A stretch of 64,000 bases of DNA from an uncultured Muribaculaceae bacterium (GTDB taxonomy: Bacteria > Bacillota_I > Bacilli_A > RF39 > UBA660). The notes under the pieces were generated by a model that saw only the letters and a list, made by a program, of their open reading frames with translations, had not been told where the DNA came from and did no database searches. Numbering within the stretch: the stretch's first letter is position 1; each line of letters begins with the position of its first letter. The translations under genes were made by a program, and so were the position numbers. Positions 1-64,000 of the stretch are shown in pieces. Where the stretch lies: the NCBI GenBank assembly GCA_964513345.1, contig CAZELY010000001.1:73980-137979 (forward strand), in the 5' to 3' direction.

Positions 1-847
1 CAATGATGGATCACCAGATAATAGTCAAAAAATAATTGATGAATACTCAAAAAAATATAATACTATTCACTCTTATAGTAAAGCAAACGGTGGACTATCG
101 GATGCTAGAAATTTTGGTATTAAATACGCGTCTGGTGAATATATTGCCTTTGTAGACAGTGATGACTATGTAGCACTAGATATGTACGAAAAAATGTATA
201 ATAAAGCCAAAACCGAAAACTATGATATGGTAGTATGCGATCTAAATTATATTTATGAAGAAACGGGTAATATTGTTAGAGCTTATTCAAATATTAAAAG
301 CGATACAACTGATATCAAGAATGCCATGATTAATATCTATCCAGCTGCCTGGAACAAAATATTTAAGCGTAGCTTATTTAACGATAAAAATATTCGTTTT
401 AAGAAAGATGTCTGGTTTGAAGACGTTGAGTTTATTTATAAAATACTTCCTAAAATTAAATCTATTGGTGTTGTTCACGAACCACTTAACCAATATTTAC
501 AGCGAAAAGGATCAATTACCAGCACTATAGATAAAAGATTATATCATTATATTGATAATTGGAATGGCCTTGTTAAATATTATAAAGACAATAATTTATA
601 TGAACTATACTATAATGAGTTAGAATATTCATATGTTAGATATATTTATGCCACTTTTATAAAACAAGCTAGCAAGTATAAAAAAGAAGATTATCTGAAA
701 GCAGTTGATACAGCTTTAGAAAATGTTAAAAAGAATTTTCCAAATTATAAAAAAAATAAGTACTTCTATCAAAGTACCAAGGGACTATACTTACTAGTGT
801 TTAATAAAACTCTCGCAAAAATAATGTATAAACTTTTTAATAGATGA
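1..847 (+). CDS. Family 2 glycosyltransferase (5'-partial; continues upstream of the window)
   Basis: The frame stays open from position 2. Upstream translation reads NDGSPDNSQKIIDEYSKKYNTIHSYSKANGGLSDARNFGIKYASGEYIAFVDSDDYV, which carries the GT2 DxD region. The ORF-track product 182..847 is the C-terminal part. Confidence 0.8.
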   Translation, partial: NDGSPDNSQKIIDEYSKKYNTIHSYSKANGGLSDARNFGIKYASGEYIAFVDSDDYVALDMYEKMYNKAKTENYDMVVCDLNYIYEETGNIVRAYSNIKSDTTDIKNAMINIYPAAWNKIFKRSLFNDKNIRFKKDVWFEDVEFIYKILPKIKSIGVVHEPLNQYLQRKGSITSTIDKRLYHYIDNWNGLVKYYKDNNLYELYYNELEYSYVRYIYATFIKQASKYKKEDYLKAVDTALENVKKNFPNYKKNKYFYQSTKGLYLLVFNKTLAKIMYKLFNR

Positions 848-1056
848 AATAAAAAATCAACATTTATGTGTTGATTTTTTTAATTTATCCCCCAGACAAT
901 GGTAGCAATAAAGAAAGCCACCATGACAATTAGCATTACCCAAACTGTAATTTTTTGTATTTTTTTATTCATTGTATCACCACTATAATTTTACCACATT
1001 TTTTAACATTTTGGAATAAAATATTTTTAAAACAATATAATCTAACGAGGGATATT

Positions 1057-1686
1057 ATGAAAAAAATAATGGACAAGTTTTTCGAAATGCTAAAAATAAA
1101 TAAAAGAATATTTGTTTTCTTATTAGTTATTATTGTATTGGGAATTATATCAGGAGCAATATTTTCTGTTATGATTAGTAATGAGGATAAAACAATGGTG
1201 GCAGATTATTTAAATAATTTTTTCAATAAACTTAATAGTAATACATTAAATTATAAAAACTCTTTTTTAAATTGTTTCGTATTTACAGTTATTTTTGATT
1301 TTATAATTTGGCTTTTGGGAATATCGGTTATTGGATTTTTTGTTATTCTAATTATGGTGTTTTTAAAATCATTTGTTGTTGGTTTTTCTGTAGCGTCCTT
1401 GATCATAAATTTTAGATTAAGAGGAATTTTATATAGTATTATTTATATCTTTCCGCATCAAGTTATTGATTTTTTAATATTAATTATAATTAGTTCTTTC
1501 GCACTTATCATTTCTTTTAAATTAATAAGTTGTATTAATAAAAAAAATACATTAAGTTTTAAAAATATTATAAATAAGTATATCCTTATTTTGATATTAT
1601 CGATAGTCGTTTTAATTTTAACCTGTTTATATGAAACTTATATGATGCCATTCATTATGAAAATGGTTTACGGTCTTTTTAACTAG
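1057..1686 (+). CDS. SpoIIM/DUF95-family integral membrane protein
   Basis: Multi-TM protein. Blocks LGIISGAIFSV, FLKSFVVGFSVASL, IFPHQVIDFLILII and LYETYMMP parallel SpoIIM. Start chosen at the ATG at 1057, which follows a GAGGGA RBS; the track ORF begins at 955. Confidence 0.5.
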   Translation: MKKIMDKFFEMLKINKRIFVFLLVIIVLGIISGAIFSVMISNEDKTMVADYLNNFFNKLNSNTLNYKNSFLNCFVFTVIFDFIIWLLGISVIGFFVILIMVFLKSFVVGFSVASLIINFRLRGILYSIIYIFPHQVIDFLILIIISSFALIISFKLISCINKKNTLSFKNIINKYILILILSIVVLILTCLYETYMMPFIMKMVYGLFN

Positions 1687-1740
1687 GAAACAACTTTATT
1701 GACACTAATATAACACAATGATATAATTTAATTAGTCAGG

Positions 1741-2160
1741 ATGTGGATATTGATGTTAAGTAATTTTTATAAAACTCATAAAACTTTAATCAGGCAAATA
1801 GTATTATATGGAATTATTGGTTTAACATCAGCAACACTTGATAGTGTACTTTTTATTTTGTTCAGACACTTAGGTATAAATCTTTTTTTAGCTAATTTTA
1901 TTAGTATTAATTGCGGTATAACCCTTAGTTTTTTATTGAACACTTTTATTAATTTTAAAGTTAAAACGAACATTGTCAAACGAGCAGTATCGTTTTTTGG
2001 CGTTGGTTATATCGGCTTACTCTTATCAATGGCAATTATGTTTGTGTTTGTAACGAAATTAGGATACCCAGAAATTATTGTAAAAATTATTTCCGTATTT
2101 TTTGTTGCTGCTGTACAATTCTGCTTAAATAAATTTATCACATTTGGAAAGAGGTTATAG
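1741..2160 (+). CDS. GtrA-family polysaccharide-synthesis membrane protein (flippase helper)
   Basis: About 135 aa with 4 TM segments and the GtrA-like motif GIIGLTSATLDSVLF...FLLNTFINF. The start may be the ATG at 1753. Confidence 0.7.
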   Translation: MWILMLSNFYKTHKTLIRQIVLYGIIGLTSATLDSVLFILFRHLGINLFLANFISINCGITLSFLLNTFINFKVKTNIVKRAVSFFGVGYIGLLLSMAIMFVFVTKLGYPEIIVKIISVFFVAAVQFCLNKFITFGKRL

Positions 2161-2161
2161 T

Positions 2162-2902
2162 ATGAAAAATAGTAAAGATAATTTGTATATCATTATTCCT
2201 GCGTATAATGAAGAAGAAAATATCGAAGAAGTTGTTAAAGACTGGATAGGTGTTGTCGATAAAATTGGTAATAGCTCAAAGTTAGTTATTGTCAACGATG
2301 GAAGCAAGGATAATACTGAAAAGAAATTACTTTCACTTAAAAAGAAGCATGTCAATTTAGAAGTAATAACTAAAGAAAACAGTGGACACGGAGGGACGGT
2401 TTTATTTGGCTATAATTATGCGCTTAAAAAGAATGCAAATTATATTTTTCAAACCGATTCAGATGGACAAACTATTGCGGATGAATTTTGGCCGTTCTGG
2501 GAGCAAAGAAAAGATTATGCAGTAATTATTGGAAGCCGGAAGAATAGGGAAGATGGGGCATCTAGAGTTTTTGTAACGAAAGTGTTGAAATTTGTATTAT
2601 TTTTAATTTTTCATGTTAAAGTTGAAGATGCAAATACACCATTTCGTTTAATGAGTAAAAAAGTATTGAAAAAATATATTAAATCAGTACCAGACAATTT
2701 TAATTTATCGAATGTATTACTTTCGGTATTGTTTGTATATAACAAGGAAAAAATCAAGTTTATTCCTATTACTTTTAGACCACGTCAAGGTGGAGTAAAT
2801 TCAATAAATATGAAGAAAATATCCAAAATTGGAATTCAAGCCGTTAAAGATTTTCGAAAAATTAAAAAAATAATTAAAAAGGAGAAGAAAAATGAAAAAT
2901 AA
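2162..2902 (+). CDS. GT2 glycosyltransferase (CsbB/GtrB-like, polyprenol-phosphate sugar transferase)
   Basis: YIIIPAYNEEENI ... VIVNDGSKDNT ... QTDSDGQ are typical DPM1/GtrB-like GT-A signatures. RBS GGAAAGAGG lies before the ATG at 2162. The gene overlaps the next one by 11 nt. Confidence 0.8.
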   Translation: MKNSKDNLYIIIPAYNEEENIEEVVKDWIGVVDKIGNSSKLVIVNDGSKDNTEKKLLSLKKKHVNLEVITKENSGHGGTVLFGYNYALKKNANYIFQTDSDGQTIADEFWPFWEQRKDYAVIIGSRKNREDGASRVFVTKVLKFVLFLIFHVKVEDANTPFRLMSKKVLKKYIKSVPDNFNLSNVLLSVLFVYNKEKIKFIPITFRPRQGGVNSINMKKISKIGIQAVKDFRKIKKIIKKEKKNEK

Positions 2903-4679
2903 AGCCATTTTATTCATTCTTTTTTTTATAAACCTGATATTATCGTTCGCATTCATTCATTTGTTTCCAAGTGATATGCGTGTTGATTATTTGTTTTTTG
3001 ACTTGATGGCATGGATCATCTGTTATGTAATTTATTATATTTATTTAACTAAAAAGAAATTATTTGATATAAATAAATTTTCTTTATTGTTTTTATATTA
3101 TTGCATTAGTTTACTATTAATACTAATTTTTAATACAATTTTAGCATTCGGATTTTTAAAAATAAAATTTTTAATATTCATTATTTTATCAGTAGTAGAT
3201 ATATTTATTAGCGATAAACAAAAAGCATCACTAGCTCAATATGGGCCACACTGCTTGTTTTTGTCACTTGCGATTTTTATAACGCTTTTATCGCCAAATT
3301 CACCTATCGGCAATGGTGAATCTTATACAGACTCAAGTGTATTTAGATATATTGGAGCACTTATGGCGCATGGAGAAGTTCCATATTTGGATTCTTTTGA
3401 TCATAAAGGTTTGCTAATATATTTTATCAATTATTTGCCACTAGTTTTGAATTTAAAATATGGTTTATGGCTTATTGAAACAATAGTGATTTTTATTGCA
3501 TTTACTTTTGCATATAAAACTTGTAATTTGTTCAACAAAAAAACGGTATCTATAATTTCTGTGATTGTTGCTTTTATTCCAATCATCTATACGTATCAAG
3601 GTGGTAATTTAACTGAGGAATATGCTTTACCATTCATGTTCATTAGTCTTTATTTATTTACAAGAGATTTGAAAAAGCAAAAATCTGTTACGAATGTTTC
3701 AGCTTTGATTATCGGCTTATGCGCAGGTGCAGTATTTTTACTTCGTATTAACATGCTTGTTTTGTGGGTTTGCATGGCTCTTTATTTACTCGTTATGTAT
3801 ATAAATAAAAAGGACTATAAAAAACTATTTAATAATATTGTTTCATTTATAGGCGGATTGATAGTTTTCATGATTCCATTCACTATATATTTAATTATTA
3901 ATGGAGCTTTCGGGGAATTTATAAATCAGTATTTGATTTTCAATCTTAAATATGTGGGCGGTAATCAAAAGTTACCATTAGTTGATACACTTGTGGCATT
4001 TTTGCCGAAAGTTGAATTATGTATTTTTGCATTATTTGCGCTACTAGTGTTTACAATGCAAACAAAAAACAAATCATATTATATATTTTTGTTATCTTAT
4101 TTAATTTTAACGATTTTTATAGTTATTTTACCAGGTTCGGTATATTCTCATTATGCGATGATATTAATTCCAGCCTTATTAGTACCAATCGCTTTAGTGA
4201 TTGATGTGGTTTATAAAAAATTATTTGCCTTTGCCAAAACTGATACATCGCGCACTATGTTTACTTATTTTGCGATTATATGCTTATGCATCACAGATTT
4301 TATATTTGTATTCGACGCAGAGAAAAACATGTTTCTTCAACCAAAGCAATATACTGGTGTTGCCAAAATTGTTCAGCGATATACTGAAAAAGATGATAAT
4401 ATTTTAGTTTGTGGTAACATGAATATCGTTTATTTGGCATCTGATAGGTATACGAAAATAAAATATTCATATCAAACACCAATTTTAAATGTTGATAATA
4501 CTTTAGCAAAGGATTTCTTAAAACAATTTAATCAGAATAGACCAAAACTAATATATGTTGATAGTGAATATTCGGTTAAGAAAATTGACAAAGTCATGAA
4601 TAAAATTTTGTCGACTGATTATGAAATTGTGCACGATGGAAAATATGCCCGAATTTACTTGGCCAAAACAATCAAATGA
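2892..4679 (+). CDS. GT-C family membrane glycosyltransferase (GT39/ArnT/YfhO-like)
   Basis: 595 aa polytopic protein with a conserved loop YTDSSVFRYIGALMAHGEVPYLDSFDHKGLLIYF, typical of ArnT/PMT-type GT-C enzymes. It is translationally coupled to the upstream GT2 gene. Confidence 0.7.
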   Translation: MKNKAILFILFFINLILSFAFIHLFPSDMRVDYLFFDLMAWIICYVIYYIYLTKKKLFDINKFSLLFLYYCISLLLILIFNTILAFGFLKIKFLIFIILSVVDIFISDKQKASLAQYGPHCLFLSLAIFITLLSPNSPIGNGESYTDSSVFRYIGALMAHGEVPYLDSFDHKGLLIYFINYLPLVLNLKYGLWLIETIVIFIAFTFAYKTCNLFNKKTVSIISVIVAFIPIIYTYQGGNLTEEYALPFMFISLYLFTRDLKKQKSVTNVSALIIGLCAGAVFLLRINMLVLWVCMALYLLVMYINKKDYKKLFNNIVSFIGGLIVFMIPFTIYLIINGAFGEFINQYLIFNLKYVGGNQKLPLVDTLVAFLPKVELCIFALFALLVFTMQTKNKSYYIFLLSYLILTIFIVILPGSVYSHYAMILIPALLVPIALVIDVVYKKLFAFAKTDTSRTMFTYFAIICLCITDFIFVFDAEKNMFLQPKQYTGVAKIVQRYTEKDDNILVCGNMNIVYLASDRYTKIKYSYQTPILNVDNTLAKDFLKQFNQNRPKLIYVDSEYSVKKIDKVMNKILSTDYEIVHDGKYARIYLAKTIK

Positions 4680-4721
4680 TAGATTTTTTATCATTTTTTT
4701 GTTATAATTAAATGGGGGAGA

Positions 4722-5375
4722 GTGCACATGAAAATATTTCAATTTAATAATGTCCTATACAACGGAAATATAAATCGAGATTTTTATTTGTACTGCTTGC
4801 GACGAAATAAAAAAATATTGAAACATTTATTTTTAAATATTTGGTATTTAATTTTATCATATTTGTTTGTTGGTAAAAAAGACATATATGAAAAAAAGAA
4901 ATTTAATTATTTAAGAGAAGTTACAAATTTAAATAAAACTTTAAAAGAGTTTTATGCTTCGCCAAGATTAAATTGTTATTTTGACTTTAATCCCGATGTA
5001 ATTATTGATAAAGCGCCAGCGATTTTTATCAAAAAACAATTTCCAAAAACAAAAATTATCGGATATACTTTTGATGATAATTTTGATGTGAAGCTTGAAA
5101 AATATAACAAAGATGTTGCAAAAATAAAGCAAGCTGATGCCCTTTATTTGTCCTCTAGAAAAAATTTAGTGGACGTTACTTCTAATAGTGCATATATTGT
5201 TCGTAACAAGAAAATAAAATATTTAAATAAAAGACCAGATTTCAAAAAATTTAGAAATATTTTCGGTATTTTGATATTATCATTTATTGTTACTTGTTTT
5301 AGCTTTTTATTTACCTGCTATGACCTGGATTTGACTATGTATTATTCTTATTTTGAACCAAAATATTTTTACTAA
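4722..5375 (+). CDS. Hypothetical protein; possibly the N-terminal part of the downstream LtaS-like gene (frameshift?)
   Basis: 180 aa soluble region followed by one C-terminal TM. It ends 24 nt before the next ORF, which lacks both an ATG and an RBS. Confidence 0.4.
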   Translation: MHMKIFQFNNVLYNGNINRDFYLYCLRRNKKILKHLFLNIWYLILSYLFVGKKDIYEKKKFNYLREVTNLNKTLKEFYASPRLNCYFDFNPDVIIDKAPAIFIKKQFPKTKIIGYTFDDNFDVKLEKYNKDVAKIKQADALYLSSRKNLVDVTSNSAYIVRNKKIKYLNKRPDFKKFRNIFGILILSFIVTCFSFLFTCYDLDLTMYYSYFEPKYFY

Positions 5376-5401
5376 ATTTTATTCCAATATTTTTATTTAT
5401 A

Positions 5402-7012
5402 TTGCTAATTTATTTAATTTCCAAAAGAATTCATGTGGCATGGCTTATTTCAACAATTTTAATAGTAGTATGGGGAATTGCTAATCAATCAAAATTGGGA
5501 TATCGCGATGATGTTGTAAAATTCGAAGATTTCGGATTGATAAAAGAAGCTTTAATCATGGCGGAAAAGGTTGATATCGCAATTAAACTTTATACAATCG
5601 CTGTTATTATTTTATCAATTATATTTTTCTTTATTATAAAAAAACACTTTAATAAAAATTCCATGACATTAGTAAAGCGCTCCGTTTTGATAGTATGTGT
5701 CTTGCTAATCATGTTAGGTGGATATAAGACCATTTATACTAATAAGAAAGTATATGATAGTGTAGGGGACCTTAGTTTAGTTAATAAATGGATTTTCACC
5801 CGACAAAGCCAAGTCCGCGGATTAGTTTATCCATTTATATATACAGCTTCAGATGGTGTATATAAAGCTCCGGCTAATTATAATGAAGAAAAGGTTAGAA
5901 AAATTTTAGGCACTTATAAATATCAAAATATTCCGGATGACAAAAAGGTAAATATTATTGCTATTATGCTGGAATCATATAATGATTTTTCAAAATTTAA
6001 AGAAATAAAATTTAAAGAAGATATTTATAAAAATTTTCATGATATTCAAAAAAAATCAATAAGTGGCAATCTTGTTGTAAATATTTTTGGCGGCGGAACA
6101 GTAGCTACTGAACGTAGTTTTATTACTGGATATACCGATTTTAATAGTCTTAGAAAAAAAACAAATTCGTATGTGTGGTATTTTAAACAGCAAGGTTATA
6201 GAACCGAAGCTATGCATCCGATATATGGCGCATTTTACAATCGCAACACTATTAATGCTAATTTAGGCTTTGACAAGTATTATAATTATGAAAACACATA
6301 CTCAAAAATTGATGATGGCTTTGCTCGTGATGATGTTTTCTTTGATACAATTATTGATGGATATAAAAGAGCCAAGAAAGATAAAATTCCATATTTTAAT
6401 TTTTCAGTAACTTATCAAAATCATGTGCCATATAATGTTCAATCATATGAGGGCAAAGAATACTTTTTTGATAACGATGGTTATGACCCAACTTACTACA
6501 ACATGATTAATGAATACTTGTCTGGGATTAAAGAAACCAATATACAATTGAAAAAGTTAATTAACTATTTTGATAATGAAAAAGAACCTGTGATTGTGGT
6601 TTTGTTTGGGGATCACAACCCAGCATTGGGAGATGATGCATTCACATATCACGATTTAGGTATCAATGTTTCATTAGATACAATTGAAGGCTTTTTGAAT
6701 TATTATGAAACTCCATTTGTTATTCACGCTAACGATGCTGCAAAAGAAAAATTTGATAATACTTTTGAAGCCAGTGATATAACGATTAGTCCTATTTTCT
6801 TGATGAACGAACTTTTTGATAATATGGGTTTGAAGGGAAATCAATATTTACAATACATGCACAGTTTAAGAAAAAATGTTGATGTAATCCATCGTTATTA
6901 TTACAAAGAAAATGGGAAATTTGTAAGTCCAAAGAAAAGTAAATATAAAGAAGCAATTGCAGACTATAATGCGGTTAGTTATTTTCAAATAACATCGCGT
7001 CCAGAAGAGTAG
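5402..7012 (+). CDS. LtaS-family phosphoglycerol transferase / sulfatase-superfamily protein
   Basis: 3 N-terminal TMs followed by an extracellular sulfatase-like domain with motifs IIAIMLESYNDFS, FGGGTVATERSF and VLFGDHNPALG. The first in-frame start is a TTG at 5402. Confidence 0.7.
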   Translation: MLIYLISKRIHVAWLISTILIVVWGIANQSKLGYRDDVVKFEDFGLIKEALIMAEKVDIAIKLYTIAVIILSIIFFFIIKKHFNKNSMTLVKRSVLIVCVLLIMLGGYKTIYTNKKVYDSVGDLSLVNKWIFTRQSQVRGLVYPFIYTASDGVYKAPANYNEEKVRKILGTYKYQNIPDDKKVNIIAIMLESYNDFSKFKEIKFKEDIYKNFHDIQKKSISGNLVVNIFGGGTVATERSFITGYTDFNSLRKKTNSYVWYFKQQGYRTEAMHPIYGAFYNRNTINANLGFDKYYNYENTYSKIDDGFARDDVFFDTIIDGYKRAKKDKIPYFNFSVTYQNHVPYNVQSYEGKEYFFDNDGYDPTYYNMINEYLSGIKETNIQLKKLINYFDNEKEPVIVVLFGDHNPALGDDAFTYHDLGINVSLDTIEGFLNYYETPFVIHANDAAKEKFDNTFEASDITISPIFLMNELFDNMGLKGNQYLQYMHSLRKNVDVIHRYYYKENGKFVSPKKSKYKEAIADYNAVSYFQITSRPEE

Positions 7013-7029
7013 AGAATGGGTGATGATTT

Positions 7030-8100
7030 ATGGCAAAAGTTATTGTTGGTATGAGCGGTGGCGTTGATAGTAGTGTTGCTGCCATTATACTTCAAAAACA
7101 AGGTTACGAAGTAGAAGGTTTATTTATGCGTAACTGGGATACGAGTGTCAATGGTGATTACTTAGGAAATCCTGATTTGGATAATGACATCTGTCCTCAG
7201 GAACAAGATTATAATGATGCCTTGGCGGTTTGTGAGAAACTAAACATTCCGCTTCATAGAATTGACTTCGTCAAAGAGTATTGGGATTTTGTGTTTACTT
7301 ATTTTTTAGACGAATTAAAAAAAGGACGCACGCCAAATCCCGATGTTATGTGTAACAAATACATCAAATTTGATTTATTTTTAGAAGAAGCTTTAAAGCT
7401 TGGAGCAGACTATGTTGCGACGGGACACTATGCCAGATTAAAGAATGGGAAATTACTTCGAAGTATTGATACACAAAAAGATCAGACTTATTTCTTATCA
7501 CAAGTAAAAAAAGAAAATTTTGAAAAAGTTTTGTTCCCGATTGGCGACATGACGAAAGATGAAGTTAGAAAAATTGCGAAAGATTATGGGCTGATAACTG
7601 CTAATAAAAAAGATTCAACCGGAATTTGTTTTATTGGCGAACGTAATTTTAAAAAATTTTTGGAAAATTATTTACCAAATACGCCTGGAGAAATAATTGA
7701 TATTGATAGTGGTAAAGTACTTGGTAAGCATATAGGACTTATGTATTATACAATTGGACAACGTAGGGGATTAAATGTTGGTGGTACTAGCGAAAGACTT
7801 TTTGTAGTTAAAAAAGATTTAGAAAACAATGTATTATATGTTGCTCAAGGTGACGAAAACAAGTATTTGATTAGTTATTCGTGCGTGGTTTCTGACATTA
7901 ATCTTTTAAATGAATTGCCAAAAAACTGTACTGCAAAATTTAGATACCGCCAAAAAGACAACGAGGTTACAACTAAAAAGATTGATAGTAACCGTGTTTT
8001 AGTCGAATTTCCTGCTGGCGTTAAAGCCGTTACCCCAGGGCAAGCATGTGTCTTCTATAATGGAGAAGAGTGCTTAGGCGGCGGAATAATTGAAAATTAA
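7030..8100 (+). CDS. mnmA: tRNA-specific 2-thiouridylase MnmA
   Basis: N-terminal PP-loop [15 protein letters not shown], then FMRNWD, and a length of 356 aa. Confidence 0.9.
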
Positions 8101-8115
8101 TTAAGGAGGTTTATC

Positions 8116-8445
8116 ATGTTTAGTTTAATTGCAGTTTTTATTCCAAGTGTCCTTGGAGTAAAGTTGATAGATTGTATTTTAAAAAAATCTGATTGGAAGA
8201 GAATGGGATATTTTTATTGCTTATTATTATTAGTATCGACAATTATTAATAATATTATTGCTGTTTCAATTTTTGGATTATCATCTGATTTATTATTATC
8301 TTTGAATACGGATCAAATGGTTTTTATAAAATATACTATCGTTTCCATTATTGTAAATATACTTATTGCGATTATTATTGTCATCAACGTTAAACATTTA
8401 TCAATTGATATAGTTGTAAAGAAAAATGAAAAATCAAAAAAGTAG
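8116..8445 (+). CDS. Small hydrophobic membrane protein (hypothetical)
   Basis: 109 aa with three predicted TMs. RBS AGGAGG before the ATG. Confidence 0.45.
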   Translation: MFSLIAVFIPSVLGVKLIDCILKKSDWKRMGYFYCLLLLVSTIINNIIAVSIFGLSSDLLLSLNTDQMVFIKYTIVSIIVNILIAIIIVINVKHLSIDIVVKKNEKSKK

Positions 8446-9982
8446 CATTTTTAAAAAGATATTTTATAGTCGCATTTTATTTTATGTTGTACTTTTACTA
8501 GCAGTATTTATACTGCTTTTGTATAATTTTATTTACAATAATTTTAACAATATAACATTGGAACAATTATTATATAGCATTGAAAATGCCGAAGGAACAA
8601 ATACAGATGCGATTTGGAAAGGTGTTTTCGATATTTTCTCAAAAATGTTTATTTTCATAATACTTTATATAGCCATTGTGAAAATTATTAAAAGAAAAAA
8701 ATCTAAGACATATGTAAAAATAAAACTTGATAATCACACAAAAGAATTTCCAATAATTCCATTAAAAAGAAGTTGGCAAAATGCTTTGGCAATAATATTT
8801 TTGATTTTATCCTTTACGTTTGTATTTGTAAAAGTCGAGGCATACTCACTATTCATTCATGAAAATTCAACTTTTATCGAAGATAATTATGTAGATCCTA
8901 AAAATGTCAAAATCAGCGCTGCAAAAACACCTCATAATTTAATTTACATTTATGTTGAATCACTTGAAAATACGTTTTTTTCGATAGAAAATGGTGGCGC
9001 ATACAATAAATCAGTTATTCCTAATCTTGAAAATTTGGCCGAAAATAATATAAATTTCAGTCACACGAAGAGTGTAGGTGGAGGTAACGTTCCAATATTT
9101 GCAACTTGGACAGTTGCAGGTATGGTGGCACAGACAGCGGGTATTCCACTGAAGGTATCTGGAATTAAAAATGAATATGGTGCAAACAACTTTTTACCTG
9201 GAGTATATTCGCTTGGCGACATTTTAAAAGAAAATGACTATAGTAACTATATTATGTTTGGCTCGCCAGGTAAATTTGCCGGAAGATCAGATTATTTTAG
9301 CACACATGGCGACTATACGATATATGATTATGATTATGCTGTCAATAAAAAGTGGATTGATGAAAACTATAAAGTGTGGTGGGGATTTGAAGACTCTAAA
9401 CTATTTAAATTTGCAAAAAAAGAACTTGCAAAAATTAGTACAAACGAAGAACCATTTAATTTCACATTGCTTACCGCAGATACCCATTTTATCGATGGTT
9501 ATATTGATAAGAAATGTAATCCACCATTTGATAACCATTACTTAAATTCCTTTTATTGTAGCGATAGCGAAATTGGTGATTTTATTAAATGGCTAGAAAA
9601 GCAGGACTTTTATGATGATACTACAATAGTTATTACTGGTGATCATTTAACCATGCAAGATATTGATAGGACTTTTGACGTTTCAAATAAGAAAAACTAC
9701 CAAAGAACTTTATACAATGTATTTATAAATCCTAACAATGAAGACAAATCATATGTAAAAAATCGTTTATTTAATTCATATGATTTATATCCGACGACAT
9801 TATCCGCACTTGGTTTTGAGATTGATGGAAATAGACTAGGGTTAGGTACAAACTTATTTTCTGGGGAAAAAACTCTGGCCGAAAAAGTTGGCCACAAATA
9901 TATTGATATTGAATCAAAAAAGGATTCAGAATTTTATAGCAAAAAGCTTCTCGAAGATATATCAAAAAATGTTAATAATTAA
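8426..9982 (+). CDS. LtaS-family phosphoglycerol transferase paralog
   Basis: N-terminal TMs plus a sulfatase-like ectodomain with IYIYVESLENTFFS, TWTVAGMVAQTAG and VITGDHLTMQD. Confidence 0.7.
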   Translation: MKNQKSSIFKKIFYSRILFYVVLLLAVFILLLYNFIYNNFNNITLEQLLYSIENAEGTNTDAIWKGVFDIFSKMFIFIILYIAIVKIIKRKKSKTYVKIKLDNHTKEFPIIPLKRSWQNALAIIFLILSFTFVFVKVEAYSLFIHENSTFIEDNYVDPKNVKISAAKTPHNLIYIYVESLENTFFSIENGGAYNKSVIPNLENLAENNINFSHTKSVGGGNVPIFATWTVAGMVAQTAGIPLKVSGIKNEYGANNFLPGVYSLGDILKENDYSNYIMFGSPGKFAGRSDYFSTHGDYTIYDYDYAVNKKWIDENYKVWWGFEDSKLFKFAKKELAKISTNEEPFNFTLLTADTHFIDGYIDKKCNPPFDNHYLNSFYCSDSEIGDFIKWLEKQDFYDDTTIVITGDHLTMQDIDRTFDVSNKKNYQRTLYNVFINPNNEDKSYVKNRLFNSYDLYPTTLSALGFEIDGNRLGLGTNLFSGEKTLAEKVGHKYIDIESKKDSEFYSKKLLEDISKNVNN

Positions 9983-10038
9983 TAAATTAAAAGTCAACAC
10001 ACCAAATATTACTTCTTGATAATCACTTTACATTTTAC

Positions 10039-10068
10039 TTGACACATTTTAAATTGTTATGGTAAAAT
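10039..10068 (+). promoter_or_regulatory. Sigma-A-type promoter for the HTH regulator gene
   Basis: TTGACA at 10039-10044, an 18-nt spacer, then an extended -10 TGgTAAAAT at 10060-10068. RBS AGGAGGG lies before the ATG at 10091. Confidence 0.55.
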
Positions 10069-10090
10069 GATAGAGTAGGAGGGTTGAATC

Positions 10091-10873
10091 ATGGAAAGAT
10101 TGAACGAAATATTAAGAGAATTAGGAATTTCAAAAGTAAAACTTGCCAAATGCCTAGGTGTTTCTAGACAAATGATCTATAATTATTTAGAATTAGATGA
10201 TTTAAATAAATGGCCAAAGGATAAAAAAGTTATTTTATTAAATATTTTAGGAATTAAATCTGCCGAAGATTTAGACGATATTAAGGTTGATACTGACTAT
10301 ATTATGGATGTTGAAACCAGAATCAATAGTTTATTTGAAAACACGGCAAAAAGTGAAGTTGGCGATTCAAATGTTATTTTTGATGGCTTAGGCGAAAAAC
10401 AGAAAGAATTATTACATAATATAATTGATGAATTAAAAGAGCGCTTAAGCGATGAAAAAGACGAAGTAGCTTATCATTCAACTTTATATTTATATCACTA
10501 TTTACAAACAATGGAGAATTCTCGTGAATTAAATTATATACTAGCATATATGTCTAAAGCCGCAGGATTTACTAAACCATATGAGTTTGTATATGATGAA
10601 AATGAACAATTTATATTCGAAAGTATTTTATTTTCAGCAATGACACTATATCATAGTGGTACCGCTTCTAAGACAAAAATAGCGGCTACTCACAAACGTT
10701 TTGTCGAAAAGATTGAAGCTAAACTAGAAGACAAAATGAGTCGTACATTAGAGATAAATGCAGCAAAAGTACAAGCACTAAAAGAATTAGGTTATACTGA
10801 AATAACTACTGAAAATGCTTCACAAGTATTAGAAAAAATTGTTGAGATTCAATCACGTAAAGTCAATAATTAA
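10091..10873 (+). CDS. XRE-family HTH transcriptional regulator with a C-terminal helical domain (RNPP/Rgg-like architecture possible)
   Basis: N-terminal HTH_3-like LRELGISKVKLAKCLGVSRQMIYNY, followed by about 190 aa of helical, non-enzymatic sequence. Confidence 0.55.
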   Translation: MERLNEILRELGISKVKLAKCLGVSRQMIYNYLELDDLNKWPKDKKVILLNILGIKSAEDLDDIKVDTDYIMDVETRINSLFENTAKSEVGDSNVIFDGLGEKQKELLHNIIDELKERLSDEKDEVAYHSTLYLYHYLQTMENSRELNYILAYMSKAAGFTKPYEFVYDENEQFIFESILFSAMTLYHSGTASKTKIAATHKRFVEKIEAKLEDKMSRTLEINAAKVQALKELGYTEITTENASQVLEKIVEIQSRKVNN

Positions 10874-10874
10874 T

Positions 10875-10902
10875 TATTCCTATAATATATATTATGTTAA
10901 CT
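10875..10902. other. dif: dif-like XerC/XerD chromosome dimer resolution site
   Basis: TATTCCTATAATATATATTATGTTAACT matches the Firmicutes/B. subtilis dif consensus ACTTCCTAGAATATATATTATGTAAACT at 24 of 28 positions, with both 11-bp arms and a 6-bp centre. It lies next to the xerD-like gene and at the switch in gene orientation. Confidence 0.75.
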
Positions 10903-11111
10903 TGTTAATTTATTAAAATATGAGTATGCATTATTTTATATATGCTTACTCTTTTTTTAATTACTACTTCCCCCTTTTTGTTTTGATTTATGAAAGATAA
11001 AAAGTTATAAAATTTATTCATTATAAAAAAATTTAAATTTCAAATTTTAATTTTTTAATATTTATTTATATTCTTTAAGTGTGATATCCATTAATAATTT
11101 ATTTTTGATTG

Positions 11112-11136
11112 AGATGGACAATTATCCATCTTTTTG
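11112..11136 (+). terminator. Rho-independent terminator (+ strand)
   Basis: AGATGGA caatta TCCATCT followed by TTTTTG. Confidence 0.6.
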
Positions 11137-11420
11137 TTTCTCGATTAAAATTAGAGTCCCCTACTATTTCTTATTCTCCTTCATATTAAAGTAGGGGGTT
11201 AATATTTTAAATTTTTACTTCATTGTGTGATGATACTACGATGCCATTTAAAGATAGGAAACTGCTAATTGATTTTTTATACATTTTACTTAATATACAA
11301 TTGATAATTTTAAATTAAACTTCCCTATTTGTTTTAAAAAAAGAGGAATGTAATTATTTTTGATTTTAACCCGTTTTTAGAAGACTTTTTATTTAATAGT
11401 ATTATTTACTGATAACAGGC

Positions 11421-11462
11421 AAAAACAACTAAAAAAGGGCCACTTTAGCGTATATGTGCCCT
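11421..11462 (-). terminator. Rho-independent terminator of xerD
   Basis: On the - strand, GGGCAC...GTGGCCC forms an imperfect GC-rich hairpin followed by TTTTTTAGTTGTTTTT. It overlaps the stop codon. Confidence 0.55.
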
Positions 11463-12348
11463 ATTTACCGTGTGGGTGAGACTCTTTATAATTTTCCTTT
11501 AATTTTTCATTAGTTATATGGGTATATATTTGAGTTGAAGATATATCTGAATGTCCAAGTAATTCTTGAATACTTCTTAAATCAGCTCCATGTTTTAACA
11601 AGTGCGTTGCAAATGAATGTCTCAAGGTGTGTGGTGAAAAATCAGTTTTAATGTTTTGTTCTTTAGCAATATTTTTCAAAATTTTAAAAAAAGCTTGCCT
11701 TGTCATTTTATCTCCCCTACTGCTTAAAAAAAGATAATCGCTTATTTTACTTTTAAGCAGCATTGGTCTATAAATTTTTATATATTCTTTGATGGCGCTT
11801 ACTGCATATTCACCTAGGGGTAAAATTCTTTCTTTTGAACCTTTTCCAAAAATTCTTAAAGTCTCTAAATTTAGATCAACATCCGTCAATTTTAAATTAA
11901 TTAATTCACTTATCCTAAGTCCACTACTATACATCAACTCAATCATTGCCTTGTTACGATAATCGTATTTATTTTTAACATTAAAATTTAATAGTTTTAA
12001 TATTTCCTCTTCCGATAAAACTTTAGGTAAATCTTTTTCTATTTTTGGTGTGACTATATTATCAAGTGGAGCTTTACTAATATATTTTTCAAGTGTCAAA
12101 AATTTATAAAAGCTTCTCAAAGTGCTTATATTTCTCGAAACACTTTTCGCAGTCATTTTTTTATTTAAATCTTTCACATATTCTTTCAAATCATGATTAT
12201 CAATATTTTTAAGTTTTTTCTTGTTTTCAAAATACTCTTTGAATTTTAGTAGATCATTACTATATGAACTTATGGTGTTAGAACTATACTTCTTTTCAAG
12301 GAGTAAATAACTTTTAAATTCTTCAAGTTTAGTACTATAATCATCCAT
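11461..12348 (-). CDS. xerD: Tyrosine site-specific recombinase XerD (XerC/XerD family)
   Basis: 295 aa with the C-terminal catalytic box HTLRHSFATHLL...GADLRSIQELLGHSDISSTQIYTH. Adjacent to the dif-like site. Confidence 0.8.
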   Translation of the reverse strand: MDDYSTKLEEFKSYLLLEKKYSSNTISSYSNDLLKFKEYFENKKKLKNIDNHDLKEYVKDLNKKMTAKSVSRNISTLRSFYKFLTLEKYISKAPLDNIVTPKIEKDLPKVLSEEEILKLLNFNVKNKYDYRNKAMIELMYSSGLRISELINLKLTDVDLNLETLRIFGKGSKERILPLGEYAVSAIKEYIKIYRPMLLKSKISDYLFLSSRGDKMTRQAFFKILKNIAKEQNIKTDFSPHTLRHSFATHLLKHGADLRSIQELLGHSDISSTQIYTHITNEKLKENYKESHPHGK

Positions 12349-12424
12349 ACTATCACCTACTTAAATTTTAACAAATTTATCAAAAAAAAACAATTTTTTG
12401 GTATAATGATAATGAGGTGATATT

Positions 12425-13630
12425 GTGCAGCCGCTAGCAGATCAAATAAGACCAAACAAACTAGATGATATTATTGGACAGGAACACTTAGTAGGCAAAA
12501 ATAAAATTATCAGAAATTTAGTTGACAACAAAAAAATCTTTTCGATGATTTTATTTGGTCCTCCAGGGACAGGTAAAACAACTCTAGCTTACACTTTAGT
12601 TGCTGAATTGGATTTAGAATGTGGATTTTTAAATGCCGTAATTAATAGTAAAAAAGATTTTGACGAAATGATATATAAAGCTAAAAGCTGTGATAATTTT
12701 GTTTTGATTATGGATGAAATACATCGTTTGAATAAAGATAAACAAGACTTACTGCTGCCATATTTAGAAAATGGAGTTATTACTTTAATAGGTATGACCA
12801 CGGCAAATCCATATCATTCAATAAATCCAGCAATTAGGAGTAGATGCCAATTATTTGAATTAAAACTTCTTTCGAAAAAAAATATTATTGATGCCCTACA
12901 AAAGTCATTAACTTATTTAGAAAAAATCAAAATTGATGACGAATCACTTGAATACATTGCTTCCCTATCTTCTGGTGATTTAAGGTACGCATATAATTTA
13001 TTAGAAATTGCTTATTATAGTTCAAAAAATCATAAAATAAATTTAGAAATGTTGAAACAAATAAGTGACAAACCAAGCTTGTACATTGATAAAAATGATG
13101 ATGGCTATTATGATGTTATAAGTGCGTTACAAAAATCAATAAGAGGAAGCGACGTTGATGCTGCCCTACACTATTTGGCAAGATTAATAGTTGCCGAAGA
13201 TTTAGATATCATATTCAGAAGATTAAGCGTTATTGCTTACGAAGACATTGGTCTTGCTAATCCATCTATTGGTCCAAGATTGAATGCTTGTATAAATGCT
13301 TGTGAAAGATTAGGTCTACCGGAAGCTAGGATCCCTTTGGGAGAAATCGTAATTGAAATGGCACTTTCACCAAAAAGCAATAGTGCTTATTTGGCAATTG
13401 ATAAAGCAATTGGTGATGTTGAAATGGGAAGTGTTGGTAAAGTTCCAAATCATATTAAAACCAATTCAAAAGATTATAAGTATCCCCATAACTATAAAGG
13501 AAGTTTTGTTAAACAACAATATTTACCTGATGAACTTATTAATAAAAAGTATTATTATCCAAAAGAATCAAGTCCATATGAAAAGAAAGTTAAAGAAATA
13601 TATGAAAAAATAGAAACCTTAAAAAATTAG
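12425..13630 (+). CDS. rarA: Replication-associated recombination protein A (RarA/MgsA AAA+ ATPase)
   Basis: GQEHLVG...ILFGPPGTGKTTLA Walker A, IMDEIHRLNK, and a C-terminal MgsA helical domain. Confidence 0.9.
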   Translation: MQPLADQIRPNKLDDIIGQEHLVGKNKIIRNLVDNKKIFSMILFGPPGTGKTTLAYTLVAELDLECGFLNAVINSKKDFDEMIYKAKSCDNFVLIMDEIHRLNKDKQDLLLPYLENGVITLIGMTTANPYHSINPAIRSRCQLFELKLLSKKNIIDALQKSLTYLEKIKIDDESLEYIASLSSGDLRYAYNLLEIAYYSSKNHKINLEMLKQISDKPSLYIDKNDDGYYDVISALQKSIRGSDVDAALHYLARLIVAEDLDIIFRRLSVIAYEDIGLANPSIGPRLNACINACERLGLPEARIPLGEIVIEMALSPKSNSAYLAIDKAIGDVEMGSVGKVPNHIKTNSKDYKYPHNYKGSFVKQQYLPDELINKKYYYPKESSPYEKKVKEIYEKIETLKN

Positions 13631-13633
13631 TTT

Positions 13634-14554
13634 CTATTTTTTTAGTATAAATAATTCGAGCGCCAAATTTTTATTAATATTGCCGGTTTTAATATTTATA
13701 TCCATATCTGCTAGTTCATTAATGTATTTTAGTAGCGTAGTTGAACTATACTTTTGACCATTTCTAATGGCGAGTTTTACTGAATACGGATGTGCTTTTA
13801 ACGTAGTGGCTATATCTTTTTCAGTCAAGCCTTTTTGTTTTAAACTTTTAGCTTGATACATTAACCGAAATTGATTTGCCAGTAGAATTAATATTTTTAA
13901 TGGTTCTTCGTTAATATTAAGCATCTCGTGATAAATTTCTAATGCTAAAGATTTGTTGTTGCTAATTATACTATCAATAAGCTTAAAAATATTTGTATCA
14001 ACATTTTTATGCGTTAAATTTATAATATCATCATCGTTAATATTTTTATCATCACCTTTATAAAGTTTTATTTTATCGATTTCTTGCTTGAGAATTAAAA
14101 AATTATTCCCTACTCTTTCAAGCAATAAATTAATTGTTGATCTTTCAATATTGTAGTCTTTAAACTCGTTTTTTATAAAATCATAATTATTAATATCATT
14201 ATTAAATTCTTTTATAACCCCATTTGCTTTAATAAATTTGGTAATTTTTTTTCGTTCATCAATTTTCTCATTATTTAGTACAAAGATAATAGTCGTCGCG
14301 GGATTTGGGTCTTTCAAGTATTTTTCTAAAAGTTCTGGACTAGTTGCACTACTTGAAAACATTTTAGCGTTTTCACAAATAATTAGTTTTTTATTTTCAA
14401 ATAGTGAAATCATGTTACAATCTTCAATAATTTGTTCCATACTATCATTATTTAAATCATAATATATGATATTTAGCGGATCAAATTTTTCTTTTAGACT
14501 ATCGATTTCATTTTTTATTTGGAAGTCTTTTGTCCCATAAAATAAATAAGTCAT
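13634..14554 (-). CDS. holA: DNA polymerase III delta subunit HolA
   Basis: 306 aa with a typical delta N-terminus (LFYG...) and a C-terminal helical domain. Confidence 0.75.
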   Translation of the reverse strand: MTYLFYGTKDFQIKNEIDSLKEKFDPLNIIYYDLNNDSMEQIIEDCNMISLFENKKLIICENAKMFSSSATSPELLEKYLKDPNPATTIIFVLNNEKIDERKKITKFIKANGVIKEFNNDINNYDFIKNEFKDYNIERSTINLLLERVGNNFLILKQEIDKIKLYKGDDKNINDDDIINLTHKNVDTNIFKLIDSIISNNKSLALEIYHEMLNINEEPLKILILLANQFRLMYQAKSLKQKGLTEKDIATTLKAHPYSVKLAIRNGQKYSSTTLLKYINELADMDINIKTGNINKNLALELFILKK

Positions 14555-14600
14555 ATAATCACCTTTAGTTATTAAAATTATAACACAAATTTGTGTTTTT

Positions 14601-15026
14601 TTGAAAAATATGCTAGAATATGTCGCGTTTTATGAAAAGGAGCGAATTTTTATGGAATGCTATAAAATTGAAGATTTAAAAATTGCTAAATATGAATACC
14701 AACGATTTTATAAAATTAGTACTTTAAAACGTTTGGTTATTACTAATGAACGTTATGGGGTTTTAGTTAAAACTGATGTTGACTATTATTATGATTTAAT
14801 AAATAATTGGCCGGTATGGGAAAAAGATATTATCGGCACTCCTCGTTCTTTTATTGCAACCAATGAATTATTGTCGAGAAGTCAAATTAAGTATATTTTC
14901 GACGTTTTAATCAGTGGTTTTAATTTTGAAAACAATAATGGGCCAACAAATGTGTCTGAGACAAGTATTGTGAGTGGAGCCGTTAATAAGATTAAAAGCA
15001 TTGGTTCAAAATTTAGAAAAAAATAA
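14601..15026 (+). CDS. Hypothetical protein
   Basis: 141 aa ORF with coding-like codon usage. No motif recognised. Confidence 0.4.
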   Translation: MKNMLEYVAFYEKERIFMECYKIEDLKIAKYEYQRFYKISTLKRLVITNERYGVLVKTDVDYYYDLINNWPVWEKDIIGTPRSFIATNELLSRSQIKYIFDVLISGFNFENNNGPTNVSETSIVSGAVNKIKSIGSKFRKK

Positions 15027-15050
15027 GCTTAGCTTATTTTTTTATTTTAA
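15025..15050. terminator. Bidirectional terminator hairpin
   Basis: A-run, then ATAAGC tta GCTTAT, then T-run, between convergent genes. Confidence 0.5.
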
Positions 15051-15944
15051 TATTAAGCGTTTTTGTGACGTTTCGGGAGCAAAATTATGGACATTTTCAG
15101 AAGTTGGTATTATTTGGTTTTTCAAAAACATGTATTGAATAAATTTTCCTTTATCGAAAAAGCCATCATTCATTGTCAGTGAAATATCTATAAATCCTGC
15201 TGGAAATCCTTGTTTTACGTCATTACTTACCGTTGGTAAGCATAGTGTGATGCTTTTACCGTCGGATATAAACTTTGTTTTATGACCATGTCCAGTCAAA
15301 ATTAATTTTGCATACACATTTTTAACTTTCTGAGCTCGATGACATAAAACAATATTTTCATTACCAATACCGATTTTTTGAATTCCATAGCCAAGTGGTA
15401 TTAAGTCGGTGCGTTTTTCTCCCAAAATTGTCTGAAAATCTAATCCAGTATTTTTAATAAGATCTTCATCATGATTTCCAAAGATGATAAAGTTTAAAAT
15501 TCGATCATCAAAGGGATGCTCATCAAGTAGATGACTAATTTGTTCGTAATATGAATCATGGTATGAATAATTCATCATTCCCTCAATTAAATCACCACAA
15601 TTGAAAATTATATGAATATCGTTTTGTCTGGCATAATTATAAACCATGTTAATATATTTTAAGTTTTCTTTTCGACTTCCAATGTGGTAGTCCGAAACAC
15701 CCAAAGCTCGGAAAATTCCTGTTTCTGGGACATCTAAAATATGTGTCAAATAACTTGGAGATTTTTGAATGGCATATCGCTGAGTGCCATCGTAATTAAA
15801 TAATCTAACGAGATGGTGTCCATCGCGCTTTAATTTCCATGTATATTTTTTTAATTCTTCATCGGTAATATTTAGTTTTTCTAAAATTTCTTCTGTGAGC
15901 ATTTCATCTAAAATGCATTTTAATATTTCGTCTTTCTTTGACAT
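15042..15944 (-). CDS. Calcineurin-like metallophosphoesterase
   Basis: Motifs DYHIG, NCGDLIEG, FGNHDE and LTGHGH. There is an N-terminal 60-aa extension. Confidence 0.7.
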   Translation of the reverse strand: MSKKDEILKCILDEMLTEEILEKLNITDEELKKYTWKLKRDGHHLVRLFNYDGTQRYAIQKSPSYLTHILDVPETGIFRALGVSDYHIGSRKENLKYINMVYNYARQNDIHIIFNCGDLIEGMMNYSYHDSYYEQISHLLDEHPFDDRILNFIIFGNHDEDLIKNTGLDFQTILGEKRTDLIPLGYGIQKIGIGNENIVLCHRAQKVKNVYAKLILTGHGHKTKFISDGKSITLCLPTVSNDVKQGFPAGFIDISLTMNDGFFDKGKFIQYMFLKNQIIPTSENVHNFAPETSQKRLILK

Positions 15945-16021
15945 TTAAAACCCACCTCTATTATATAAATAATATCATATTTAAGTATTACTGGTCAATA
16001 AAAGTACTACATTTAGTAGTA

Positions 16022-16822
16022 CTATAAGAACAATATTACAAGAGTACCAGCAATTAGGCAGTAATAAACAAAGTATATAAGTTTACCCTTAAGCATAATA
16101 CCTTTAAACCACTTTGTTGAGAAGAAAGTAACAATTAGTGCGGCTATTGACCCTATGATATAACTCGTTAGCAACGAAGCATCTATACCGGTTTCTGCTA
16201 CATCCTTAACACCAAGGACCATAGTTGCAAGAGTTATAGGTAAGTATAGCATAAAAGAAAATTTAAATGCTGTTTCTCGTTTTAAATCTGAAAGCATTCC
16301 GCCAACTAAAGTAGCACCGCTTCGGCTAATGCCAGGAAGTAATGCAACTACCTGAAACAAACCAATTTTTAAAGCGTCTTGCCATGTGATTTCATTATCA
16401 TCTTTAGTTCCTTTTAATTTTCTAATTATGAATAAGAAAAGTGCCGTTACCAATAAAGCAACACCGACATATTTAACATTACTTAAGTATTCGTCGATGA
16501 AGTCATTCGCAAGTAGACCTACTAAGCCAGCAGGTATAGTTCCTAAAATAATTAATAGACAGTATTTAAATCCAGATTTGTAGACACTTTTTTTTGTTTT
16601 GATATATAAGAAAAAATCTTTTAGTAATTTAATAATATCTTTCCTAAATATTAAAACAATTGCGATAAAACTTCCAAAATTTGCAAATATTTCAAAATTT
16701 AAATCCTTCAATACTTGAACATCAAAAATGTTTTTGAAAATTATTAGGTGTCCACTTGATGATACCGGTATTGGTTCCGTAAATCCTTGAATCATACCTA
16801 AAAGTAAATATATAAATAACAT
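16022..16822 (-). CDS. uppP: Undecaprenyl-diphosphatase UppP (BacA)
   Basis: 8-TM protein with SSSGHL and ISRSGATLVGG motifs. Confidence 0.9.
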   Translation of the reverse strand: MLFIYLLLGMIQGFTEPIPVSSSGHLIIFKNIFDVQVLKDLNFEIFANFGSFIAIVLIFRKDIIKLLKDFFLYIKTKKSVYKSGFKYCLLIILGTIPAGLVGLLANDFIDEYLSNVKYVGVALLVTALFLFIIRKLKGTKDDNEITWQDALKIGLFQVVALLPGISRSGATLVGGMLSDLKRETAFKFSFMLYLPITLATMVLGVKDVAETGIDASLLTSYIIGSIAALIVTFFSTKWFKGIMLKGKLIYFVYYCLIAGTLVILFL

Positions 16823-16899
16823 AAATCATCCTCCTATTTTATCTTATGCACTAGTTAATTATACCATTATTTTTAATTCTGAACAATACAAAAGAAGCC

Positions 16900-17283
16900 T
16901 TATGCGGCTTCTTTAAAAATTCTTTGTTTTTCTTTCGTATGTGTGGTACTTTCAGATTTGATTTCTAAATCAGTAGAACCAAAAGCTATTTCATATATAA
17001 CATTCCAGTTGCTTCTTGCGGTAATCGTACTATCGCTATAGTTTTGTGGTTTGCTACATGGATTCATTTTAGCAATTAATCTGCTATGATCATAAATATT
17101 TCTAGAAGTACCTAAATTAACTAAAGCAATGGTTTCTTTTTCTGATGCATCTTCATAATCGCTAATAAACTTTTCTATAACGTCTTTAACGTTAGCACCC
17201 TTTTTAGAAATTTCGTTTTTTAGCATGTTTAATACATCAATATTGTCAATTTCGTTAGTAATATCATTTAATCTCTCGAACAT
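16900..17283 (-). CDS. Hypothetical protein
   Basis: Start chosen at the ATG at 17283 (M7 of the track ORF), which has a GGGGGT RBS. A terminator hairpin AAGAAGCC/GGCTTCTT overlaps the stop. Confidence 0.45.
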   Translation of the reverse strand: MFERLNDITNEIDNIDVLNMLKNEISKKGANVKDVIEKFISDYEDASEKETIALVNLGTSRNIYDHSRLIAKMNPCSKPQNYSDSTITARSNWNVIYEIAFGSTDLEIKSESTTHTKEKQRIFKEAA

Positions 17284-17360
17284 GCTACTACCCCCTATCA
17301 CAAAAATTAATTATACACGAAAATATTAATTATGTCAAATCATCAAAAAACTAATAATAT

Positions 17361-18758
17361 TTAATTATTAGCTTTTTGGTGATAAGGAACGGTGTTTTCA
17401 GTGATTCGATCAAAAGTGTATCCATTTTGTTTACCATATACAATGATATCTTTAATAGCGTCTCTAGTATATCGCTTAATATCGTGCATCAATACTATAT
17501 TAGCGCGAGATTTACTTAAATTATTGACAACATTGGCATAAACACCTTTGGGATCAGTTGTGCCACCAGCGTCACCAGAGGAAATATTCCAATCAAAATA
17601 TGAATAGCCTCTATTTTCAACTTCCTTAGTTAAGGTGCTCATAATTCCTTGTTTATAATTACGGCTGACAGTGTTTGAAGCCCCACCAGGGAATCGAATA
17701 ATTTTTGATTCAATACCCGTTATTCTTTTAACGCGATCACTAACAAGCTTAAGATCAGCAAAATACCCTTCAACTGATGAATAACATGTTTGGTAATTAT
17801 GTGACCAAGTATGAAGTGCGACTGTATGACCTTCATCATGTTCCCTTTTAATCAAATAATCTGGTCCATTTTTAGTTACAAAGAACGTTGCTTTTACACC
17901 TTCGGCTTTTAAGATATCCAATATAACATTTGTCGTACCTTCGTTTGGACCATCATCGAATGTTAAGTATATTGCGCCCGCTTTGCCCGTTCCATTGGCT
18001 ACTGGCCTATTTATAACTTTTACATTACGCTGAATAGTTGCTTTATTCTCATATTTGTCAGAAACACTATAAATTATAGTATATGTTCCAACTTTTGATG
18101 TATCAATTTGTCCTTCAGCGATAATTTTTTTAGTAATATCACCATCACAATTATCTTTGGCAGTTGCGCCTGGATCGACAAATTTTTCGTTAGTATAAAC
18201 AAAAATGTCCTTATCGCCGTTTAAAGATATAACGGGTGCAGTTACGTCTTTGTAGACAAGTTTTCGAACTCTTTTCGTTAGATTTCCTGCTTTGTCTTTT
18301 ACACTATATATAACTTTGTTTTCTTCCGCACTTACTTTAATTTTTTTTGTAATATCACCATCGAGATTATCCATTGCTGTGGCCCCTTCATCTTTATATT
18401 CTGTGTTTGGGCAAACATAAGATTTAGTATTACCCTTTAAAGCAATTACTGGATACTCAATATCCGCAATTTGAATAGTTTTTGTTTGGGTAAATACACG
18501 AAAACCAATCTCAGTTCTAAAAGTTATCGGATAAGAACCAATTTTATTGTTTTTAATTTTTTCTGATGTCTTAGTTTTGTCTGTATAATCAACAGAAAAT
18601 CTAGTAACTTGAAAATTATCATAGTACTTACTACCAATATTTATTTTATCATTCATAATCGTAATTTTTGGTGGTATAAATATATAGGCACAAATCACAA
18701 GTACAAAAATAATAATAAGACTAATTATAACATACTTCCACTTCATATTCTTCACCAT
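17361..18758 (-). CDS. Polysaccharide deacetylase (NodB domain, PgdA-like) with an N-terminal TM and Ig-like/DUF5011-like repeats
   Basis: NodB motifs IYLTFDDGPNEG ... VKATFFV ... HTWSH. Two Ig-like modules precede it (GDITKKI...TYTIIYSVSDK). Confidence 0.8.
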   Translation of the reverse strand: MVKNMKWKYVIISLIIIFVLVICAYIFIPPKITIMNDKINIGSKYYDNFQVTRFSVDYTDKTKTSEKIKNNKIGSYPITFRTEIGFRVFTQTKTIQIADIEYPVIALKGNTKSYVCPNTEYKDEGATAMDNLDGDITKKIKVSAEENKVIYSVKDKAGNLTKRVRKLVYKDVTAPVISLNGDKDIFVYTNEKFVDPGATAKDNCDGDITKKIIAEGQIDTSKVGTYTIIYSVSDKYENKATIQRNVKVINRPVANGTGKAGAIYLTFDDGPNEGTTNVILDILKAEGVKATFFVTKNGPDYLIKREHDEGHTVALHTWSHNYQTCYSSVEGYFADLKLVSDRVKRITGIESKIIRFPGGASNTVSRNYKQGIMSTLTKEVENRGYSYFDWNISSGDAGGTTDPKGVYANVVNNLSKSRANIVLMHDIKRYTRDAIKDIIVYGKQNGYTFDRITENTVPYHQKANN

Positions 18759-18776
18759 CTTTATTGTATCACGTTT

Positions 18777-19394
18777 TTAACCTATTTTTAAATAGTTTTC
18801 ACGTTCTTTTTTTGAGTAAATGCAGCCACAATAATCTTGTCGATATAAACCATATTTTTTGGCTAACTCATTACTTCTTTTATAACCATCTTTTTTCTTA
18901 AAATCGGAGTACAAATAATTAACACCATATTTTTCTTCTAAAACTTGTCCTATCTCATTCAATTTTTTAGAATTTTTATAAGGACTTACGGAAAGAGTTG
19001 TACAAAAATAATCAAAATTATTTTCTTTAGCTAGTATGCAAGTTTTTTCGAGTCTTAAATAATAACATTTTAAGCATCTAGAACCGCCTTCTTTTTCTTC
19101 TTCTAATCCTTTTACAATGTTTTCAAATTCATCGCTAAGGTAACCAACTTCTAACAATTTAACATTAATATTGGTTTCATTAATTAACTTTTTTAAAGTT
19201 TCAAATCGTTTATAATACTCTTCTTCTGGAAATATATTCGGATTATAATATAAAACAGTAATTTCAAAATAATTATTCAATCGCTCCAAAACTGAAGACG
19301 AACATACTCCGCAACAAGCATGTAAAAGAAGTTTGGGCTTTTTATCTAAATTATTAATAATCTCTTCCATTATTAAATTATAATTAGTGTTCAT
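18777..19394 (-). CDS. queH: Epoxyqueuosine reductase QueH (DUF208)
   Basis: LLLHACCGVCSS ... CGC cysteine pattern. Length 205 aa. Confidence 0.8.
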   Translation of the reverse strand: MNTNYNLIMEEIINNLDKKPKLLLHACCGVCSSSVLERLNNYFEITVLYYNPNIFPEEEYYKRFETLKKLINETNINVKLLEVGYLSDEFENIVKGLEEEKEGGSRCLKCYYLRLEKTCILAKENNFDYFCTTLSVSPYKNSKKLNEIGQVLEEKYGVNYLYSDFKKKDGYKRSNELAKKYGLYRQDYCGCIYSKKERENYLKIG

Positions 19395-20793
19395 CTTTTT
19401 CTCCTAAGTATGTATTTATTGCTTTTTCCAACAATTGTTTAGTAAATAATCCGGTATATAAGGTATTATTATTTCCGGGAGCAACGATTGAAAAATTAAG
19501 TTGATATGTTTTTAATATTTTAGAAAACGCATAAGTTTTTAAATTAATATACTCAATATTATTAAACAATGTAATAGTTATTTTTTTATTAATGATTCCT
19601 TTTTGAATAATTATTTTGTCATTATTAAAACCGATTTTATTTGTTCGATATTCGCCGTAGCTACAAACAAGCAAAAATATCCAAATAAATATAAAATAAT
19701 ATTTTATAAAAGGAACTAAAGACAAGCTTATTAAAAACAAAGGAATTTTTTTGACAAGATGATGATAAAAGGCACCTTTTGACTCTTTTTTTAGGCTAAT
19801 TTCGTTTTCAAATTCGGGTACTATATTATGTAACACTTCAGAAATCATTTTGGCAGGAATATATAAACTAATTATAGTTTTCTCATTTTCATTTTTGTCG
19901 TTACCGACACCAGCATTTACTACTTCGAGACAATAGTAGTTAGAAAGCCTTGCCTGAAGACTTTGTTTAATAATAAGCGCATTTATTTTTTCTATCGGTA
20001 AACTGTAGTGATAAGTTGTCAAAAGACCGTATGATAATTTTATAGTATTATCTTCCCTTGTTGCTTTAAAATTATAATAGCTAAAGAAATTTTTAATAAC
20101 TGACACAAATAATGGATATAGAAAGACTATAATACCAACAACTATAATAATTAAACTATTTTTAAATATTTCGCCATTATCAGTAACAAGTATGATTAAA
20201 TACATTACTAGTAAAATTATAAAGCTTCTTAAATCTACGGAAAGCCACATATGTCTTAAGATATCTTTGCTGGTATAATTAATTAAGCTATCAATTTCTT
20301 GTTCTTCTTCGCCATTCAAAATACGGTTTTTAATGCCTTTTGCGATATCATTTTTAAACACTAGTTTTGTTTTAATACTAGTATCGATATTATTGTTTAA
20401 TTCAATTTTTAAACTAGCTGTACCAAAAACTTGCTCGAGAATATTACGCTTAATGTTTATTGTTGCAATATCTAAAATATTGATTTTTGAAACATTTTTA
20501 AATAGCCTTCCTGTTTTAACAGTAAGTTCATCTTTATCAATTATAAGATATGTATTTCGCCATCTGATATAGAAAAATAGCGTAAATATAAGAATTACCG
20601 CGAAAAAAATGACGATAATCATAACAACGATATTATTACTATGTCCAGTTAAAAAATTTATGGCTTTATTAATATCATCACCATCACTACTTTGCAAACC
20701 ATTGGATATAATATAAGCAGTAAGCGCAATTATAGCCCAAATGCTCCTAAAAATATTTTCAATTATAACAGTTGGATGCAATCTAGTTTTCAT
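19384..20793 (-). CDS. YdbT-like membrane protein with bacterial PH (bPH_2) domains
   Basis: 469 aa with TM segments and three repeated PH-like modules. Overlaps the downstream YdbS-like gene by 11 nt. Confidence 0.7.
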   Translation of the reverse strand: MKTRLHPTVIIENIFRSIWAIIALTAYIISNGLQSSDGDDINKAINFLTGHSNNIVVMIIVIFFAVILIFTLFFYIRWRNTYLIIDKDELTVKTGRLFKNVSKINILDIATINIKRNILEQVFGTASLKIELNNNIDTSIKTKLVFKNDIAKGIKNRILNGEEEQEIDSLINYTSKDILRHMWLSVDLRSFIILLVMYLIILVTDNGEIFKNSLIIIVVGIIVFLYPLFVSVIKNFFSYYNFKATREDNTIKLSYGLLTTYHYSLPIEKINALIIKQSLQARLSNYYCLEVVNAGVGNDKNENEKTIISLYIPAKMISEVLHNIVPEFENEISLKKESKGAFYHHLVKKIPLFLISLSLVPFIKYYFIFIWIFLLVCSYGEYRTNKIGFNNDKIIIQKGIINKKITITLFNNIEYINLKTYAFSKILKTYQLNFSIVAPGNNNTLYTGLFTKQLLEKAINTYLGEKDEH

Positions 20794-21280
20794 TTTTAGA
20801 CTCCAATTTATGCTTTAATATTTTATTGATTTTATCACTAATCTCTTGTGCCTCATTTTCATTTATAAATCTTATTGATACGACACCGGCCGCAGTATAA
20901 ATATTAATATTTGATAAATTATAAATTCTATCGATAGGTCCAGTATTTAAATCAATTTTTTGAATTCTTTTAATTTGAATTATTGAGCGATTTATCCAAA
21001 ATAATCCTCTTTTGACTTCGATTTTTTCATCGGTAATTAAGTATTTATACCTGTTATATCTAATAACTGGATATAGAAAAATATTCAAAAGTACATTGAC
21101 AATAATTATAGTGGCAAATATGATCAAAATAATTTTATAAATATTATTAAGTTCACCATACGATAAAAGAACCGTTAGAATAATAATTATAGTAATAAGT
21201 AATCCCCAAATAGCTGCATTAATGCGCATGACATTAATAGCTTTCTTATCCAATGATTTATACATAGTATCACTTCCCAC
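20783..21280 (-). CDS. YdbS-like PH-domain membrane protein
   Basis: 165 aa with 2 TMs plus a bPH_2-like domain. It forms the canonical ydbS-ydbT pair. Confidence 0.7.
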   Translation of the reverse strand: MGSDTMYKSLDKKAINVMRINAAIWGLLITIIIILTVLLSYGELNNIYKIILIIFATIIIVNVLLNIFLYPVIRYNRYKYLITDEKIEVKRGLFWINRSIIQIKRIQKIDLNTGPIDRIYNLSNINIYTAAGVVSIRFINENEAQEISDKINKILKHKLESKNEN

Positions 21281-21339
21281 CTATATTATAGCATAATTAT
21301 ATAAAAAAAGATTATATTGTTTCATACCCAATATAATCT

Positions 21340-22101
21340 CTAATTCAATATATTTGCGATAACATCAAAATCAAATTTAGATAAAATAATGATGATAGCT
21401 GCTAGGGCCAAAAAAGGTCCAAATGGTATTATGTGGTCACTATTCTTTTTGATGGTTATAAGTGATATTGGTAATGCAATTATAGAACCAATAAAAATTG
21501 AAAGTAGTGCCATAGGATAACCTAGTACAAAACCAATAATTCCCATTAATTTAATGTCACCACCACCCATTGATTCTCTTTTGAATAGAAAATCGCCGAG
21601 TTTTTTTAATCCCCACATTGTAAAAAATGCTAACACGGCTGCCAAGACATGTTTAAGAAAAACAATTGGGCCATAAATAACCATAACTTCCAGAATTAAT
21701 AATATACCAAACCCAAGTAGTACACTATCATTTATTATCATATAATTATAATCACTTATCATGATTATTATTAACATCGAAGCAAAAGTCAGAGGAATAA
21801 TTATGTCTGTACTTAATCCAAAAATAATATAACATAGTAAAAATACTATTCCAGTGAACATTTCAAAAATTGGATAAAACAATGAAATTTTTTGCTTACA
21901 ATTTCGACATTTACCTTTTTGAAATATATAAGAAAACACAGGAATCAATTCTAGCGTTCCTAGTTTGTGATTACAATTAGGACAGTGGCTTGCTGGAAAA
22001 ACAATTGATTCATTTTTCGGTAAGCGATATCCAACAACATTATAAAAGGATCCAAAAATGGTTCCAATTATAAAACTAAGTATTACGTAAAATATTTCCA
22101 T
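21340..22101 (-). CDS. Prepilin peptidase (A24 family, PilD/ComC/TadV-like)
   Basis: N-terminal CPNCNHKL...CRNCKQKI zinc-binding pairs and GGGDIKLMG. GGGGG RBS. Confidence 0.85.
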   Translation of the reverse strand: MEIFYVILSFIIGTIFGSFYNVVGYRLPKNESIVFPASHCPNCNHKLGTLELIPVFSYIFQKGKCRNCKQKISLFYPIFEMFTGIVFLLCYIIFGLSTDIIIPLTFASMLIIIMISDYNYMIINDSVLLGFGILLILEVMVIYGPIVFLKHVLAAVLAFFTMWGLKKLGDFLFKRESMGGGDIKLMGIIGFVLGYPMALLSIFIGSIIALPISLITIKKNSDHIIPFGPFLALAAIIIILSKFDFDVIANILN

Positions 22102-22109
22102 ATAACCCC

Positions 22110-23642
22110 CTACTGTTGAATTGCACTATACATGTTAAACATCGGAACAACAATCGCTAAAACAATTACTCCTACCATTACTGTTAACATGATAATCATC
22201 GCAGGTTCGACAAAAGATTTAATTCTCGCTACTGAGTTTTTATGTAAGTCTTGATAGTATTGCGAAACTTTGTCCATCATTTCAGCAAGCTGTCCTGTTT
22301 CTTCACCGGTAACTATCATTTCATATGCCGGAATCGGAAAAGCCCATTTGTCCTTAAATGCAGTTGAAATCTTCCCGCCTTTAGCGACATTTAAAACTGC
22401 TTCATCAATCATTTCTTTATAAATTTCGTTATTAGTAATTTTATGTAAAATATCCATACTATCGGTAATAAATACATTGTTTGAAAGTAATGAAGCAAAT
22501 GTTTTTGTAAACGTAGTTACCTCATTATAAATTATTACGTTTTTAAAAACTGGAAGATGCATACCTATTAATTGTATTGAACGACGAAATCCTCTTACAT
22601 TACGATATAAATATGAAAGAAACAAAATTAATACTATGACGCCAATTCCAACGATAATAACATAATTATTTAAAAATTCACTTAAGCCTAGAACCATTTT
22701 TGTGATCCATGGTAAAGTTGCATTGTCCATGCTATTATAAATATCGACAAATTTTGGCACGACAAACAACATTATAAATAATCCAACGCCGATAGCAATA
22801 ACAAATACGATTGTTGGATACATCATTGCTGAAATCATAGCTTTTCTTGTTGATTCCATTTCGGTATAATATTCTTCCATATCATCAAGTGTTTCCGGAA
22901 GTTCGCCTGTCATTTCAGCTGTTTGAACCATGTTTATAAACAACCTAGGAAAAGCTTTCCCTTGCTTATCCAAAGCTTCACTAAAGCTTCGTCCAATTGA
23001 TAAATCATACTTTATGGCTTTTAATATTTTTTGGTGCGTTGGATTTTTAAACTGTTTAGTTAGTTTATTTACTGCATCAGCAAGTGGTATACCAACCTTT
23101 AGATATGTAGATAATTGTGCAATCATGAAAATTAAATCTTTATTTTTAATTCGACTTTGATTTAACTCTTTCGCACTATGAAACATTTGAATATATTTTG
23201 AAGTGCGGATATCAAATACCTTATAACCTTCACTAAGCAAATATGAGTTTACTTCAACAACCGAAAAAGCGTCAAAGTATCCTATTAATGGTTTGCCATT
23301 CTCATCGGCCACCTCATATCTATAAGTAACCTTCTTGTCGTGTTTTTCGGCCTCTTCACCGTTGAAATTAACTTTGAATTCAGGACGTTCCAAGAATTTT
23401 TGCTCTTTTGCTGACAATACTTTTTCATCAGCTTTTTCTTTTATTTTTTTAGAAGTATTAATAACAGTATTACCTATAGCTTCAACTTTACTAGAGTTTT
23501 GTTTAGGAGTTTTGCTTGCTACTTTATTCTTTTTAGGAAAAATGCTTAGTAAAATACTAGGCATATATTTTAATCCAAGTAAAAAATAGTGGAAAAATCT
23601 ATATACATAAATACATGGCAACAATAACGTTTTTGTACTCAT
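22110..23642 (-). CDS. Type II secretion system F-family platform protein (PilC/ComGB-like) with a roughly 110-aa N-terminal extension
   Basis: GspF domains start near TYRYEVADENGKPLIGYF. A strong GGAGGG RBS supports the ATG at 23642, giving a hydrophobic, K-rich N-terminal extension. Confidence 0.75.
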   Translation of the reverse strand: MSTKTLLLPCIYVYRFFHYFLLGLKYMPSILLSIFPKKNKVASKTPKQNSSKVEAIGNTVINTSKKIKEKADEKVLSAKEQKFLERPEFKVNFNGEEAEKHDKKVTYRYEVADENGKPLIGYFDAFSVVEVNSYLLSEGYKVFDIRTSKYIQMFHSAKELNQSRIKNKDLIFMIAQLSTYLKVGIPLADAVNKLTKQFKNPTHQKILKAIKYDLSIGRSFSEALDKQGKAFPRLFINMVQTAEMTGELPETLDDMEEYYTEMESTRKAMISAMMYPTIVFVIAIGVGLFIMLFVVPKFVDIYNSMDNATLPWITKMVLGLSEFLNNYVIIVGIGVIVLILFLSYLYRNVRGFRRSIQLIGMHLPVFKNVIIYNEVTTFTKTFASLLSNNVFITDSMDILHKITNNEIYKEMIDEAVLNVAKGGKISTAFKDKWAFPIPAYEMIVTGEETGQLAEMMDKVSQYYQDLHKNSVARIKSFVEPAMIIMLTVMVGVIVLAIVVPMFNMYSAIQQ

Positions 23643-23749
23643 CCTTTTCCCTCCTATTCTTTTTACTATATATAATTATATCACATTTTATCAGTAAACA
23701 AAACATTTTTTCAAAAAAACATATAATAATATTAGAGAGGAGTTTTCAA

Positions 23750-24067
23750 ATGAACTATTATTACCCCTATTATATGGCAATTCCACCGCGAACATTTAGA
23801 CCAACATTTTTCAGTTCACTTAAAAATAGTTTAAATAACATTAACTTTAATGGTATTTTAAATGGGACGCAAAGGACACTTAATATTATTAATCAGACTA
23901 TTCCGCTTGTGAAACAAATATCGCCAGTTATAAAAAACACTAAAACAATGTTTCGAGTTATGAGTGAGTTTCGTAAAGCAAATCATAACGAAAATGAACC
24001 AAATAACATAGAAAATTTAAAAGCAGAAATTGATAATGAAAATTACGGACCACAATTTTTTCTATAG
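23750..24067 (+). CDS. Hypothetical small protein (Tyr/Pro-rich N-terminus MNYYYPYYMAIPPR)
   Basis: AGAGAGGAG RBS lies 8 nt upstream, and its own terminator hairpin is at 24075-24095. A + strand gene nested between - strand genes. Confidence 0.45.
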   Translation: MNYYYPYYMAIPPRTFRPTFFSSLKNSLNNINFNGILNGTQRTLNIINQTIPLVKQISPVIKNTKTMFRVMSEFRKANHNENEPNNIENLKAEIDNENYGPQFFL

Positions 24068-24070
24068 ACT

Positions 24071-24110
24071 AAAAAAGAAGTTCTAAGAACTTCTTTTAAT
24101 TTTTTTATTT
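24071..24110. terminator. Bidirectional rho-independent terminator
   Basis: AAGAAGTTCT a AGAACTTCTT flanked by an A-run and a T-run. It overlaps the trmK stop. Confidence 0.6.
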
Positions 24111-24703
24111 ATTAGAAAGACAATATAGTGATATTTTAGCTTTTTGATAATTTTTGTTTCATGCTGGCTTTTCATCCGATAATATTTATGCAAATATGTC
24201 ATGTAGCCAATATTTTTTTCTAAAAACGGACTAATAATATAATTGATTTTTTTGCTTCGACCATATTCATAATATGAAATAATATAATAATATTTATCCT
24301 TAATAGCAACCTCGTTTTTTATATGATAACCTTTTTTGTACATATATTTTCGTAGTTCTGGTATATTTGTATGTGCACTAACGATAATATCATTAGTAAT
24401 ATTTCTATCTAAGATTTTCATGATAGTATGCGCACCCATGCCAGAAAGAATAATTATTTCATCATTTAACTCAATATCATGCAAACCATCAGTTACCATT
24501 GTTTTTACATTTACATTAGCTTTATCTATAGTAATTTTAGCATTTTCTAATGCCTTTTCGGATATGTCTGTTGCTAAACAATGACAATTTTTAATTTTGG
24601 TTAGATATATATCGGTCAGTGCATGATCAGCACCAACATCAATCACATTTGCATTATTTGGCACCATATCACATATGGATTGAAGTCGTTTTGATATTTT
24701 CAT
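24083..24703 (-). CDS. trmK: tRNA (adenine22-N1)-methyltransferase TrmK (YqfN-like)
   Basis: SAM-MTase motif VIDVGADHA and DGLHDIE. Location immediately downstream of sigA, as in Bacillus. Confidence 0.7.
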   Translation of the reverse strand: MKISKRLQSICDMVPNNANVIDVGADHALTDIYLTKIKNCHCLATDISEKALENAKITIDKANVNVKTMVTDGLHDIELNDEIIILSGMGAHTIMKILDRNITNDIIVSAHTNIPELRKYMYKKGYHIKNEVAIKDKYYYIISYYEYGRSKKINYIISPFLEKNIGYMTYLHKYYRMKSQHETKIIKKLKYHYIVFLINKKIKRSS

Positions 24704-25770
24704 TAATCTCCTAAGTAATCCTTTAGTTTGCGACTTCTTGATGGATGACGTAGTTTTCGAAGCGCCTTAGCCTCAATTTGTCTAATACGCTCTCTTGTAA
24801 CACCAAATAATTGACCTACTTCTTCAAGCGTACGAGGCCTGCCATCTTCTAAGCCAAAACGAAGTCTAATTACTTTTTCTTCTCTTTCAGTAAGTGTTAA
24901 AAGAACCTCGGCAATTTCATCTTTTAATAGTTCATTAATAGCAAAATCTTCCGGACTCATATTAGTCTCATCAGGAATAAAATCTCCTAAATGAGAATCG
25001 TCTTCCTCACCTATTGGTGTTTCAAGACTTACTGGTTCTTGGCGAATTTTATATATTTCGCGTATTTTTTCAACTGAAGTATTCATTTTTTTAGCAAGTT
25101 CTTCTTCAGATGGTTCTCTATTTAATTCAAGTGTTAGTTGTCTTTCAACACGTGCTAATTTATTAATAGTTTCAACCATATGAACTGGAACTCTTATCGT
25201 TCTTGCTTGATCGGCAATTGCTCTAGTAATAGCTTGTCTAATCCACCACGTGGCATACGTTGAAAATTTGAATCCTTTTTCGACGTCAAATTTTTCTACC
25301 GCTTTCATTAATCCAATATTTCCCTCTTGAATTAAATCTAGAAAAAGCATTCCACGACCAACATATCTTTTAGCAATACTAACGACTAGACGAAGGTTAG
25401 CTTCGGCCAAAGTAGCTTTAGCAACTTCATCACCATCGGCGATTCTATCGGCAAGTTCTGCTTCTTCTTCGTTAGTTAACAATTTAATTTGCCCAATTTC
25501 TTTTAAATACATGCGAACTGGATCATTAATCGTTAAATCCTTCGATAAATTTTCAGTGTCCATGATTTTATCATCGTCGTCATCAGGATTTTCCGATACG
25601 ACTTTAATATTATTATCATTAAATGCGTTATATAAATCATCTAGGCTATCAGCGTCAAGCTCTAGACCTTTTAATTTATCGGCAAGCTCTTCATAGGTTA
25701 TTTGTCCTTTTTGCTTTCCAACTGTAATAAGTTCTTTTTTTCTTTCTTCAAATGTTTTAATTTCATTCAT
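24703..25770 (-). CDS. sigA: RNA polymerase primary sigma factor SigA/RpoD
   Basis: Regions 1.2 to 4.2 present ([52 protein letters not shown]). Confidence 0.95.
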
Positions 25771-25772
25771 AA

Positions 25773-27518
25773 TTATACTCCTCTTTTTAAATCAATAATT
25801 TGTTGACCAATTTTAGCTTTTTTAATCGGATCTATTTCGTTTTCCATCTGATTTTTAAGCCTTTTAATTTCATTTTTAACATTATATTTTTTTATAATAT
25901 TAATATAGTCTTCAATTTCTTCAATGCTATATTTTTCACTAAGGTTTGCCTTTTCAACTTCACTAATTATACTTAATATTTCCTCATCACCCTCAATATA
26001 GCTTACAAAATCAGCAATATTAATATAATTGTTTTGTTTATAAAACATGCTAATTTCACGAGCTAAAAGACGATAACTGGTGTTTGGCATATATGTTACT
26101 TTGTTATTGTACATTTTAATTACTTCTTTGCTTTCTAACATGTAGAAAAGTAAATTTCGTTGGGCTAAATCATATATATCAGATTTTGGAATTTCTTCCT
26201 TTTTTACTGTGTTTTTAGGTTTTGTTTTACCTAGATTAACTTGTTTTCTAATCAAGTTTTCATCAACACCTGTATCATTTACAAGCTTTTTAATAATTAG
26301 ATCTTTGTAAATATCATCGTTGATTTTGTTTATTTCAGCGATTACGTCATTAATATATTTTGCTTGGCCAGCTGCTGTTTCTAATTTTTTATCATGTTTT
26401 AAATAATCTAGTTTGAAATCCATAAAATCGATGGCATTTTTAATTTTTAATTCAAATTGTTGTTTTCCATTTTTAAGAATATATTCATCAGGATCTAAGT
26501 TGTCTTCTAGTCGAATTACTTTTGGGGTTACACCAAGTTTAATAAGTTCTTCAGCACAAGCAAGAGTGGCTTTTTCACCAGCAGCATCACCATCAAAGCA
26601 TAAAATAACTTCTTTAGCCATTCGTTTAATCAAACCAGCTTGGTTTTTGGTAACAGCAGTTCCCATAGTAGCAACTACATTAGTTATATCGACCGAATAT
26701 GCGCGTATGACATCCATAAATCCTTCCATAACGATGATTTGATTTTTACTTCGTGCAGGTTCTTTAGCACGGTGATAATTATATAATAGCTCCCCTTTTT
26801 TAAATATACTAGTTTCTTTAGTATTAATATATTTAGGAACGTTTTTATCTTCTAAATCGTTACCATGATATTTACGTCCACTATATGCCACTACCTGACC
26901 ATTTAAATCGTATAATGGAAACATGATTCGATCATAGTATAGGTCAGCAAGACCAAAATTGTTTTTATAAATCAAACCAGAATTAATAAGATCGGATTCT
27001 TTAAATTTTTTTTGTAATAATTTTGCTAAATTTGTGTTGTTCTTAAGTGCTAAGCCAATTTCGAAATCTTTTATAATTTTTTCATCAATACTTCGTGATT
27101 TTAAATATTCTTTGGCAGCCTTGCCATCTTTAGTATTAATATTATTGATGTAAAATTTTAAACTTAAATTATATATATCATTAAGTGTTGTATATACTTT
27201 TTTTGTAGGTATTTTTCCAACATCCACAGCTACACCACATGAATCGGCAAGTTTTTTTACTGCTTCAATAAAAGAAATTTTTTCGTAGTTCATTAAAAAC
27301 GTAAAAGCATTACCAGTAGCTCCACATGAAAAACACTTGTAGATTTTTTTCTCGCGACTGACACTCATGCTTGGATTATTATCATCGTGAAAAGGGCAAA
27401 TTCCAAAATAGTTTTTACCTTTTGGCACCAATGAAACATAGTTAGAAATAACATCTACAATGTCTGTTTTATTTTTGATTTCTTCAATTTTTTCTTGGCT
27501 TATCACATTCACGGACAT
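25773..27518 (-). CDS. dnaG: DNA primase DnaG
   Basis: Zinc finger [13 protein letters not shown]...CFSCG, a TOPRIM domain EGFMDV, and a position upstream of sigA. Confidence 0.9.
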
Positions 27519-27694
27519 CTACTCCCTACTATTAATATACGATTTTTTTTCATTATTTCCTTTTTTTATACAAAAAAAGTTATATTTTTTTAGCAAAAAT
27601 CATGCGTTTTTGTAAATTTTAATGGTTTTTTAAACAAAATTAATGTTTTTTTAAGATTGCGGTATAATAGTGAAGCAAATATCAAAGTTACTTA

Positions 27695-27722
27695 TAAAGA
27701 AAAAGATTGTGTTACACAATCT
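27695..27722 (-). terminator. Terminator hairpin
   Basis: GATTGTGT ta ACACAATC, a perfect 8-bp stem, followed on the - strand by TTTTTCTTT. Confidence 0.5.
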
Positions 27723-27724
27723 AA

Positions 27725-28177
27725 TTAATTATAGCTTTTTCTTATATATTCAATTAATTCTTCTTTTTTATATTTATCATCGAATTCAATTGTAAATTCA
27801 ATATTAAAGGCAGGTTTGTTATAGTCAAAATTTGATTTAACGGATTTTATATTTTCGTTTTCAAATAAATCCATAACTAAACCCCGATAGCAATATTCGC
27901 AGCACATATCATCAATTGTATACTTCAGCTTCTTAAAATTACCTGCGGTACCTTTATCGAATTCGAATAATATGGAATATTTATTATCTTGAAATATTTC
28001 AATATATTTCATAATAATAGCAGGCGTTGTTTTTTCATTATGTTCAATGTTTAATATAGTTAAATAATCTTTATCTTGAAATTCTACACTGGTTATACCT
28101 TCTTGTGTTAACAAGAATTCCTTTAATTCATCAGTTATATTATAATCGTCTAAAATAAGTTTCATCTCACTCACCAC
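27725..28177 (-). CDS. Hypothetical protein with a C-terminal HMA-like (CxxC) domain
   Basis: DDMCCEYCYRGLVMDLF...IKSVKSNFD resembles a ferredoxin-like heavy-metal-associated fold. The start is GTG at 28177 or ATG at 28165. Confidence 0.4.
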   Translation of the reverse strand: MVSEMKLILDDYNITDELKEFLLTQEGITSVEFQDKDYLTILNIEHNEKTTPAIIMKYIEIFQDNKYSILFEFDKGTAGNFKKLKYTIDDMCCEYCYRGLVMDLFENENIKSVKSNFDYNKPAFNIEFTIEFDDKYKKEELIEYIRKSYN

Positions 28178-28339
28178 TCATATTGTATCATACTTTTATT
28201 AATTACGCATTACCAATTTAAATTCAAAAACAAATTAATAGTTTATCTATATGATTGAGATCAAGGTGTGATGGTTATCAATAGTAAATCGAATGAATTT
28301 TATAAAAAGAACTATCATTGTGATAATTTTTTATTTTTT

Positions 28340-28951
28340 TTAAATATTAATTATATCATTACTATTTAATTTCTCAGCAATATCAAAGCCAAATTTGTTT
28401 ATATAATCAATTGCGTCCGATATTTGTTCTTCTTGTGATCGATTATAATATTTATAGTTAATATATGAAACAACTACACCGATGTCATCTATTTCTTTTA
28501 ATTTAATCTTAGTTGGTTTATTATACCTTGTAAATAAATGTTCAGTTATTTTGTCATTTATTTTAATTGATTTGAAAGAACGAAATCCTTGCTTAAATAG
28601 CAAATTATAATAATAATCATATGGTTTCTTTAATTTAATATTAATTTCATGAATGTTTAAAGAATTTTTAAATTTATTCTTTTCATCTTCACTTAGAAAA
28701 TACAATATTTCTTCATTCTCCAAAAATGTTGAAATACATTCTTTATTGTCATTATTTATCAATCCATCTACTAAATTATTTGGAACACTAGCAAAATCAT
28801 GTACCACATTTAAAAAATAAATTAATTTTTCATAGTCACCATTGCATAACATTTTATCAACTATTGAATTTACCAATGATTCATCCACATTATCAATAGG
28901 TTTATTAAGTGAATCAATTAGATTTTTTTCTTCTTCAGTATACTTCTTCAT
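28340..28951 (-). CDS. Hypothetical protein
   Basis: Start at the ATG at 28951, spaced 6 nt from a GAGGTG RBS. No motif recognised. Confidence 0.4.
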   Translation of the reverse strand: MKKYTEEEKNLIDSLNKPIDNVDESLVNSIVDKMLCNGDYEKLIYFLNVVHDFASVPNNLVDGLINNDNKECISTFLENEEILYFLSEDEKNKFKNSLNIHEINIKLKKPYDYYYNLLFKQGFRSFKSIKINDKITEHLFTRYNKPTKIKLKEIDDIGVVVSYINYKYYNRSQEEQISDAIDYINKFGFDIAEKLNSNDIINI

Positions 28952-28991
28952 TATGAACACCTCATAAGTATTATATCATATTTATTTTTAA

Positions 28992-31052
28992 TTATGGCGT
29001 GTATTTTTCTACTTTCATTTTACCATTTTTGATATTAAACACAATACTTCCCTCTTCATCTGTTCTAAATATTTTTGAATTTCTTAAATTATTTAATACT
29101 TCTTTGTTTGGATGACCATAACGATTTTTCTTTCCAACACTAATTATTGAATATTTCGGATTAATCTCATCTATAAACTCTTTACTGCTACTTGTCTTTG
29201 AACCATGATGCCCCACTTTTAACACATCTATATCAGGTAAATTATATTTCTCTAATATTTCTTTTTCGGTAGTAACAGATGCATCTCCCATAAATAGAAA
29301 TTTATAACTATTTATGTCTGTATAAATAACGTTACTATTATCATTTTCATTATCGTATTCTTTTGTTTGTAAAAAATGTAATTTGTTGTTATCAACTTTT
29401 AATTCTTTGATACATGAAGAATGTTTAATTTTCTCTTTGTCTAATACCTTAATTAATTCTTTTTCTAACGTATTATATGGTCCACAATTAAATATTACTT
29501 TTTCTACTTTAAAATTATTAACTAAATTAATAGCTTCTCCCATATGATCAAAGTCGCCATGGGTCAAAATTAGTTCGGTAATTTTGTTAATGCCAATTGA
29601 TTTTAAATATGGAATAGTTTTGTTTTCAACTATTTTTGCTCCCATCATCTTACCACCAGTATCAATTAATATATTGTGTTTTGAGTTTGATAGTAATGTA
29701 CTATCACCTTGTGAGACATCTAAAAAACTAATCATTGTATTTTGACTAATAAAATTTATATTATGATGTATTATTAAACACATTAGTAGTAATATGAATC
29801 GTGAATATTTATGTTTAAAAATACCATTTATCGTTAAAATAATTACTAAATAATATAAAATTATCACGAAAAAACTAACATGTTTCAATTGAATTGTAAA
29901 TATCTTTATGTGACTTATTACTAACGAAAGGTTTTCTAAAATATTAATTAAAATACATAAAATATTATCTAGGGGTTTAATGAAAACTGTTATTAATGAA
30001 AGTGGAAACACTATAATAGATACAAACGGTACAAAAATAATATTAATAAGTGGACTTAAAAGGTTAATTTCAAAGTAGCTATTTGTTAAAACTGGAATGC
30101 TTACTAGAAACGCTATTAGTGATACTAGAAAAACGCTTTTAAAATACCCTTTTATTTTTTTCAAATGATCACTATACATCATCAAGAAAAACGTTATAAC
30201 AAATGAAAAAACAAAACCATTATTAAAAATTATAAAAGGGTTTAATAATAAATAAATACTAAAAATTAATATCAGAAAATAAATGCTTTCTACTTTTAAA
30301 TTTATAATTTTTTTGATCGTAAGGCATGTAAAAAGTAATACAGCCCTATTAACGGAAGGAGTAAAATTAACTAAAAACATATATATAAATAAAATAAGAA
30401 TTGTTATTAAATAGTTAAGTTTTTTCCGTTTTGAAATAATATTTAATGTATATAGTAATAGACCAGAAATCAGAGTAATATGCATACCTGAGATAGCTAA
30501 CAGATGACTGACACCATTTAACCGATAACTCTTTAAAATATTTTCATCTAATTCTTTTGAATTACCTAATATAAAAGTCATTAAATACTCTTTCGTTTTA
30601 TATTTTTTTATGCGCTCAAGAAGCCTATTTTTAAATTTGTAAAATGGACTAATCTTAGCATTTTGAATGGTAATAGTATTGGCATTCATTACGTGATAAA
30701 TATTTTGACTATATAAAAATTTTCGGTAATTAAATAAATTTGGTATCGTTGAATTACTTGCCTTTTCTATTTCACCAGCTACTTTTATTTTTTGCCCAAG
30801 TAAGCATTTAAAATCTTTATTGTAAGAAATTAATATTTTTTCTTTTCCTCGCATCGTAATTTTAGTGTTGTAATCGGTTTGCTGGCAATTTTCGATTATA
30901 CCAGTGATTGTTGCATTTCCTTCGTGAAATATGCTTTTAGGCACCGTTTTAACCATGAAAAAAGTGTATATAACACTTATTATTAATAAAATTACTATTG
31001 ATACATTAAACGCTGATGTAATCTTTAATTTTTTCAAATAATTGATCTCCAA
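28992..31052 (-). CDS. comEC: DNA internalization competence protein ComEC/Rec2 with a C-terminal metallo-beta-lactamase domain
   Basis: Competence domain GVSHLLAISGMHITLISGLL, a polytopic membrane region, and C-terminal LILTHGDFDHMG. Confidence 0.85.
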   Translation of the reverse strand: MEINYLKKLKITSAFNVSIVILLIISVIYTFFMVKTVPKSIFHEGNATITGIIENCQQTDYNTKITMRGKEKILISYNKDFKCLLGQKIKVAGEIEKASNSTIPNLFNYRKFLYSQNIYHVMNANTITIQNAKISPFYKFKNRLLERIKKYKTKEYLMTFILGNSKELDENILKSYRLNGVSHLLAISGMHITLISGLLLYTLNIISKRKKLNYLITILILFIYMFLVNFTPSVNRAVLLFTCLTIKKIINLKVESIYFLILIFSIYLLLNPFIIFNNGFVFSFVITFFLMMYSDHLKKIKGYFKSVFLVSLIAFLVSIPVLTNSYFEINLLSPLINIIFVPFVSIIVFPLSLITVFIKPLDNILCILINILENLSLVISHIKIFTIQLKHVSFFVIILYYLVIILTINGIFKHKYSRFILLLMCLIIHHNINFISQNTMISFLDVSQGDSTLLSNSKHNILIDTGGKMMGAKIVENKTIPYLKSIGINKITELILTHGDFDHMGEAINLVNNFKVEKVIFNCGPYNTLEKELIKVLDKEKIKHSSCIKELKVDNNKLHFLQTKEYDNENDNSNVIYTDINSYKFLFMGDASVTTEKEILEKYNLPDIDVLKVGHHGSKTSSSKEFIDEINPKYSIISVGKKNRYGHPNKEVLNNLRNSKIFRTDEEGSIVFNIKNGKMKVEKYTP

Positions 31053-31671
31053 TTCCTGTTACGTTCTTTATATCTTCGATTGTTTTAAATTCACCATTCT
31101 CTTCACGATATTTAACGATTTGCTTAGCTTTAGATTCACCAATGCTAGGAAGGCTAGTCAAATCAGCAACGGATGCCTTGTTAATCGATATTTTTCCATT
31201 TTCCGTCTGATTATTGTCATTATTATTTTCTAATATAATAGTATCGTCTTTTTCAGGACAAGCGATATTTTCTTTTGGGCAAACAATTTCCTCATTTTTG
31301 TTTTCTTTTAGTTTTTTGACCTCGTTTTTTGAATATATTATAACAACCATTTCATCTTGTAATAACTTACTCAAATTTGTTATTGAAGTATCAGCATTTT
31401 TAGTAACTCCGCCCGCCTGTTTTATTAAATCTGCAACCCGACTCCCCTCATTTAACTCGTAAACGCCGGCAGCATTAATTTCCCCTTTAATATCTACTTT
31501 TATTTTTTTTATTTCCTGTTCCTTGCTATCAACTACGGCAACTTCTTCTGTGTCACTTTCATCATATTGAATTAAAGTTAAAGTATAAATGTTAAAAGAT
31601 AGTAATGCCAAAATAATTACAATGACAATAATATAATTTTTATATTCCAATAATTTTTCTTTGATTCGCAT
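31006..31671 (-). CDS. comEA: Competence protein ComEA (helix-hairpin-helix DNA receptor)
   Basis: N-terminal TM and C-terminal tandem HhH INKASVADLTSLPSIGESKAKQIV...GIGDQLFEKI. Overlaps comEC by 47 nt. Confidence 0.85.
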   Translation of the reverse strand: MRIKEKLLEYKNYIIVIVIILALLSFNIYTLTLIQYDESDTEEVAVVDSKEQEIKKIKVDIKGEINAAGVYELNEGSRVADLIKQAGGVTKNADTSITNLSKLLQDEMVVIIYSKNEVKKLKENKNEEIVCPKENIACPEKDDTIILENNNDNNQTENGKISINKASVADLTSLPSIGESKAKQIVKYREENGEFKTIEDIKNVTGIGDQLFEKIKDYISV

Positions 31672-31715
31672 ATATTCCCCCTAATTATAAGTACGATGTT
31701 TTTAATAATAATCCT

Positions 31716-31745
31716 TTTTAAAAATAAAAAAACAGCTAAAAGCTG
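31716..31745. terminator. Terminator hairpin
   Basis: AACAGCT aaa AGCTGTT with flanking A and T runs, just 3' of the rodA/ftsW-like gene. Confidence 0.55.
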
Positions 31746-32915
31746 TTATATTTTTTCGATTTTAATTTTCGTATTTTTAGTTTCAATATGTACCCTTTGA
31801 ACAATCGCTAAAGCAGCAATAAGTGAAATTGCAAAACTTCCACCATAACTGAAGAATGGAAGCGGCACACCGGTTAATGGGATAACTCCGAATAACCCAC
31901 CCATATTTATAAAAATATGAGCAAAAAAGTAAGCAGCGATACCTAAACACATGTATCTTCCGCGTTTTGTCGTAGCTTTCGATGAAACATCAATAATTCG
32001 CCATAATATTAAAATATAGCCTAAAAATATTAATGTACAACCAATTACTCCATATTCTTCAGCGATAATAGCAAAAGCTGAATCTGTATGTGGTTCTGGA
32101 ATATATGAATATTTTTGTTTACTTTTTCCAATACCAAGACCAGTTAACCCACCATCGTTAATAGCGATATAGCTGTTGCAAACTTGATATCCCCCAGTTT
32201 CGTATTGGCCGCATGGATCGAGCCACGAAGTAAATCTAGATTTTCTAGCGTCATTTAATAGTTCTCCATTAGCGATCGTGTAAACACCTGCAGCCGCAAT
32301 CAGTAGTAAAATCATGAGTCCCCCAAATTTGAGCTTTTCAATTTTTAAAATTGGGCTTGCTAGAAACATAACAAATATTATTGTAAACATTATTAATAGC
32401 GTTCCTAAATCCCTTTGTAAAAAGACGATGGCTGGTATTACCATGGCAACTAATAATAATTTACCGATCATCTCATAATGCGGTATGCCTTTTGTTCTTA
32501 ATTTGCGATAATATTTTTCAAACAATAATGCCAAACAAGCAATTATAACAGGTTTTGATAGTTCACTTGGTTGAATTTTTGTAAATTTTAAATCGACCCA
32601 GTTATTAGATCCTTTAACAACATCAGATTGCCAAGCCATTATATTAAGAATAATTAGCGCAATGAAAAGTAAAGGAACTAATTTACCATAACTTTTAGTG
32701 TCAGTTTTTAAAATAATTAATGCAATTATAGATCCTAGTAATATGAAAGTAAGCTGCTTAAAAAAGTAATAGTATATGGATACATCATAATTAACAACTG
32801 CTGCCCTACTCGATGCAGTAACAATTGTTAAAAGGCCAAAAACAAACCCCGCTATCGTTACAATTAATAGCGGTTTATCGATATCTTTAAAGATTTTTTT
32901 TAACGAATAGTTCAT
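31746..32915 (-). CDS. SEDS-family peptidoglycan glycosyltransferase (FtsW/RodA/SpoVE)
   Basis: 10-TM protein with PEPHTDSAFAIIAEEYG and a C-terminal GGSF motif. Confidence 0.85.
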   Translation of the reverse strand: MNYSLKKIFKDIDKPLLIVTIAGFVFGLLTIVTASSRAAVVNYDVSIYYYFFKQLTFILLGSIIALIILKTDTKSYGKLVPLLFIALIILNIMAWQSDVVKGSNNWVDLKFTKIQPSELSKPVIIACLALLFEKYYRKLRTKGIPHYEMIGKLLLVAMVIPAIVFLQRDLGTLLIMFTIIFVMFLASPILKIEKLKFGGLMILLLIAAAGVYTIANGELLNDARKSRFTSWLDPCGQYETGGYQVCNSYIAINDGGLTGLGIGKSKQKYSYIPEPHTDSAFAIIAEEYGVIGCTLIFLGYILILWRIIDVSSKATTKRGRYMCLGIAAYFFAHIFINMGGLFGVIPLTGVPLPFFSYGGSFAISLIAALAIVQRVHIETKNTKIKIEKI

Positions 32916-33043
32916 TTTATTTCTCCTAATCTACATTAATAATATCATATAATTATAATTTTAAAAATTAAAATAGGTATTTTTTATAGTCAGTTAATGT
33001 CAAAAAACGTACACTATATTAGAATAGTAAAGGAGGTTTAAAA

Positions 33044-33202
33044 GTGTATTATTACGGAGGATATCAAGGATATGGAAACGCTTGTTGTAACCAAGGCGGA
33101 TATGGCGGAGGTTATGGCGTTGGCTATGGGGCAGCTATTATTTTAGTATTATTTATTTTACTGGTAATTATTATTGGAACAAGATCTTTCAACATTAATT
33201 AA
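33044..33202 (+). CDS. YjcZ-family small Tyr/Gly-rich membrane peptide
   Basis: GTG start after an AAAGGAGG RBS. The 52-aa product is [29 protein letters not shown] followed by a hydrophobic tail [16 protein letters not shown]. Confidence 0.6.
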
Positions 33203-33210
33203 ATATAATT

Positions 33211-33242
33211 AAAAAGGATTGAAATAACTCAATCCTTTTTAT
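33211..33242. terminator. Bidirectional terminator
   Basis: AAGGATTGA aataac TCAATCCTT TTTT. Confidence 0.6.
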
Positions 33243-33265
33243 AATGTTATTTAATTATATTTTCA

Positions 33266-34018
33266 TTATCGAAAATGCATTTGTGAGACCTCTTCTTGCT
33301 TTTGTTTTTCTAAATCAGTTATTTCTACAAATTCCTGTATCTCATTTTCGTTGTTTTTATCTACTTCTACATACTCATCAATTTGAACTTCTTCATCACC
33401 AAAGAACGGAGTCTTATCAGAATCATCATCAGGCATAGACCAGGCATCTTCTTTCTTTGACTCTGCCTCGTCAAATAATTCCTTTGGTAATTCTTCAGTC
33501 AATGGGATGCCAACTATTACTTCATCTAAATCATAAGGTTGCATAGTTGAAAGTCTTGCTTTAGCATCTTTTAAATAATATTCAGCATCAAAATTATAAA
33601 GAGACGTGTCAAAGTCTTTTTCAAACTGATGCACCTGATCTATAATTTTCAAAAGACTTTCATATTGTATTTGTGTAACATGTTCTGGTAGCTGTACTGC
33701 AAGATCATCGCCGACTGAGAATACAGCAATTCCATCCTCATAATAATTGCCCCAATCATATTCTCGTTGCGGGAAAACCTTTGCAAAAATTTCTTCTTCC
33801 AATGACCAGTGGTCACCACTTTTTGCTATATTAAATATTCTTTGTTTATTGGTAATAATGCCTGCTAGTTTATGATAGCCATTTTCATGGCAAAATTTTA
33901 GATAATCATAAAAAGTTTCGGTAGTGAAATGTGATTCGCCATAATCCTCGTCAACATATTCCAAAGTGTCTTGCGGAAAGCTTTCAAAAGGCATATCCGG
34001 CCATTCAAAATCATCCAT
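33266..34018 (-). CDS. Hypothetical acidic protein
   Basis: The ATG at 34018 is preceded by a GGTGAGGTG RBS. About 250 aa, highly acidic (D/E-rich), no motif recognised. Confidence 0.45.
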   Translation of the reverse strand: MDDFEWPDMPFESFPQDTLEYVDEDYGESHFTTETFYDYLKFCHENGYHKLAGIITNKQRIFNIAKSGDHWSLEEEIFAKVFPQREYDWGNYYEDGIAVFSVGDDLAVQLPEHVTQIQYESLLKIIDQVHQFEKDFDTSLYNFDAEYYLKDAKARLSTMQPYDLDEVIVGIPLTEELPKELFDEAESKKEDAWSMPDDDSDKTPFFGDEEVQIDEYVEVDKNNENEIQEFVEITDLEKQKQEEVSQMHFR

Positions 34019-34237
34019 TTTGCACCTCACCTTCTTAAAATATTACTTCATCATACTTGGTATTTAAGAATTTGTGTCCGTATTTATATCTAATATACAT
34101 TATACTTTATTTTTATATCAAAAATCAATAAAAAAAATTGAAGTGATTATAATTTCACCATTAGTTTCTATATGTTATTATTTCTTTTAAAATTTGTTGT
34201 TTTAATGTATTTCTGATATAATTTTCTTGGTGGTAGT

Positions 34238-35362
34238 ATGAAAAATAAAAAAATTATACTTATTGTCGTGGCAATAATATTAATTCTAGGGGTTTCAGTA
34301 TTTTTCTTCATTAAATCTAAAGAAGTTAAAATCACCTTTAAAAAAGCCAACAATATTGAAATCAATTCAAAAATTTATAATACCGATCTGATAAAAAGTA
34401 TAAAAAATGGCAAATTGCAAACAAAAAAAGAAATAGTAAACACCTCTAAACTTGGTAGTCACAAAATAAAATATATAATTAAAAACTACTTTAAGAAAAA
34501 TAAAGAATATTTTTACACCATAACTGTTGTTGATACTGAAAAGCCAACAATCAAATTTGATAAACAAATAGAAACTACTATAGGTGTTGAAGCGGATTTG
34601 CTCAAAAACGTGAAAGCCGAAGATAATTCCAAGGAAGAAATTAAGGTTACTGTTGATGGTGAATATGATTTTAAAAAGACAGGGACCTATAAATTATATT
34701 ATATAGCAAAAGATTCCTCTAAAAACGAGGCTAAAGAAGAATTTACACTAGTTGTTAAAGAAAAACCTAAAGACACGACAATTATCACAAATCCCGACAA
34801 AACTTTTACGACGACCAAAGGGTTCAAGGGTTATACTAAAAATGGACTTACTTATATCGCTGGATATTTAGTCGCCAATAAAACATATTCCCTACCCTCA
34901 ACATATAACCCAGGATTAAATAGTGAAGTTCAAAGCAAAGCTAATGTAATGTTTAATGATGCAAAAAAAGAAGGCCTAAATATTTACATTTCAAGTGGTT
35001 TCAGGTCTTATAATACACAAAAAAATCTTTATAACAACTATGTGGCTAGGGATGGTCAAAATGCCGCTGATACGTATTCAGCAAGGCCTGGACATTCTGA
35101 ACACCAAACGGGTCTGGCATTTGACGTTAATCAGATAAATAGTTCTTTTGATAATACTGCTGAAGCTAAATGGCTCGCTAGTAACTGTTATAAATATGGT
35201 TTTATTCTAAGATATCCTAAGGGAAAAGAAAACGAAACTGGTTATATTTATGAGTCATGGCACTTTCGATATGTAGGAACTGATTTAGCAAATAAATTAT
35301 ATAATAATGGAAATTGGATAACAATGGAAACGTATTTTGGCATTACAAGTAAATATAATTAA
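34238..35362 (+). CDS. M15B D-alanyl-D-alanine carboxypeptidase (VanY-like) with an N-terminal TM and Ig-like/DUF5011-like domains
   Basis: SGFRSYNTQ ... SEHQTGLAFD ... YGFILRYPKGKENETGYIYESWHFRYVG. Confidence 0.8.
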   Translation: MKNKKIILIVVAIILILGVSVFFFIKSKEVKITFKKANNIEINSKIYNTDLIKSIKNGKLQTKKEIVNTSKLGSHKIKYIIKNYFKKNKEYFYTITVVDTEKPTIKFDKQIETTIGVEADLLKNVKAEDNSKEEIKVTVDGEYDFKKTGTYKLYYIAKDSSKNEAKEEFTLVVKEKPKDTTIITNPDKTFTTTKGFKGYTKNGLTYIAGYLVANKTYSLPSTYNPGLNSEVQSKANVMFNDAKKEGLNIYISSGFRSYNTQKNLYNNYVARDGQNAADTYSARPGHSEHQTGLAFDVNQINSSFDNTAEAKWLASNCYKYGFILRYPKGKENETGYIYESWHFRYVGTDLANKLYNNGNWITMETYFGITSKYN

Positions 35363-35395
35363 AAAGACTTACTTCGTGTAAGTCTTTTGTTTTCC
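35363..35395. terminator. Bidirectional terminator
   Basis: AAGACTTAC ttcgt GTAAGTCTT TTGTTTT. Confidence 0.6.
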
Positions 35396-35740
35396 CTTAA
35401 AAATATTTGTATCAAGTTTAACACCTTGGGTTTCAAAACCACGATATATGTGTTCTAATGACCCTGGATTCTTTTTCCATAAATATCCGTCATCAGTGCA
35501 TTCTAGTTCATAATAATATGGTTTAGTTTCATCAGCGTGAGCCACATAATGCGTTGTGTCTTTATCACATACAGTAACCCTAACTACATCGTGCATACGA
35601 CAAAATAGCCCCAAATATTCACATTTTACTAATTTATCAACTTCTATTTGGTTAGAGTATAAATAATCAACGTATTCTTTTGTTAATAAAGTTTTCTTTT
35701 CTCCGGCAAAATATATAGTTGTAAATTCCGTATTATCCAT
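35369..35740 (-). CDS. Hypothetical protein
   Basis: 123 aa. GGAGG RBS before the ATG at 35740. Confidence 0.4.
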   Translation of the reverse strand: MDNTEFTTIYFAGEKKTLLTKEYVDYLYSNQIEVDKLVKCEYLGLFCRMHDVVRVTVCDKDTTHYVAHADETKPYYYELECTDDGYLWKKNPGSLEHIYRGFETQGVKLDTNIFKGKQKTYTK

Positions 35741-35796
35741 TTGTTTTCCTCCCTTGCTTCTTTAATTTTACCAATTTATTATAATTTGTCAACAAT

Positions 35797-35825
35797 TTGA
35801 CTTTTATTGCCCCGTAATATATAAT
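35797..35825 (+). promoter_or_regulatory. Sigma-A promoter upstream of def, with an overlapping palindrome
   Basis: TTGACT, a 17-nt spacer, then TATAAT. The inverted repeat GTCAAcaatTTGAC overlaps the -35 element. Confidence 0.55.
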
Positions 35826-35920
35826 ACCGCGTGCATATGTTAATGTGTGTAAAGGAAAGAATTTTATATAAAATAAATACTTAAAAGTATGATAAAATAA
35901 TATTATGTGGAAGTGATAAA

Positions 35921-36469
35921 ATGTTTAAAGAATTAAAGATTTTAGATGAAAAAAACAAAACACTTCGTCAAATTTCCAAGGAAGTAGAACTTCCGTTATC
36001 AAAAGAAGACAAAGAAACAATTAAAGCAATAATTAAACATCTGACATATAGTCAAATTCCCGAAAAATCTGAAAAGTATAATTTACGTCCCGGAATGGGT
36101 TTAGCATTCCCACAACTCGGACAGCTTAAAAGAATAATTGTTATCGTCTTCGAATATGAAGAAGGCAAATTTGAAAATTATGTGTTTATAAATCCAAAAA
36201 TTGTTAGTCATTCAGAGGAAATGGTTGCATTAGATACTGGCGAAGGTTGCTTAAGTGTAAATCGCGAAGTTGAGGGACATGTTCCTAGATTTGCTAGAGT
36301 TACAATTAATGGTTATGATGAAGATGGCAATAAAATTTCCATTAGAGCGCGTGAAGAACTGGCGGTTGCCTTTCAACATGAAATCGATCATTTAAATGGA
36401 ATATTATTTTTCGATAAAATCAACAAAAACAAACCGTTTTTTTCAGAAAACGAGATTCGTTTAATTTAG
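35921..36469 (+). CDS. def: Peptide deformylase
   Basis: Motifs GMGLAFPQLG, EGCLSV and HEIDHLNG. Confidence 0.9.
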   Translation: MFKELKILDEKNKTLRQISKEVELPLSKEDKETIKAIIKHLTYSQIPEKSEKYNLRPGMGLAFPQLGQLKRIIVIVFEYEEGKFENYVFINPKIVSHSEEMVALDTGEGCLSVNREVEGHVPRFARVTINGYDEDGNKISIRAREELAVAFQHEIDHLNGILFFDKINKNKPFFSENEIRLI

Positions 36470-36478
36470 GAGGCTTAA

Positions 36479-38197
36479 ATGAAAACAAAATATAAATATT
36501 TTCTTTTAGTTATTATAACGATTGTGGCTTCAATTTTAATATATAACTTTATTGAGGAAAACACATCAGTAAAAACAAAAAAAGATGTTTTGATTTTGCA
36601 AAAGGAAATTGAGAAAACAATTACTGAAGATATGGATTATACAATCGATGATCCAAAAGTAATTTTAAATCCATACAAAGTCTCACCTTTAACTGCGTTA
36701 GTGGTTTTTAAAACAAATGATTTAGCTTCTGCGGTTGTTACTATTAAAGGAAAAGACAACGATGAAGATATTACAAATACTTTCATACCTAGTAAAGAAC
36801 ATTTAATTACTATTTACGGACTTTACCCTGACTATGAAAACACCGTAATTATAAATGTTTCTGGCGAAGAAAAGATACTTAAAATTCAAACCGATAAATT
36901 GCCTGAGAATATAAATGATGCGAAAGTAATCAATGAAGAAGAAGATTTTTACTTTACAACATCGATTAATGGATACCCGATTGCTTATGATAAAAATGGT
37001 AATGTTCGCTGGTATTTAACAAAAAAATATAGCTGGGATTTTACAAGATTAAGCAACGGTTACTTACTTTTAGGTAATTCCGATTTAATGAAAGAGCCTT
37101 ATTATTCATCTTCTCTCGTTGAAATGGATTTGCTTGGAAAAATCTATTATGAATATTATTTAGAAGGTGGATACCATCACGATGTTTATGAAAAAACTGA
37201 TGGTAACTTAATTGCTATTTCAAATGATTTTAATAGTTTAACGACTGAAGATTTAATTGTTGAACTTGATCGAAATACTGGAAATGTCATTAAAAAGTTT
37301 GATCTATCAAAACTATTTAAAAATAAAAAAGGAAATTGGATTTCACTAAACTCAATTGCTTATAATCAAGATACCAATTCAATTTTAGCCGTTGGGTCTA
37401 AAAAAGATATGATAGTAAATATTGATTACACAACTGGTGAGATTAACTGGTTAATCGCTGATAAAGATAATATTGATAAAAAATATCAAAAATATTTATT
37501 AAGTGGCGATGGTGAAATTGAATTTCCAATTAATCCAAATGCTTTAACATTAATAAGTGGTAATAAATTTGCTTATGTAAATAGTAAAGACAATGAAAAT
37601 CATTTAATTACTTATGATGTAAATACAACCGAAAGAACATTCATTGAAAAAGAAAACATTAATTTAGGCAAAAAAAGAAGCACTATTAACCTTGATTATA
37701 ATAATGGTGAATATATTGTAACTCAAGGAAATTTAATTAAAAAAGTACAAGATGATGAGGCCATAACAGTATTAGAGTTAAATAGTGATATATACAGCGC
37801 TAAAGCATCTAAAATATATGCCGGTGATATGTTGATACCTGGTCAAGGTCAAAGGCTTGGGACAACAGGTATTACCTCTACTGTTAAAGATAAAATGATT
37901 ATTTTTTATAAAAAAGATACTAAGATATTTAAAAAATATAATTTATCAATAACTTCCGACGCCACAAAATTAAAAATTAAGGGAACTTTTAACAAAAATG
38001 ACAAGGTTCAAATAGTTTTAGATAATGTTTTAAGTAAAAAAACATATGACGTTGATCTTAAAAACGGTGTTAAAGAAAATAATAAAGTAAAAACAGTAAC
38101 ATATATTAATAAACAAGGAATATATGGTAAATACTATATATTTATAAAAATTAATGGTAAAACTTATAAGTTATCGAAATACGCTATAATGAGTTAA
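36479..38197 (+). CDS. Arylsulfotransferase (ASST)-family beta-propeller protein, N-terminally anchored
   Basis: N-terminal TM, and GYHHDVYEKTDGNLIAIS resembling the ASST catalytic His region. Length 572 aa. Confidence 0.5.
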   Translation: MKTKYKYFLLVIITIVASILIYNFIEENTSVKTKKDVLILQKEIEKTITEDMDYTIDDPKVILNPYKVSPLTALVVFKTNDLASAVVTIKGKDNDEDITNTFIPSKEHLITIYGLYPDYENTVIINVSGEEKILKIQTDKLPENINDAKVINEEEDFYFTTSINGYPIAYDKNGNVRWYLTKKYSWDFTRLSNGYLLLGNSDLMKEPYYSSSLVEMDLLGKIYYEYYLEGGYHHDVYEKTDGNLIAISNDFNSLTTEDLIVELDRNTGNVIKKFDLSKLFKNKKGNWISLNSIAYNQDTNSILAVGSKKDMIVNIDYTTGEINWLIADKDNIDKKYQKYLLSGDGEIEFPINPNALTLISGNKFAYVNSKDNENHLITYDVNTTERTFIEKENINLGKKRSTINLDYNNGEYIVTQGNLIKKVQDDEAITVLELNSDIYSAKASKIYAGDMLIPGQGQRLGTTGITSTVKDKMIIFYKKDTKIFKKYNLSITSDATKLKIKGTFNKNDKVQIVLDNVLSKKTYDVDLKNGVKENNKVKTVTYINKQGIYGKYYIFIKINGKTYKLSKYAIMS

Positions 38198-38226
38198 AAA
38201 AGTCAAGAATTTCTTGACTTTTTTAT
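38198..38226. terminator. Bidirectional terminator between the ASST-like gene and smc
   Basis: AAGTCAAGAA tt TTCTTGACTT TTTT. Confidence 0.65.
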
Positions 38227-41165
38227 TGCTTAATATCTTCCAATTTAACACTAACTAGTTTACTTACACCAGACTCTTGCATCGTAATTCCATATAGAAC
38301 ATCAACGTACTCCATGGTTTTCTTTTTGTGTGTAATGACAATGAATTGTGATTTTTCTTTTAAATTTGTTATATAATTACCAAATGTTTCGACATTAGCA
38401 TCATCCAAAGCTGCTTCAACTTCGTCCAAAATGCAAAATGGTGCCGGTCGTGACTTAATGATTGCAAACAATAAACTTATTGCTGTAAGCGTCTTTTCAC
38501 CACCTGAAAGCAGTGAAATGCTATTAAGTTTTTTACCAGGTGGGCTCGCTACAATCTCTACTCCAGTTTCTAACAAATTATTTGGATCAGTAAGTTTTAA
38601 ACTAGCAGTTCCGCCTTTAAACAGTTCTTTAAAGGTTTCTGCGAAATGATTGTTAATTACTTTAAATGAATTATTGAATTCTTTGATCATGACTTTATCC
38701 ATCTCATCAATAATTTGTAAAAGCGTCTCTTCCGCCTTATTCAAATCTTCTACTTGATTGGTTAAAAATTCGTATCTCTCACTTACCCTATCGTATTCTT
38801 CTGGGGCGGCCAAGTTAACAATTCCAATTTCTTTTATTTTACGCCTTAGACTATTAACCCTCGTTTTCGCTAGATTATAGTCAATATCTAAAATATAATT
38901 ATCTTTAGCCTTCTCATAAGTCATGCTGTATGTTTCGCTTAAAATATTTAACAAATTATCAAGTTTAACATCCATACGATTAACTGCTATTTCTAAATCT
39001 TTTAGTTCGCTTGTTTTTTCATTATATAAACTATTGTCTTTTTTTAATGTACGTTCGTGCTCATCAAGTTCATCATTAATGTCTTCTTTATCTTTCAAAA
39101 GTTGTTTCAATTCCTTTTCCTTTTCTTCTTTTTCCTTCACTACATCGTAGTATTCCTCAACAATTTTTTCTTCTTCTTTAGATAAGGCACCACCTAGAAT
39201 ATTGTTGGTTCCTTCAATATCAAGATTTGTTTTTTCTAATTCTTCTTTTAGTCTAGCAATTTCCCGATTTTTATTATTAATAGTCTCTGTGCTTAGCAAT
39301 TTATCTTTATTTAAAAGATAAATCTTGTCCTCAAGCGACTTTAATTCATAATCACATTCATTTATCTTGTTTTCAAGCTCTGAAATATCATTATTTGCTT
39401 TTTCAATAGCTTTAAGTGATATTTCAAGTTCATATTTATCAGTTATTACATTGTGGTTACTAGTTTGTTTACCACCAGTCATAGAGCCACCTACGTGAAT
39501 CACTTCGCCCGTAAGTGTTACTATGCGATAACGTCCATTAATCTTTTGGCTCAATTTAGTTGCGTTATCTAAAGTATCAGTTATAATAACATTACCTAGT
39601 TGATTTAAAATAATATTGTTGTATTTTTCTTCATTTTTTACCAAATTGCTGGCAATATCGGTAAAAGTTTTTTCATTTTTAATAATTTTCAATGTACTTT
39701 CATCAATAGATTTTGGCTTAATAATATTAAGTGGGAAAAATGTTGCGCGACCAATAGTTTTAAGGTAATTTATAGCCTCTTTGGCAGCTTTTTCATCATC
39801 GGTAACAATATTGTTGGCCGCGTATCCTAAAGCCGTAGAAATAGCCAAAGAATACTTTTCTTCGGTCTCTAGTAAATTTCCTATAACATTATGTATTCCA
39901 CGAAGCTTAGGATTATTTAAAACACTTTTAACAGCAACGCTAAGACCACTTCCATTTTCAATATTGTTGTTTAGTGTGTTAATTTTAATCTCCAGCTTTT
40001 GTTTTTCTCTGATACAAGAAGCTAAATCATTCTCATATTTATCTTTTTTAGATTTGTTTTTTTCAAAGTTTTTAGTTAATTCACTTATTTTTTTGTCAAA
40101 AACCTCTACTTCTTTACTTATGTTAATGACATCAGTTTCTAAATTATTAATATCATTTTTAGTTTTTAGTGATTTTTCCTTCAATTCTAGTATCGTATTA
40201 TGCATTTTTGCATCATCGAGTTCATAATTTTTTCTTTCAGTAACAATTGCTTTACGACTATTTAATTTTTCGGCTTTAGTCGTTAATTCAATTATTGTGT
40301 TTTGTAATTTTTTAATTTTGTCATCTAGTTTACTAATTTGAGTTTTAAACTTTTCCGTTTCAGCTTCTGCTGTAACATTTGAAGATGAGAGTTTAATGAT
40401 TTCATCATTTAAAAGATCAATTTTCTTTTTATTTTCTTGATATTCATAATTAATATTTGTTATGTCCTCAGTTACTAAAGCTATTTCTAGTTCTTCTAAA
40501 CCTTCTTTAGCACTCATATATTCTAGCGCTTTTTCTTTAGCCTCTTTTAATGGTTCAATTTGTGGTTCTAGTTCATTAATAATATCATTTATACGGTTTA
40601 AATTATTATGTGTTTTATCTAGTTTCCTAATAGCTTCTTCTTTTCGCCTTTTATATTTCAAAACCCCAGCAGCTTCTTCGAAAATAATTCTTCTATCAGT
40701 CGGTTTACTGGCGATAATTGAATCAATTTGACCTTGCGAAATAATATTGAAACTTTCTTTAGCAATACCACTATCTAATAGTAAATTAGTAATATCTTTT
40801 AATCTAACTTTTTCACCATTTAAAAAATACTCATTTGTACCATCTTTGTATACTCTTCTTTTGATAACTACTTCATCATATTCGATTGGTATTTGCTTAT
40901 CATCATTAATAAATACAAGTGATACTGATGCACTATTCATGGGATTTCGACTTTTACTACCAGAAAAAATGACGTCAGTCATGTTGCCACCGCCACGCAG
41001 AGATTTTACAGATTGTTCACCTAATACCCATCTGACGGCGTCAACAACATTACTCTTTCCAGAACCATTAGGCCCAACAATACCTGTAAGACCTGTTGTA
41101 AGCTCAATATCCATCTTATCGGCAAACGATTTAAATCCCTGAGCCTTGATTTCTTTTAAATACAT
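38223..41165 (-). CDS. smc: Chromosome partition protein Smc
   Basis: N-terminal GPNGSGKSNVVDAVRWVLGEQS, long coiled coils, a hinge, and the C-terminal signature LSGGEKTLTAISLLFAI plus Walker B ILDEVEAALD. Confidence 0.9.
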   Translation of the reverse strand: MYLKEIKAQGFKSFADKMDIELTTGLTGIVGPNGSGKSNVVDAVRWVLGEQSVKSLRGGGNMTDVIFSGSKSRNPMNSASVSLVFINDDKQIPIEYDEVVIKRRVYKDGTNEYFLNGEKVRLKDITNLLLDSGIAKESFNIISQGQIDSIIASKPTDRRIIFEEAAGVLKYKRRKEEAIRKLDKTHNNLNRINDIINELEPQIEPLKEAKEKALEYMSAKEGLEELEIALVTEDITNINYEYQENKKKIDLLNDEIIKLSSSNVTAEAETEKFKTQISKLDDKIKKLQNTIIELTTKAEKLNSRKAIVTERKNYELDDAKMHNTILELKEKSLKTKNDINNLETDVINISKEVEVFDKKISELTKNFEKNKSKKDKYENDLASCIREKQKLEIKINTLNNNIENGSGLSVAVKSVLNNPKLRGIHNVIGNLLETEEKYSLAISTALGYAANNIVTDDEKAAKEAINYLKTIGRATFFPLNIIKPKSIDESTLKIIKNEKTFTDIASNLVKNEEKYNNIILNQLGNVIITDTLDNATKLSQKINGRYRIVTLTGEVIHVGGSMTGGKQTSNHNVITDKYELEISLKAIEKANNDISELENKINECDYELKSLEDKIYLLNKDKLLSTETINNKNREIARLKEELEKTNLDIEGTNNILGGALSKEEEKIVEEYYDVVKEKEEKEKELKQLLKDKEDINDELDEHERTLKKDNSLYNEKTSELKDLEIAVNRMDVKLDNLLNILSETYSMTYEKAKDNYILDIDYNLAKTRVNSLRRKIKEIGIVNLAAPEEYDRVSERYEFLTNQVEDLNKAEETLLQIIDEMDKVMIKEFNNSFKVINNHFAETFKELFKGGTASLKLTDPNNLLETGVEIVASPPGKKLNSISLLSGGEKTLTAISLLFAIIKSRPAPFCILDEVEAALDDANVETFGNYITNLKEKSQFIVITHKKKTMEYVDVLYGITMQESGVSKLVSVKLEDIKQ

Positions 41166-41230
41166 GTTATCACACCTTACACTTCTTTAATTATAACAAA
41201 AAGGCATAAAAAAAACAATGATTTCATTGT

Positions 41231-41761
41231 TTAATTCACGAGGATACTTGTTAAAATATCGGCAATACTACTGAATGTATCGCTCCACCAATAGCCGATA
41301 TCTTTAATTTTATTATTTGTCGATTTACTATTATTAATAACAATAATGATTTTGTCTTTTTTATCAATAATTTGAATGTCATCGGTGTATCTTTTATACT
41401 TATTTACTAGTTCATCATAATTATCTTTATTGCCATAAACATATAGCTTATTTTTATTAATATAAACGCTATCACGGACAAATGTCTTTAAAAACGGTTT
41501 GATTAATTCATAATCACATATTATGTTATCTATTCTTTTTTTCTTAAAAACACTTTTAATTTTCTTAATATTAATTGTTTTACCTTTATTCAGTATACTA
41601 AACTTTTTACCTTTAAGACGTTTGCTTTTTTCATCTAATAAATAACATGTAACTATGTTCTTATTTTTTTGAATTTCATCTTTAATTTTTTCATTAGTAA
41701 TGCCTAAGCCGATTAAAGATCCTTCCATTTTTTTAATCTCATTAATTAAGTATTTTTCCAT
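41231..41761 (-). CDS. Hypothetical protein
   Basis: 176 aa, K-rich, no motif recognised. Confidence 0.4.
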   Translation of the reverse strand: MEKYLINEIKKMEGSLIGLGITNEKIKDEIQKNKNIVTCYLLDEKSKRLKGKKFSILNKGKTINIKKIKSVFKKKRIDNIICDYELIKPFLKTFVRDSVYINKNKLYVYGNKDNYDELVNKYKRYTDDIQIIDKKDKIIIVINNSKSTNNKIKDIGYWWSDTFSSIADILTSILVN

Positions 41762-41762
41762 G

Positions 41763-42434
41763 TTATTCCTCCTTTAACAAAGTGTTTATGGCATAACCAG
41801 CCGCTAGTAGCCCTGCAGTAGCTGGAACAAATGCGTTAGAACCGATAGGTATTGTTTTAGTCGGTGATTCATCAGAAGATACGACCATTATTTTCTCTTT
41901 GATATTTTCCTTCCTAAAATCGCTTCTGATAATTTTGGCAATTGGATCATATGAGGTTTTTGAAAGTTCGATAACTTTAAGTTTTGTATTATCCATCTTG
42001 CCGCCAGTTCCCATAACACTTATAAATTTAATCTTATTTTTAAGACATTTTTTAATAATTAGTTCTTTGGTTTTAATTGTATCAATTGCATCAATTACAA
42101 AATCAATGTGATAGTTGAAGATCTCTTCAATATTTGTCTCATCGATAAATTTATTAATTTTAATTACTTTTGTATTTTCAGTTATCATATCGTTTCTTTC
42201 TTCGGCGATATCTACTTTATATTTGGAAATGTTGTTTCTTGTAGAAAGTAATTGTCTATTTAAATTTGTGACATCGAAAGTATCGTTATCAACTATGATA
42301 ATCGTCCCAATGTTACTGCGAACAAGTGCTTCAAAAGCATGGCCACCTACGCCTCCTAATCCCAATAATAAAACAGTCTTTTTATTTAATAATTTCACTT
42401 TTTCGCCAATAAGTAATTCTAGTCGTTCAAACAT
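41763..42434 (-). CDS. ThiF/MoeB-family E1-like enzyme (TcdA-like tRNA t6A dehydratase)
   Basis: Rossmann motif LLGLGGVGGHAFEALVRSNIGTIIIVDNDTFDVTNLNRQ. A short 223-aa form. Confidence 0.7.
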   Translation of the reverse strand: MFERLELLIGEKVKLLNKKTVLLLGLGGVGGHAFEALVRSNIGTIIIVDNDTFDVTNLNRQLLSTRNNISKYKVDIAEERNDMITENTKVIKINKFIDETNIEEIFNYHIDFVIDAIDTIKTKELIIKKCLKNKIKFISVMGTGGKMDNTKLKVIELSKTSYDPIAKIIRSDFRKENIKEKIMVVSSDESPTKTIPIGSNAFVPATAGLLAAGYAINTLLKEE

Positions 42435-42491
42435 AATATCACCAATAATATTATACTAAAAAAAATGTCTTTTGAATATAAAAACGAAGAA

Positions 42492-43793
42492 TTATTCTTC
42501 GTTTAATAAATTAATATATTCGTTTTCAAGTTTTGAAATATCGTTTGGACTCATAAATAAAATCACAGAATTTTTATGTTTTACAAGTTTTTCAGCCTCA
42601 TCGATATTAATGCTTTCGGAATTCTTAACTTTCTTAATTAAGTCACCACTTGTAACATCAAAGTCTTCAGCTTTTTCTCTAGAGCCATGTATTTCCATAA
42701 TATATGCTTTAGAGGCCATTGATAAAACCTCAACATAATCATCAAAGAATTCTTTCATTCTTGAAAAGGTATGTGGTTGAAATACAACGACAATTTCTTT
42801 ACCTTCATATTTTTGCATCGCAGCTTTGATTGTTACTTTAACTTCTGTTGGATGATGAGCATAATCATCAATAATTATTGTATCACCAATAATAGTTTCC
42901 GAAAACCTTCTTTTAGCACCAGTAAAGGTTTTTAGCGCTTTAGCAACTTCCTTCGCATCGAGTCTTTCATAAGAGCAAACGCCAATTACCGCAAGTGCAT
43001 TCAAAAGTTGATGTTTTCCAAATATTGGTAAATCGAAGTGTCCATAGTAATTATCTTCAACAAAGACATCAAAACTAGTACCATTTTTAGAATATTCCAC
43101 ATCCTTGGCAATAATATCGTTATCATCATCCAAACCATAATAGAAAATTGGCTTATTTATATCCAAACTATGGGTATATGGATCATCACCGCAAGCTAAT
43201 ACCATCTTTTCAGCATTTGATGCATACTCGCGATAAGCATCAATAACATCATCAATATCTTTAAAATAATCTACATGATCTAATTCGATATTTGTAATAA
43301 TTGCATAATATGGACTATATGCAAGAAAATGACGTTGATATTCACATGCTTCTAGAGCAAAATATTTGTTTTCTTTGTTTGCGTGACCTGTACCATCGCC
43401 AATCAAATAATTAGCCCCACTAATGGTATTTAAAACATGTGCAAGTAAAGAGGTTGTAGATGTTTTTCCGTGACATCCAGCAACTGTAATCGTCTTAAAC
43501 ATGCGACTTAATTTACCCACAATTTCAGGATATGTATGAATAGTTAAATCAAGTTCTCTAGCGCGAATTAATTCTTCATGATCTTCTTTAATGGCGTTAC
43601 CACAAACAATTGTCATACCTTCTTGAATATTATCTTTATTATAAGGAAGTATTTCAATACCCCGTTCGATTAATCCGGTTTCGGTAAAGAAATGTTTATC
43701 GATATCACTTCCTTTTACTTCATATCCAAGATCGAATAAAATGGCGGCTAATGCACTCATTCCTGAGCCTTTAATGCCAATAAAATAATACAT
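42492..43793 (-). CDS. murC: UDP-N-acetylmuramate--L-alanine ligase MurC
   Basis: FIGIKGSGMSALA and VAGCHGKTSTTSLLAHVL, with the Mur ligase domain order. Confidence 0.9.
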   Translation of the reverse strand: MYYFIGIKGSGMSALAAILFDLGYEVKGSDIDKHFFTETGLIERGIEILPYNKDNIQEGMTIVCGNAIKEDHEELIRARELDLTIHTYPEIVGKLSRMFKTITVAGCHGKTSTTSLLAHVLNTISGANYLIGDGTGHANKENKYFALEACEYQRHFLAYSPYYAIITNIELDHVDYFKDIDDVIDAYREYASNAEKMVLACGDDPYTHSLDINKPIFYYGLDDDNDIIAKDVEYSKNGTSFDVFVEDNYYGHFDLPIFGKHQLLNALAVIGVCSYERLDAKEVAKALKTFTGAKRRFSETIIGDTIIIDDYAHHPTEVKVTIKAAMQKYEGKEIVVVFQPHTFSRMKEFFDDYVEVLSMASKAYIMEIHGSREKAEDFDVTSGDLIKKVKNSESINIDEAEKLVKHKNSVILFMSPNDISKLENEYINLLNEE

Positions 43794-43802
43794 ATGTGCC
43801 TC

Positions 43803-44504
43803 CTAACCTATCAGTTCAATTAAATATGGTCCCAAAACTAATAACATTATTAATGGGACAATAAAAATTACTGATAATATGCTTACTTTGTTTGGTATTT
43901 TATTTATTTGCCCTTTTATTTCTAATATTTGTTTTTCTCTTAAAAAATTAATTTGATTATACATTGTATCTAAAATACTATTTCCAAATTGATTTGTTTG
44001 AATAATATTTAAAATAATATTATTGATGGTTTCTGATGGAATTCTTTTTTTCATGCTTTCTAGTGACTCGATCAATGATTTACCAAAATTCATCTCAAGT
44101 AATGCGCGTTTGAATTCCGTAGAAATTTCAGATTCAACATTGTCACAAGTAACTCTTAAAGCTTGCTCGAGATTTCTTCCAGAAGCAAGCGTTAAAGTTA
44201 AAACTTCAAAAAAGTTTAATGCCTCATAATCTAATTTAATAGTTCGCTTCTTAATCTTATTGGTAATAAAAACATAATAGAACAAGTAGTAATACCCTAC
44301 AGCGACAAATGGCGCATATATGTAACCGTTTTTTGTAATAAACATTGTTACTATAAATGCAATTATCGTTGTTAAAAGACGAGTATTGCAGAAAGTCACC
44401 AAATTAAATTTTGTATCATTACCCAAACTCATTAATTTGTTTGAAATATCTTCAAGTTCCTTTTGGCGATATAACTTATACGCTAATCTATCACGATTTT
44501 CCAT
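43803..44504 (-). CDS. Tad-pilus inner-membrane platform protein TadC-like (T2SS-F domain)
   Basis: 233 aa with a single GspF-like domain between TMs. Last gene of the Tad-like operon. Confidence 0.65.
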   Translation of the reverse strand: MENRDRLAYKLYRQKELEDISNKLMSLGNDTKFNLVTFCNTRLLTTIIAFIVTMFITKNGYIYAPFVAVGYYYLFYYVFITNKIKKRTIKLDYEALNFFEVLTLTLASGRNLEQALRVTCDNVESEISTEFKRALLEMNFGKSLIESLESMKKRIPSETINNIILNIIQTNQFGNSILDTMYNQINFLREKQILEIKGQINKIPNKVSILSVIFIVPLIMLLVLGPYLIELIG

Positions 44505-45998
44505 TTATATCACCACCTTCATTACTCTTCTTACGACATATATGAAGATTAAATAATATACTAACATAATTCCTAATAAAATTCTACCTATACCAGTTGT
44601 GACAAATGGTAAGAAATATGATGGACTTATAATACTTATAAATAAAACAAATAAGAATGGAACTATAAATAATACATAAACTATTATTCTACTGCTGGCA
44701 GTTAAAGATTTTAATTCCAAACGAAGTGTCTTTTTGTTAAACATAGTTTTTTCGATAGAAGTAAATACTTCGACGATATTACCACCAGTTTTATTCAAAA
44801 TAGTAAGTGAAGCTGTTAAATAATTAACCTCATCTAATTTAACACGTTTGGCAAATCTTTTAAACACTGTATCAATTTCCAAACCATATGATAGTTCAAG
44901 ACTCATTTTAGAAAACTCTCTAGCCATTCTTCCATTCAATTCGTGGCTTACAATGTCAATTGCTTGGACGATACTACGGCCAGATTTAAACGCATTATTC
45001 ATAACAATAATCGCAGAAAGTAAATCATTTTCCAATTTTTTGCGATAGGTTTTAAATTTAATAAAATAAACAATATCTAAAAGGAAGAAACCAACAGTCA
45101 TTGGCAAAAATATTTCATATGGTGAAATTAACCTAAATTGAATTGCACGCGCAAAAATGCCAATTATTAAGAATAAAACTGCCATGATAATCTTGCTAAT
45201 AAATATTTGCATGCCATTTGTATGGATAAAACTAATTTCGGCATATTTCTCTAAATGTTTACTATATTTTTGCGCAAAAATTGATTTTGTGAATTTATCT
45301 TCTTGTTTTCTTAACATATTTTGATACCATGAAACAATACGATCACTTAAAGAAGGTTCTTTTGTTTTCACTGAAGAAAGTGTAAATGGATCGATACGGT
45401 TCATTAAATGCACTGATTTGACAAATCTTGTTATAAGAAGCGCTATACCGATAATTAAAACAAACGCTAGCAGTTGCATGCCATATAAAAAGTAGGCATT
45501 ATTGGTTACATTGACATTTAAATTTGCTTCTGCAATATTGCCAGCTTCATCACTGACCTTATAAGTGATTGTTTTTTCACCAAGTTGTTTTAAATTAACC
45601 TCATCGATATTAGATTGAATTTGATTAGTTAAATCTCCGCTGATAGTATCACTTGCAGTAACATAATTTGAAGGAAAATCTTCGTTTTGTCGAAGCGTCA
45701 AATTATTTTCTTTAAATTTTAAAACAGGGGCTTCTTTATCGATAACATATTCACCACTGTGAATTACATGTTCGCCCGTTGCGTCTTTCACTTTAACGTC
45801 AATTTTATAAACTCCTGTTTCATTTAAATTTATACGAACGTCATTAGCAGAATTAATGGTGGCTGTATAAAATTGTTCATCATCTTTAAAAACAATATAC
45901 GTATAAGATTTTGTGTTTTGGGCAGGTGAAAAAACAACAATTAAATCTTTATTTGTTGGCTTTTCAGTATTCAAAATGTTGAAGTTTCCACCTTCCAT
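44505..45998 (-). CDS. TadB-like platform protein (T2SS-F domain) fused to an N-terminal Ig-like/DUF5011-like domain
   Basis: Residues 1-165 are soluble and Ig-like (TITYKVSDEAGNIAEANLNVNV). The first TM is followed by RFVKSVHLMNR, which predicts N-out topology. The C-terminal 300 aa form a GspF/TadB-like domain. Confidence 0.65.
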   Translation of the reverse strand: MEGGNFNILNTEKPTNKDLIVVFSPAQNTKSYTYIVFKDDEQFYTATINSANDVRINLNETGVYKIDVKVKDATGEHVIHSGEYVIDKEAPVLKFKENNLTLRQNEDFPSNYVTASDTISGDLTNQIQSNIDEVNLKQLGEKTITYKVSDEAGNIAEANLNVNVTNNAYFLYGMQLLAFVLIIGIALLITRFVKSVHLMNRIDPFTLSSVKTKEPSLSDRIVSWYQNMLRKQEDKFTKSIFAQKYSKHLEKYAEISFIHTNGMQIFISKIIMAVLFLIIGIFARAIQFRLISPYEIFLPMTVGFFLLDIVYFIKFKTYRKKLENDLLSAIIVMNNAFKSGRSIVQAIDIVSHELNGRMAREFSKMSLELSYGLEIDTVFKRFAKRVKLDEVNYLTASLTILNKTGGNIVEVFTSIEKTMFNKKTLRLELKSLTASSRIIVYVLFIVPFLFVLFISIISPSYFLPFVTTGIGRILLGIMLVYYLIFIYVVRRVMKVVI

Positions 45999-46007
45999 AT
46001 ACTCCTC

Positions 46008-47330
46008 CTATTTTTTAAAAATGTCGCTTAAATCATCTTGACCACGAGTGGTTATTTTATTATAAACGTGTGGGATTTTGTTATATAACAAGAATTCCCC
46101 TTTAACTTCGCCATTTGGCAAAACGCCAGTTTGTCTAAATTCAAAAATTGGATTTTGGATGATCTCGCCATCCTTTATCCCTATAATCTCATTAATACTT
46201 GATACCCTTCTTCGACCATCGGAAAATCTTTGGACACCGACAACAATATCGATAGCGTTTTCAATATATTCACGAATGGCTGTAACCGGTATTTCAATTC
46301 CGTTCATTAACACCATCGTCTCTAATCGATCCAAAGCATCTTCCGGCCCATTAGCGTGCATGGTAGTCATACTACCATCGTGTCCAGTATTCATGGCCTG
46401 TAACATATCAAATGCTTCCTTACCACGAACTTCACCTACAATAATACGATCAGGACGCATTCTTAAGGAATTAATTACTAAGTCTCTTATAGTAACTTGT
46501 CCTGAGCCTTCGTAATTAGTTGTACGCGTTTCAAGTGAAATTACGTGCTCTTGTTTAAGTTTTAATTCGGCAGCATCTTCAATTGTAATAATACGATCGT
46601 CAGGATCACAAAATGAAGATAAAACGTTTAAAAGTGTTGTTTTTCCGGAACCAGTACCACCGACAACTATAATATTTAGTTTAGCGTGTACGCAAGCTTC
46701 TAAAAATCTTGCCATATAAGGTGTTAGCGTTCCGGTTCGTAAGTAATCATCAATATTGGCAAGCTCGTGTTTAAACTTACGAATCGTTAAAACCGGTCCT
46801 TTAATTGAAAGCGGTGGTAACACAGCATTCAAACGAGAACCATCATCTAATCTTGCGTCGACCATTGGATGGGCTACGTCAATTGTTCTTCCCAAAGGTT
46901 GAACTAAACGCTGGATTACACGAACTATATGTTCATCATTAACAAAACTTACACTTTTATCCAAAATTAATTTACCATTTAATTCAATGTATATTTCATC
47001 TTTACCATTTACCATTATTTCCGTTATTTCACGATCTTTTAAAAGTTCGGTAAGTGGGCCATAACCGCTAATTTCATTATCGATTAAATTATAAATGTAG
47101 TTTCGCTCGTTAGTTGACAAATCATATCCTTTGGTTGTTTGATCAATTTGTAATTTAACAAAATCATCCATTGACTCATGCTCTTGAATATTATTATCGA
47201 TTAAATTTTGGATGATTTCATTTCTTAATTGATCCAGAAGTTCTTTATTCGGAAAGGCTTCATAGTCGCTTATTTCTTCACGAATAGTTTCTTCTTCATG
47301 AACATCAAATTCATCAATAAATTTTTTCAT
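46008..47330 (-). CDS. CpaF/TadA-family secretion ATPase
   Basis: Walker A IIVVGGTGSGKTTLLN, a VirB11-like core (RPDRIIVGEVRG, His box), and a length of 440 aa. Confidence 0.85.
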   Translation of the reverse strand: MKKFIDEFDVHEEETIREEISDYEAFPNKELLDQLRNEIIQNLIDNNIQEHESMDDFVKLQIDQTTKGYDLSTNERNYIYNLIDNEISGYGPLTELLKDREITEIMVNGKDEIYIELNGKLILDKSVSFVNDEHIVRVIQRLVQPLGRTIDVAHPMVDARLDDGSRLNAVLPPLSIKGPVLTIRKFKHELANIDDYLRTGTLTPYMARFLEACVHAKLNIIVVGGTGSGKTTLLNVLSSFCDPDDRIITIEDAAELKLKQEHVISLETRTTNYEGSGQVTIRDLVINSLRMRPDRIIVGEVRGKEAFDMLQAMNTGHDGSMTTMHANGPEDALDRLETMVLMNGIEIPVTAIREYIENAIDIVVGVQRFSDGRRRVSSINEIIGIKDGEIIQNPIFEFRQTGVLPNGEVKGEFLLYNKIPHVYNKITTRGQDDLSDIFKK

Positions 47331-47345
47331 GATCCTTTCCTCCTT

Positions 47346-48092
47346 TTATTCTTCAATTATGTCATTAACAATTTTTGTAATGACTTTCCCACCTTTGCTA
47401 TTTTCGATTGATTTATTCAACGTCATTATTGTGCCATCAAACAAATATTTATCAATATTATTGATATAGAAACTTTTTGGAATAATATAATTAATATCAG
47501 CTTCAATAACATTTTTAATGTCATATACACTATAATTTGCATTTCCAAAATGAGCTTCATTTAAAATAATTTTATAATTGCTTTTATCCATGTCTTTGTA
47601 AATAGACATCATGGTTTTCATGTTTTTCATGTCCATTAGATCATTAGTCATAATATATAAAACAGTGTCGCTATGATCTAAGGCCATTAAATTTATTTTA
47701 TCAGTTATATGGTTAGTATCGATTAAAATTACTTCATATTGCATTGATAAACGTGAAAGCAATACCTCAAAAAACTTTGTACTAAATTTACTGACATTTC
47801 GTGGATCAATTGGAGCTGCCAACACATCAATATATTCATTATAACTGTTTACGTAATCTTTTAAATCATGGAAACGGTTATTCATCATATCTTCATTTAA
47901 AGTATAAATATCGCTGGTTGGTTTCAAGTTTAGAGAAGCCGCAATACTTCCAAAATATAAATCGAAATCAACAATAATTGTCTTTTTTTGCATCTGTGAT
48001 AAAACTCCAGCAATATTAAGTGTCATCGTCGTTTTGCCAGTACCACCCTTAACTGATGTGACAGTTATAATTTTCGCTTTATTAAGTGCCAT
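47346..48092 (-). CDS. CpaE/TadZ-like ParA/MinD-family ATPase
   Basis: Deviant Walker A TSVKGGTGKTT. No receiver-like N-domain. Confidence 0.7.
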   Translation of the reverse strand: MALNKAKIITVTSVKGGTGKTTMTLNIAGVLSQMQKKTIIVDFDLYFGSIAASLNLKPTSDIYTLNEDMMNNRFHDLKDYVNSYNEYIDVLAAPIDPRNVSKFSTKFFEVLLSRLSMQYEVILIDTNHITDKINLMALDHSDTVLYIMTNDLMDMKNMKTMMSIYKDMDKSNYKIILNEAHFGNANYSVYDIKNVIEADINYIIPKSFYINNIDKYLFDGTIMTLNKSIENSKGGKVITKIVNDIIEE

Positions 48093-48102
48093 AAGATCAC
48101 CC

Positions 48103-48471
48103 CTATTTTTTTCTAATAATTATTTTTTCGCCTTCGAGATGCCCAGTATAAGTAATATCGATATCGTAATAATTCTTAATGATATTCGTAAAAATACTTG
48201 GCTCTTTTTTTGTAACTTCAATAGTTATTTTGTTTTCTTCAATCGATATGTTTTTTTGACCATCAATATTTTTTTCAAGTAAAGAGCTTAACTTTTGATA
48301 GGTATCCCCTTCTTTGTTTTTCAATCCATAAGTGATGGCATCTTTGATTGCATTTTCATACTTTTGTTTTTTTAATTCAACTGATCCTAAATCATAAACA
48401 ATCGCCATTAGCAAAAACATTATTGGTAAAAGTAAAACAAAAACTATTAAAGATTGTCCTTTATTATTCAT
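48103..48471 (-). CDS. TadE-like pseudopilin/pilin
   Basis: N-terminal class-III signal MNNKGQSLIVFVLLLPIMFLLMAIVYDLG. Confidence 0.6.
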   Translation of the reverse strand: MNNKGQSLIVFVLLLPIMFLLMAIVYDLGSVELKKQKYENAIKDAITYGLKNKEGDTYQKLSSLLEKNIDGQKNISIEENKITIEVTKKEPSIFTNIIKNYYDIDITYTGHLEGEKIIIRKK

Positions 48472-48820
48472 GGCTTTCCTCCGAATTATTTACGTAGATT
48501 GTTTTGCTTTCTTTTGCATGATATCGCTTACCAAGAACATTTGATAAAACAGGAGCTGTGACTTTAATCTCTTTTTCAACATTTAATGTTACTAGCTCAC
48601 CATTTTTATTTTCACTATAAATAATATCTTCTTTGGCTACAAAAGCCTGAAGTTCTTTTTCGTTACCATTTTGATATAAATCCGTGATAGTTTCAAGGCA
48701 ATTATTTAAATTATATTTTTGCACAAAAATATTACCAATATCAATTAAAGCAACAAAAATTAAAATGATTATTGGTAAAACTAAAACGAATTCAATTAGT
48801 GCTTGCCCCTTATCTTTCAT
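48464..48820 (-). CDS. TadE-like pseudopilin/pilin
   Basis: MKDKGQALIEFVLVLPIIILIFVALIDIG, the TadE motif E-F-V-L-x-L-P. First gene of the operon; TTGTTA-17-TATAAT lies upstream on the - strand. Confidence 0.6.
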   Translation of the reverse strand: MKDKGQALIEFVLVLPIIILIFVALIDIGNIFVQKYNLNNCLETITDLYQNGNEKELQAFVAKEDIIYSENKNGELVTLNVEKEIKVTAPVLSNVLGKRYHAKESKTIYVNNSEESHE

Positions 48821-48876
48821 TCTACCACGCTACCTATCATGTAAATTATATCAAATTTATTGTAAAATAACAATAA

Positions 48877-48910
48877 AATTCACCAAAAAAAGCACTTTTT
48901 TAAGTGCTTT
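48877..48910. terminator. Bidirectional terminator downstream of xfp
   Basis: AAAAAGCACTT tttt AAGTGCTTTTT. Confidence 0.6.
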
Positions 48911-51256
48911 TTAATTGCCCCATTTCCAGTTTTTAATTTCGGGCATATCTTCTCCATATTTTCGAATATAAATATTGTGCTCGATAATTTTATTTTTCAT
49001 TTTTTCCATTAGATACATTTCTTTACTGCCCTTATTTTCTAAGTGTTCAATAACATCCATTACCAAATGGAAACGATCGATTTCATTTTGAACACGCATA
49101 TCAAATGGTGTAGTAATTGTACCTTCTTCTAAATATCCATGAACTGAAATGTTTCTATTATGCCTTAAATACGTAAGCTCATGAATCAATTTAGGATATC
49201 CATGATAGTTAAAAATTATTGGCTTATTCTTTGTAAACAACATATCATATTCAGCGTCAGATAAGGCGTGAGGATGTTTCGTAGGTGACTCTAATTTCAT
49301 TAAATCAACAACATTGACACATCTAATTTTTAAATCTGGCAGTTCTTTATTTAAAATTGAAATTGCCCCAATTGTCTCTAACGTTGGTGTTGCCCCAGCA
49401 CAGGCCATAATAACATCAGGATTAGTTTGTTGATCATTACTAGCCCAAGGCCATATACCAATACCTTTGGTGCAGTGTTCAACAGCCTCATCCATAGGAA
49501 GCCATTGATAACTAGGATGTTTTGAAGCAACAATTACATTGACATAATTTCGACTTTTTATACAATGATCGAAACATGATAACAAAGTATTAGTGTCAGG
49601 CGGTAAGTACATTCTAACAACATCAGCTTTTTTATTAGCAACGTGATCTAAAAATCCTGGATCTTGATGCGTATAACCATTATGATCTTGTTGCCAAACA
49701 TTTGAAGTTAACACTAAATTCAAAGAAGCAATACTCCTTCTCCATGAAATACCATTACAAACTTTTAACCATTTAGCATGTTGAGAAACCATGGAATCAA
49801 CAACACGTATAAAAGCTTCATAACTATTGAAAAATCCATGTCTTCCCGTAAGAAGATATCCTTCCAACCATCCTTCACACATGTGTTCAGAAAGATAAGA
49901 GTCCATTATTCTTCCTTTTTTATCTAAGTGTTCATCATTTTCTAACGTTTTGCTTTGCCAATCTCTATCAGCTGCTTCGAACATGTTATAAAGTCTATTT
50001 GACATTGCTTCATCTGGTGAAAAAGCTCTAAAATTACTTGGATTATTTGTAATAACGTCTCTAATGTATGTGCTTAGTTCAAGCATGTCGCTTGCCAAAA
50101 TTTCACCATGATCATTAAATTTTACTCCATAGTCTTTAAAATTTGGTAAAACTAAATCTTTTAAAAGTAATCCCCCATTAGCATATGGGCTGGCACCCAT
50201 TCGTTTTTTGCCAGTTGGAATAATTCTTTTAATTTCAGTGTTTAATTTACCTTCTTCATCAAATAATTCTTCAGGATGATAACTTCTTAACCATTGCTCT
50301 AAAACTTCTAAATGGTCATCTTCAGTCATTGAAACAGGGACTTGATGCGCTTTAAATGTCCCTTCAATTTTTTCACCATTTACTTCTTTTGGACAAGTCC
50401 AACCTTTAGGTGTTTTTAAAATAATCATTGGCCAAAGCGGTAGTTCATCGCTTTCTTTGGCTTTTTCTTTTATCGATTTTATTTGCTCAATTACAGTATC
50501 CATTGTCTTAGCCATCAAAGCATGCATTGTTTTAGGGTTACTTCCTTCTACCAAATATGCTTTATATCCAAGGCCATAAAAATAACTTCCCAATTGTTTA
50601 TTGGACATTCTTGCAAAAACTGTAGGATTGCTTATTTTATATCCATTTAAATTTAAAATTGGTAATACAACCCCGTCAGTTTTTGGATTTATAAATTTGT
50701 TGGAATTCCATGAAGTAGCAAGTGGTCCAGTTTCAGCTTCGCCATCACCGACAACACAAGCCGCAATTAGTTTCGGATTATCTAAAACAGCTCCAAAAGC
50801 GTGAGCAAGAGAATATCCTAATTCTCCTCCTTCGTGAATGCTTCCAGGAGTTTCGGGTGCTGCATGCGAAGAAACACCACCAGGAAAAGAAAACTGCTTA
50901 AAAAATTTCTTTAAACCTTCTTCATCTTCGGTGATATTCGGATAAAATTCAGAATATGTACCTTCCAAATAAGTATTGGACGTCAAAAAATTCCCGCCGT
51001 GTCCAGGGCCAGATACATAAATCATATCTAAATTGTATTTTTTAATAACCCGATTTAAATGTGTATATATAAAATTTTGTGTTGGAACTGTTCCCCAGTG
51101 TCCAACGATTTTTCTTTTTATATGTTCTTTTTGTAAAGGTTCTTTTAAAAGTGGATTATCAAGTAAATAAAGCTGACAAGCCGATAAATAATTTGCAGCT
51201 CTAAAATATTTATTTAATAATTCAATTTCCTCATTTGAAATATTATTTTCTTTCAT
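48911..51256 (-). CDS. xfp: Phosphoketolase (xylulose-5-phosphate/fructose-6-phosphate phosphoketolase)
   Basis: 781 aa with the N-terminal XFP signature GHWGT, a TPP-binding region GPGHGG, and EGGELGY. Confidence 0.9.
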   Translation of the reverse strand: MKENNISNEEIELLNKYFRAANYLSACQLYLLDNPLLKEPLQKEHIKRKIVGHWGTVPTQNFIYTHLNRVIKKYNLDMIYVSGPGHGGNFLTSNTYLEGTYSEFYPNITEDEEGLKKFFKQFSFPGGVSSHAAPETPGSIHEGGELGYSLAHAFGAVLDNPKLIAACVVGDGEAETGPLATSWNSNKFINPKTDGVVLPILNLNGYKISNPTVFARMSNKQLGSYFYGLGYKAYLVEGSNPKTMHALMAKTMDTVIEQIKSIKEKAKESDELPLWPMIILKTPKGWTCPKEVNGEKIEGTFKAHQVPVSMTEDDHLEVLEQWLRSYHPEELFDEEGKLNTEIKRIIPTGKKRMGASPYANGGLLLKDLVLPNFKDYGVKFNDHGEILASDMLELSTYIRDVITNNPSNFRAFSPDEAMSNRLYNMFEAADRDWQSKTLENDEHLDKKGRIMDSYLSEHMCEGWLEGYLLTGRHGFFNSYEAFIRVVDSMVSQHAKWLKVCNGISWRRSIASLNLVLTSNVWQQDHNGYTHQDPGFLDHVANKKADVVRMYLPPDTNTLLSCFDHCIKSRNYVNVIVASKHPSYQWLPMDEAVEHCTKGIGIWPWASNDQQTNPDVIMACAGATPTLETIGAISILNKELPDLKIRCVNVVDLMKLESPTKHPHALSDAEYDMLFTKNKPIIFNYHGYPKLIHELTYLRHNRNISVHGYLEEGTITTPFDMRVQNEIDRFHLVMDVIEHLENKGSKEMYLMEKMKNKIIEHNIYIRKYGEDMPEIKNWKWGN

Positions 51257-51337
51257 AAGCTATCCCCTTCTACTCTACGTATAGTATAACAAATTTATGC
51301 AAAAAGTACAAATAAAAAGTTGAAAAATTTCAACTTT

Positions 51338-51490
51338 TACTTAGAAATTGTTTTTTGTTTTTCATCTTCATATTTTCTAATCTCTTCATCTTCTTGTTTT
51401 CTTTCTCTTACGGCGCTTATCAATAGATCAAATTCATCTTCGGTAAGTGATTCAACAAAGCGATAAAGCTTATCAAATGTGATTTCCATG
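51338..51490 (-). CDS. Small hypothetical acidic protein (50 aa) translationally coupled to mutS
   Basis: An ATG lies 1 nt after the mutS stop. The product is MEITFDKLYRFVESLTEDEFDLLISAVRERKQEDEEIRKYEDEKQKTISK, and a weak A/T hairpin follows the ORF. Confidence 0.4.
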
Positions 51491-54022
51491 TTATTCCCCC
51501 CTCATGTTTTTTAAATCATATAAAATATTTAAGGCTTCCAGTGGTGTGATTGATAATGGATCAATTTTATCTAATTCTTTTTCGATTTTCGATTCCTTTG
51601 GAATCAAGTCATCAATTGGCAAAGATTCTTGAATTTTGATGTCGCGTTTTTTCTCGTTAGATTCATATACCTTCAAAATTTCACTGGCTCTTTTGATTAA
51701 TGAATCTGGCAAATTAGCCAGTTTAGCTACGTGTATTCCATAACTTTTATCAACGCTACCTTCCTTTATTTTGTGAAGAAATGTTATTTTACCATCTTCT
51801 TCATAGGCACTAACATGAATATTTTTTAATCCCTTCAAATTATCTTCTAAATCGGTCAGTTCATGATAATGCGTCGAAAAGAAAGTTTTTCCCTTTATAT
51901 TTCCATGTATGTATTCAATGATTGATTGAGCTAAAGCCATACCATCAAAAGTAGCTGTACCTCGGCCTAATTCATCAAATAACAACAAACTTTTATCAGT
52001 AGCGTTTGAAATAGCAGTGTTGGCTTCCATCATTTCAACCATGAATGTTGATTCTCCACTAACTAAATCGTCACTGGCACCAATTCTTGTAAAAATTTGA
52101 TCAAAGATTGGTATTTTTGCTTCCTTAGCCGGCACAAAACAACCAATTTGAGCCATTATTGCGATTATTGCCATTTGGCGCATATAAGTGGATTTGCCGG
52201 CCATATTTGGGCCTGTAATTAATAATATATTTGTGTTTTTATCCATGACAATGTCATTTGATACAAATTCCGTTTCTAATACCTTTTCTACTACTGGGTG
52301 CCTTGATTCTTTAATATCAATTTCATTTTCTGTTAATATTGGTCGTATATAATTATTTTCCTCGCTAACAGTCGCAAAAGATTGTAAAACATCGATAGCG
52401 CTAATTATTTTGGCAATTTCTTGTAATTTTGGAATATATGTTTTTACTTCATCACGAATTTTACTAAATAAATCATATTCAAGTTCGATTATTTTTTCTT
52501 CGGCATTTAAAATCAATGCTTCTTTTTCTTTTAAAACAGGGCTAATATATCGTTCGCAATTGGTTAGTGTTTGTTTTCGTTGGTAACCGTACTCGTCTTT
52601 AACTAAATTTAAATTCCCTTTGCTTATTTCGATATAGTAACCAAACACTTTGTTATAGCCGACTTTTAAATTTTTAATGCCAGTTTTTTCACGTTCTTCA
52701 GCTTCAAATCTGGCAACAAAGTCCTTACCACCTTTTCTAAGTGATTTTAACTCGTCTAATTCGCTATTAAAGCCTTCTTTAATTAAATATCCTTCTTTTA
52801 AAGTCATTGGTGGATTTTCATAGATGGAATTTTCTAATAATTTATATAATTCTTCCAATGTTTCTAATTTTTTAGGATAGCTTAATTTTTTTAAGCACTC
52901 ACTTATTTGTGGCAAAACCATTAGTGAGTTTTTAAGTTGTAACATATCTCTCGCATTAGCATTACCAAAGGCAATTTTACCACTTAGTCTTTCTAAGTCA
53001 TATACTTCCATTAAATATGTTTCTAAATCGCTTTTTACGATAAATTCTTTTAATAAGGTCTCGACTAAATCGTATCTTTTTTCAATAGCTTTCTTATCTA
53101 CTAAAGGAGCCAAAATATAGCTTTTTAATAGTCTTGCCCCCATGGCAGTTTTAGTTTTATCCAAAAGCCACAGTAATGAATAATTTCTTTGTTTTAGCCT
53201 AATAGTTTCAACTAGTTCGAGGTTTCGTTTACTATGAACGTCCATTTTTAAGTAATCTTTATTTTCTCTAATAATTGCTTTTTGCAAGTGGTCTAAATTT
53301 CTTTTTTGATTGTTTTCAATATATGCAAGTAAATGCTTAATTGTTTCAATATATCTAATATCCGCTAATTCTTCATAAACATTTTTGTAATTATCGGTGG
53401 TCTCATCAGTAATTGTTATGGTTAAATGAAACTGATTTTTTAAAATAGAATATATACTTTTATCGACTTTTGAAGTTATAACGACTTCTTTAATTCCTAA
53501 ATTAATTATTTCACTTACTAACTTAGAAGGATTATGTTCTAAAAGCATCGCATATATTTCACCTGTTGATATATCAGCATAACTAATTCCAAAAGCGTGA
53601 TTAAAATCACACACATTAGCAATAAAATTAAAGTCATCACTTTTTAAAGTGTCGCCATTCATAACGGTACCTGAACTTATAATTTGAATGATGTCTCTTT
53701 TAACAATTCCTTTAGCGTTTTTAGGATCTTCTAATTGTTCGCAAATACCAATTTTATAACCTTTTTCAATTAATCGATCAATATATCCTGTTGCTGCATG
53801 ATGTGGTATTCCACACATTGGTATTCGTTCATCAAGTCCAGCATTTTTGCCGGTCAAAGTAAGCTCTAATTCGTGACTAACTTTAATAGCGTCTTCGAAA
53901 AACATTTCGTAAAAATCGCCAAGGCGAAAAAAAATGATTAAGTCTTCATTTTGTTCTTTTATTTCCAAGTATTGTCGCATCATTGGTGTGACTTTGTTCA
54001 TATCTACTTCTTTTCGTTCCAT
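51491..54022 (-). CDS. mutS: DNA mismatch repair protein MutS
   Basis: Domain I TPMMRQYLEIKEQ...FFRLGDFYEMF, Walker A ITGPNMAGKSTYMRQ, and a C-terminal HTH. AAGGAG RBS. Confidence 0.9.
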   Translation of the reverse strand: MERKEVDMNKVTPMMRQYLEIKEQNEDLIIFFRLGDFYEMFFEDAIKVSHELELTLTGKNAGLDERIPMCGIPHHAATGYIDRLIEKGYKIGICEQLEDPKNAKGIVKRDIIQIISSGTVMNGDTLKSDDFNFIANVCDFNHAFGISYADISTGEIYAMLLEHNPSKLVSEIINLGIKEVVITSKVDKSIYSILKNQFHLTITITDETTDNYKNVYEELADIRYIETIKHLLAYIENNQKRNLDHLQKAIIRENKDYLKMDVHSKRNLELVETIRLKQRNYSLLWLLDKTKTAMGARLLKSYILAPLVDKKAIEKRYDLVETLLKEFIVKSDLETYLMEVYDLERLSGKIAFGNANARDMLQLKNSLMVLPQISECLKKLSYPKKLETLEELYKLLENSIYENPPMTLKEGYLIKEGFNSELDELKSLRKGGKDFVARFEAEEREKTGIKNLKVGYNKVFGYYIEISKGNLNLVKDEYGYQRKQTLTNCERYISPVLKEKEALILNAEEKIIELEYDLFSKIRDEVKTYIPKLQEIAKIISAIDVLQSFATVSEENNYIRPILTENEIDIKESRHPVVEKVLETEFVSNDIVMDKNTNILLITGPNMAGKSTYMRQMAIIAIMAQIGCFVPAKEAKIPIFDQIFTRIGASDDLVSGESTFMVEMMEANTAISNATDKSLLLFDELGRGTATFDGMALAQSIIEYIHGNIKGKTFFSTHYHELTDLEDNLKGLKNIHVSAYEEDGKITFLHKIKEGSVDKSYGIHVAKLANLPDSLIKRASEILKVYESNEKKRDIKIQESLPIDDLIPKESKIEKELDKIDPLSITPLEALNILYDLKNMRGE

Positions 54023-54100
54023 ACGCTGCTTACTCCTTCTAACTCTTATATTATATTACTTTTTACTGCCCTTAGTCAATGAAAAAAACAGCATAGCTGT

Positions 54101-54970
54101 TTATCTTGTTAATTGTTTTGATTTTTCTAAAATGCTAAGGTCCGCAGTAGTGATTCGCTCATAAATATCGCCTCGAATTCCCACTGATTCAATCACCATT
54201 GAATCAACAACATCCTTAGGTCTTCTGAGTTCATCTTTGGTTTTCTTAATATATTCTAACGTTGTGCATTTGTAAAGCTTATTATCGACCCCAAAGTAAT
54301 TAATGAAATAATCTGATATTTCATCTGTTTGTATAATTTGGTAAGTACATTGATTGGTAAAAGGATTGAAACTATAAATTTTTAATTCATTATCAGCATA
54401 CATTGCCTTGCTAATACTAATCGGTACCCCATCAATTTGAATTTCAAAACCACAATCTTCTGTATCATAATAAATACTATCCCATTTTTCACTATAGTAA
54501 GGTGTTAGTTTAAATATTTCGCGCAAGTGATTTATATCTTCTTCAAAACATATAGTATCAATGTCTTCATGTAACCTTCCTGAATCAGTGTCTAGCAATA
54601 AATATGGAACAATACCGCCTGTCAAATATAATTTTTCAAAATTATTTCCTAGTATATTTTGAAATTTAATCAATGTTTTTTGTAGTTCGTAAAATGTTTT
54701 GTTTTCGACTGGCATTTTCATATAATATAAGCTCTCTTTTTCTTCGGATAATTGACGAAAATATTCTTGTTGTTTTAAGAGTTCCTGATAATTTTTAATT
54801 ATCATATCACTTTGTAAATCAATCTCATTTTTTATTTTTTCAAAATCTTCTTCTGAATTTAAATATTTACAATAATATTCATCTTCATTAATTTTGATTT
54901 TCGGATAAATTTTTGCTGCTTTGGAAAACTTTTTTCTTATATATCTTCTGATTCTTTTTCTATTATCCAT
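54101..54970 (-). CDS. Nucleotidyltransferase-domain protein (Lnu/LinB/ANT(2'')-like minimal NTase core) with an N-terminal extension
   Basis: Central LYLTGGIVPYLLLDTDSGRLHEDIDTICFEED matches the GG...R.H.DID pattern of lincosamide/aminoglycoside nucleotidyltransferases. About 100 aa of coiled-coil-like N-terminal sequence precedes it. Confidence 0.5.
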   Translation of the reverse strand: MDNRKRIRRYIRKKFSKAAKIYPKIKINEDEYYCKYLNSEEDFEKIKNEIDLQSDMIIKNYQELLKQQEYFRQLSEEKESLYYMKMPVENKTFYELQKTLIKFQNILGNNFEKLYLTGGIVPYLLLDTDSGRLHEDIDTICFEEDINHLREIFKLTPYYSEKWDSIYYDTEDCGFEIQIDGVPISISKAMYADNELKIYSFNPFTNQCTYQIIQTDEISDYFINYFGVDNKLYKCTTLEYIKKTKDELRRPKDVVDSMVIESVGIRGDIYERITTADLSILEKSKQLTR

Positions 54971-55062
54971 GATGCACCTCCTTTAATATGATATATATTA
55001 TCATATTTTTGACAATATAAAAATATATTTACCGGAAAATAAAAAAGGAATAATTATTCCTT

Positions 55063-55305
55063 TTATCTAGATCTTCCCTGTTCGATGTCATCAATTTGAG
55101 GATTTTCTTCATCATAATTTTCTTCATCATAATTTTCTTCATCATAATTTTCTTCATCGGTAGGAATTTCGATATCTTCCCATTCTTGTTCCTCAACAAG
55201 CATTTCCTCACGTTTTTCAACATCATCAGCTATTTTATCAGCCTCATTAGCCACCCAATTTTCAGCTTCTTCCCTAGCTTTTTTCTTGTCAGTAAAAAAT
55301 CCCAT
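55063..55305 (-). CDS. Small acidic protein with EENYD tandem repeats
   Basis: 80 aa. Three exact EENYD repeats plus a truncated fourth (EEN) are encoded by a perfect 15-bp DNA tandem repeat. Confidence 0.45.
   Translation of the reverse strand: MGFFTDKKKAREEAENWVANEADKIADDVEKREEMLVEEQEWEDIEIPTDEENYDEENYDEENYDEENPQIDDIEQGRSR
55107..55155. repeat. 15-bp perfect tandem repeat, about 3.3 copies (TCATAATTTTCTTCA)
   Basis: Read directly from the sequence at 55107-55155. It lies in-frame within the acidic protein gene. Confidence 0.8.
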
Positions 55306-55370
55306 TTCCTATCACCTCAAATAAATTATAACATATCTATAATAGCAACACAATAAAAAAGAGTGTTACT

Positions 55371-56261
55371 TTACACCCTTTTATGCGAAGCATTTTTTTG
55401 CTTATTAATTATTTCATCAAATTCATTTAGTATGATTTCTGATGGCGCCATACCAGTGTTTTTAACCTCATCTATTTCTTCAATATCCGATAGCAATACG
55501 TAATAGTCTTGGGCAAACATTTCATAAAACATATCAGAATACGGCTCTTGCGAAAATCTAGTGGTAACAAATCTTTTAATTTGATCTTCGCCCATTAACT
55601 CAACTATTTTTGCACCGGCTTGAATAAAATAACTATCGTCTTTTTCAACTTTAGCTGCCAGTTCAGTAATAGTCAAATTACTATTTTTCGGTATCGAATT
55701 GTAAATTATAACTTGTGAAAGTGCTTCGATTACTGAATCTTCTAGCAGGGTTTGTTGACGAATAATTGCAGCTTGATCATTTTTATCAGTGATTCCATGT
55801 TCAACCAAAAGAACGTCACTCGGATCAATATATTCAGGATTTATATCCTGGGTTAGATATTTTTTTATAACTGTATAATAATCTTTACTTTCGATTGCAT
55901 TATCAGGTTTACGGATACGTCTTAACGCATGAAGCTTCTCATGAATAAGTGATGATGCAATATCGTGAATTGCAATTCTCTCAGCTCTTTCTTTTTTATC
56001 TTCGTGAGCATCAATAACAAAATCTACCATTTCATCTAAATAACTCTCATCTAAAATGATCTGATCATCAGCAGCATGGTACTCTGAACTTGCTCGTTTT
56101 TTATCTAATGATACTGTCTCACCCACGCCTATATGGATATTATTTACTTCTTCACACAAGTTTAAATTTAAATCTAACTTCTCAAAAAAACTAAGTAATG
56201 CCTGATTACTATATTCAATACCCTTGTCTTTTAGTTCATTTCGATAGTCATTATTTATCAT
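55371..56261 (-). CDS. Hypothetical protein with an HExxH motif (possible metallopeptidase-like)
   Basis: IHEKLHALRR sits in a helical context. Length 296 aa. Confidence 0.4.
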   Translation of the reverse strand: MINNDYRNELKDKGIEYSNQALLSFFEKLDLNLNLCEEVNNIHIGVGETVSLDKKRASSEYHAADDQIILDESYLDEMVDFVIDAHEDKKERAERIAIHDIASSLIHEKLHALRRIRKPDNAIESKDYYTVIKKYLTQDINPEYIDPSDVLLVEHGITDKNDQAAIIRQQTLLEDSVIEALSQVIIYNSIPKNSNLTITELAAKVEKDDSYFIQAGAKIVELMGEDQIKRFVTTRFSQEPYSDMFYEMFAQDYYVLLSDIEEIDEVKNTGMAPSEIILNEFDEIINKQKNASHKRV

Positions 56262-56304
56262 AATACACGCTCCTATTCAATTGTATTTCACTATACTTTG
56301 AAAA

Positions 56305-57150
56305 TTAATTTTGGTTTTTTACTTTATCATCTAACCAATTAACAATTGTTTCTTGAATTTCATTAGTTATATTAACATTAATATCATTATGTTTTTCATT
56401 GCCATGAAAGTCACTTCCACAGGACATTAATAAGTTGTTTTCTTTAGCAAATTCACATAAAAACTTGGTTTCTTTTTCGGTATTTTCATTAAAAACTTCA
56501 ATGCCATCTACATAAGGTAATGCCTGATTTAATAATTCGTTTACATCTTTGTTTCCATATTTAAATGGGTGTGCTAGAAAAATTAAGCCACCATTTTGAT
56601 GAATAATATCTCTAACTTCCTCGATGGTTGGCCATACAATGCTCATATCCATATAAAGCGGAAAATCTTCATTTATAGTACTTTCCCTATATAAATCACT
56701 AATTTTTGTTAAATTATATTTTTCTTTAAAACTATCATCTAACATTCTAAATATTGCCCCATGGGCATATTCTACCTTTGGATCATATGGAGTTGACTCA
56801 TCTAAATAAATGTTTTCTTTTTCACATATTTGCTTAAGAACATTAAAAATTTGGGTTTGTCTTTCTTCAATAGTAGTAAATCGATCTTTCGCCCATTTAC
56901 TTACATTCTCTAATTCAAATCCGTAGCAAAGTATATCATAAGTTTCTTTACCGATTAAGGCATCAGCTTCAATACCTGTAACAATTTTTCCAGTAAAATT
57001 ATTGTTTTTAATCTCTTTATAAGCATCGCAAGTATCATGATCGGTAATTGATACATAAGAAATTTCATTTTTTTCACACATGTTTAAAACTTCGTTTATA
57101 TCAAAAACGCCATCTAAAGATTTATTCGTATGGATATGCAAATTTATCAT
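56305..57150 (-). CDS. PHP-domain metal-dependent phosphoesterase (TrpH/YciV-like)
   Basis: N-terminal INLHIHTNKSLDG, then ITDHD, and distal His/Asp motifs. Confidence 0.7.
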   Translation of the reverse strand: MINLHIHTNKSLDGVFDINEVLNMCEKNEISYVSITDHDTCDAYKEIKNNNFTGKIVTGIEADALIGKETYDILCYGFELENVSKWAKDRFTTIEERQTQIFNVLKQICEKENIYLDESTPYDPKVEYAHGAIFRMLDDSFKEKYNLTKISDLYRESTINEDFPLYMDMSIVWPTIEEVRDIIHQNGGLIFLAHPFKYGNKDVNELLNQALPYVDGIEVFNENTEKETKFLCEFAKENNLLMSCGSDFHGNEKHNDINVNITNEIQETIVNWLDDKVKNQN

Positions 57151-57191
57151 TCTACCATCTCCCTAGCTACATTTTATTTATAATTAAAATT

Positions 57192-57659
57192 TTATATATC
57201 TATTGTATACAATCTTCCGTATCCTGTTTTGTCATTTTTAAGGACATCTTTTACATAAGTAAATCCTATTTTTTCATAAAATTTCGGTGCTTTGTCGGTC
57301 CAAAGATATGCTTTATCATATCCCAATTTTTTTAATTCCTGTTTTGCACACTCTACTAATTTTGTACCATAGCCCATTCCTCTATATTTATCAAAAATCA
57401 TTATATTGCATATATTTGGAGTTATATTGGGATATTCTTTCAAATCAAAAGCTTTTAACATGCAAAAACCGATAATATCATCATTTTCAATTAAAGCAAT
57501 TCCGTATGGTAATTCATTTGAAGTGTATACATTTTTGATCTTATTAGTTGTATCTTCAAGCGTCATAAGTGGACTATACTGTGACCAATGACTAAAATGT
57601 TTATCAATTATTTTATCTAATTGTTCTTCTGATAATTCATTAAACTTTTTAATTTCCAT
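57192..57659 (-). CDS. GNAT-family N-acetyltransferase
   Basis: Acetyl-CoA binding motif FDKYRGMGYGTKLVECA. Confidence 0.75.
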   Translation of the reverse strand: MEIKKFNELSEEQLDKIIDKHFSHWSQYSPLMTLEDTTNKIKNVYTSNELPYGIALIENDDIIGFCMLKAFDLKEYPNITPNICNIMIFDKYRGMGYGTKLVECAKQELKKLGYDKAYLWTDKAPKFYEKIGFTYVKDVLKNDKTGYGRLYTIDI

Positions 57660-57786
57660 TTACAATCACCTACTTAATTTATTTTATAAATATAATTGAA
57701 TATTTAAATGATGCTATCGTTTTTTCATAACAAAAACTAATTTTGCACTACAATAGTGCAAAATACGACATTAATATGGTTATTCA

Positions 57787-58416
57787 TTATACTAAATTAA
57801 TTCTTTCCATATCAATCAGTTTATTATCTTCAAATGATAATTTATAAATATCTGGTGCTGACGGTGTTCCATTAAGTATTTCTTTCCCATTGAAAGTTAT
57901 TTTAAAACTTTTTCCGTCAAATGCTTCAGTGGCAACACTTCCAAGATAGGATAATAATAGTATTCCGTGAATAACTATACATATGTTATTATTATCATTC
58001 TTTAATAATTCTTTTATAAAGTTATTAAATCTATTGTCCATTTCATTTAAAGATTCATAAGTATTTATTTTCAAATCTTTATTGTCAAATATTTGTTTGG
58101 TAAAATCATCTGGCATTTCTTTATAGTACTCAATATCAAACTCCAGCTCATTGATTCTTTTATCTAATTTTATTGAAAGATTTTTCTTGTCTGCCAAATA
58201 TTTTGCTGTAGCAATAGCTCTTGCAGAACCACTCGCATATATTTCTTCAATATTATCTAGCTCTTGCACATCGCAAAGCTTTTTTGCTTTTTCTTCACCC
58301 TCTACTGATAATATCATATTAGTGTTATATTCATTCCATGGTATCTCTCTAAAATTTTCATAATTTTCGATCTTTACTCCCGTCATAGAATGTCTTATTA
58401 AATATATCGTTTTCAT
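57787..58416 (-). CDS. Histidine phosphatase superfamily protein (branch 1)
   Basis: N-terminal LIRHS (RHG-type motif) and a distal IVIHG. Confidence 0.55.
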   Translation of the reverse strand: MKTIYLIRHSMTGVKIENYENFREIPWNEYNTNMILSVEGEEKAKKLCDVQELDNIEEIYASGSARAIATAKYLADKKNLSIKLDKRINELEFDIEYYKEMPDDFTKQIFDNKDLKINTYESLNEMDNRFNNFIKELLKNDNNNICIVIHGILLLSYLGSVATEAFDGKSFKITFNGKEILNGTPSAPDIYKLSFEDNKLIDMERINLV

Positions 58417-58760
58417 AAATTGTCACTCCTCCTTACCATGATTATATTTATTTTTTATCATTTCTTTTAGTTCCTCTATACAATTTCGTATTTCCCAACA
58501 TCCTAACTTACGTAAAGTATATAACAAAAAATGCTAAAACACAAGCAAGCTAAAAACTAATTTACATCTATCAATCAAACCTCTATATTTTTTTATAACA
58601 AAAAACCAATCATGCGATTGATTTTATATATAAGTTCGAGAAGTTCGAACAGATTTCTAAGTGGTGCCGCAACGGTGAATTGAACACCGATTAAAGCCTT
58701 ACCATGGCCTCGTAATACCTTTATACTATTGCGGCATGATTTAATTATAAATAATAATAT

Positions 58761-58788
58761 TTAAAAAGTCAATTAAAAGTGTTATAAT
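58761..58788 (+). promoter_or_regulatory. Promoter of tRNA-Pro (extended -10)
   Basis: TTTAAA (a weak -35), a 17-nt spacer, then TGtTATAAT at 58780-58788, ending 8 nt before the tRNA 5' end. Confidence 0.55.
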
Positions 58789-58795
58789 GTTTGTA

Positions 58796-58872
58796 CGGGA
58801 AATAGCTTAGTTTGGTAAAGCGCTACGTTCGGGACGTAGAGACCGCAGGTTCGAATCCTGTTTTCCCGACCA
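58796..58872 (+). tRNA. tRNA-Pro (anticodon CGG), CCA encoded
   Basis: Hand-folded cloverleaf. Acceptor CGGGAAA/TTTCCCG, D-arm GCTT...AAGC, anticodon stem CTACG/CGTAG with loop TTCGGGA, T-arm GCAGG TTCGAAT CCTGT, discriminator A, then CCA. Confidence 0.85.
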
Positions 58873-58893
58873 TTTTTATTTGGGGATGATTAT

Positions 58894-59478
58894 ATGACAA
58901 AATTTATATTAGTAAGGCATGGTAAGCCAACATATGAAAAATTACTTTTAGAAGGCTATCGCGGAAAAGAATTTTCCTGGGCGCCGTTATCTGAAGAAGG
59001 CATTTTAGAAATAGAAAAACTAGCTCAAAATCAAATATTTGAAAATAGTGATTTATTAGTTTCATCTCCTTATACAAGAACTATGCAAACAGCAAGTATA
59101 ATTGGTCAAAAATATAATTTACAAATAAACCCAAATGTTTTATTGCACGAATGGATTCCCGATAATAGTAGTAACTACACCACAAAAGAAGAACTTGTTA
59201 AAAATGTAAGGCACGCTAGAAGTGAATTTGCTGCGCATAGTGATGATGAAAATTATATATATGATCCACGTTTTGAATCATTAATTCACGTTAGAAATAG
59301 AGCTTTAGAAGCATTAGAAGAATACTATGAACATGATAAAGTAATTGTCGTTGCCCATAGTGTATTAATTAGTATGTTATTCCCTTATCCTGTTAGATTA
59401 AAAACCGGTGAATATATTGAAACAACTAGTGAAGAATTAGATAAAAATTTTAAGCAAAAAACATTAAAAAAGATGTAA
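58894..59478 (+). CDS. Histidine phosphatase family protein (phosphoglycerate-mutase-like)
   Basis: LVRHGKPT (RHG motif) and a distal VVAHSVLI. Confidence 0.7.
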   Translation: MTKFILVRHGKPTYEKLLLEGYRGKEFSWAPLSEEGILEIEKLAQNQIFENSDLLVSSPYTRTMQTASIIGQKYNLQINPNVLLHEWIPDNSSNYTTKEELVKNVRHARSEFAAHSDDENYIYDPRFESLIHVRNRALEALEEYYEHDKVIVVAHSVLISMLFPYPVRLKTGEYIETTSEELDKNFKQKTLKKM

Positions 59479-59490
59479 AAACATCTTTTT

Positions 59491-60891
59491 TCATTTATAT
59501 AATTCTACTTTTTTATTAATTATATTTTCAAACTCTTTTTGAATTTCATCTAATCTTTCTTTAGTTTTAGCCTCAAACCGAATAGTTAAATCAGGTCCAG
59601 TATTACTACATCTAATTAAAGCCCATCCATCGGCAAACTCTACTCTTACACCATCGATATCATTGTATTCATAACTTTTTTCTTTAACGTATTCTTTAAC
59701 ACCATCAACAATTTTAAATTTGCTTTCTTCAGTGACTTTAACTTTCAACTCTTCGGTCGAAAAGTATTTATTGGTATTATCTAAAAGATTACTGAACTTT
59801 TTATCAAACCTTGACATAATTTCGATTAATCTCAATCCCGCATAAATACCATCATCAAATCCAGGATAACGGTCTCGGAAAAATAGATGACCGGCATATT
59901 CACCACCAAAATCATATCCAGAACTTGGGTCATTTAAATCCCCCTGCATCACTAAATTGCAATATGAAGCTCCGGTTCTATTCATATCTGGTTTTATATT
60001 TAATCTTTTAAGCTCGTCAATTAATGTACGAGAGCACTTAACATCGAATAGTGCTTTTTTATTTTTCATAGTTTTTTCAATATCACGATATACTATTAAC
60101 ATTATTAAATCAGCTGAAATGAAATTGCCATTTTCATCAGTTACTCCCACTCTATCAGCGTCACCATCAATACCGATTCCAAAATCATAATTTAATTCTT
60201 TAACTTTTTTACCTAAGTCAACCATGTTAGCAGCAACAGCCGGATCAGGAACATGATTTGGAAAATTAGGATTACTTTCACAATACAAAAGTTCATATTC
60301 AATATCAAACATATCTAAAATATCTTTGATAATTATACTTCCAGTTCCATTACCACAATCAACGACAACTTTTACTTTTCTATTATTAAGATCGATGCTA
60401 TTTTTAATATTTTGCAGGTAATATTCTTTAATATCTTTTTTAATAACTTTTCCATTACCCTTTTTAAAATTTAATTTATAAGTGTATTCTTTAAAATCTT
60501 GGATTAATTTTCCATAAGCATTACCAATTTTCGAAAATGATATTTTAAAACCATTATATTCCTTAGGGTTATGACTTGCTGTCACCATCACACCAGTATA
60601 TGTATTATAAAATAATTTAGCAAAATAAAACATTGGTGTTGTTATTAAACCTAGGTCAATGACATCAACTCCACTTTCAGTTAAACCTTTTGTCAAAGCT
60701 TTAAATATTCTAGGCGAACTTAATCTGTTATCATGCCCAATTACGACCTCATTGTTTCCGTTTTCTTGAATGTAACTGCCATAGCTCATGCCAATTGTAT
60801 AAGCAACATCATCACTAATGTCAGTCTCAGCAATCGCTCTTAAATCATATTCGCGAAACATACTTGGATTTATATTTTTTGTTAATTTCAT
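59491..60891 (-). CDS. Phosphomannomutase/phosphoglucomutase (alpha-D-phosphohexomutase family)
   Basis: Active-site TASHNPKEYNGFK, metal loop GIGIDGDADR, and the 4-domain layout. Length 466 aa. Confidence 0.8.
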   Translation of the reverse strand: MKLTKNINPSMFREYDLRAIAETDISDDVAYTIGMSYGSYIQENGNNEVVIGHDNRLSSPRIFKALTKGLTESGVDVIDLGLITTPMFYFAKLFYNTYTGVMVTASHNPKEYNGFKISFSKIGNAYGKLIQDFKEYTYKLNFKKGNGKVIKKDIKEYYLQNIKNSIDLNNRKVKVVVDCGNGTGSIIIKDILDMFDIEYELLYCESNPNFPNHVPDPAVAANMVDLGKKVKELNYDFGIGIDGDADRVGVTDENGNFISADLIMLIVYRDIEKTMKNKKALFDVKCSRTLIDELKRLNIKPDMNRTGASYCNLVMQGDLNDPSSGYDFGGEYAGHLFFRDRYPGFDDGIYAGLRLIEIMSRFDKKFSNLLDNTNKYFSTEELKVKVTEESKFKIVDGVKEYVKEKSYEYNDIDGVRVEFADGWALIRCSNTGPDLTIRFEAKTKERLDEIQKEFENIINKKVELYK

Positions 60892-60989
60892 ATTATCACC
60901 TACTATTATTATATATTAAATATAAATTCCTCGCAATTTTAATTTGAGCCTGTTTTACATAACTTTAACACTATTTAATATAATATAGT

Positions 60990-62027
60990 ATGAAAAAAAT
61001 TTTGTTTTTACTCGTAATATTAACTATAATATCCGTTGCTATCTTTTTTATCAAAGATAGTAAAAAAGAAAGTGTTTTGTTACTAGAATTAAAAGGCAAA
61101 AAAATAATTACCATAAACATTAACGAAAAATTTTTTGACCCTGGTTTTAAGGCATTTGATACCATTGATGGTGATCTTACCAATAAAGTTAAAATAATTA
61201 ACAATATCAATACATCTAAAGAAGGAAATTATCAAATCACATATAAAGTTAAAAACTCAAAAGGAATTTCTAAAGAGGCATATCGCTTCGTTAAAGTAAA
61301 ATCGCTTCCATATTATAAAGAAGAATATAATAATCTCGATAATACTACTAGAAGTTGGTGGGCTACTAATAAGAAAAACAAAACGCGACCTACCGGTGGT
61401 GCCGATATAAATGAGCTAAAAAAATATAATGCTTATTATTTAGGACCAGACGAAAAAATAATCTACTTAACTTTTGATGAGGGCGCACTAGAAACTTATA
61501 TTAAAGAAATTGTCGAAGTTCTTGATAAAAACAACGCAAAAGCCACTTTCTTTTTATGCTATAAATATATGATAGAAAACAAAGAATTAATTAAAAATAT
61601 GGTATCGAGTGGCCACACTATTGGTAATCACACAGTAAATCATTTAAATATGCCTTCCCTGGCTACAAAAGAAAAATTTAATGAGTATTTATATGAAATA
61701 CAAAAGGTGGAGCAAGGTTATAAGGAAATCACTGGCAAAAACATGGAAAAAATATATCGTTCGCCTCGCGGTGAATGGAGCATACGTGACTTGCAAATTA
61801 TGAAAGATCTGGGTTATAAAACATACTTTTATAGTGCTTATTACTTAGATTTTGAAAATGATGTTAGCAAAGAATATGCCTTAAATGAACTTTTAATTAG
61901 ATATCATAATGGAGCCATATATTTACTGCATCCTAAAAACAAAGGAAATTTAGAGGCCTTAGACTCATTTATAAAAATTATGAAAAATAATGGTTACAAG
62001 TTTGATTTAGTAAAAAACATCCCTTAG
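60990..62027 (+). CDS. Polysaccharide deacetylase (NodB domain, PdaA-like) with an N-terminal TM and an Ig-like/DUF5011-like domain
   Basis: Ig-like block DGDLTNKVKI...GNYQITYKVKN, then NodB IIYLTFDEG...KATFFL...HTIGNHTVNH. Confidence 0.75.
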   Translation: MKKILFLLVILTIISVAIFFIKDSKKESVLLLELKGKKIITININEKFFDPGFKAFDTIDGDLTNKVKIINNINTSKEGNYQITYKVKNSKGISKEAYRFVKVKSLPYYKEEYNNLDNTTRSWWATNKKNKTRPTGGADINELKKYNAYYLGPDEKIIYLTFDEGALETYIKEIVEVLDKNNAKATFFLCYKYMIENKELIKNMVSSGHTIGNHTVNHLNMPSLATKEKFNEYLYEIQKVEQGYKEITGKNMEKIYRSPRGEWSIRDLQIMKDLGYKTYFYSAYYLDFENDVSKEYALNELLIRYHNGAIYLLHPKNKGNLEALDSFIKIMKNNGYKFDLVKNIP

Positions 62028-62033
62028 GATGTT

Positions 62034-63248
62034 TTATTGTGGTAACTTTAAAACTTGGCCAATTGAAAGCAAATTACTAGTTAAACCATTAAGTCTTTTT
62101 AATGTGTCAACAGTTGTTCCATACTTCCTGGCAATTGACCATAGGCTATCACCTGATTTGACGGTATATGTATTAGCAACAGGTATATTATTTGGAACTA
62201 AAAGAACTTGACCGATGCTTAAATTATCAGTTTTTAAATTATTTAACGACTTTAAATTCGTAACAGTTGTGCCATAACTATTAGCTATTTTCCATAAACT
62301 ATCGCCCTTTTTAACGGTATAAGTGCTTCCTGTTGGTGTAACACCCGATTCACTGCTTGGGACTCTTAAAACCTGCCCTATGCTTAAATTATCACTTGTT
62401 AAATTATTTAGTTTCTTTAATTCATTTACTGTTATTCCATATTTTTTTGAGATATTCCAAAGGCTGTCACCAGCTTTAACAGTATATGCATTTTCTTCAA
62501 CAGCCACCGTTTCGGTTGGAACTTTTAACACTTGGCCAATACTTAAGTTGTTTGATGTCAAATTGTTTAAAGCTTTTAATTCATTTACCGTAGTAGCATA
62601 CTTATTAGCAATCGCCCATAAACTATCGCCTGATCTTACAACATAAGTTCCTTCTTGTGGTTTCGCAGTAATAGTCTCACCATTTTTCGTCGCGATAACC
62701 GCATCGACAACCGCATTCACGTATTTTTGATAATTAGTTTGAATCCTATTTAAATCAGTTGGATTATCAATAAACCCATATTCAACAATAACCGGTTCCG
62801 TATTACCCGTATTACGATGAATAAAATAATAGTCTTTTGAAGTATCACTAGGCAAACGTCTTTGATAACTTTTTCTAACAACTTGCCCAGCATTATTTAA
62901 AGAATTTAAGATATTATCAGCAAGACGATTAGTATTTCTTAATGCATAAATTACTTCTGCTCCTTCAGCTCCCTGATAACCGCTTCCAGCGGCATTTATA
63001 TGGTTAGATATAACTATAACATTGGGATTATTACCATAAGCGGCAAGTATTCTATTAACTCTGTCAGTTGGAGATATGGTCTCATCAGTACTCCTAATTA
63101 AAGTAACCGGAATTCTTCTTCTTTGGAATTCTTGATACATCGCCTGAGCTATTTTTAAAGTTAAATCCTTTTCTCTAACACCTGTTGAACTCACAGCCCC
63201 ACTATCGGTTCCACCATGCCCAGCATCTATTACAACTTGATAATTCAT
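62034..63248 (-). CDS. N-acetylmuramoyl-L-alanine amidase (Amidase_3) with four C-terminal LysM repeats
   Basis: N-terminal VIDAGHGGTDSGA...NHINAA, and four repeats of about 44 aa of the form YTVKxGDSLWxIAxKYGTTV..LKxLNNLTSxNLSIGQVLxVP. Confidence 0.85.
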   Translation of the reverse strand: MNYQVVIDAGHGGTDSGAVSSTGVREKDLTLKIAQAMYQEFQRRRIPVTLIRSTDETISPTDRVNRILAAYGNNPNVIVISNHINAAGSGYQGAEGAEVIYALRNTNRLADNILNSLNNAGQVVRKSYQRRLPSDTSKDYYFIHRNTGNTEPVIVEYGFIDNPTDLNRIQTNYQKYVNAVVDAVIATKNGETITAKPQEGTYVVRSGDSLWAIANKYATTVNELKALNNLTSNNLSIGQVLKVPTETVAVEENAYTVKAGDSLWNISKKYGITVNELKKLNNLTSDNLSIGQVLRVPSSESGVTPTGSTYTVKKGDSLWKIANSYGTTVTNLKSLNNLKTDNLSIGQVLLVPNNIPVANTYTVKSGDSLWSIARKYGTTVDTLKRLNGLTSNLLSIGQVLKLPQ

Positions 63249-63269
63249 TTTATCCCTCCTAAATTAATA

Positions 63270-63300
63270 TATGTAATTTAGGATGTTTGGCTAATAAAAA
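63270..63300 (-). terminator. Terminator hairpin downstream of the kinase-like gene
   Basis: AACACC gtata GGTGTT followed on the - strand by a T-rich run. Confidence 0.5.
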
Positions 63301-63319
63301 ACACCTATACGGTGTTTGG

Positions 63320-64000
63320 TTATTCAAAAATCGACACTTTTTTGATAATCTCTTTTATTATATTTACATCCTTTTGATAATTAAGGATTTGATCAGTCAT
63401 ATGATTGGCATTATTATCTTTTTTATCAATTAAATAATTTAACCATTGTATTTTACCATTCCAGCATCCATAAATTGCCTCTTCAATATTTGCAGGTACT
63501 TTTTTATATTCTTCGATATATGCCTTTAAATATTCTTCATAATAAGTAAAATCTAGTTCATGATTTTTATATGAAAAAGTATAAGCACTTTCTAAAAGTG
63601 AAACTGCTGGGTAATTGTTGTTCACTGCATCAAAATCAACCAGTAATGGTTTATTGTTTCGCCAAATAATATTTAACGTCTTATAATCATTTTGACATAC
63701 GCAAAGATTTTTCTTAAATAGTGATGCGTAACTATTAATAGTATTAATTATATAAGCAAGTTTTTCCTCTTTAATTTCTAATTTTTTATAGTGCGACGGT
63801 AAAAAAGAATTAATGTTCATTTTATGAATTTTTGCTTGAGTTTTAGCGAGTATTTTAATGTGTTCAATTGTCAATTCATCGTTGTTTAAAACTTTGCCAT
63901 CATTAAATGGATATATTACATAATAATTATCGTGATGCCAAAAAATATCCGTCAGTGGTATCGAACAATCAATACCATTTTCATTCCATATTTTACTAAT
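63320..64000 (-). CDS. Aminoglycoside/choline-kinase-fold phosphotransferase (CotS/APH-like), 5' end beyond the window
   Basis: The frame stays open through position 64000 (ISKIWNENGIDC...). The catalytic region LCVCQNDYKTLNIIWRNNKPLLVDFDAV resembles the HGD...N / DFD(W)E motifs of APH-fold kinases. Confidence 0.55.
   Translation of the reverse strand: MSKIWNENGIDCSIPLTDIFWHHDNYYVIYPFNDGKVLNNDELTIEHIKILAKTQAKIHKMNINSFLPSHYKKLEIKEEKLAYIINTINSYASLFKKNLCVCQNDYKTLNIIWRNNKPLLVDFDAVNNNYPAVSLLESAYTFSYKNHELDFTYYEEYLKAYIEEYKKVPANIEEAIYGCWNGKIQWLNYLIDKKDNNANHMTDQILNYQKDVNIIKEIIKKVSIFE

Follow-up and report, generated by a model that had tools for sequence, protein, structure and literature searches.

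Does the 28-bp sequence that directly follows a regulator gene in this DNA mark the place where the two replichores of the chromosome meet, and is it the site at which chromosome dimers are resolved? The stretch analyzed, referred to here as the window, is 64 kb (64,000 nucleotides) of a contig from an uncultured gut bacterium of the Bacilli, and all coordinates count from its first base. A first-pass annotation, made from the letters of the window, had read the 28-mer as a dif site. The analysis described below leads to the same reading: positions 10875-10902 are very probably the chromosome's dif site, the target of chromosome-dimer resolution, at the junction of the replichores. The site and its parts are:

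10875-10902, + strand: dif site, 28 bp, TATTCCTATAATATATATTATGTTAACT, unique in the 64-kb window, 24/28 identical to the dif site of Bacillus subtilis
10875-10885, + strand: left arm of dif (XerC/CodV-type), TATTCCTATAA
10886-10891, + strand: centre of dif, TATATA
10892-10902, + strand: right arm of dif (XerD/RipX-type), TTATGTTAACT

Likeness to experimentally confirmed dif sites, those of B. subtilis (ACTTCCTAGAATATATATTATGTAAACT) and Escherichia coli (GGTGCGCATAATGTATATTATGTTAAAT) (PMC3025954), is the most direct evidence. Recomputing the comparison to B. subtilis returns the annotated 24 identities in 28 positions, with the annotated arms of 11 bp around a 6-bp centre; the four mismatches fall at positions 1, 2, 9, and 24. 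Compared to E. coli dif there are seven mismatches (21/28 identical), while the right arm alone shares 10 of 11 positions with the E. coli XerD arm, TTATGTTAAAT, and equally many with the B. subtilis XerD arm. The sequence thus has the architecture of a dif site, two 11-bp arms in imperfect dyad symmetry about a 6-bp centre, as well as similarity to confirmed examples. A genome of roughly 28% G+C invites chance matches to any AT-rich motif, and the central 13 bases of the 28-mer are simple AT sequence. Yet the next best 28-mer in the window has eight mismatches to B. subtilis dif (20/28), and in 300 dinucleotide-preserving shuffles the best score was five mismatches, reached once, with four or fewer in 0/300. 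The match is therefore not a by-product of base composition. The window contains exactly one copy of the 28-mer, even with three mismatches allowed. Conservation of the site between species, where its flanks are not conserved (see below), likewise argues against coincidence, and the chance reading, vanishingly improbable, is effectively refuted.

The features that surround the site are:

10091-10873, + strand: protein of 260 amino acids with a helix-turn-helix (HTH) at its N-terminus only (HTH_7/HTH_3 hits below threshold, residues 2-40)
10912-10961, + strand: intrinsic terminator of the HTH gene, a hairpin (10922-10951, 20 nt past dif) and then a U-run (-12.7 kcal/mol, z = -4.1)
10903-11460, no strand: non-coding, AT-rich spacer of 558 bp between dif and xerD, with no second dif, phage remnant, or known RNA
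11111-11132, + strand: terminator-like hairpin within the spacer, of uncertain significance (z = -1.8)
11420-11466, - strand: probable xerD terminator, a GGGCC...GGCCC hairpin and then UUUUUU, overlapping the stop codon (-9.1 kcal/mol, z = -0.9, weak; read by eye)
11461-12348, - strand: xerD, tyrosine recombinase of 295 amino acids, likely partner of the right arm of dif (profile models, structure match)
12425-13630, + strand: rarA/mgsA, recombination-associated AAA+ ATPase, divergent from xerD (MgsA_C, AAA_assoc_2, and RuvB_N domains)

Both of the distances annotated earlier are borne out. The TAA stop codon of the HTH gene occupies 10871-10873, one base ahead of the site at 10875, and the 560 bp given for the distance to a xerD-like gene measures 558 bp. 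The recombinase gene scores 359 bits to the XerD model TIGR02225, an NCBIfam equivalog with a cut-off of 329.6. Its score to the XerC model (325.7) is just under the cut-off of 335.15, and the XerS model NF003462 gives 121.9 bits vs. a cut-off of 267. The closest solved structure is E. coli XerD itself (1a0p, E = 4e-63), and in the alignment to 1a0p the motifs that carry the catalytic Arg, Lys, His-x-x-Arg, His, and Tyr residues (GLRxSEL, GKGxKER, HxLRH, LLGHSD, and QIYTH) are identical. The gene is intact, and the genome thus encodes a cognate XerD for the site. A tblastn search of the 64-kb window detects no second tyrosine recombinase or XerC-type paralog.

A tyrosine recombinase gene adjoining a short imperfect palindrome is also what an integrated mobile element would display, with the 28-mer as its attachment site and the recombinase as its integrase. 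The protein, however, passes an equivalog model for XerD, and its neighbors are housekeeping genes (mnmA, rarA, holA, dnaG, smc, mutS). The gene order around the site persists in genomes with as little as 45% protein identity. Neither genes of phage or transfer type nor a second att-like repeat is present in the window. Such an origin is highly improbable, and we regard it as effectively excluded. The remaining identified genes of the window are likewise ordinary chromosomal ones, including comEC, a Mur ligase (MurC-like), and phosphoketolase.

The 260-aa HTH protein is a constant companion of the site. It has 4418 homologs, all about 260 aa in length, and is conserved about as well as MnmA. 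In the closest relatives the stop codon of its gene abuts dif, and in nearly all related loci that carry the gene it lies no more than about 1.6 kb away. Past the HTH region, the remaining 220 residues have no match in Pfam, NCBIfam, or PDB by phmmer and profile searches, and the AlphaFold model (pLDDT 56.7) is too poor for a fold search. The terminator of this gene, which corresponds to inverted repeat I11, is more stable than expected (0/200 shuffles equally stable), and comparable hairpins follow dif in the relatives L135 and L091. With that hairpin located 3' of dif, the site itself falls within the 3' untranslated region of the HTH gene.

The spacer, part of a non-coding stretch of 587 bp from the HTH gene to xerD, looks like weakly constrained non-coding DNA bearing the terminators of two convergent genes. 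The hairpin at 11111-11132 is the sole terminator-like site predicted in 10700-12500, and about 100 nt around it are weakly conserved (71%) in L019. DNA similarity to relatives is limited to 111 nt shared with L019 (71%) and to 17 identical nt in L124. A search of Rfam with the spacer returns a single sub-threshold chance hit and no known RNA family. No spacer ORF has homologs, and tblastx comparisons, both to the oriented loci bearing the core of the site and to the dif-xerD spacers of L117 and L124, find no coding remnants. Remnants of the ZIP transporter, ArsP_2, DNA_alkylation, and deaminase genes that occupy longer spacers in relatives are also absent from this one. A weak direct repeat containing ACTTCC (10955-10982 and 11308-11335) was considered as a dif-like sequence and rejected, having more than nine mismatches to dif.

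Some features elsewhere in the window may be recorded here. Two sets of type IV pilus/competence-like genes are present, at 21340-23642 (T2SSF, prepilin peptidase) and 44505-47330 (T2SSF, T2SSE), as well as ComEC at 28992-31052, all in a small-genome organism. At the left end of the window, positions 1-1056 (with a glycosyltransferase ORF at 182-847) are unrelated to positions 8945-10000 of L128, an otherwise identical conspecific scaffold (614/1056 positions differ), which suggests that a polysaccharide gene cluster varying between strains lies upstream of a SpoIIM-family (PF01944) gene.

Conservation across species separates the site from its surroundings. Its exact 26-nt core, TTCCTATAATATATATTATGTTAACT, is present as a single copy in each of at least 119 assemblies from other species: cultured Bacillaceae, many metagenome-assembled genomes of Bacilli, Izemoplasmatales, and Mollicutes, and some members of distant phyla. 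Across these loci, conservation drops to background directly outside the 28-mer. The first two positions are AC in 82 of 117 loci, so the TA of the window is a minority form. Metagenome scaffolds exist that are 99.98-100% identical to the window over their overlap. Three metagenome contigs each have a single copy of the full 28-mer, with the HTH gene upstream in two of the three. In L142, a diverged conspecific strain, all 28 positions are unchanged, against a divergence of 2.3% in the flanking genes and 4.35% in the spacer.

Three further species were found through the HTH protein and not through the site, and this sample is unbiased for that reason. Their sites read AAACATTATAA-TATATA-TTATGTTAACT, AAAACCGATAA-TATATA-TTATGTTAACT, and ACTTCCTATAA-TGTATA-TTATGTTAACT. 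What varies is the outer left arm; the inner ATAA of that arm and the whole right arm (11/11) are constant, and this is the known pattern of dif conservation (PMC5357621).

The order mnmA, HTH gene, dif, xerD (- strand), rarA (+ strand) is kept in dozens of related assemblies, down to approximately 45% protein identity. What lies between dif and xerD is less constant. The distance grows from 0.56 kb in the window to about 4 kb in relatives (L117, L124, L131, and L135 were compared), and the cargo includes a ZIP transporter, ArsP_2, a DNA-alkylation repair protein, a deaminase, ferritin, phosphoglucomutase, and a short-chain dehydrogenase; the terminus is a hot spot of gene-content change. In L027, L057, L090, L094, L100, L116, and L122, dif is inverted relative to its flanks within the same gene order (mnmA, HTH gene, xerD). 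Among Izemoplasmatales/Mollicutes loci, including L008, L015, L016, L044, L082, and L083, the Izemoplasmatales have rarA at a distance of 0.4-5 kb from this dif core, and the HTH gene is absent, so the linkage of rarA to dif extends more widely than the clade of the window. Seven contigs recorded as Muribaculaceae or Bacteroidaceae (L007, L037, L053, L056, L068, L070, and L121) nevertheless have a Bacilli-type HTH gene by dif (45-72% identical), mostly with mnmA; these are probably binning contaminants or mislabeled assemblies.

If the site is dif, genes and base composition should change polarity around it. The first-pass annotation had described a flip of gene orientation at exactly this point, and the count agrees: the 11 long ORFs to the left (to 10873) all read from the + strand, and of the 49 to the right, 41 lie on the - strand. 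The exceptions named at the time are present (12425-13630, which is rarA; 14601-15026; and the ORF near 23750, at 23615-24067), and further + strand genes lie at 34238-38197, 58894-59478, and 60990-62027. A conspecific scaffold extends the left side, with 20/20 called genes upstream of dif on the + strand, ten of them past the left end of the window.

GC skew tells a similar story with less precision. In bulk it is +0.147 to the left of dif and -0.121 to the right, and on the conspecific scaffold it stays positive across the 20 kb upstream. An inflection had been predicted at about 10.9 kb. A sign change does occur near dif, but as a broad feature and not a point: the sign, taken in 2-kb windows, switches over the interval from about 10 to 16 kb, and the cumulative curve peaks in a plateau with no sharp point at 10.9 kb. 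The bulk skew, moreover, largely restates gene orientation, because most of it comes from codon position 1, a coding-strand effect. Two measures are less confounded. The coding-strand skew at third codon positions (GC3 skew) is 0.022 for + strand genes on the left (those of the window pooled with nine + strand genes of the conspecific scaffold; the eleven from the window alone give 0.021), -0.010 for - strand genes on the right, and -0.108 for + strand genes on the right, modest differences by the Fisher test (p = 0.014 and 0.046). Intergenic skew is -0.163 on the right (p = 1.4e-7) and +0.098 on the left, where the sample is too small to test. Both agree with a switch of leading strand at dif. 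Among guide motifs for a DNA translocase, GAAGAAG, that of Lactococcus FtsK, occurs 29 times pointing toward dif and 4 times pointing away, a bias confounded with coding strand, and the G-rich guide motifs of E. coli (KOPS, GGGNAGGG, one occurrence) and B. subtilis are essentially absent from the window.

The same polarity is seen in other species. Of the core-bearing loci, 61 have 1.5 kb or more of flank on each side; in 44 of them skew goes from positive to negative across the site, read left to right, and in 3 it goes the other way (Wilcoxon p = 1e-10). The motif therefore marks terminus-type polarity across species. Judged locally by skew and orientation, dif sits where the replichores meet. 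The claim that replichores converge here is thus upheld by orientation, skew, cross-species polarity, and conserved gene order, and the convergence is placed to a region and not to a base. It can be argued that dif is real while the forks meet outside the window, the orientation switch marking the dif zone only. A published comparison does find termination to occur near dif, not at dif (PMC3025954), and the skew maximum here is broad. Against this, both orientation and skew switch within a few kb of the site, in the window as in relatives, and in Firmicutes the separation of predicted dif sites from the point of skew shift is no more than approximately 1-3% of the genome length (PMC3025954). 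For a genome of 1.5 Mb that is about 15-45 kb, a distance comparable to the window. Termination elsewhere is, on balance, quite unlikely, and the site is taken in what follows as dif at the replichore junction.

The neighborhood of dif had also been flagged as a place to look for integrative mobile elements exploiting Xer (IMEX), with the non-coding stretch beside the site singled out. For the window that expectation fails: its spacer contains no element and no second dif. No second site made of the centre and XerD arm (17 nt, two or fewer mismatches) is found in the 64-kb window, and tblastx comparison of the elements described below to the window finds nothing; no IMEX is present inside it. 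For relatives the expectation holds, in three cases with both junctions resolved:

L126, 10784-17074: insertion of 6264 bp exactly at the orthologous dif, compared to the empty sites of L124 and L125
L134, 8783-14870: insertion of 6.06 kb at the orthologous dif, compared to the empty sites of L135-L138
L091, 590-6950: element between two half-sites 6334 bp apart

The flanks of L124 and L125 are about 99.5% identical to those of L126, and L091 is a sister of the window organism (HTH protein 92% identical). The elements of L126 and L134 each encode a rolling-circle Rep protein (PF23343; also phrog_3419 in L126) and an Xre-type repressor, and that of L091 encodes a Rep homolog. The L126 element, scanned against PHROGs as well, has a weak Zot-like protein and a 60-aa virion protein. 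No recognizable integrase is found in any of the three. In gene content the inserted elements resemble filamentous phages (inovirus-like). Rep homologs also adjoin dif in L053, L089, and L017.

The junctions are informative about the manner of insertion. In all three relatives each direct repeat opens precisely where the left arm gives way to the centre and runs through the centre, the XerD arm, and a further 13-55 bp of host-like flank, in which L134 and L091 have the terminator as well; on the element side, the left arm bears no relation to dif. The two junctions of L126 differ in their centre, a variant (TATATC) at the left and that of the host (TATATA) at the right, an asymmetry that would fit a crossover at the point of cleavage next to the left arm. 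Taken together, these insertions suggest, if indirectly, that Xer recombination acts on the orthologous site in nature, and they are the best support available for this. Scans of viral contigs with the dif core of the window, the attachment site predicted for the L126 element, and the Rep protein of L091 gave no match. A literature search returned no report of filamentous-phage IMEXs in Firmicutes, which is no proof that none exists.

How the site would work can be proposed by analogy with the systems of B. subtilis and E. coli. Sister chromosomes would be joined into a dimer when the crossovers between them are odd in number, and a translocase of the FtsK/SpoIIIE type, located at the septum, would presumably bring the two copies of dif together. 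A XerC/CodV-type recombinase would bind the variable left arm, TATTCCTATAA, and the XerD encoded 558 bp away would bind the conserved right arm, TTATGTTAACT. Strands would then be exchanged in two ordered pairs, at the edges of the 6-bp TATATA centre, which would add one crossover and restore monomers. This scheme of dimer resolution by XerC/XerD (CodV/RipX) is the most likely one.

Its main rival is an arrangement in which XerD alone serves both arms, the gene and site forming a module like XerS/difSL or XerH/difH. The linkage of xerD to dif, 0.56-4 kb apart throughout the clade, is what makes this attractive, and it is unusual because xerD in bacteria generally tends toward the origin (PMC3025954). 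The genomes are small (approximately 1.3-1.5 Mb), the xerD product scores near the cut-off for XerC (325.7 vs. 335.15), and no other recombinase is found in the 64-kb window, although this last point says little because xerC is usually unlinked. The site itself speaks for two proteins: it is a canonical 28-bp dif of the XerCD type with clearly unequal arms, of which the left varies between species and the right is invariant, as expected if each is bound by a different protein. The XerS model, in addition, scores far under its cut-off (122 vs. 267 bits). Service by XerD alone is rather unlikely, and resolution by a XerC/XerD pair continues to be preferred.

In itself the dif site of the window is an instance of an ordinary, well-known kind of element, a routine example. 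Its practical value is that it anchors the replication terminus on a contig of an uncultured organism, and an anchored terminus helps to orient and order assembled genomes, to read strand biases, and to locate the coverage troughs used in estimating growth rates. The terminus cassette and the IMEX family of relatives are modest points of interest. The linkage of xerD to dif and the recurrent integrase-less, phage-like insertions in relatives offer a natural system for Xer and IMEX biology outside the Proteobacteria. A bolder reading, unlikely but worth stating, is that the cassette (mnmA, the 260-aa HTH protein, dif, xerD, and rarA) in these uncultured, small-genome gut Bacilli departs from the textbook, either by using XerD alone on both arms or by using the HTH protein as a terminus or Xer accessory factor, and that its site is exploited by a previously undescribed, inovirus-like family of IMEX, whose attachment site keeps just the centre, the XerD arm, and a copy of the host flank (with the terminator in two of three).

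Comparison to known systems places the site closest to B. subtilis dif with CodV (XerC) and RipX (XerD). Both are 28-bp, 11-6-11 sites in the terminus region of a Bacillota chromosome, and they share 24/28 positions, an identical TATATA centre, and 10 of 11 positions of the right arm. They differ at the outer left arm (TA in the window vs. AC) and at position 9 (T vs. G), and in the window xerD lies 558 bp from dif, contrary to the general bacterial tendency of this gene toward the origin (PMC3025954). With the E. coli system of dif, XerC/XerD, and FtsK, the window shares the XerD arm (TTATGTTAACT vs. TTATGTTAAAT, 10/11) and a recombinase in which all catalytic residues align; the left arm is unrelated (21/28 overall), and KOPS, GGGNAGGG, occurs just the once. 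XerS/difSL of streptococci and lactococci and XerH/difH of Helicobacter and Campylobacter resemble it in having a recombinase gene linked to the site clade-wide. The site of the window, however, is a canonical 28 bp and not a 31-bp difSL, and the recombinase is of XerD type, so it is not a module of the XerS/difSL kind; only the linkage of gene to site is shared.

The elements in L126, L134, and L091 compare in turn to the known IMEXs, namely CTXphi, VGJphi, and TLCphi of Vibrio and the gonococcal genetic island (GGI), in being integrase-less elements located at dif between dif-derived repeats. The GGI keeps the XerC arm and centre, and the attachment site of TLCphi matches dif on the XerC side and centre and diverges on the XerD side, whereas all three elements in relatives keep the centre and a perfect XerD arm. 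They differ from known IMEXs also in copying 13-55 bp of host flank and in having hosts that are Bacilli, not Proteobacteria.

Follow-up and report, generated by a model that had tools for sequence, protein, structure and literature searches.

Six open reading frames lie tightly packed on the minus strand at 43803-48820 of the window (the whole 64 kb stretch of DNA analysed here), with intergenic gaps of -8 to +15 nt. In the direction of transcription they are tadE1, tadE2, a ParA/MinD-type ATPase gene at the tadZ position, cpaF/tadA, a tadB-like gene and a tadC-like gene, with murC following (Table 1). Order, strand and packing are as the earlier note had described them, and all six frames were found at the coordinates it gave. 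The host is an uncultured gut bacterium with a small genome; its relatives are of the CAG-822/Candidatus Coprosoma lineage in the order RF39, which replaces the Erysipelotrichia-like affiliation that had been considered.

Table 1. Features of the tad locus and of the prepilin peptidase gene in the window
Feature	Position	Strand	Description
PilD/ComC-type prepilin peptidase	21340..22101	-	Pfam A24_N_bact and Peptidase_A24
Unit-end terminator	42482..42504	-	10-pair stem overlapping the murC stop, T-rich tail
murC (UDP-N-acetylmuramate-L-alanine ligase)	42492..43793	-	Three Mur ligase domains; seventh gene of the unit
tadC-like platform protein	43803..44504	-	233 aa; T2SSF E = 1.5e-15, residues 98-224
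tadB-like platform protein	44505..45998	-	One T2SSF domain, residues 332-454
tadA/cpaF	46008..47330	-	Hexameric Tad motor ATPase; T2SSE E = 7.7e-59
ParA/MinD-type ATPase (TadZ/CpaE position)	47346..48092	-	Pfam AAA_31, ParA, CbiA
tadE2	48103..48471	-	122 aa; tadE1 paralogue
tadE1	48464..48820	-	118 aa, TadE-family minor pilin; Pfam TadE E = 3.7e-9
Operon promoter	48845..48873	-	-35 TTGTTA, 17-nt spacer, extended -10 TGaTATAAT
xfp rho-independent terminator	48884..48910	-	AAGCACTT-loop-AAGTGCTT, then T-run; read directly from the sequence

Motor, partner ATPase and platform

Judged by its protein families, the well-conserved six-gene block is a genuine Tad (type IVc) operon for pilus assembly, because the motor belongs to the CpaF/TadA family and the platform is split into TadB and TadC. 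The best NCBIfam model for the motor is that of the TadA family (328 bits, below the model cut-off of 373), the ComGA and PilB models being far weaker (59 and 42 bits), and among solved structures it comes closest to Caulobacter CpaF (E = 2e-104; 3e-48 for an archaeal homologue). Identity of TadA within the window's subclade is 76-86%. Each of the two platform proteins carries a single T2SSF domain, compared to two in the PilC-type protein encoded at 22110-23642. The results for the motor ATPase, the platform and the TadE proteins agree on a Tad-type rather than a com or type IVa assignment, as had been proposed. Features of a Com (ComG) system are absent from the operon: the ATPase stays far below the ComGA cut-off of 300 bits, the platform is split, and the pilin signals are of the TadE type, not GFTLxE.

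Two components depart from the canonical form. The TadB-like protein has five hydrophobic segments and an extra N-terminal region of 170 aa with a Bact_surface_Ig-like domain (Pfam, residues 97-164), which, to judge from hydropathy, is probably located outside the membrane or cell; this long form (~500 aa) is confined to part of the clade, the protein having ~335 aa elsewhere. The ATPase at the TadZ position comprises 248 aa, with the Walker A motif KGGTGKT and no N-terminal receiver-like domain, compared to 383-447 aa for canonical TadZ at distant loci. Its closest solved proteins are MinD, aligned across residues 6-207, and no solved TadZ matched it at E <= 1e-5.

TadE proteins and prepilin peptidase

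TadE1 and its paralogue TadE2 are the minor pilins of the TadE/TadF type (PF07811) at this locus, and each bears a prepilin signal. The signal of TadE1 (MKDKG|QALIEF) has Glu at +5 and Pro at +11, and the protein shows the type IV pilin fold of a long N-terminal helix on a small beta-sheet, resembling in this the GspI/EpsI-type minor pseudopilins of type II secretion; pseudopilins of the GspI/GspK type count among the nearest known systems. TadE2 gave only sub-threshold matches to Pfam Tad/TadE, and its relationship to TadE1 is revealed by a full-length profile comparison (hhalign, probability 99.3%, E = 1e-20). Its signal, MNNKG|QSLIVF, has a hydrophobic Val in place of Glu at +5; among the 44 orthologues tallied the position is L/I/V/A/M in 39 and Glu in none, a pattern more in keeping with a subunit of the tip than with one that polymerises. 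The cleavage motif of the TadE proteins is invariant across the orthologues compared, and neither TadE1 nor TadE2 shows an obvious difference in length or motif between relatives carrying flp and those without it. Because they are unchanged in flp-carrying relatives, both are classified from sequence as the usual minor pilins. The suggestion that the TadE-like proteins might themselves be the pilus subunits is thus not upheld: they occur unchanged beside flp in relatives, and nothing demands a main-subunit role for them.

A single A24 prepilin peptidase was seen in the window, the PilD/ComC-type enzyme, at the distance from the operon that had been pointed out and with CxxC...CxxC and GGGD motifs visible. 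It is a candidate for cleaving the leaders of TadE1 and TadE2 (and Flp). A dedicated TadV/CpaA peptidase (A24 without the N-terminal domain) was not seen in the window. No RF39 locus yielded a BLAST match to the window's PilD in the ~10 kb next to the operon, in a search that a distant TadV-type enzyme could escape. One relative has a PilD orthologue (52% identity) directly adjoining DUF192-flp-tadE1. A PilC-PilD pair beside tad as the ancestral layout was not adopted, for it occurs in one species only and in 0/58 genome loci.

Promoter, terminators and murC

The TTGTTA-17-TATAAT promoter reported before is confirmed, now with an extended -10 TG, and no other site in the region scores as high (10/12). 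Between it and the tadE1 ATG there is a conserved leader, GATAGGTAGCGTG. The same TTGTTA...TGnTATAAT box stands at equal distance from the tadE1 ATG in most relatives, flp carriers included. Upstream, a hairpin and a T-run come after the xfp stop codon (48911-48913); they were recognized by eye and missed by a simple terminator scan. This terminator fills the upstream space, as had been stated, and the space is the one used by the flp terminator in sister species.

At the other end, tadC and murC are separated by 9 nt without a terminator, no convincing promoter of murC's own was found, and the sole minus-strand terminator-like site downstream of tadC is the one at the end of murC (42504-42482). 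The operon hence appears to read straight into murC, as the earlier note had it; the link is no peculiarity of this genome, given that tadC-murC adjacency is kept in 25 related species with gaps of -7 to 54 nt. The six tad genes and murC are understood as one seven-gene transcription unit with a conserved sigma-70-type promoter.

The flp gene in the window and in relatives

Three motif scans and a clade-specific Flp HMM detected no Flp-like open reading frame in any frame of the whole 64 kb window. Two of the scans were over-strict and missed even TadE1, and the looser scan together with the profile was used instead. Applied to all stop-to-stop segments from 20 aa upwards, the HMM matched only the N-termini of TadE1 and TadE2. 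The observation that no flp lies in or beside the operon therefore stands. Neither flp nor the DUF192 gene occurs in the window or within ~8 kb of the operon (~20 kb around it) in adequately flanked genomes of the subclade. This subclade is monophyletic, comprises 15 species that all have the six tad genes intact, and lacks both DUF192 and flp near the operon. An apparent Flp remnant 5' of tadE1 at one locus (L014) was a weak profile match (E = 0.19), and the sequence there is a terminator and promoter region.

The same tad cassette was found in 58 related species genomes, with the operon intact in every one examined. Upstream of tadE1, 23 of the 58 have a canonical Flp gene (PF04964; 63-73 aa), in most cases directly adjacent. 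The description of the window's locus as complete needs revision on this point: sister species have a bona fide Flp gene 5' of tadE1, and the window shows the machinery without the detachable pilin module. In sister species flp has its own TTGACA promoter, a GGAGG ribosome-binding site and a terminator, after which the window-like tadE1 promoter follows. A DUF192 gene is usually paired with flp in divergent orientation; it is present near flp at 19/23 flp-carrying loci compared to 0/35 loci without flp (p = 9e-12). The junction between flp and tadE1 is interrupted by a single foreign gene, for a sigma factor, in one species and by three foreign genes in the closed genome of one relative. In one widespread species (>230 contigs), no tad gene lies within 10 kb of the DUF192-flp module, which is flanked by the same cysS and Zn-peptidase genes as the linked module of another species (L022).

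For the one species with an orphan flp, no link to a tad operon without flp could be made. Between the species with orphan flp (P0181) or queH-linked flp (P0180) and the window's subclade there were no close orthologues, QueH being 50% identical. Because flp is equipped with a promoter, ribosome-binding site and terminator of its own, pairs with DUF192, shows disrupted junctions and exists as an unlinked module, it is regarded on these genomic grounds as an autonomous one-gene unit in this clade, easily separated from the operon.

Discussion

Based on the collective evidence, the locus is probably a normal monoderm Tad machine, co-transcribed with murC, that would assemble a Flp filament from a flp gene most likely situated elsewhere on the ~1.3-1.5 Mb chromosome. 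Its mode of action is proposed by analogy to known Tad and other type IV filament systems. The PilD-type peptidase is assumed to remove the 5-residue leaders of TadE1 and TadE2 after Gly5. TadE2, lacking Glu at +5, and TadE1, possessing it, could then form a priming complex at the tip. The CpaF/TadA hexamer, acting via a TadB-TadC heterodimer, would lift pilins out of the membrane, with the short ParA-like ATPase docking or positioning the motor and the Ig-like domain of TadB probably placed outside the membrane. The filament body would consist of the small Flp pilin encoded outside this locus.

The unlinked flp modules demonstrated in the clade speak against a genuine loss of flp and DUF192 at the root of the CAG-822-like subclade, which would leave TadE1 to form a fibre or a short, piston-like pseudopilus primed by TadE2. 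We regard such a loss as rather unlikely. It would account for the lack of both genes from the window and from ~20 kb around the operon in adequately flanked subclade genomes; moreover, TadE1 retains polymerisation features (invariant cleavage site, Glu at +5, long N-terminal helix), tadE1 is the first gene behind a strong promoter, and an operon so intact and conserved must still have a function. However, TadE1 and TadE2 are like those of flp carriers in length and motif and give no sign of a new role, and no Tad system is known to function with no major pilin. Unlikely, too, is the specific form of the idea in which, after loss of flp and DUF192, a Tad motor co-expressed with murC would operate with the two TadE-like proteins only, TadE1 forming the fibre or, in a new role, a short pseudopilus, for example at the cell wall.

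Assembly of GFTLxE-class pilins by the Tad machine, processed by the PilD-type enzyme and used instead of or alongside Flp, is considered very unlikely. Genes for such pilins do occur in or beside the tad loci of relatives, between flp and tadE1 at two loci (L037, L044) and just upstream of tadE1 at one where flp is absent (L058); the only peptidase seen is of PilD type, and in one species a PilC-PilD pair abuts the tad locus. The window itself has no such pilin gene, however, and the GFTLxE pilins are explained by a separate type IVa/Com-like machine because they have a PilB/GspE-type ATPase of their own, adjoining them in subclade genomes (L010, L008), and a PilC-type platform, present in the window; comEA and comEC (28992-31671) are there as well. 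Lastly, the short distance of murC from tadC and its want of a convincing promoter could suggest a decaying remnant, retained only because murC needs the operon promoter. Six reading frames intact in every species examined, with no frameshifts or stops seen, the conservation of TadA across the subclade and the invariant signal motifs make this most improbable, and 5 kb of dead sequence would not persist in a reduced genome of 1.3-1.5 Mb.

The locus shares with the Tad/Flp systems of Aggregatibacter actinomycetemcomitans and Caulobacter crescentus the CpaF-family ATPase, the split TadB/TadC platform, a ParA-like partner and TadE-type minor pilins with a G|xxxxE signal. It differs from them in lacking the secretin, RcpB/RcpC, TadD and TadG, an absence to be expected in a cell with no outer membrane, and also a TadV-type peptidase and flp; it has, in turn, the 248-aa TadZ-position protein without N-terminal domain, the Ig-like TadB and the co-transcribed murC. 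Monoderm bacteria of the gut and mouth have compact Tad loci, among them Bifidobacterium breve UCC2003. Compact loci are described likewise for the monoderm Bulleidia extructa PP_925 (PMC12786226) and the uncultured TANB77 clade (PMC11680825). The Bulleidia locus comprises 13 genes, including tadV, two pilA, tadE, tadF and tadG, and coexists with a separate comG-type system (PMC12786226). As in the window, Tad is kept in these host-associated Gram-positives, some of them genome-reduced, and is taken to serve adhesion and colonisation. In contrast to their loci, which include pilin genes, the window has six genes with the pilin module detached, and its locus, instead of being a recent acquisition, is conserved by vertical descent throughout a clade of order level. 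Tad pili serve DNA uptake in Micrococcus luteus (PMC4322843) and Liberibacter (PMC8513845), where Tad is found alongside ComEA and ComEC as it is here, the Liberibacter genome being reduced too. The likeness of the window to these two consists in gene co-presence, however, and a separate PilB/PilC/PilD-type system would be available for DNA uptake. For the Tad machine of the window, adhesion or colonisation in the gut is the likely role.

The locus is thus an ordinary, though compact, member of the known Tad family, and the understanding of Tad systems is unchanged by it. RF39 bacteria, which are uncultured and whose genomes are very small, are common in human and animal guts; the literature found on them makes no mention of pili. 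With the pilin gene forming a separate unit, automatic annotation will often score such Tad systems as incomplete, and the tight DUF192-flp pairing provides a testable lead on the function of the DUF192 family. Retention of the intact 5 kb Tad operon in 58/58 species points to a surface filament as a central part of the RF39 lifestyle, in which it may serve to attach the cells to the host, food particles or partner cells.

Identity and transcription of the tad locus

The six tad genes are tightly packed, neighbours overlapping by up to 8 nt or lying at most 15 nt apart, and encode a system that the earlier note had called Tad-like, and the profile searches bear this out: among the NCBIfam models the TadA family was the top match of the ATPase at 328 bits, compared with 59 for ComGA and 42 for PilB, so that no reassignment to a com or T4P system was obtained. 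Caulobacter CpaF is its nearest solved structure (E = 2e-104; runner-up an archaeal homologue, 3e-48), which makes the system Tad-type, neither com nor type IVa, in agreement with the single T2SSF domain of both TadB and TadC. The ATPase at the tadZ position has MinD proteins as its nearest solved structures and comprises 248 aa, whereas the TadZ proteins of distant Tad loci have 383-447 aa. TadB is extended at its N-terminus by 170 aa, in which the profile search places a bacterial-surface Ig-like domain; we infer from hydropathy that this extension lies outside the membrane, and the long form is confined to part of the clade. The same domain, PF16403, is also found on cell-wall enzymes of the window.

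The strongest promoter match of the region, TTGTTA-17-TATAAT with TG immediately 5' of the -10 box, follows a hairpin and T-run placed after the xfp stop (48911-48913), and the upstream space is indeed taken up by the xfp terminator. Gene order, promoter and read-through into murC likewise stand. Because the sole minus-strand terminator-like site past tadC overlaps the murC stop, tadE1, tadE2, tadZ, tadA, tadB, tadC and murC appear to form a single seven-gene transcription unit. The position of xfp between mutS and the tad operon is peculiar to the window's own species and one relative (L006); the remaining members of the subclade, that is, the TadA-tree group of the window and 14 species, have mutS and then the tad promoter, in some with a different small gene in between. 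An acidic ORF of 80 aa with a tandem EENYD repeat (EENYDEENYDEENYDEENP) is called as a gene at the same place on matching metagenome contigs.

Features of the window (unprefixed positions) and of related loci from the TadA comparison (L numbers)
Feature	Position	Strand	Annotation
Operon promoter	48873-48845	-	TTGTTA-17-TATAAT
tadE1	48464-48820	-	Pfam TadE, E = 3.7e-9
tadE2	48103-48471	-	Tad/TadE matches, all sub-threshold
tadZ position	47346-48092	-	ParA/MinD-type ATPase
tadA	46008-47330	-	T2SSE ATPase
tadB	44505-45998	-	single T2SSF domain; PF16403
tadC	43803-44504	-	single T2SSF domain
murC	42492-43793	-	start 9 nt past tadC
Terminator-like site	42504-42482	-	10-pair stem
xfp	48911-51256		phosphoketolase
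Acidic ORF	55063-55305	-	80 aa
PilD-type peptidase	21340-22101	-	A24
PilC/GspF-type platform	22110-23642	-	510 aa, two T2SSF domains; adjoins peptidase
comEC	28992-31052	-	Competence + Lactamase_B
comEA	31006-31671	-	SLBB + HHH_3
Other PF16403 sites	17361-18758; 34238-35362		polysaccharide deacetylase, VanY carboxypeptidase
Probable fourth PF16403 case	60990-62027		by eye only
DUF192 examples	L017 7706-8050; L085 5579-5902; L097 9601-9984
GFTLxE-type pilin genes	L037 8089-8544; L044 4856-8080; L058 6673-8448; L010 1984-3710
SVGYAAF-type proteins	L008 7964-8467; L004 10003-10509		~167 aa, adjoining tad locus

Organism and conservation

The genome, which the earlier note had supposed might be Erysipelotrichia-like, is not Erysipelotrichia. 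An identical TadA protein occurs on gut-metagenome contigs with gene order unchanged, and relatives of this protein carry the labels Bacilli, Tenericutes, Mollicutes, Firmicutes bacterium CAG:822 and Candidatus Coprosoma, the last being GTDB genus CAG-822 of order RF39 (PMC8035907); closed genomes of the group measure 1.2-1.5 Mb. Scanning one genome per species by TadA gave 58 RF39 loci, their TadA sharing 61-83% identity with that of the window (other phyla, at most 57%). The same cassette is present in all loci with enough sequence, murC following tadC in 25 of them (gap -7 to 54 nt), and the predicted Tad machine is, judged by these loci, conserved throughout RF39.

The pilin module

Three motif scans, the six-frame check for short pilin-signal ORFs included, turned up no Flp-like ORF in the 64 kb, whatever the frame, and a clade-derived Flp profile run against all stop-to-stop segments of at least 20 aa hit the two TadE-like proteins at their N-termini and nothing else; the absence of flp in or beside the operon is thus confirmed. 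At 23 related loci an ORF of 63-73 aa lies upstream of tadE1, immediately adjacent in most, with a G/QALVEY motif, a hydrophobic helix and two invariant cysteines. The Flp alignment retrieved 3777 relatives from the database, many with precomputed Pfam PF04964 (Flp_Fap) and some named Flp pilin by JGI. In alignment A1 of the RF39 Flp proteins one cysteine is invariant and the second is present in all full-length sequences, within a conserved C-terminal SSC...GEGxC; the pair, unusual in such a small pilin from an anaerobe, suggests a disulfide or metal site.

The flp gene is present in sister groups of the subclade and was found near the operon in none of the 14 subclade species, with upstream flank of 2 kb or more covered in 11 of these loci and in the window. 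The flp unit of sister species comprises a TTGACA-type promoter, a GGAGG ribosome-binding site and a terminator, past which stand the same TTGTT-17-TGnTATAAT promoter and leader as in the window; the window locus thus corresponds to a sister locus from which one detachable module is missing, the xfp terminator standing where sister loci have that of flp. Of the claim of a complete Tad operon without Flp, the machinery genes stand but completeness does not. A divergent DUF192 gene (PF02643), absent from the window, accompanies flp in 19/23 flp loci compared to 0/35 flp-less loci (Fisher p = 9e-12). Tad loci of two MAGs, one from Dehalococcoidia (L063) and one from Caldisericia (L074), likewise contain a DUF192 gene; we found no paper tying DUF192 to Tad or Flp.

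The flp-tadE1 junction breaks often. Among the contexts of six database Flp proteins, tadE1 is immediately next in two, displaced by a sigma-factor gene in one and by three unrelated genes in another (closed genome OW818670.1), and missing from the ~220-450 nt left before the contig ends in a fifth; the sixth flp is an orphan on > 230 contigs, with tad genes absent within 10 kb. The orphan DUF192-flp is flanked by cysS and a Zn-peptidase gene on one side and by hrcA-grpE-dnaK on the other, and the former pair also flanks the linked DUF192-flp-tad-murC block of one relative (L022), therefore the tadE1-to-murC block apparently moved as a unit and the pilin module stayed. Unlinked flp genes thus exist in the RF39 clade, the direct evidence coming from the orphan and not from the window's subclade, to which no gene was found tying the orphan-flp species.

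Other filament and uptake genes

The window's only prepilin peptidase lies far from the operon, as first noticed; it is a PilD-type A24 enzyme, and no TadV-type peptidase was seen. With its adjoining PilC/GspF platform it comes after dnaG-rpoD-trmK-YqfQ, and no matching ATPase or pilin gene was found in the window. One related species has the orthologous PilC-PilD block abutting DUF192-flp-tadE1 directly, an arrangement that is not general and hints at a functional link. The window's comEC and comEA, overlapping by 47 nt, imply that the genome encodes a DNA-uptake channel and DNA receptor. Subclade genomes have a PilB/GspE-type ATPase and GFxxxE pilins a few kilobases off the tad operon; there is therefore a second system, Com-like or type IVa-like, which can account for DNA uptake. 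Relatives' tad loci contain or adjoin GFTLxE-signal pilin genes, among them very large ones (591 and 1074 aa); in two cases such genes stand between flp and tadE1. Two proteins, each beside the tad locus of a subclade member, have signal peptides ending in SVGYAAF, which we take to resemble SipW-dependent, TasA-type signals; the window has no counterpart.

Interpretation

True loss of flp with a TadE-based fibre, in line with the proposal that the TadE-like proteins are themselves the pilus subunits, seems unlikely. TadE1 and TadE2 align as paralogues over their full length (hhalign probability 99.3%, 112 columns), and the likeness of TadE1 to Flp is limited to its first 27 residues. TadE1 has G/QAL[VI]EF and Pro at +11 in 47/47 sequences; among the 44 TadE2 sequences tallied, residue +5 is L/I/V/A/M in 39 and Glu in none, and a hydrophobic, non-Glu +5 is the known pattern of tip subunits such as GspK. 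Both proteins occur, and look similar, in flp-bearing and flp-less relatives, with no sign of major-subunit takeover, and they are the usual minor pilins. Use of other pilins by the Tad machine is more doubtful still than true loss, and decay of the operon is very unlikely.

We found no paper on Tad pili in RF39; comparable Tad loci are known from other Gram-positive bacteria with reduced genomes (PMC12786226, PMC11680825). The best reading, which we consider probable, is of an ordinary monoderm Tad machine, RF39-wide and co-transcribed with murC, for which flp would be a separable module elsewhere in the genome.

Follow-up and report, generated by a model that had tools for sequence, protein, structure and literature searches.

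A TadB-type pilus platform protein with a predicted extracytoplasmic pair of Ig-like domains in uncultured gut Bacilli

We describe tadB-Ig, which encodes a 497-aa protein. By sequence and gene neighbourhood this protein is a true platform subunit of the TadB type and belongs to the Tad (type IVc) pilus machine of a monoderm. Ahead of its first transmembrane segment (TM1) the protein carries two tandem Ig-like domains that are predicted to lie outside the cell. This Ig pair is a conserved accessory ectodomain, widespread within one clade. Below, TadB proteins with the Ig region are called long forms and those without it short forms; the window is the whole stretch of DNA that was analysed (64,000 nucleotides).

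RESULTS

A TadB-type platform gene in a compact Tad operon

The tadB-Ig gene is the fifth of a compact operon with the order tadE1-tadE2-tadZ-tadA-tadB-tadC-murC. The features of the operon are as follows:

48845..48873, minus strand: best sigma-70-like promoter match (TTGTTA-17-TG-TATAAT), 5' of tadE1 and past the terminator hairpin of xfp (the phosphoketolase gene); consensus match only
48464..48820, minus strand: tadE-like pilin 1, the first gene of the operon; N-terminus MKDKG/QALIEF, class III signal peptide; PF07811, 37 bits against a cutoff of 22.9
48103..48471, minus strand: tadE-like pseudopilin 2; N-terminus MNNKG/QSLIV, without Glu at +5; weak PF13400/PF07811 matches
47346..48092, minus strand: tadZ/cpaE-like ParA/MinD-family ATPase; PF13614, PF10609, PF01656
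46008..47330, minus strand: tadA/cpaF-type secretion ATPase; PF00437, 199.6 bits; TIGR03819 (TadA family), 328 bits, under its cutoff of 373
44505..45998, minus strand: tadB-Ig, 497-aa TadB-type platform protein with a predicted N-terminal tandem Ig-like ectodomain; ORF, Pfam PF16403 and PF00482, AlphaFold2 pLDDT 81.7
43803..44504, minus strand: tadC, 233-aa second platform subunit with a single T2SSF domain; start directly after the tadB stop codon
42492..43793, minus strand: murC, 9 nt 3' of tadC; adjacency kept in about 80 genomes
42482-42504: terminator-like hairpin overlapping the end of murC; consensus match only

The start codon of tadB-Ig is secure. Five bases separate the ATG at 45998 from a Shine-Dalgarno sequence (AGGAGG, 46009-46004), which shares bases with the stop codon of tadA, and the ORF cannot be extended, there being no in-frame start further upstream. 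Because the ATG and its strong Shine-Dalgarno sequence come right after tadA, there is no room for a signal peptide. Both strings quoted in the first-pass annotation of this DNA (...TITYKVSDEAGNIAEANLNVNV and RFVKSVHLMNR) are present in the 497-aa product. At the other end of the operon, murC is probably co-transcribed with tadC. The operon boundaries are only suggestive, since promoter-like sites were not enriched over shuffles (56 vs 50.2).

The first-pass annotation had named the protein a TadB platform, and this identification holds: the protein has a single T2SSF domain and is encoded between the CpaF/TadA-type ATPase gene and tadC. The Pfam match to PF00482 (T2SSF) spans aa 332-454 and, at 60.9 bits (E=1.5e-16), clears the gathering cutoff of 25.2. 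The 497-aa and 233-aa proteins have one T2SSF domain each, with tadA directly 5' of tadB; in the TadB/TadC subtype there is likewise one T2SSF motif per protein, and the adjacent gene pair lies beside a TadA/CpaF-type ATPase gene (PMC10191384, PMC6668835). One homologue carries the JGI label 'tight adherence protein B'. The T2SSF domain has a mean pairwise identity of 73% across homologues, and T404-G405-G406 (within LNKTGG) is invariant among the tadB-Ig homologues. These residues may correspond to the conserved glycines through which the tip of the helical bundle touches the ATPase in TadB/TadC platforms (PMC11300603). A sequence-profile search of the PDB at E<=0.01 found no solved T2SSF relative and matched Ig modules only, so the T2SSF assignment rests on Pfam.

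Genes for a TadA ATPase, TadZ, TadB, TadC and TadE/F-type pseudopilins thus occur together, a combination that marks the operon as a Tad (type IVc) locus. No Flp-type major pilin was found in the operon or in the whole 64-kb window by regex and phmmer. An flp gene (65-78 aa, G/QALVEY) is located 5' of tadE1 in 11/80 related long-form loci. A 50-aa ORF at 51337-51489 was considered as a pilin and rejected, being acidic and helical. The operon has no dedicated TadV-type prepilin peptidase gene; a PilD-type A24 peptidase, encoded at 21340-22101 of the window, could serve it, and prepilin peptidases can be common to several systems (PMC6668835). No gene for an alignment-complex protein of the CpaB/RcpC/TadG type was found in the operon.

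The N-terminal region comprises two Ig-like domains

The first 165 aa had been taken for one soluble, Ig-like module resembling DUF5011. Pfam, AlphaFold2 and Foldseek against the PDB agree on the Ig-like character, but the region divides into two tandem domains rather than one, and it is the second that gives the significant DUF5011 (PF16403) match:

45735..45998, minus strand: Ig-like domain 1, aa 1-88, without signal peptide; conserved N-terminal motif F6-x-I8...P14-x-N16; AlphaFold2 strands 19-86
45504..45734, minus strand: Ig-like domain 2, aa 89-165, PF16403/DUF5011 type; motif D117...D150-x-A-G-N154 with invariant residues; AlphaFold2 strands 92-165

The PF16403 (Bact_surface_Ig-like) match covers aa 97-164, and its 41.3 bits (E=1.7e-10) exceed the gathering cutoff of 27. 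An AlphaFold2 model built from a 43-sequence family alignment (mean pLDDT 81.7) has the beta-rich N-terminus that had been anticipated, as two beta-sandwiches at pLDDT about 85, followed by a long continuous helix from residue 169. The score above the gathering threshold and the modelled beta-sandwich fold together identify it as a PF16403 domain.

All Foldseek matches of the N-terminal module in the PDB were tandem Ig-type modules of extracellular proteins. Domain 2 matched Big_3 2kpn (30% identity, rmsd 2.2 Å) and 7jrl (27% identity, rmsd 2.6); further Foldseek/PDB matches were C. perfringens ZmpB, the N-domain of chitinase A and InlK. The family profile matched ZmpB 7js4 (E=8.5e-12) over query residues 9-174, a span that places both Ig-like domains in this class of module. 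The viral fold library BFVD returned generic Ig-like matches only and was uninformative. With Pfam, AlphaFold2 and Foldseek all pointing to Ig modules, the region is not a variant of the GspF N-domain, in line with the original suggestion.

Profile and fold similarity to PF16403/Big modules (C. perfringens ZmpB INT 7js4/7jrl, B. cereus Big_3 2kpn) thus extends over both domains, and the inter-domain junction is of the same 'DKEAP' type. The setting differs: those modules belong to secreted or wall-anchored enzymes and adhesins with signal peptides, whereas tadB-Ig is a polytopic machine subunit and lacks the usual export route of PF16403 domains, for which a signal peptide or signal anchor precedes the Ig module. 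When the N-domain was searched alone it matched giant proteins of 800-5000 aa carrying 6-32 copies of the same repeat. Many of these giant proteins have signal peptides; among the 31 inspected, most of those with an intact N-terminus start signal-peptide-like, and LPXTG-type anchors were seen in 3. The module is also deployed outside the cell by a signal-anchored VanY carboxypeptidase that is encoded in the window.

Predicted membrane topology

Hydropathy indicated five TM segments (171-189, 265-283, 295-313, 438-456 and 470-488), which divide the remainder of the protein as follows:

45432..45488, minus strand: TM1, aa 171-189, predicted reverse signal-anchor (N-out) followed by a K/R-rich flank; KD19 hydropathy 2.51
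45207..45431, minus strand: helical linker, aa 190-264, predicted cytoplasmic; K/R-rich, with a KxxKLEKRIxP motif common to short-form TadBs
45060..45206, minus strand: TM2-TM3 hairpin, aa 265-313; hydropathy; AlphaFold2 helices 262-287 and 293-338
44688..45059, minus strand: predicted cytoplasmic T2SSF (GspF-like) domain, aa 314-437; PF00482; invariant LNKTGG motif
44535..44687, minus strand: TM4-TM5, aa 438-488, then a basic C-tail predicted cytoplasmic; hydropathy

By hydropathy, neither the query nor the family has a signal peptide or any hydrophobic stretch in the first 150 aa. The positive charges that had been noticed behind the first TM are a family trait: across 43 homologues the 15 residues after TM1 contain on average 4.84 K+R, compared with 1.09 before it. 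The C-tail averages 3.0, and the short TM2-3 and TM4-5 loops <1. Three TMs separate the N-terminal Ig domain from the T2SSF domain, which in platform proteins is a six-helix cytoplasmic bundle in contact with the ATPase (PMC11300603, PMC10191384). TadB is the counterpart of the C-terminal half of two-domain platforms (PMC6668835), and that half starts at the periplasmic loop of the three-TM topology established by experiment (PMC10191384).

From the positive-inside bias, the three TMs before the ATPase-facing T2SSF domain and the extracellular nature of the Ig relatives, we infer that the N-terminus is outside. N-out, C-in is the consistent solution, and the Ig pair would then be extracytoplasmic; the earlier proposal that it lies outside the cell is thereby supported as a prediction. 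The Ig region is acidic (mean net charge -6 across the family), which suits an N-tail that is moved across the membrane; YidC translocates short acidic N-tails, among them those of Pf3 coat and MifM (PMC9360617). As the Ig pair has no signal peptide, its predicted extracellular location follows only from the reverse signal-anchor downstream. Most bacterial N-tails documented to cross the membrane without a signal peptide are short, ProW (~100 aa) being the classic long example. The predicted export is mechanistically unusual because the two-domain tail of 165 aa, without a signal peptide, is long for bacteria.

Distribution of the fusion

A search of 5.8 billion proteins yielded 966 homologues. 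The best 120 are all 485-514 aa long and align over their full length at 45-62% identity, and many were already annotated with both PF16403 and PF00482. Their source labels include 'type II secretion system F family protein', 'DUF5011 domain-containing protein' and 'tight adherence protein B'. About 20 divergent full-length representatives, with identities down to 32%, came from an exhaustive scan of 1.84 billion cluster representatives; full-length cluster representatives number >130 overall. The identical protein is also encoded on several independent contigs.

Relatives are encoded in stretches of 488 GTDB species genomes, the best 80 of which all have long forms; the fusion, although unusual next to canonical TadB, is thus no one-off and is found in at least 80 species-level genomes. 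The sources of these best 80 are uncultured Bacilli/'Tenericutes', Ca. Coprosoma, Ca. Pelethosoma and Firmicutes CAG:822, and the long-form genomes include circular MAGs of 1.2-1.54 Mb. We take the long-form hosts to be members of RF39, a reduced-genome order of the gut; these Bacilli are abundant and uncultured. The order is described in PMC12306168.

Short-form TadBs of ~320-340 aa match the query (28-49% identity) only from residue ~165-180 onwards, through to the C-terminus. They begin 5-15 aa before TM1 and have the post-TM1 motif K-L-E-K-R-I-x-P/K-Y/F-S in common with the long forms. Canonical TadB/CpaG, which pairs with TadC/CpaH, also has a single T2SSF domain, the same operon place after tadA and before tadC, and the same core of TM1, cytoplasmic linker, TM hairpin, T2SSF domain and C-terminal TMs. 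Its N-tail is only 5-15 aa, however, whereas tadB-Ig has 165 extra residues that form two Ig-like domains and are predicted to be outside. Reviews describe platform proteins as cytoplasmic domains and TMs with only a small periplasmic loop (PMC10191384). The tandem Ig module before TM1 is a departure from this canonical TadB/TadC architecture with its small extracytoplasmic parts, and the first-pass annotation was right to call it unusual, the nearest non-fused TadBs being ~330-aa proteins that start just before TM1.

The gene order tadE1-tadE2-tadZ-tadA-tadB(Ig)-tadC-murC is kept in all long-form loci whose contig reaches far enough (about 80 genomes). The nearest short-form operon has the order flp-tadE-tadE2-tadZ-tadA-tadB-tadC. 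No separate gene for an Ig protein was found in the short-form operons (L086/L087; the contigs of the other short forms were not long enough to be informative), from which it follows that the Ig module is an addition rather than a stand-in for a lost gene; by the same token, the idea of a dedicated machine role gains no 'Rosetta-stone' support.

Origin, losses and selection

In a neighbour-joining tree of the TM/T2SSF core, which is approximate and carries no support values, almost all long forms make up a single cluster that lies within the short forms. The exceptions, P0138 and P0146, are divergent long forms that branch just outside it, beside a short-form group. This pattern points to a near-single origin of the fusion. 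Two secondary reductions are seen inside the long-form clade: one protein, encoded on two contigs, keeps only domain 1 (P0140), and in another both Ig domains are cleanly deleted from an otherwise intact operon (L091). The Ig module is therefore not essential to the machine.

Median dN/dS (Nei-Gojobori, 24 independent pairs) was 0.20 for the Ig region, 0.11 for TM1 and the cytoplasmic linker, and 0.04 for the T2SSF domain. The value of about 0.2 shows that purifying selection maintains the Ig module, which is faster-evolving than the core and dispensable in at least one lineage.

DISCUSSION

Possible roles of the Ig pair

Taken as a whole, the data are best explained by a TadB platform with an acquired, outside Ig pair acting as a membrane-proximal scaffold or collar, and we consider this account probable. 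An ancestral TadB would have gained two tandem Big/DUF5011-type Ig-like domains at its N-terminus. TM1 would serve as a reverse signal-anchor without a cleavable signal peptide, and the T2SSF domain would stay cytoplasmic to engage TadA; because the N-tail of ordinary TadBs in this lineage sits on the outer side of TM1, the 165 added residues would be displayed on the extracytoplasmic face. There the Ig arms would surround the pilus exit site and touch the emerging TadE-like/Flp pilins and/or the cell wall, so as to stabilise or guide assembly.

According to current models, three TadB/TadC heterodimers assemble as a trimer directly under the filament; minor pilins dock on the outer face of this trimer, and in diderms a CpaB cage encloses it (PMC13170226, PMC10191384). 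A scaffold or collar at the exit site is favoured because the platform is directly beneath the filament and the operon encodes no CpaB/RcpC/TadG-like protein, but this part of the account is speculative and argues by analogy. In known systems, CpaB/RcpC, PilN/PilO/PilP and GspC/L/M position membrane-anchored, beta-rich extracytoplasmic domains around the platform or pilus base (PMC13170226, PMC12307814). The likeness of the Ig pair to these alignment proteins lies only in its proposed position and is functional speculation: they are separate polypeptides of other folds that bridge to the secretin in diderms, whereas the tadB-Ig domains, modules of the common Big/DUF5011 kind, are fused to the platform, and no sequence or fold relationship between the two was found. 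Tentatively, each machine might bear three Ig arms (one per TadB) that encircle the pilus base outside the cell as a collar or stator. In a monoderm, a single polypeptide exported without a signal peptide would then take the place of the CpaB/RcpC cage; we regard this as possible, though doubtful. At about 8 nm, two Ig domains may not span a Gram-positive wall, an observation that counts against a collar or outside role.

The Ig pair may instead be extracellular but bind a ligand or glycan or act as an adhesive (towards host mucin, a partner cell or wall polymers), with the platform as a mere membrane anchor. The closest solved relatives, the Ig modules of mucin-degrading ZmpB and of adhesins, would fit such a role, as would the dispensability of the pair in the deleted lineage (L091) and a rate of evolution 5x that of the T2SSF domain, which surface-exposed binding modules often show. 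We nevertheless think it rather unlikely. A membrane-tethered Ig pair would lie beneath or inside the peptidoglycan, where an adhesin is badly placed, and in known proteins such modules are usually spacers and not binding sites. Strict retention on TadB in at least 80 species, together with the conserved extreme N-terminus, is more suggestive of a machine-linked role.

A location inside the cell, with the Ig pair folded before TM1 emerges and contacting TadA/TadZ in the manner of the Cyt1 domain of PilC/GspF, would account for the absence of a signal peptide throughout the family. A long N-tail without a signal peptide is also hard to export. Two-domain platforms do have an N-terminal cytoplasmic domain (PMC10191384), but TadC already provides the cytoplasmic domain of the N-terminal half (PMC6668835). 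Placing the Ig pair inside would also force either the K/R-rich segment 190-264 or the T2SSF domain outside, contradicting the positive-inside bias and the ATPase contact (PMC11300603). The negative net charge of the domains and the giant repeat proteins, mostly signal-peptide-like and with LPXTG-type anchors in 3/31, are likewise at odds with a cytoplasmic location, which we judge to be very unlikely.

Finally, although the window is metagenome-derived and one lineage has lost the module, we reject a mis-assembly, a mis-called start or a decaying, functionless relic as extremely improbable, given the independent contigs with the same protein, the Shine-Dalgarno site, the dN/dS value and a family conserved in full length across cluster representatives and species genomes, circular MAGs among them.

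Relation to described platforms

No platform protein with an extracellular Ig domain was found in the open-access papers searched, where we also found no paper on DUF5011 together with a pilus and nothing relevant on RF39 together with Tad or pili, or on an extracellular domain of any kind in platform proteins. The nearest architectural oddity is a fused TadC-TadB platform (693 aa, 8 TMH) from the uncultured gut clade TANB77 (PMC11680825). It is likewise a non-canonical Tad platform from uncultured, reduced-genome gut Bacillota, but it re-fuses the two platform halves, and an extracellular Ig domain is not reported there. To judge from sequence, the platform Ig ectodomain would be a clade-wide add-on to a known machine part, previously undescribed in the open-access papers searched.

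Implications

Of the core parts of type IV filament machines, none is less well understood than the platform protein, to which reviews allow hardly any extracytoplasmic part. If TadB carries a folded ectodomain throughout a clade, additions to the platform's outer face are possible, and there is a hint of how pilus exit might be organised in minimal monoderm Tad machines that lack alignment proteins. It would also put an accessible extracellular tag on the platform, of use to models of rotation and stoichiometry and, if the collar is real, as a handle for labelling or tethering. Should the arms engage the cell wall, the platform could not rotate freely, which bears on rotary versus non-rotary models of filament assembly. 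For membrane biogenesis, the protein poses the question of how a two-domain N-tail of 165 residues crosses the membrane without a signal peptide.

For the hosts, the operon is chromosomal and beside murC in each of the best 80 of the 488 species genomes. Since all of these carry it, the Tad machine is probably central to their lifestyle, whether in adhesion to partners or in uptake of DNA or nutrients.

Natural variants of TadB and the distribution of its Ig module

Within the clade of TadB proteins that carry the N-terminal pair of Ig-like domains (the long form), we found two natural variants that lack one or both of these domains. At one related locus (L091, 3097-4146), TadB is reduced to 349 aa by clean deletion of both domains, with the rest of the operon intact. 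In P0140, a homologue found on loci L092 and L093, TadB has 417 aa and Ig domain 1 alone is kept. Both variants are placed inside the long-form clade.

The Ig module was also found elsewhere in the window:

34238-35362, + strand, VanY-type D-Ala-D-Ala carboxypeptidase with an N-terminal signal-anchor and a PF16403 (DUF5011) Ig module

The inter-domain junctions are alike (VVDTEKPTIKF in VanY versus VIDKEAPVLKF in TadB), with 27% identity over 109 aa. Judged from the PF16403 module and the TadB-like junction, this genome also uses the Ig module of TadB on a wall enzyme outside the cytoplasm.

Pilin genes and a second platform gene

The window's operon lacks flp, the major-pilin gene, and no copy of it turned up anywhere in the 64 kb. 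An Flp of 65-78 aa (G/QALVEYLLIIAVIS...) is encoded immediately upstream of tadE1 in 11 of the 80 related long-form loci (L041, L046, L050, L053, L054, L061, L066, L071, L075, L080 and L082). The corresponding site in the window is:

48820-48911, upstream flank of tadE1

In this lineage, TadE-like protein 1 may be the filament subunit, or flp may be located elsewhere. TadE-like protein 2 (48103-48471, − strand) has Val rather than the usual Glu at +5 from the predicted prepilin cleavage site (MNNKG/QSLIV).

Besides the tadB/tadC locus, the window holds another type IV filament platform gene, paired with an A24 peptidase (21340-23642, − strand); the genes adjoining this pair include no ATPase and no pilin:

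22110-23642, − strand, PilC-like type IV filament platform gene, 510 aa, two T2SSF domains
21340-22101, − strand, PilD-type A24 prepilin peptidase, directly downstream

The PilC-like ORF has ~100 additional low-complexity residues N-terminal to the canonical PilC start motif and, given this surplus, an internal codon may be the true start. The substrates of the peptidase may also include the TadE-like pilins.

Genomic context and linkage to murC

At ~14-16 kb (~14000-16000), GC skew turns from positive values to negative ones and the genes switch from the + to the − strand (convergent), a pattern that would be compatible with the terminus of replication. Another gene lies on the strand opposite to its neighbours, in a local stretch where GC skew is positive:

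36479-38197, + strand, arylsulfotransferase-domain protein (PF17425/PF05935), 572 aa, N-terminal hydrophobic anchor

The gap from tadC to murC is 9 nt, with no terminator in between (42492-43803, − strand), and almost every one of the 80 related genomes (L005-L084, the best 80 of 488) keeps the two genes adjacent. The pilus operon is apparently co-transcribed with murC, an essential cell-wall gene, which suggests that it has constitutive, core-genome status.
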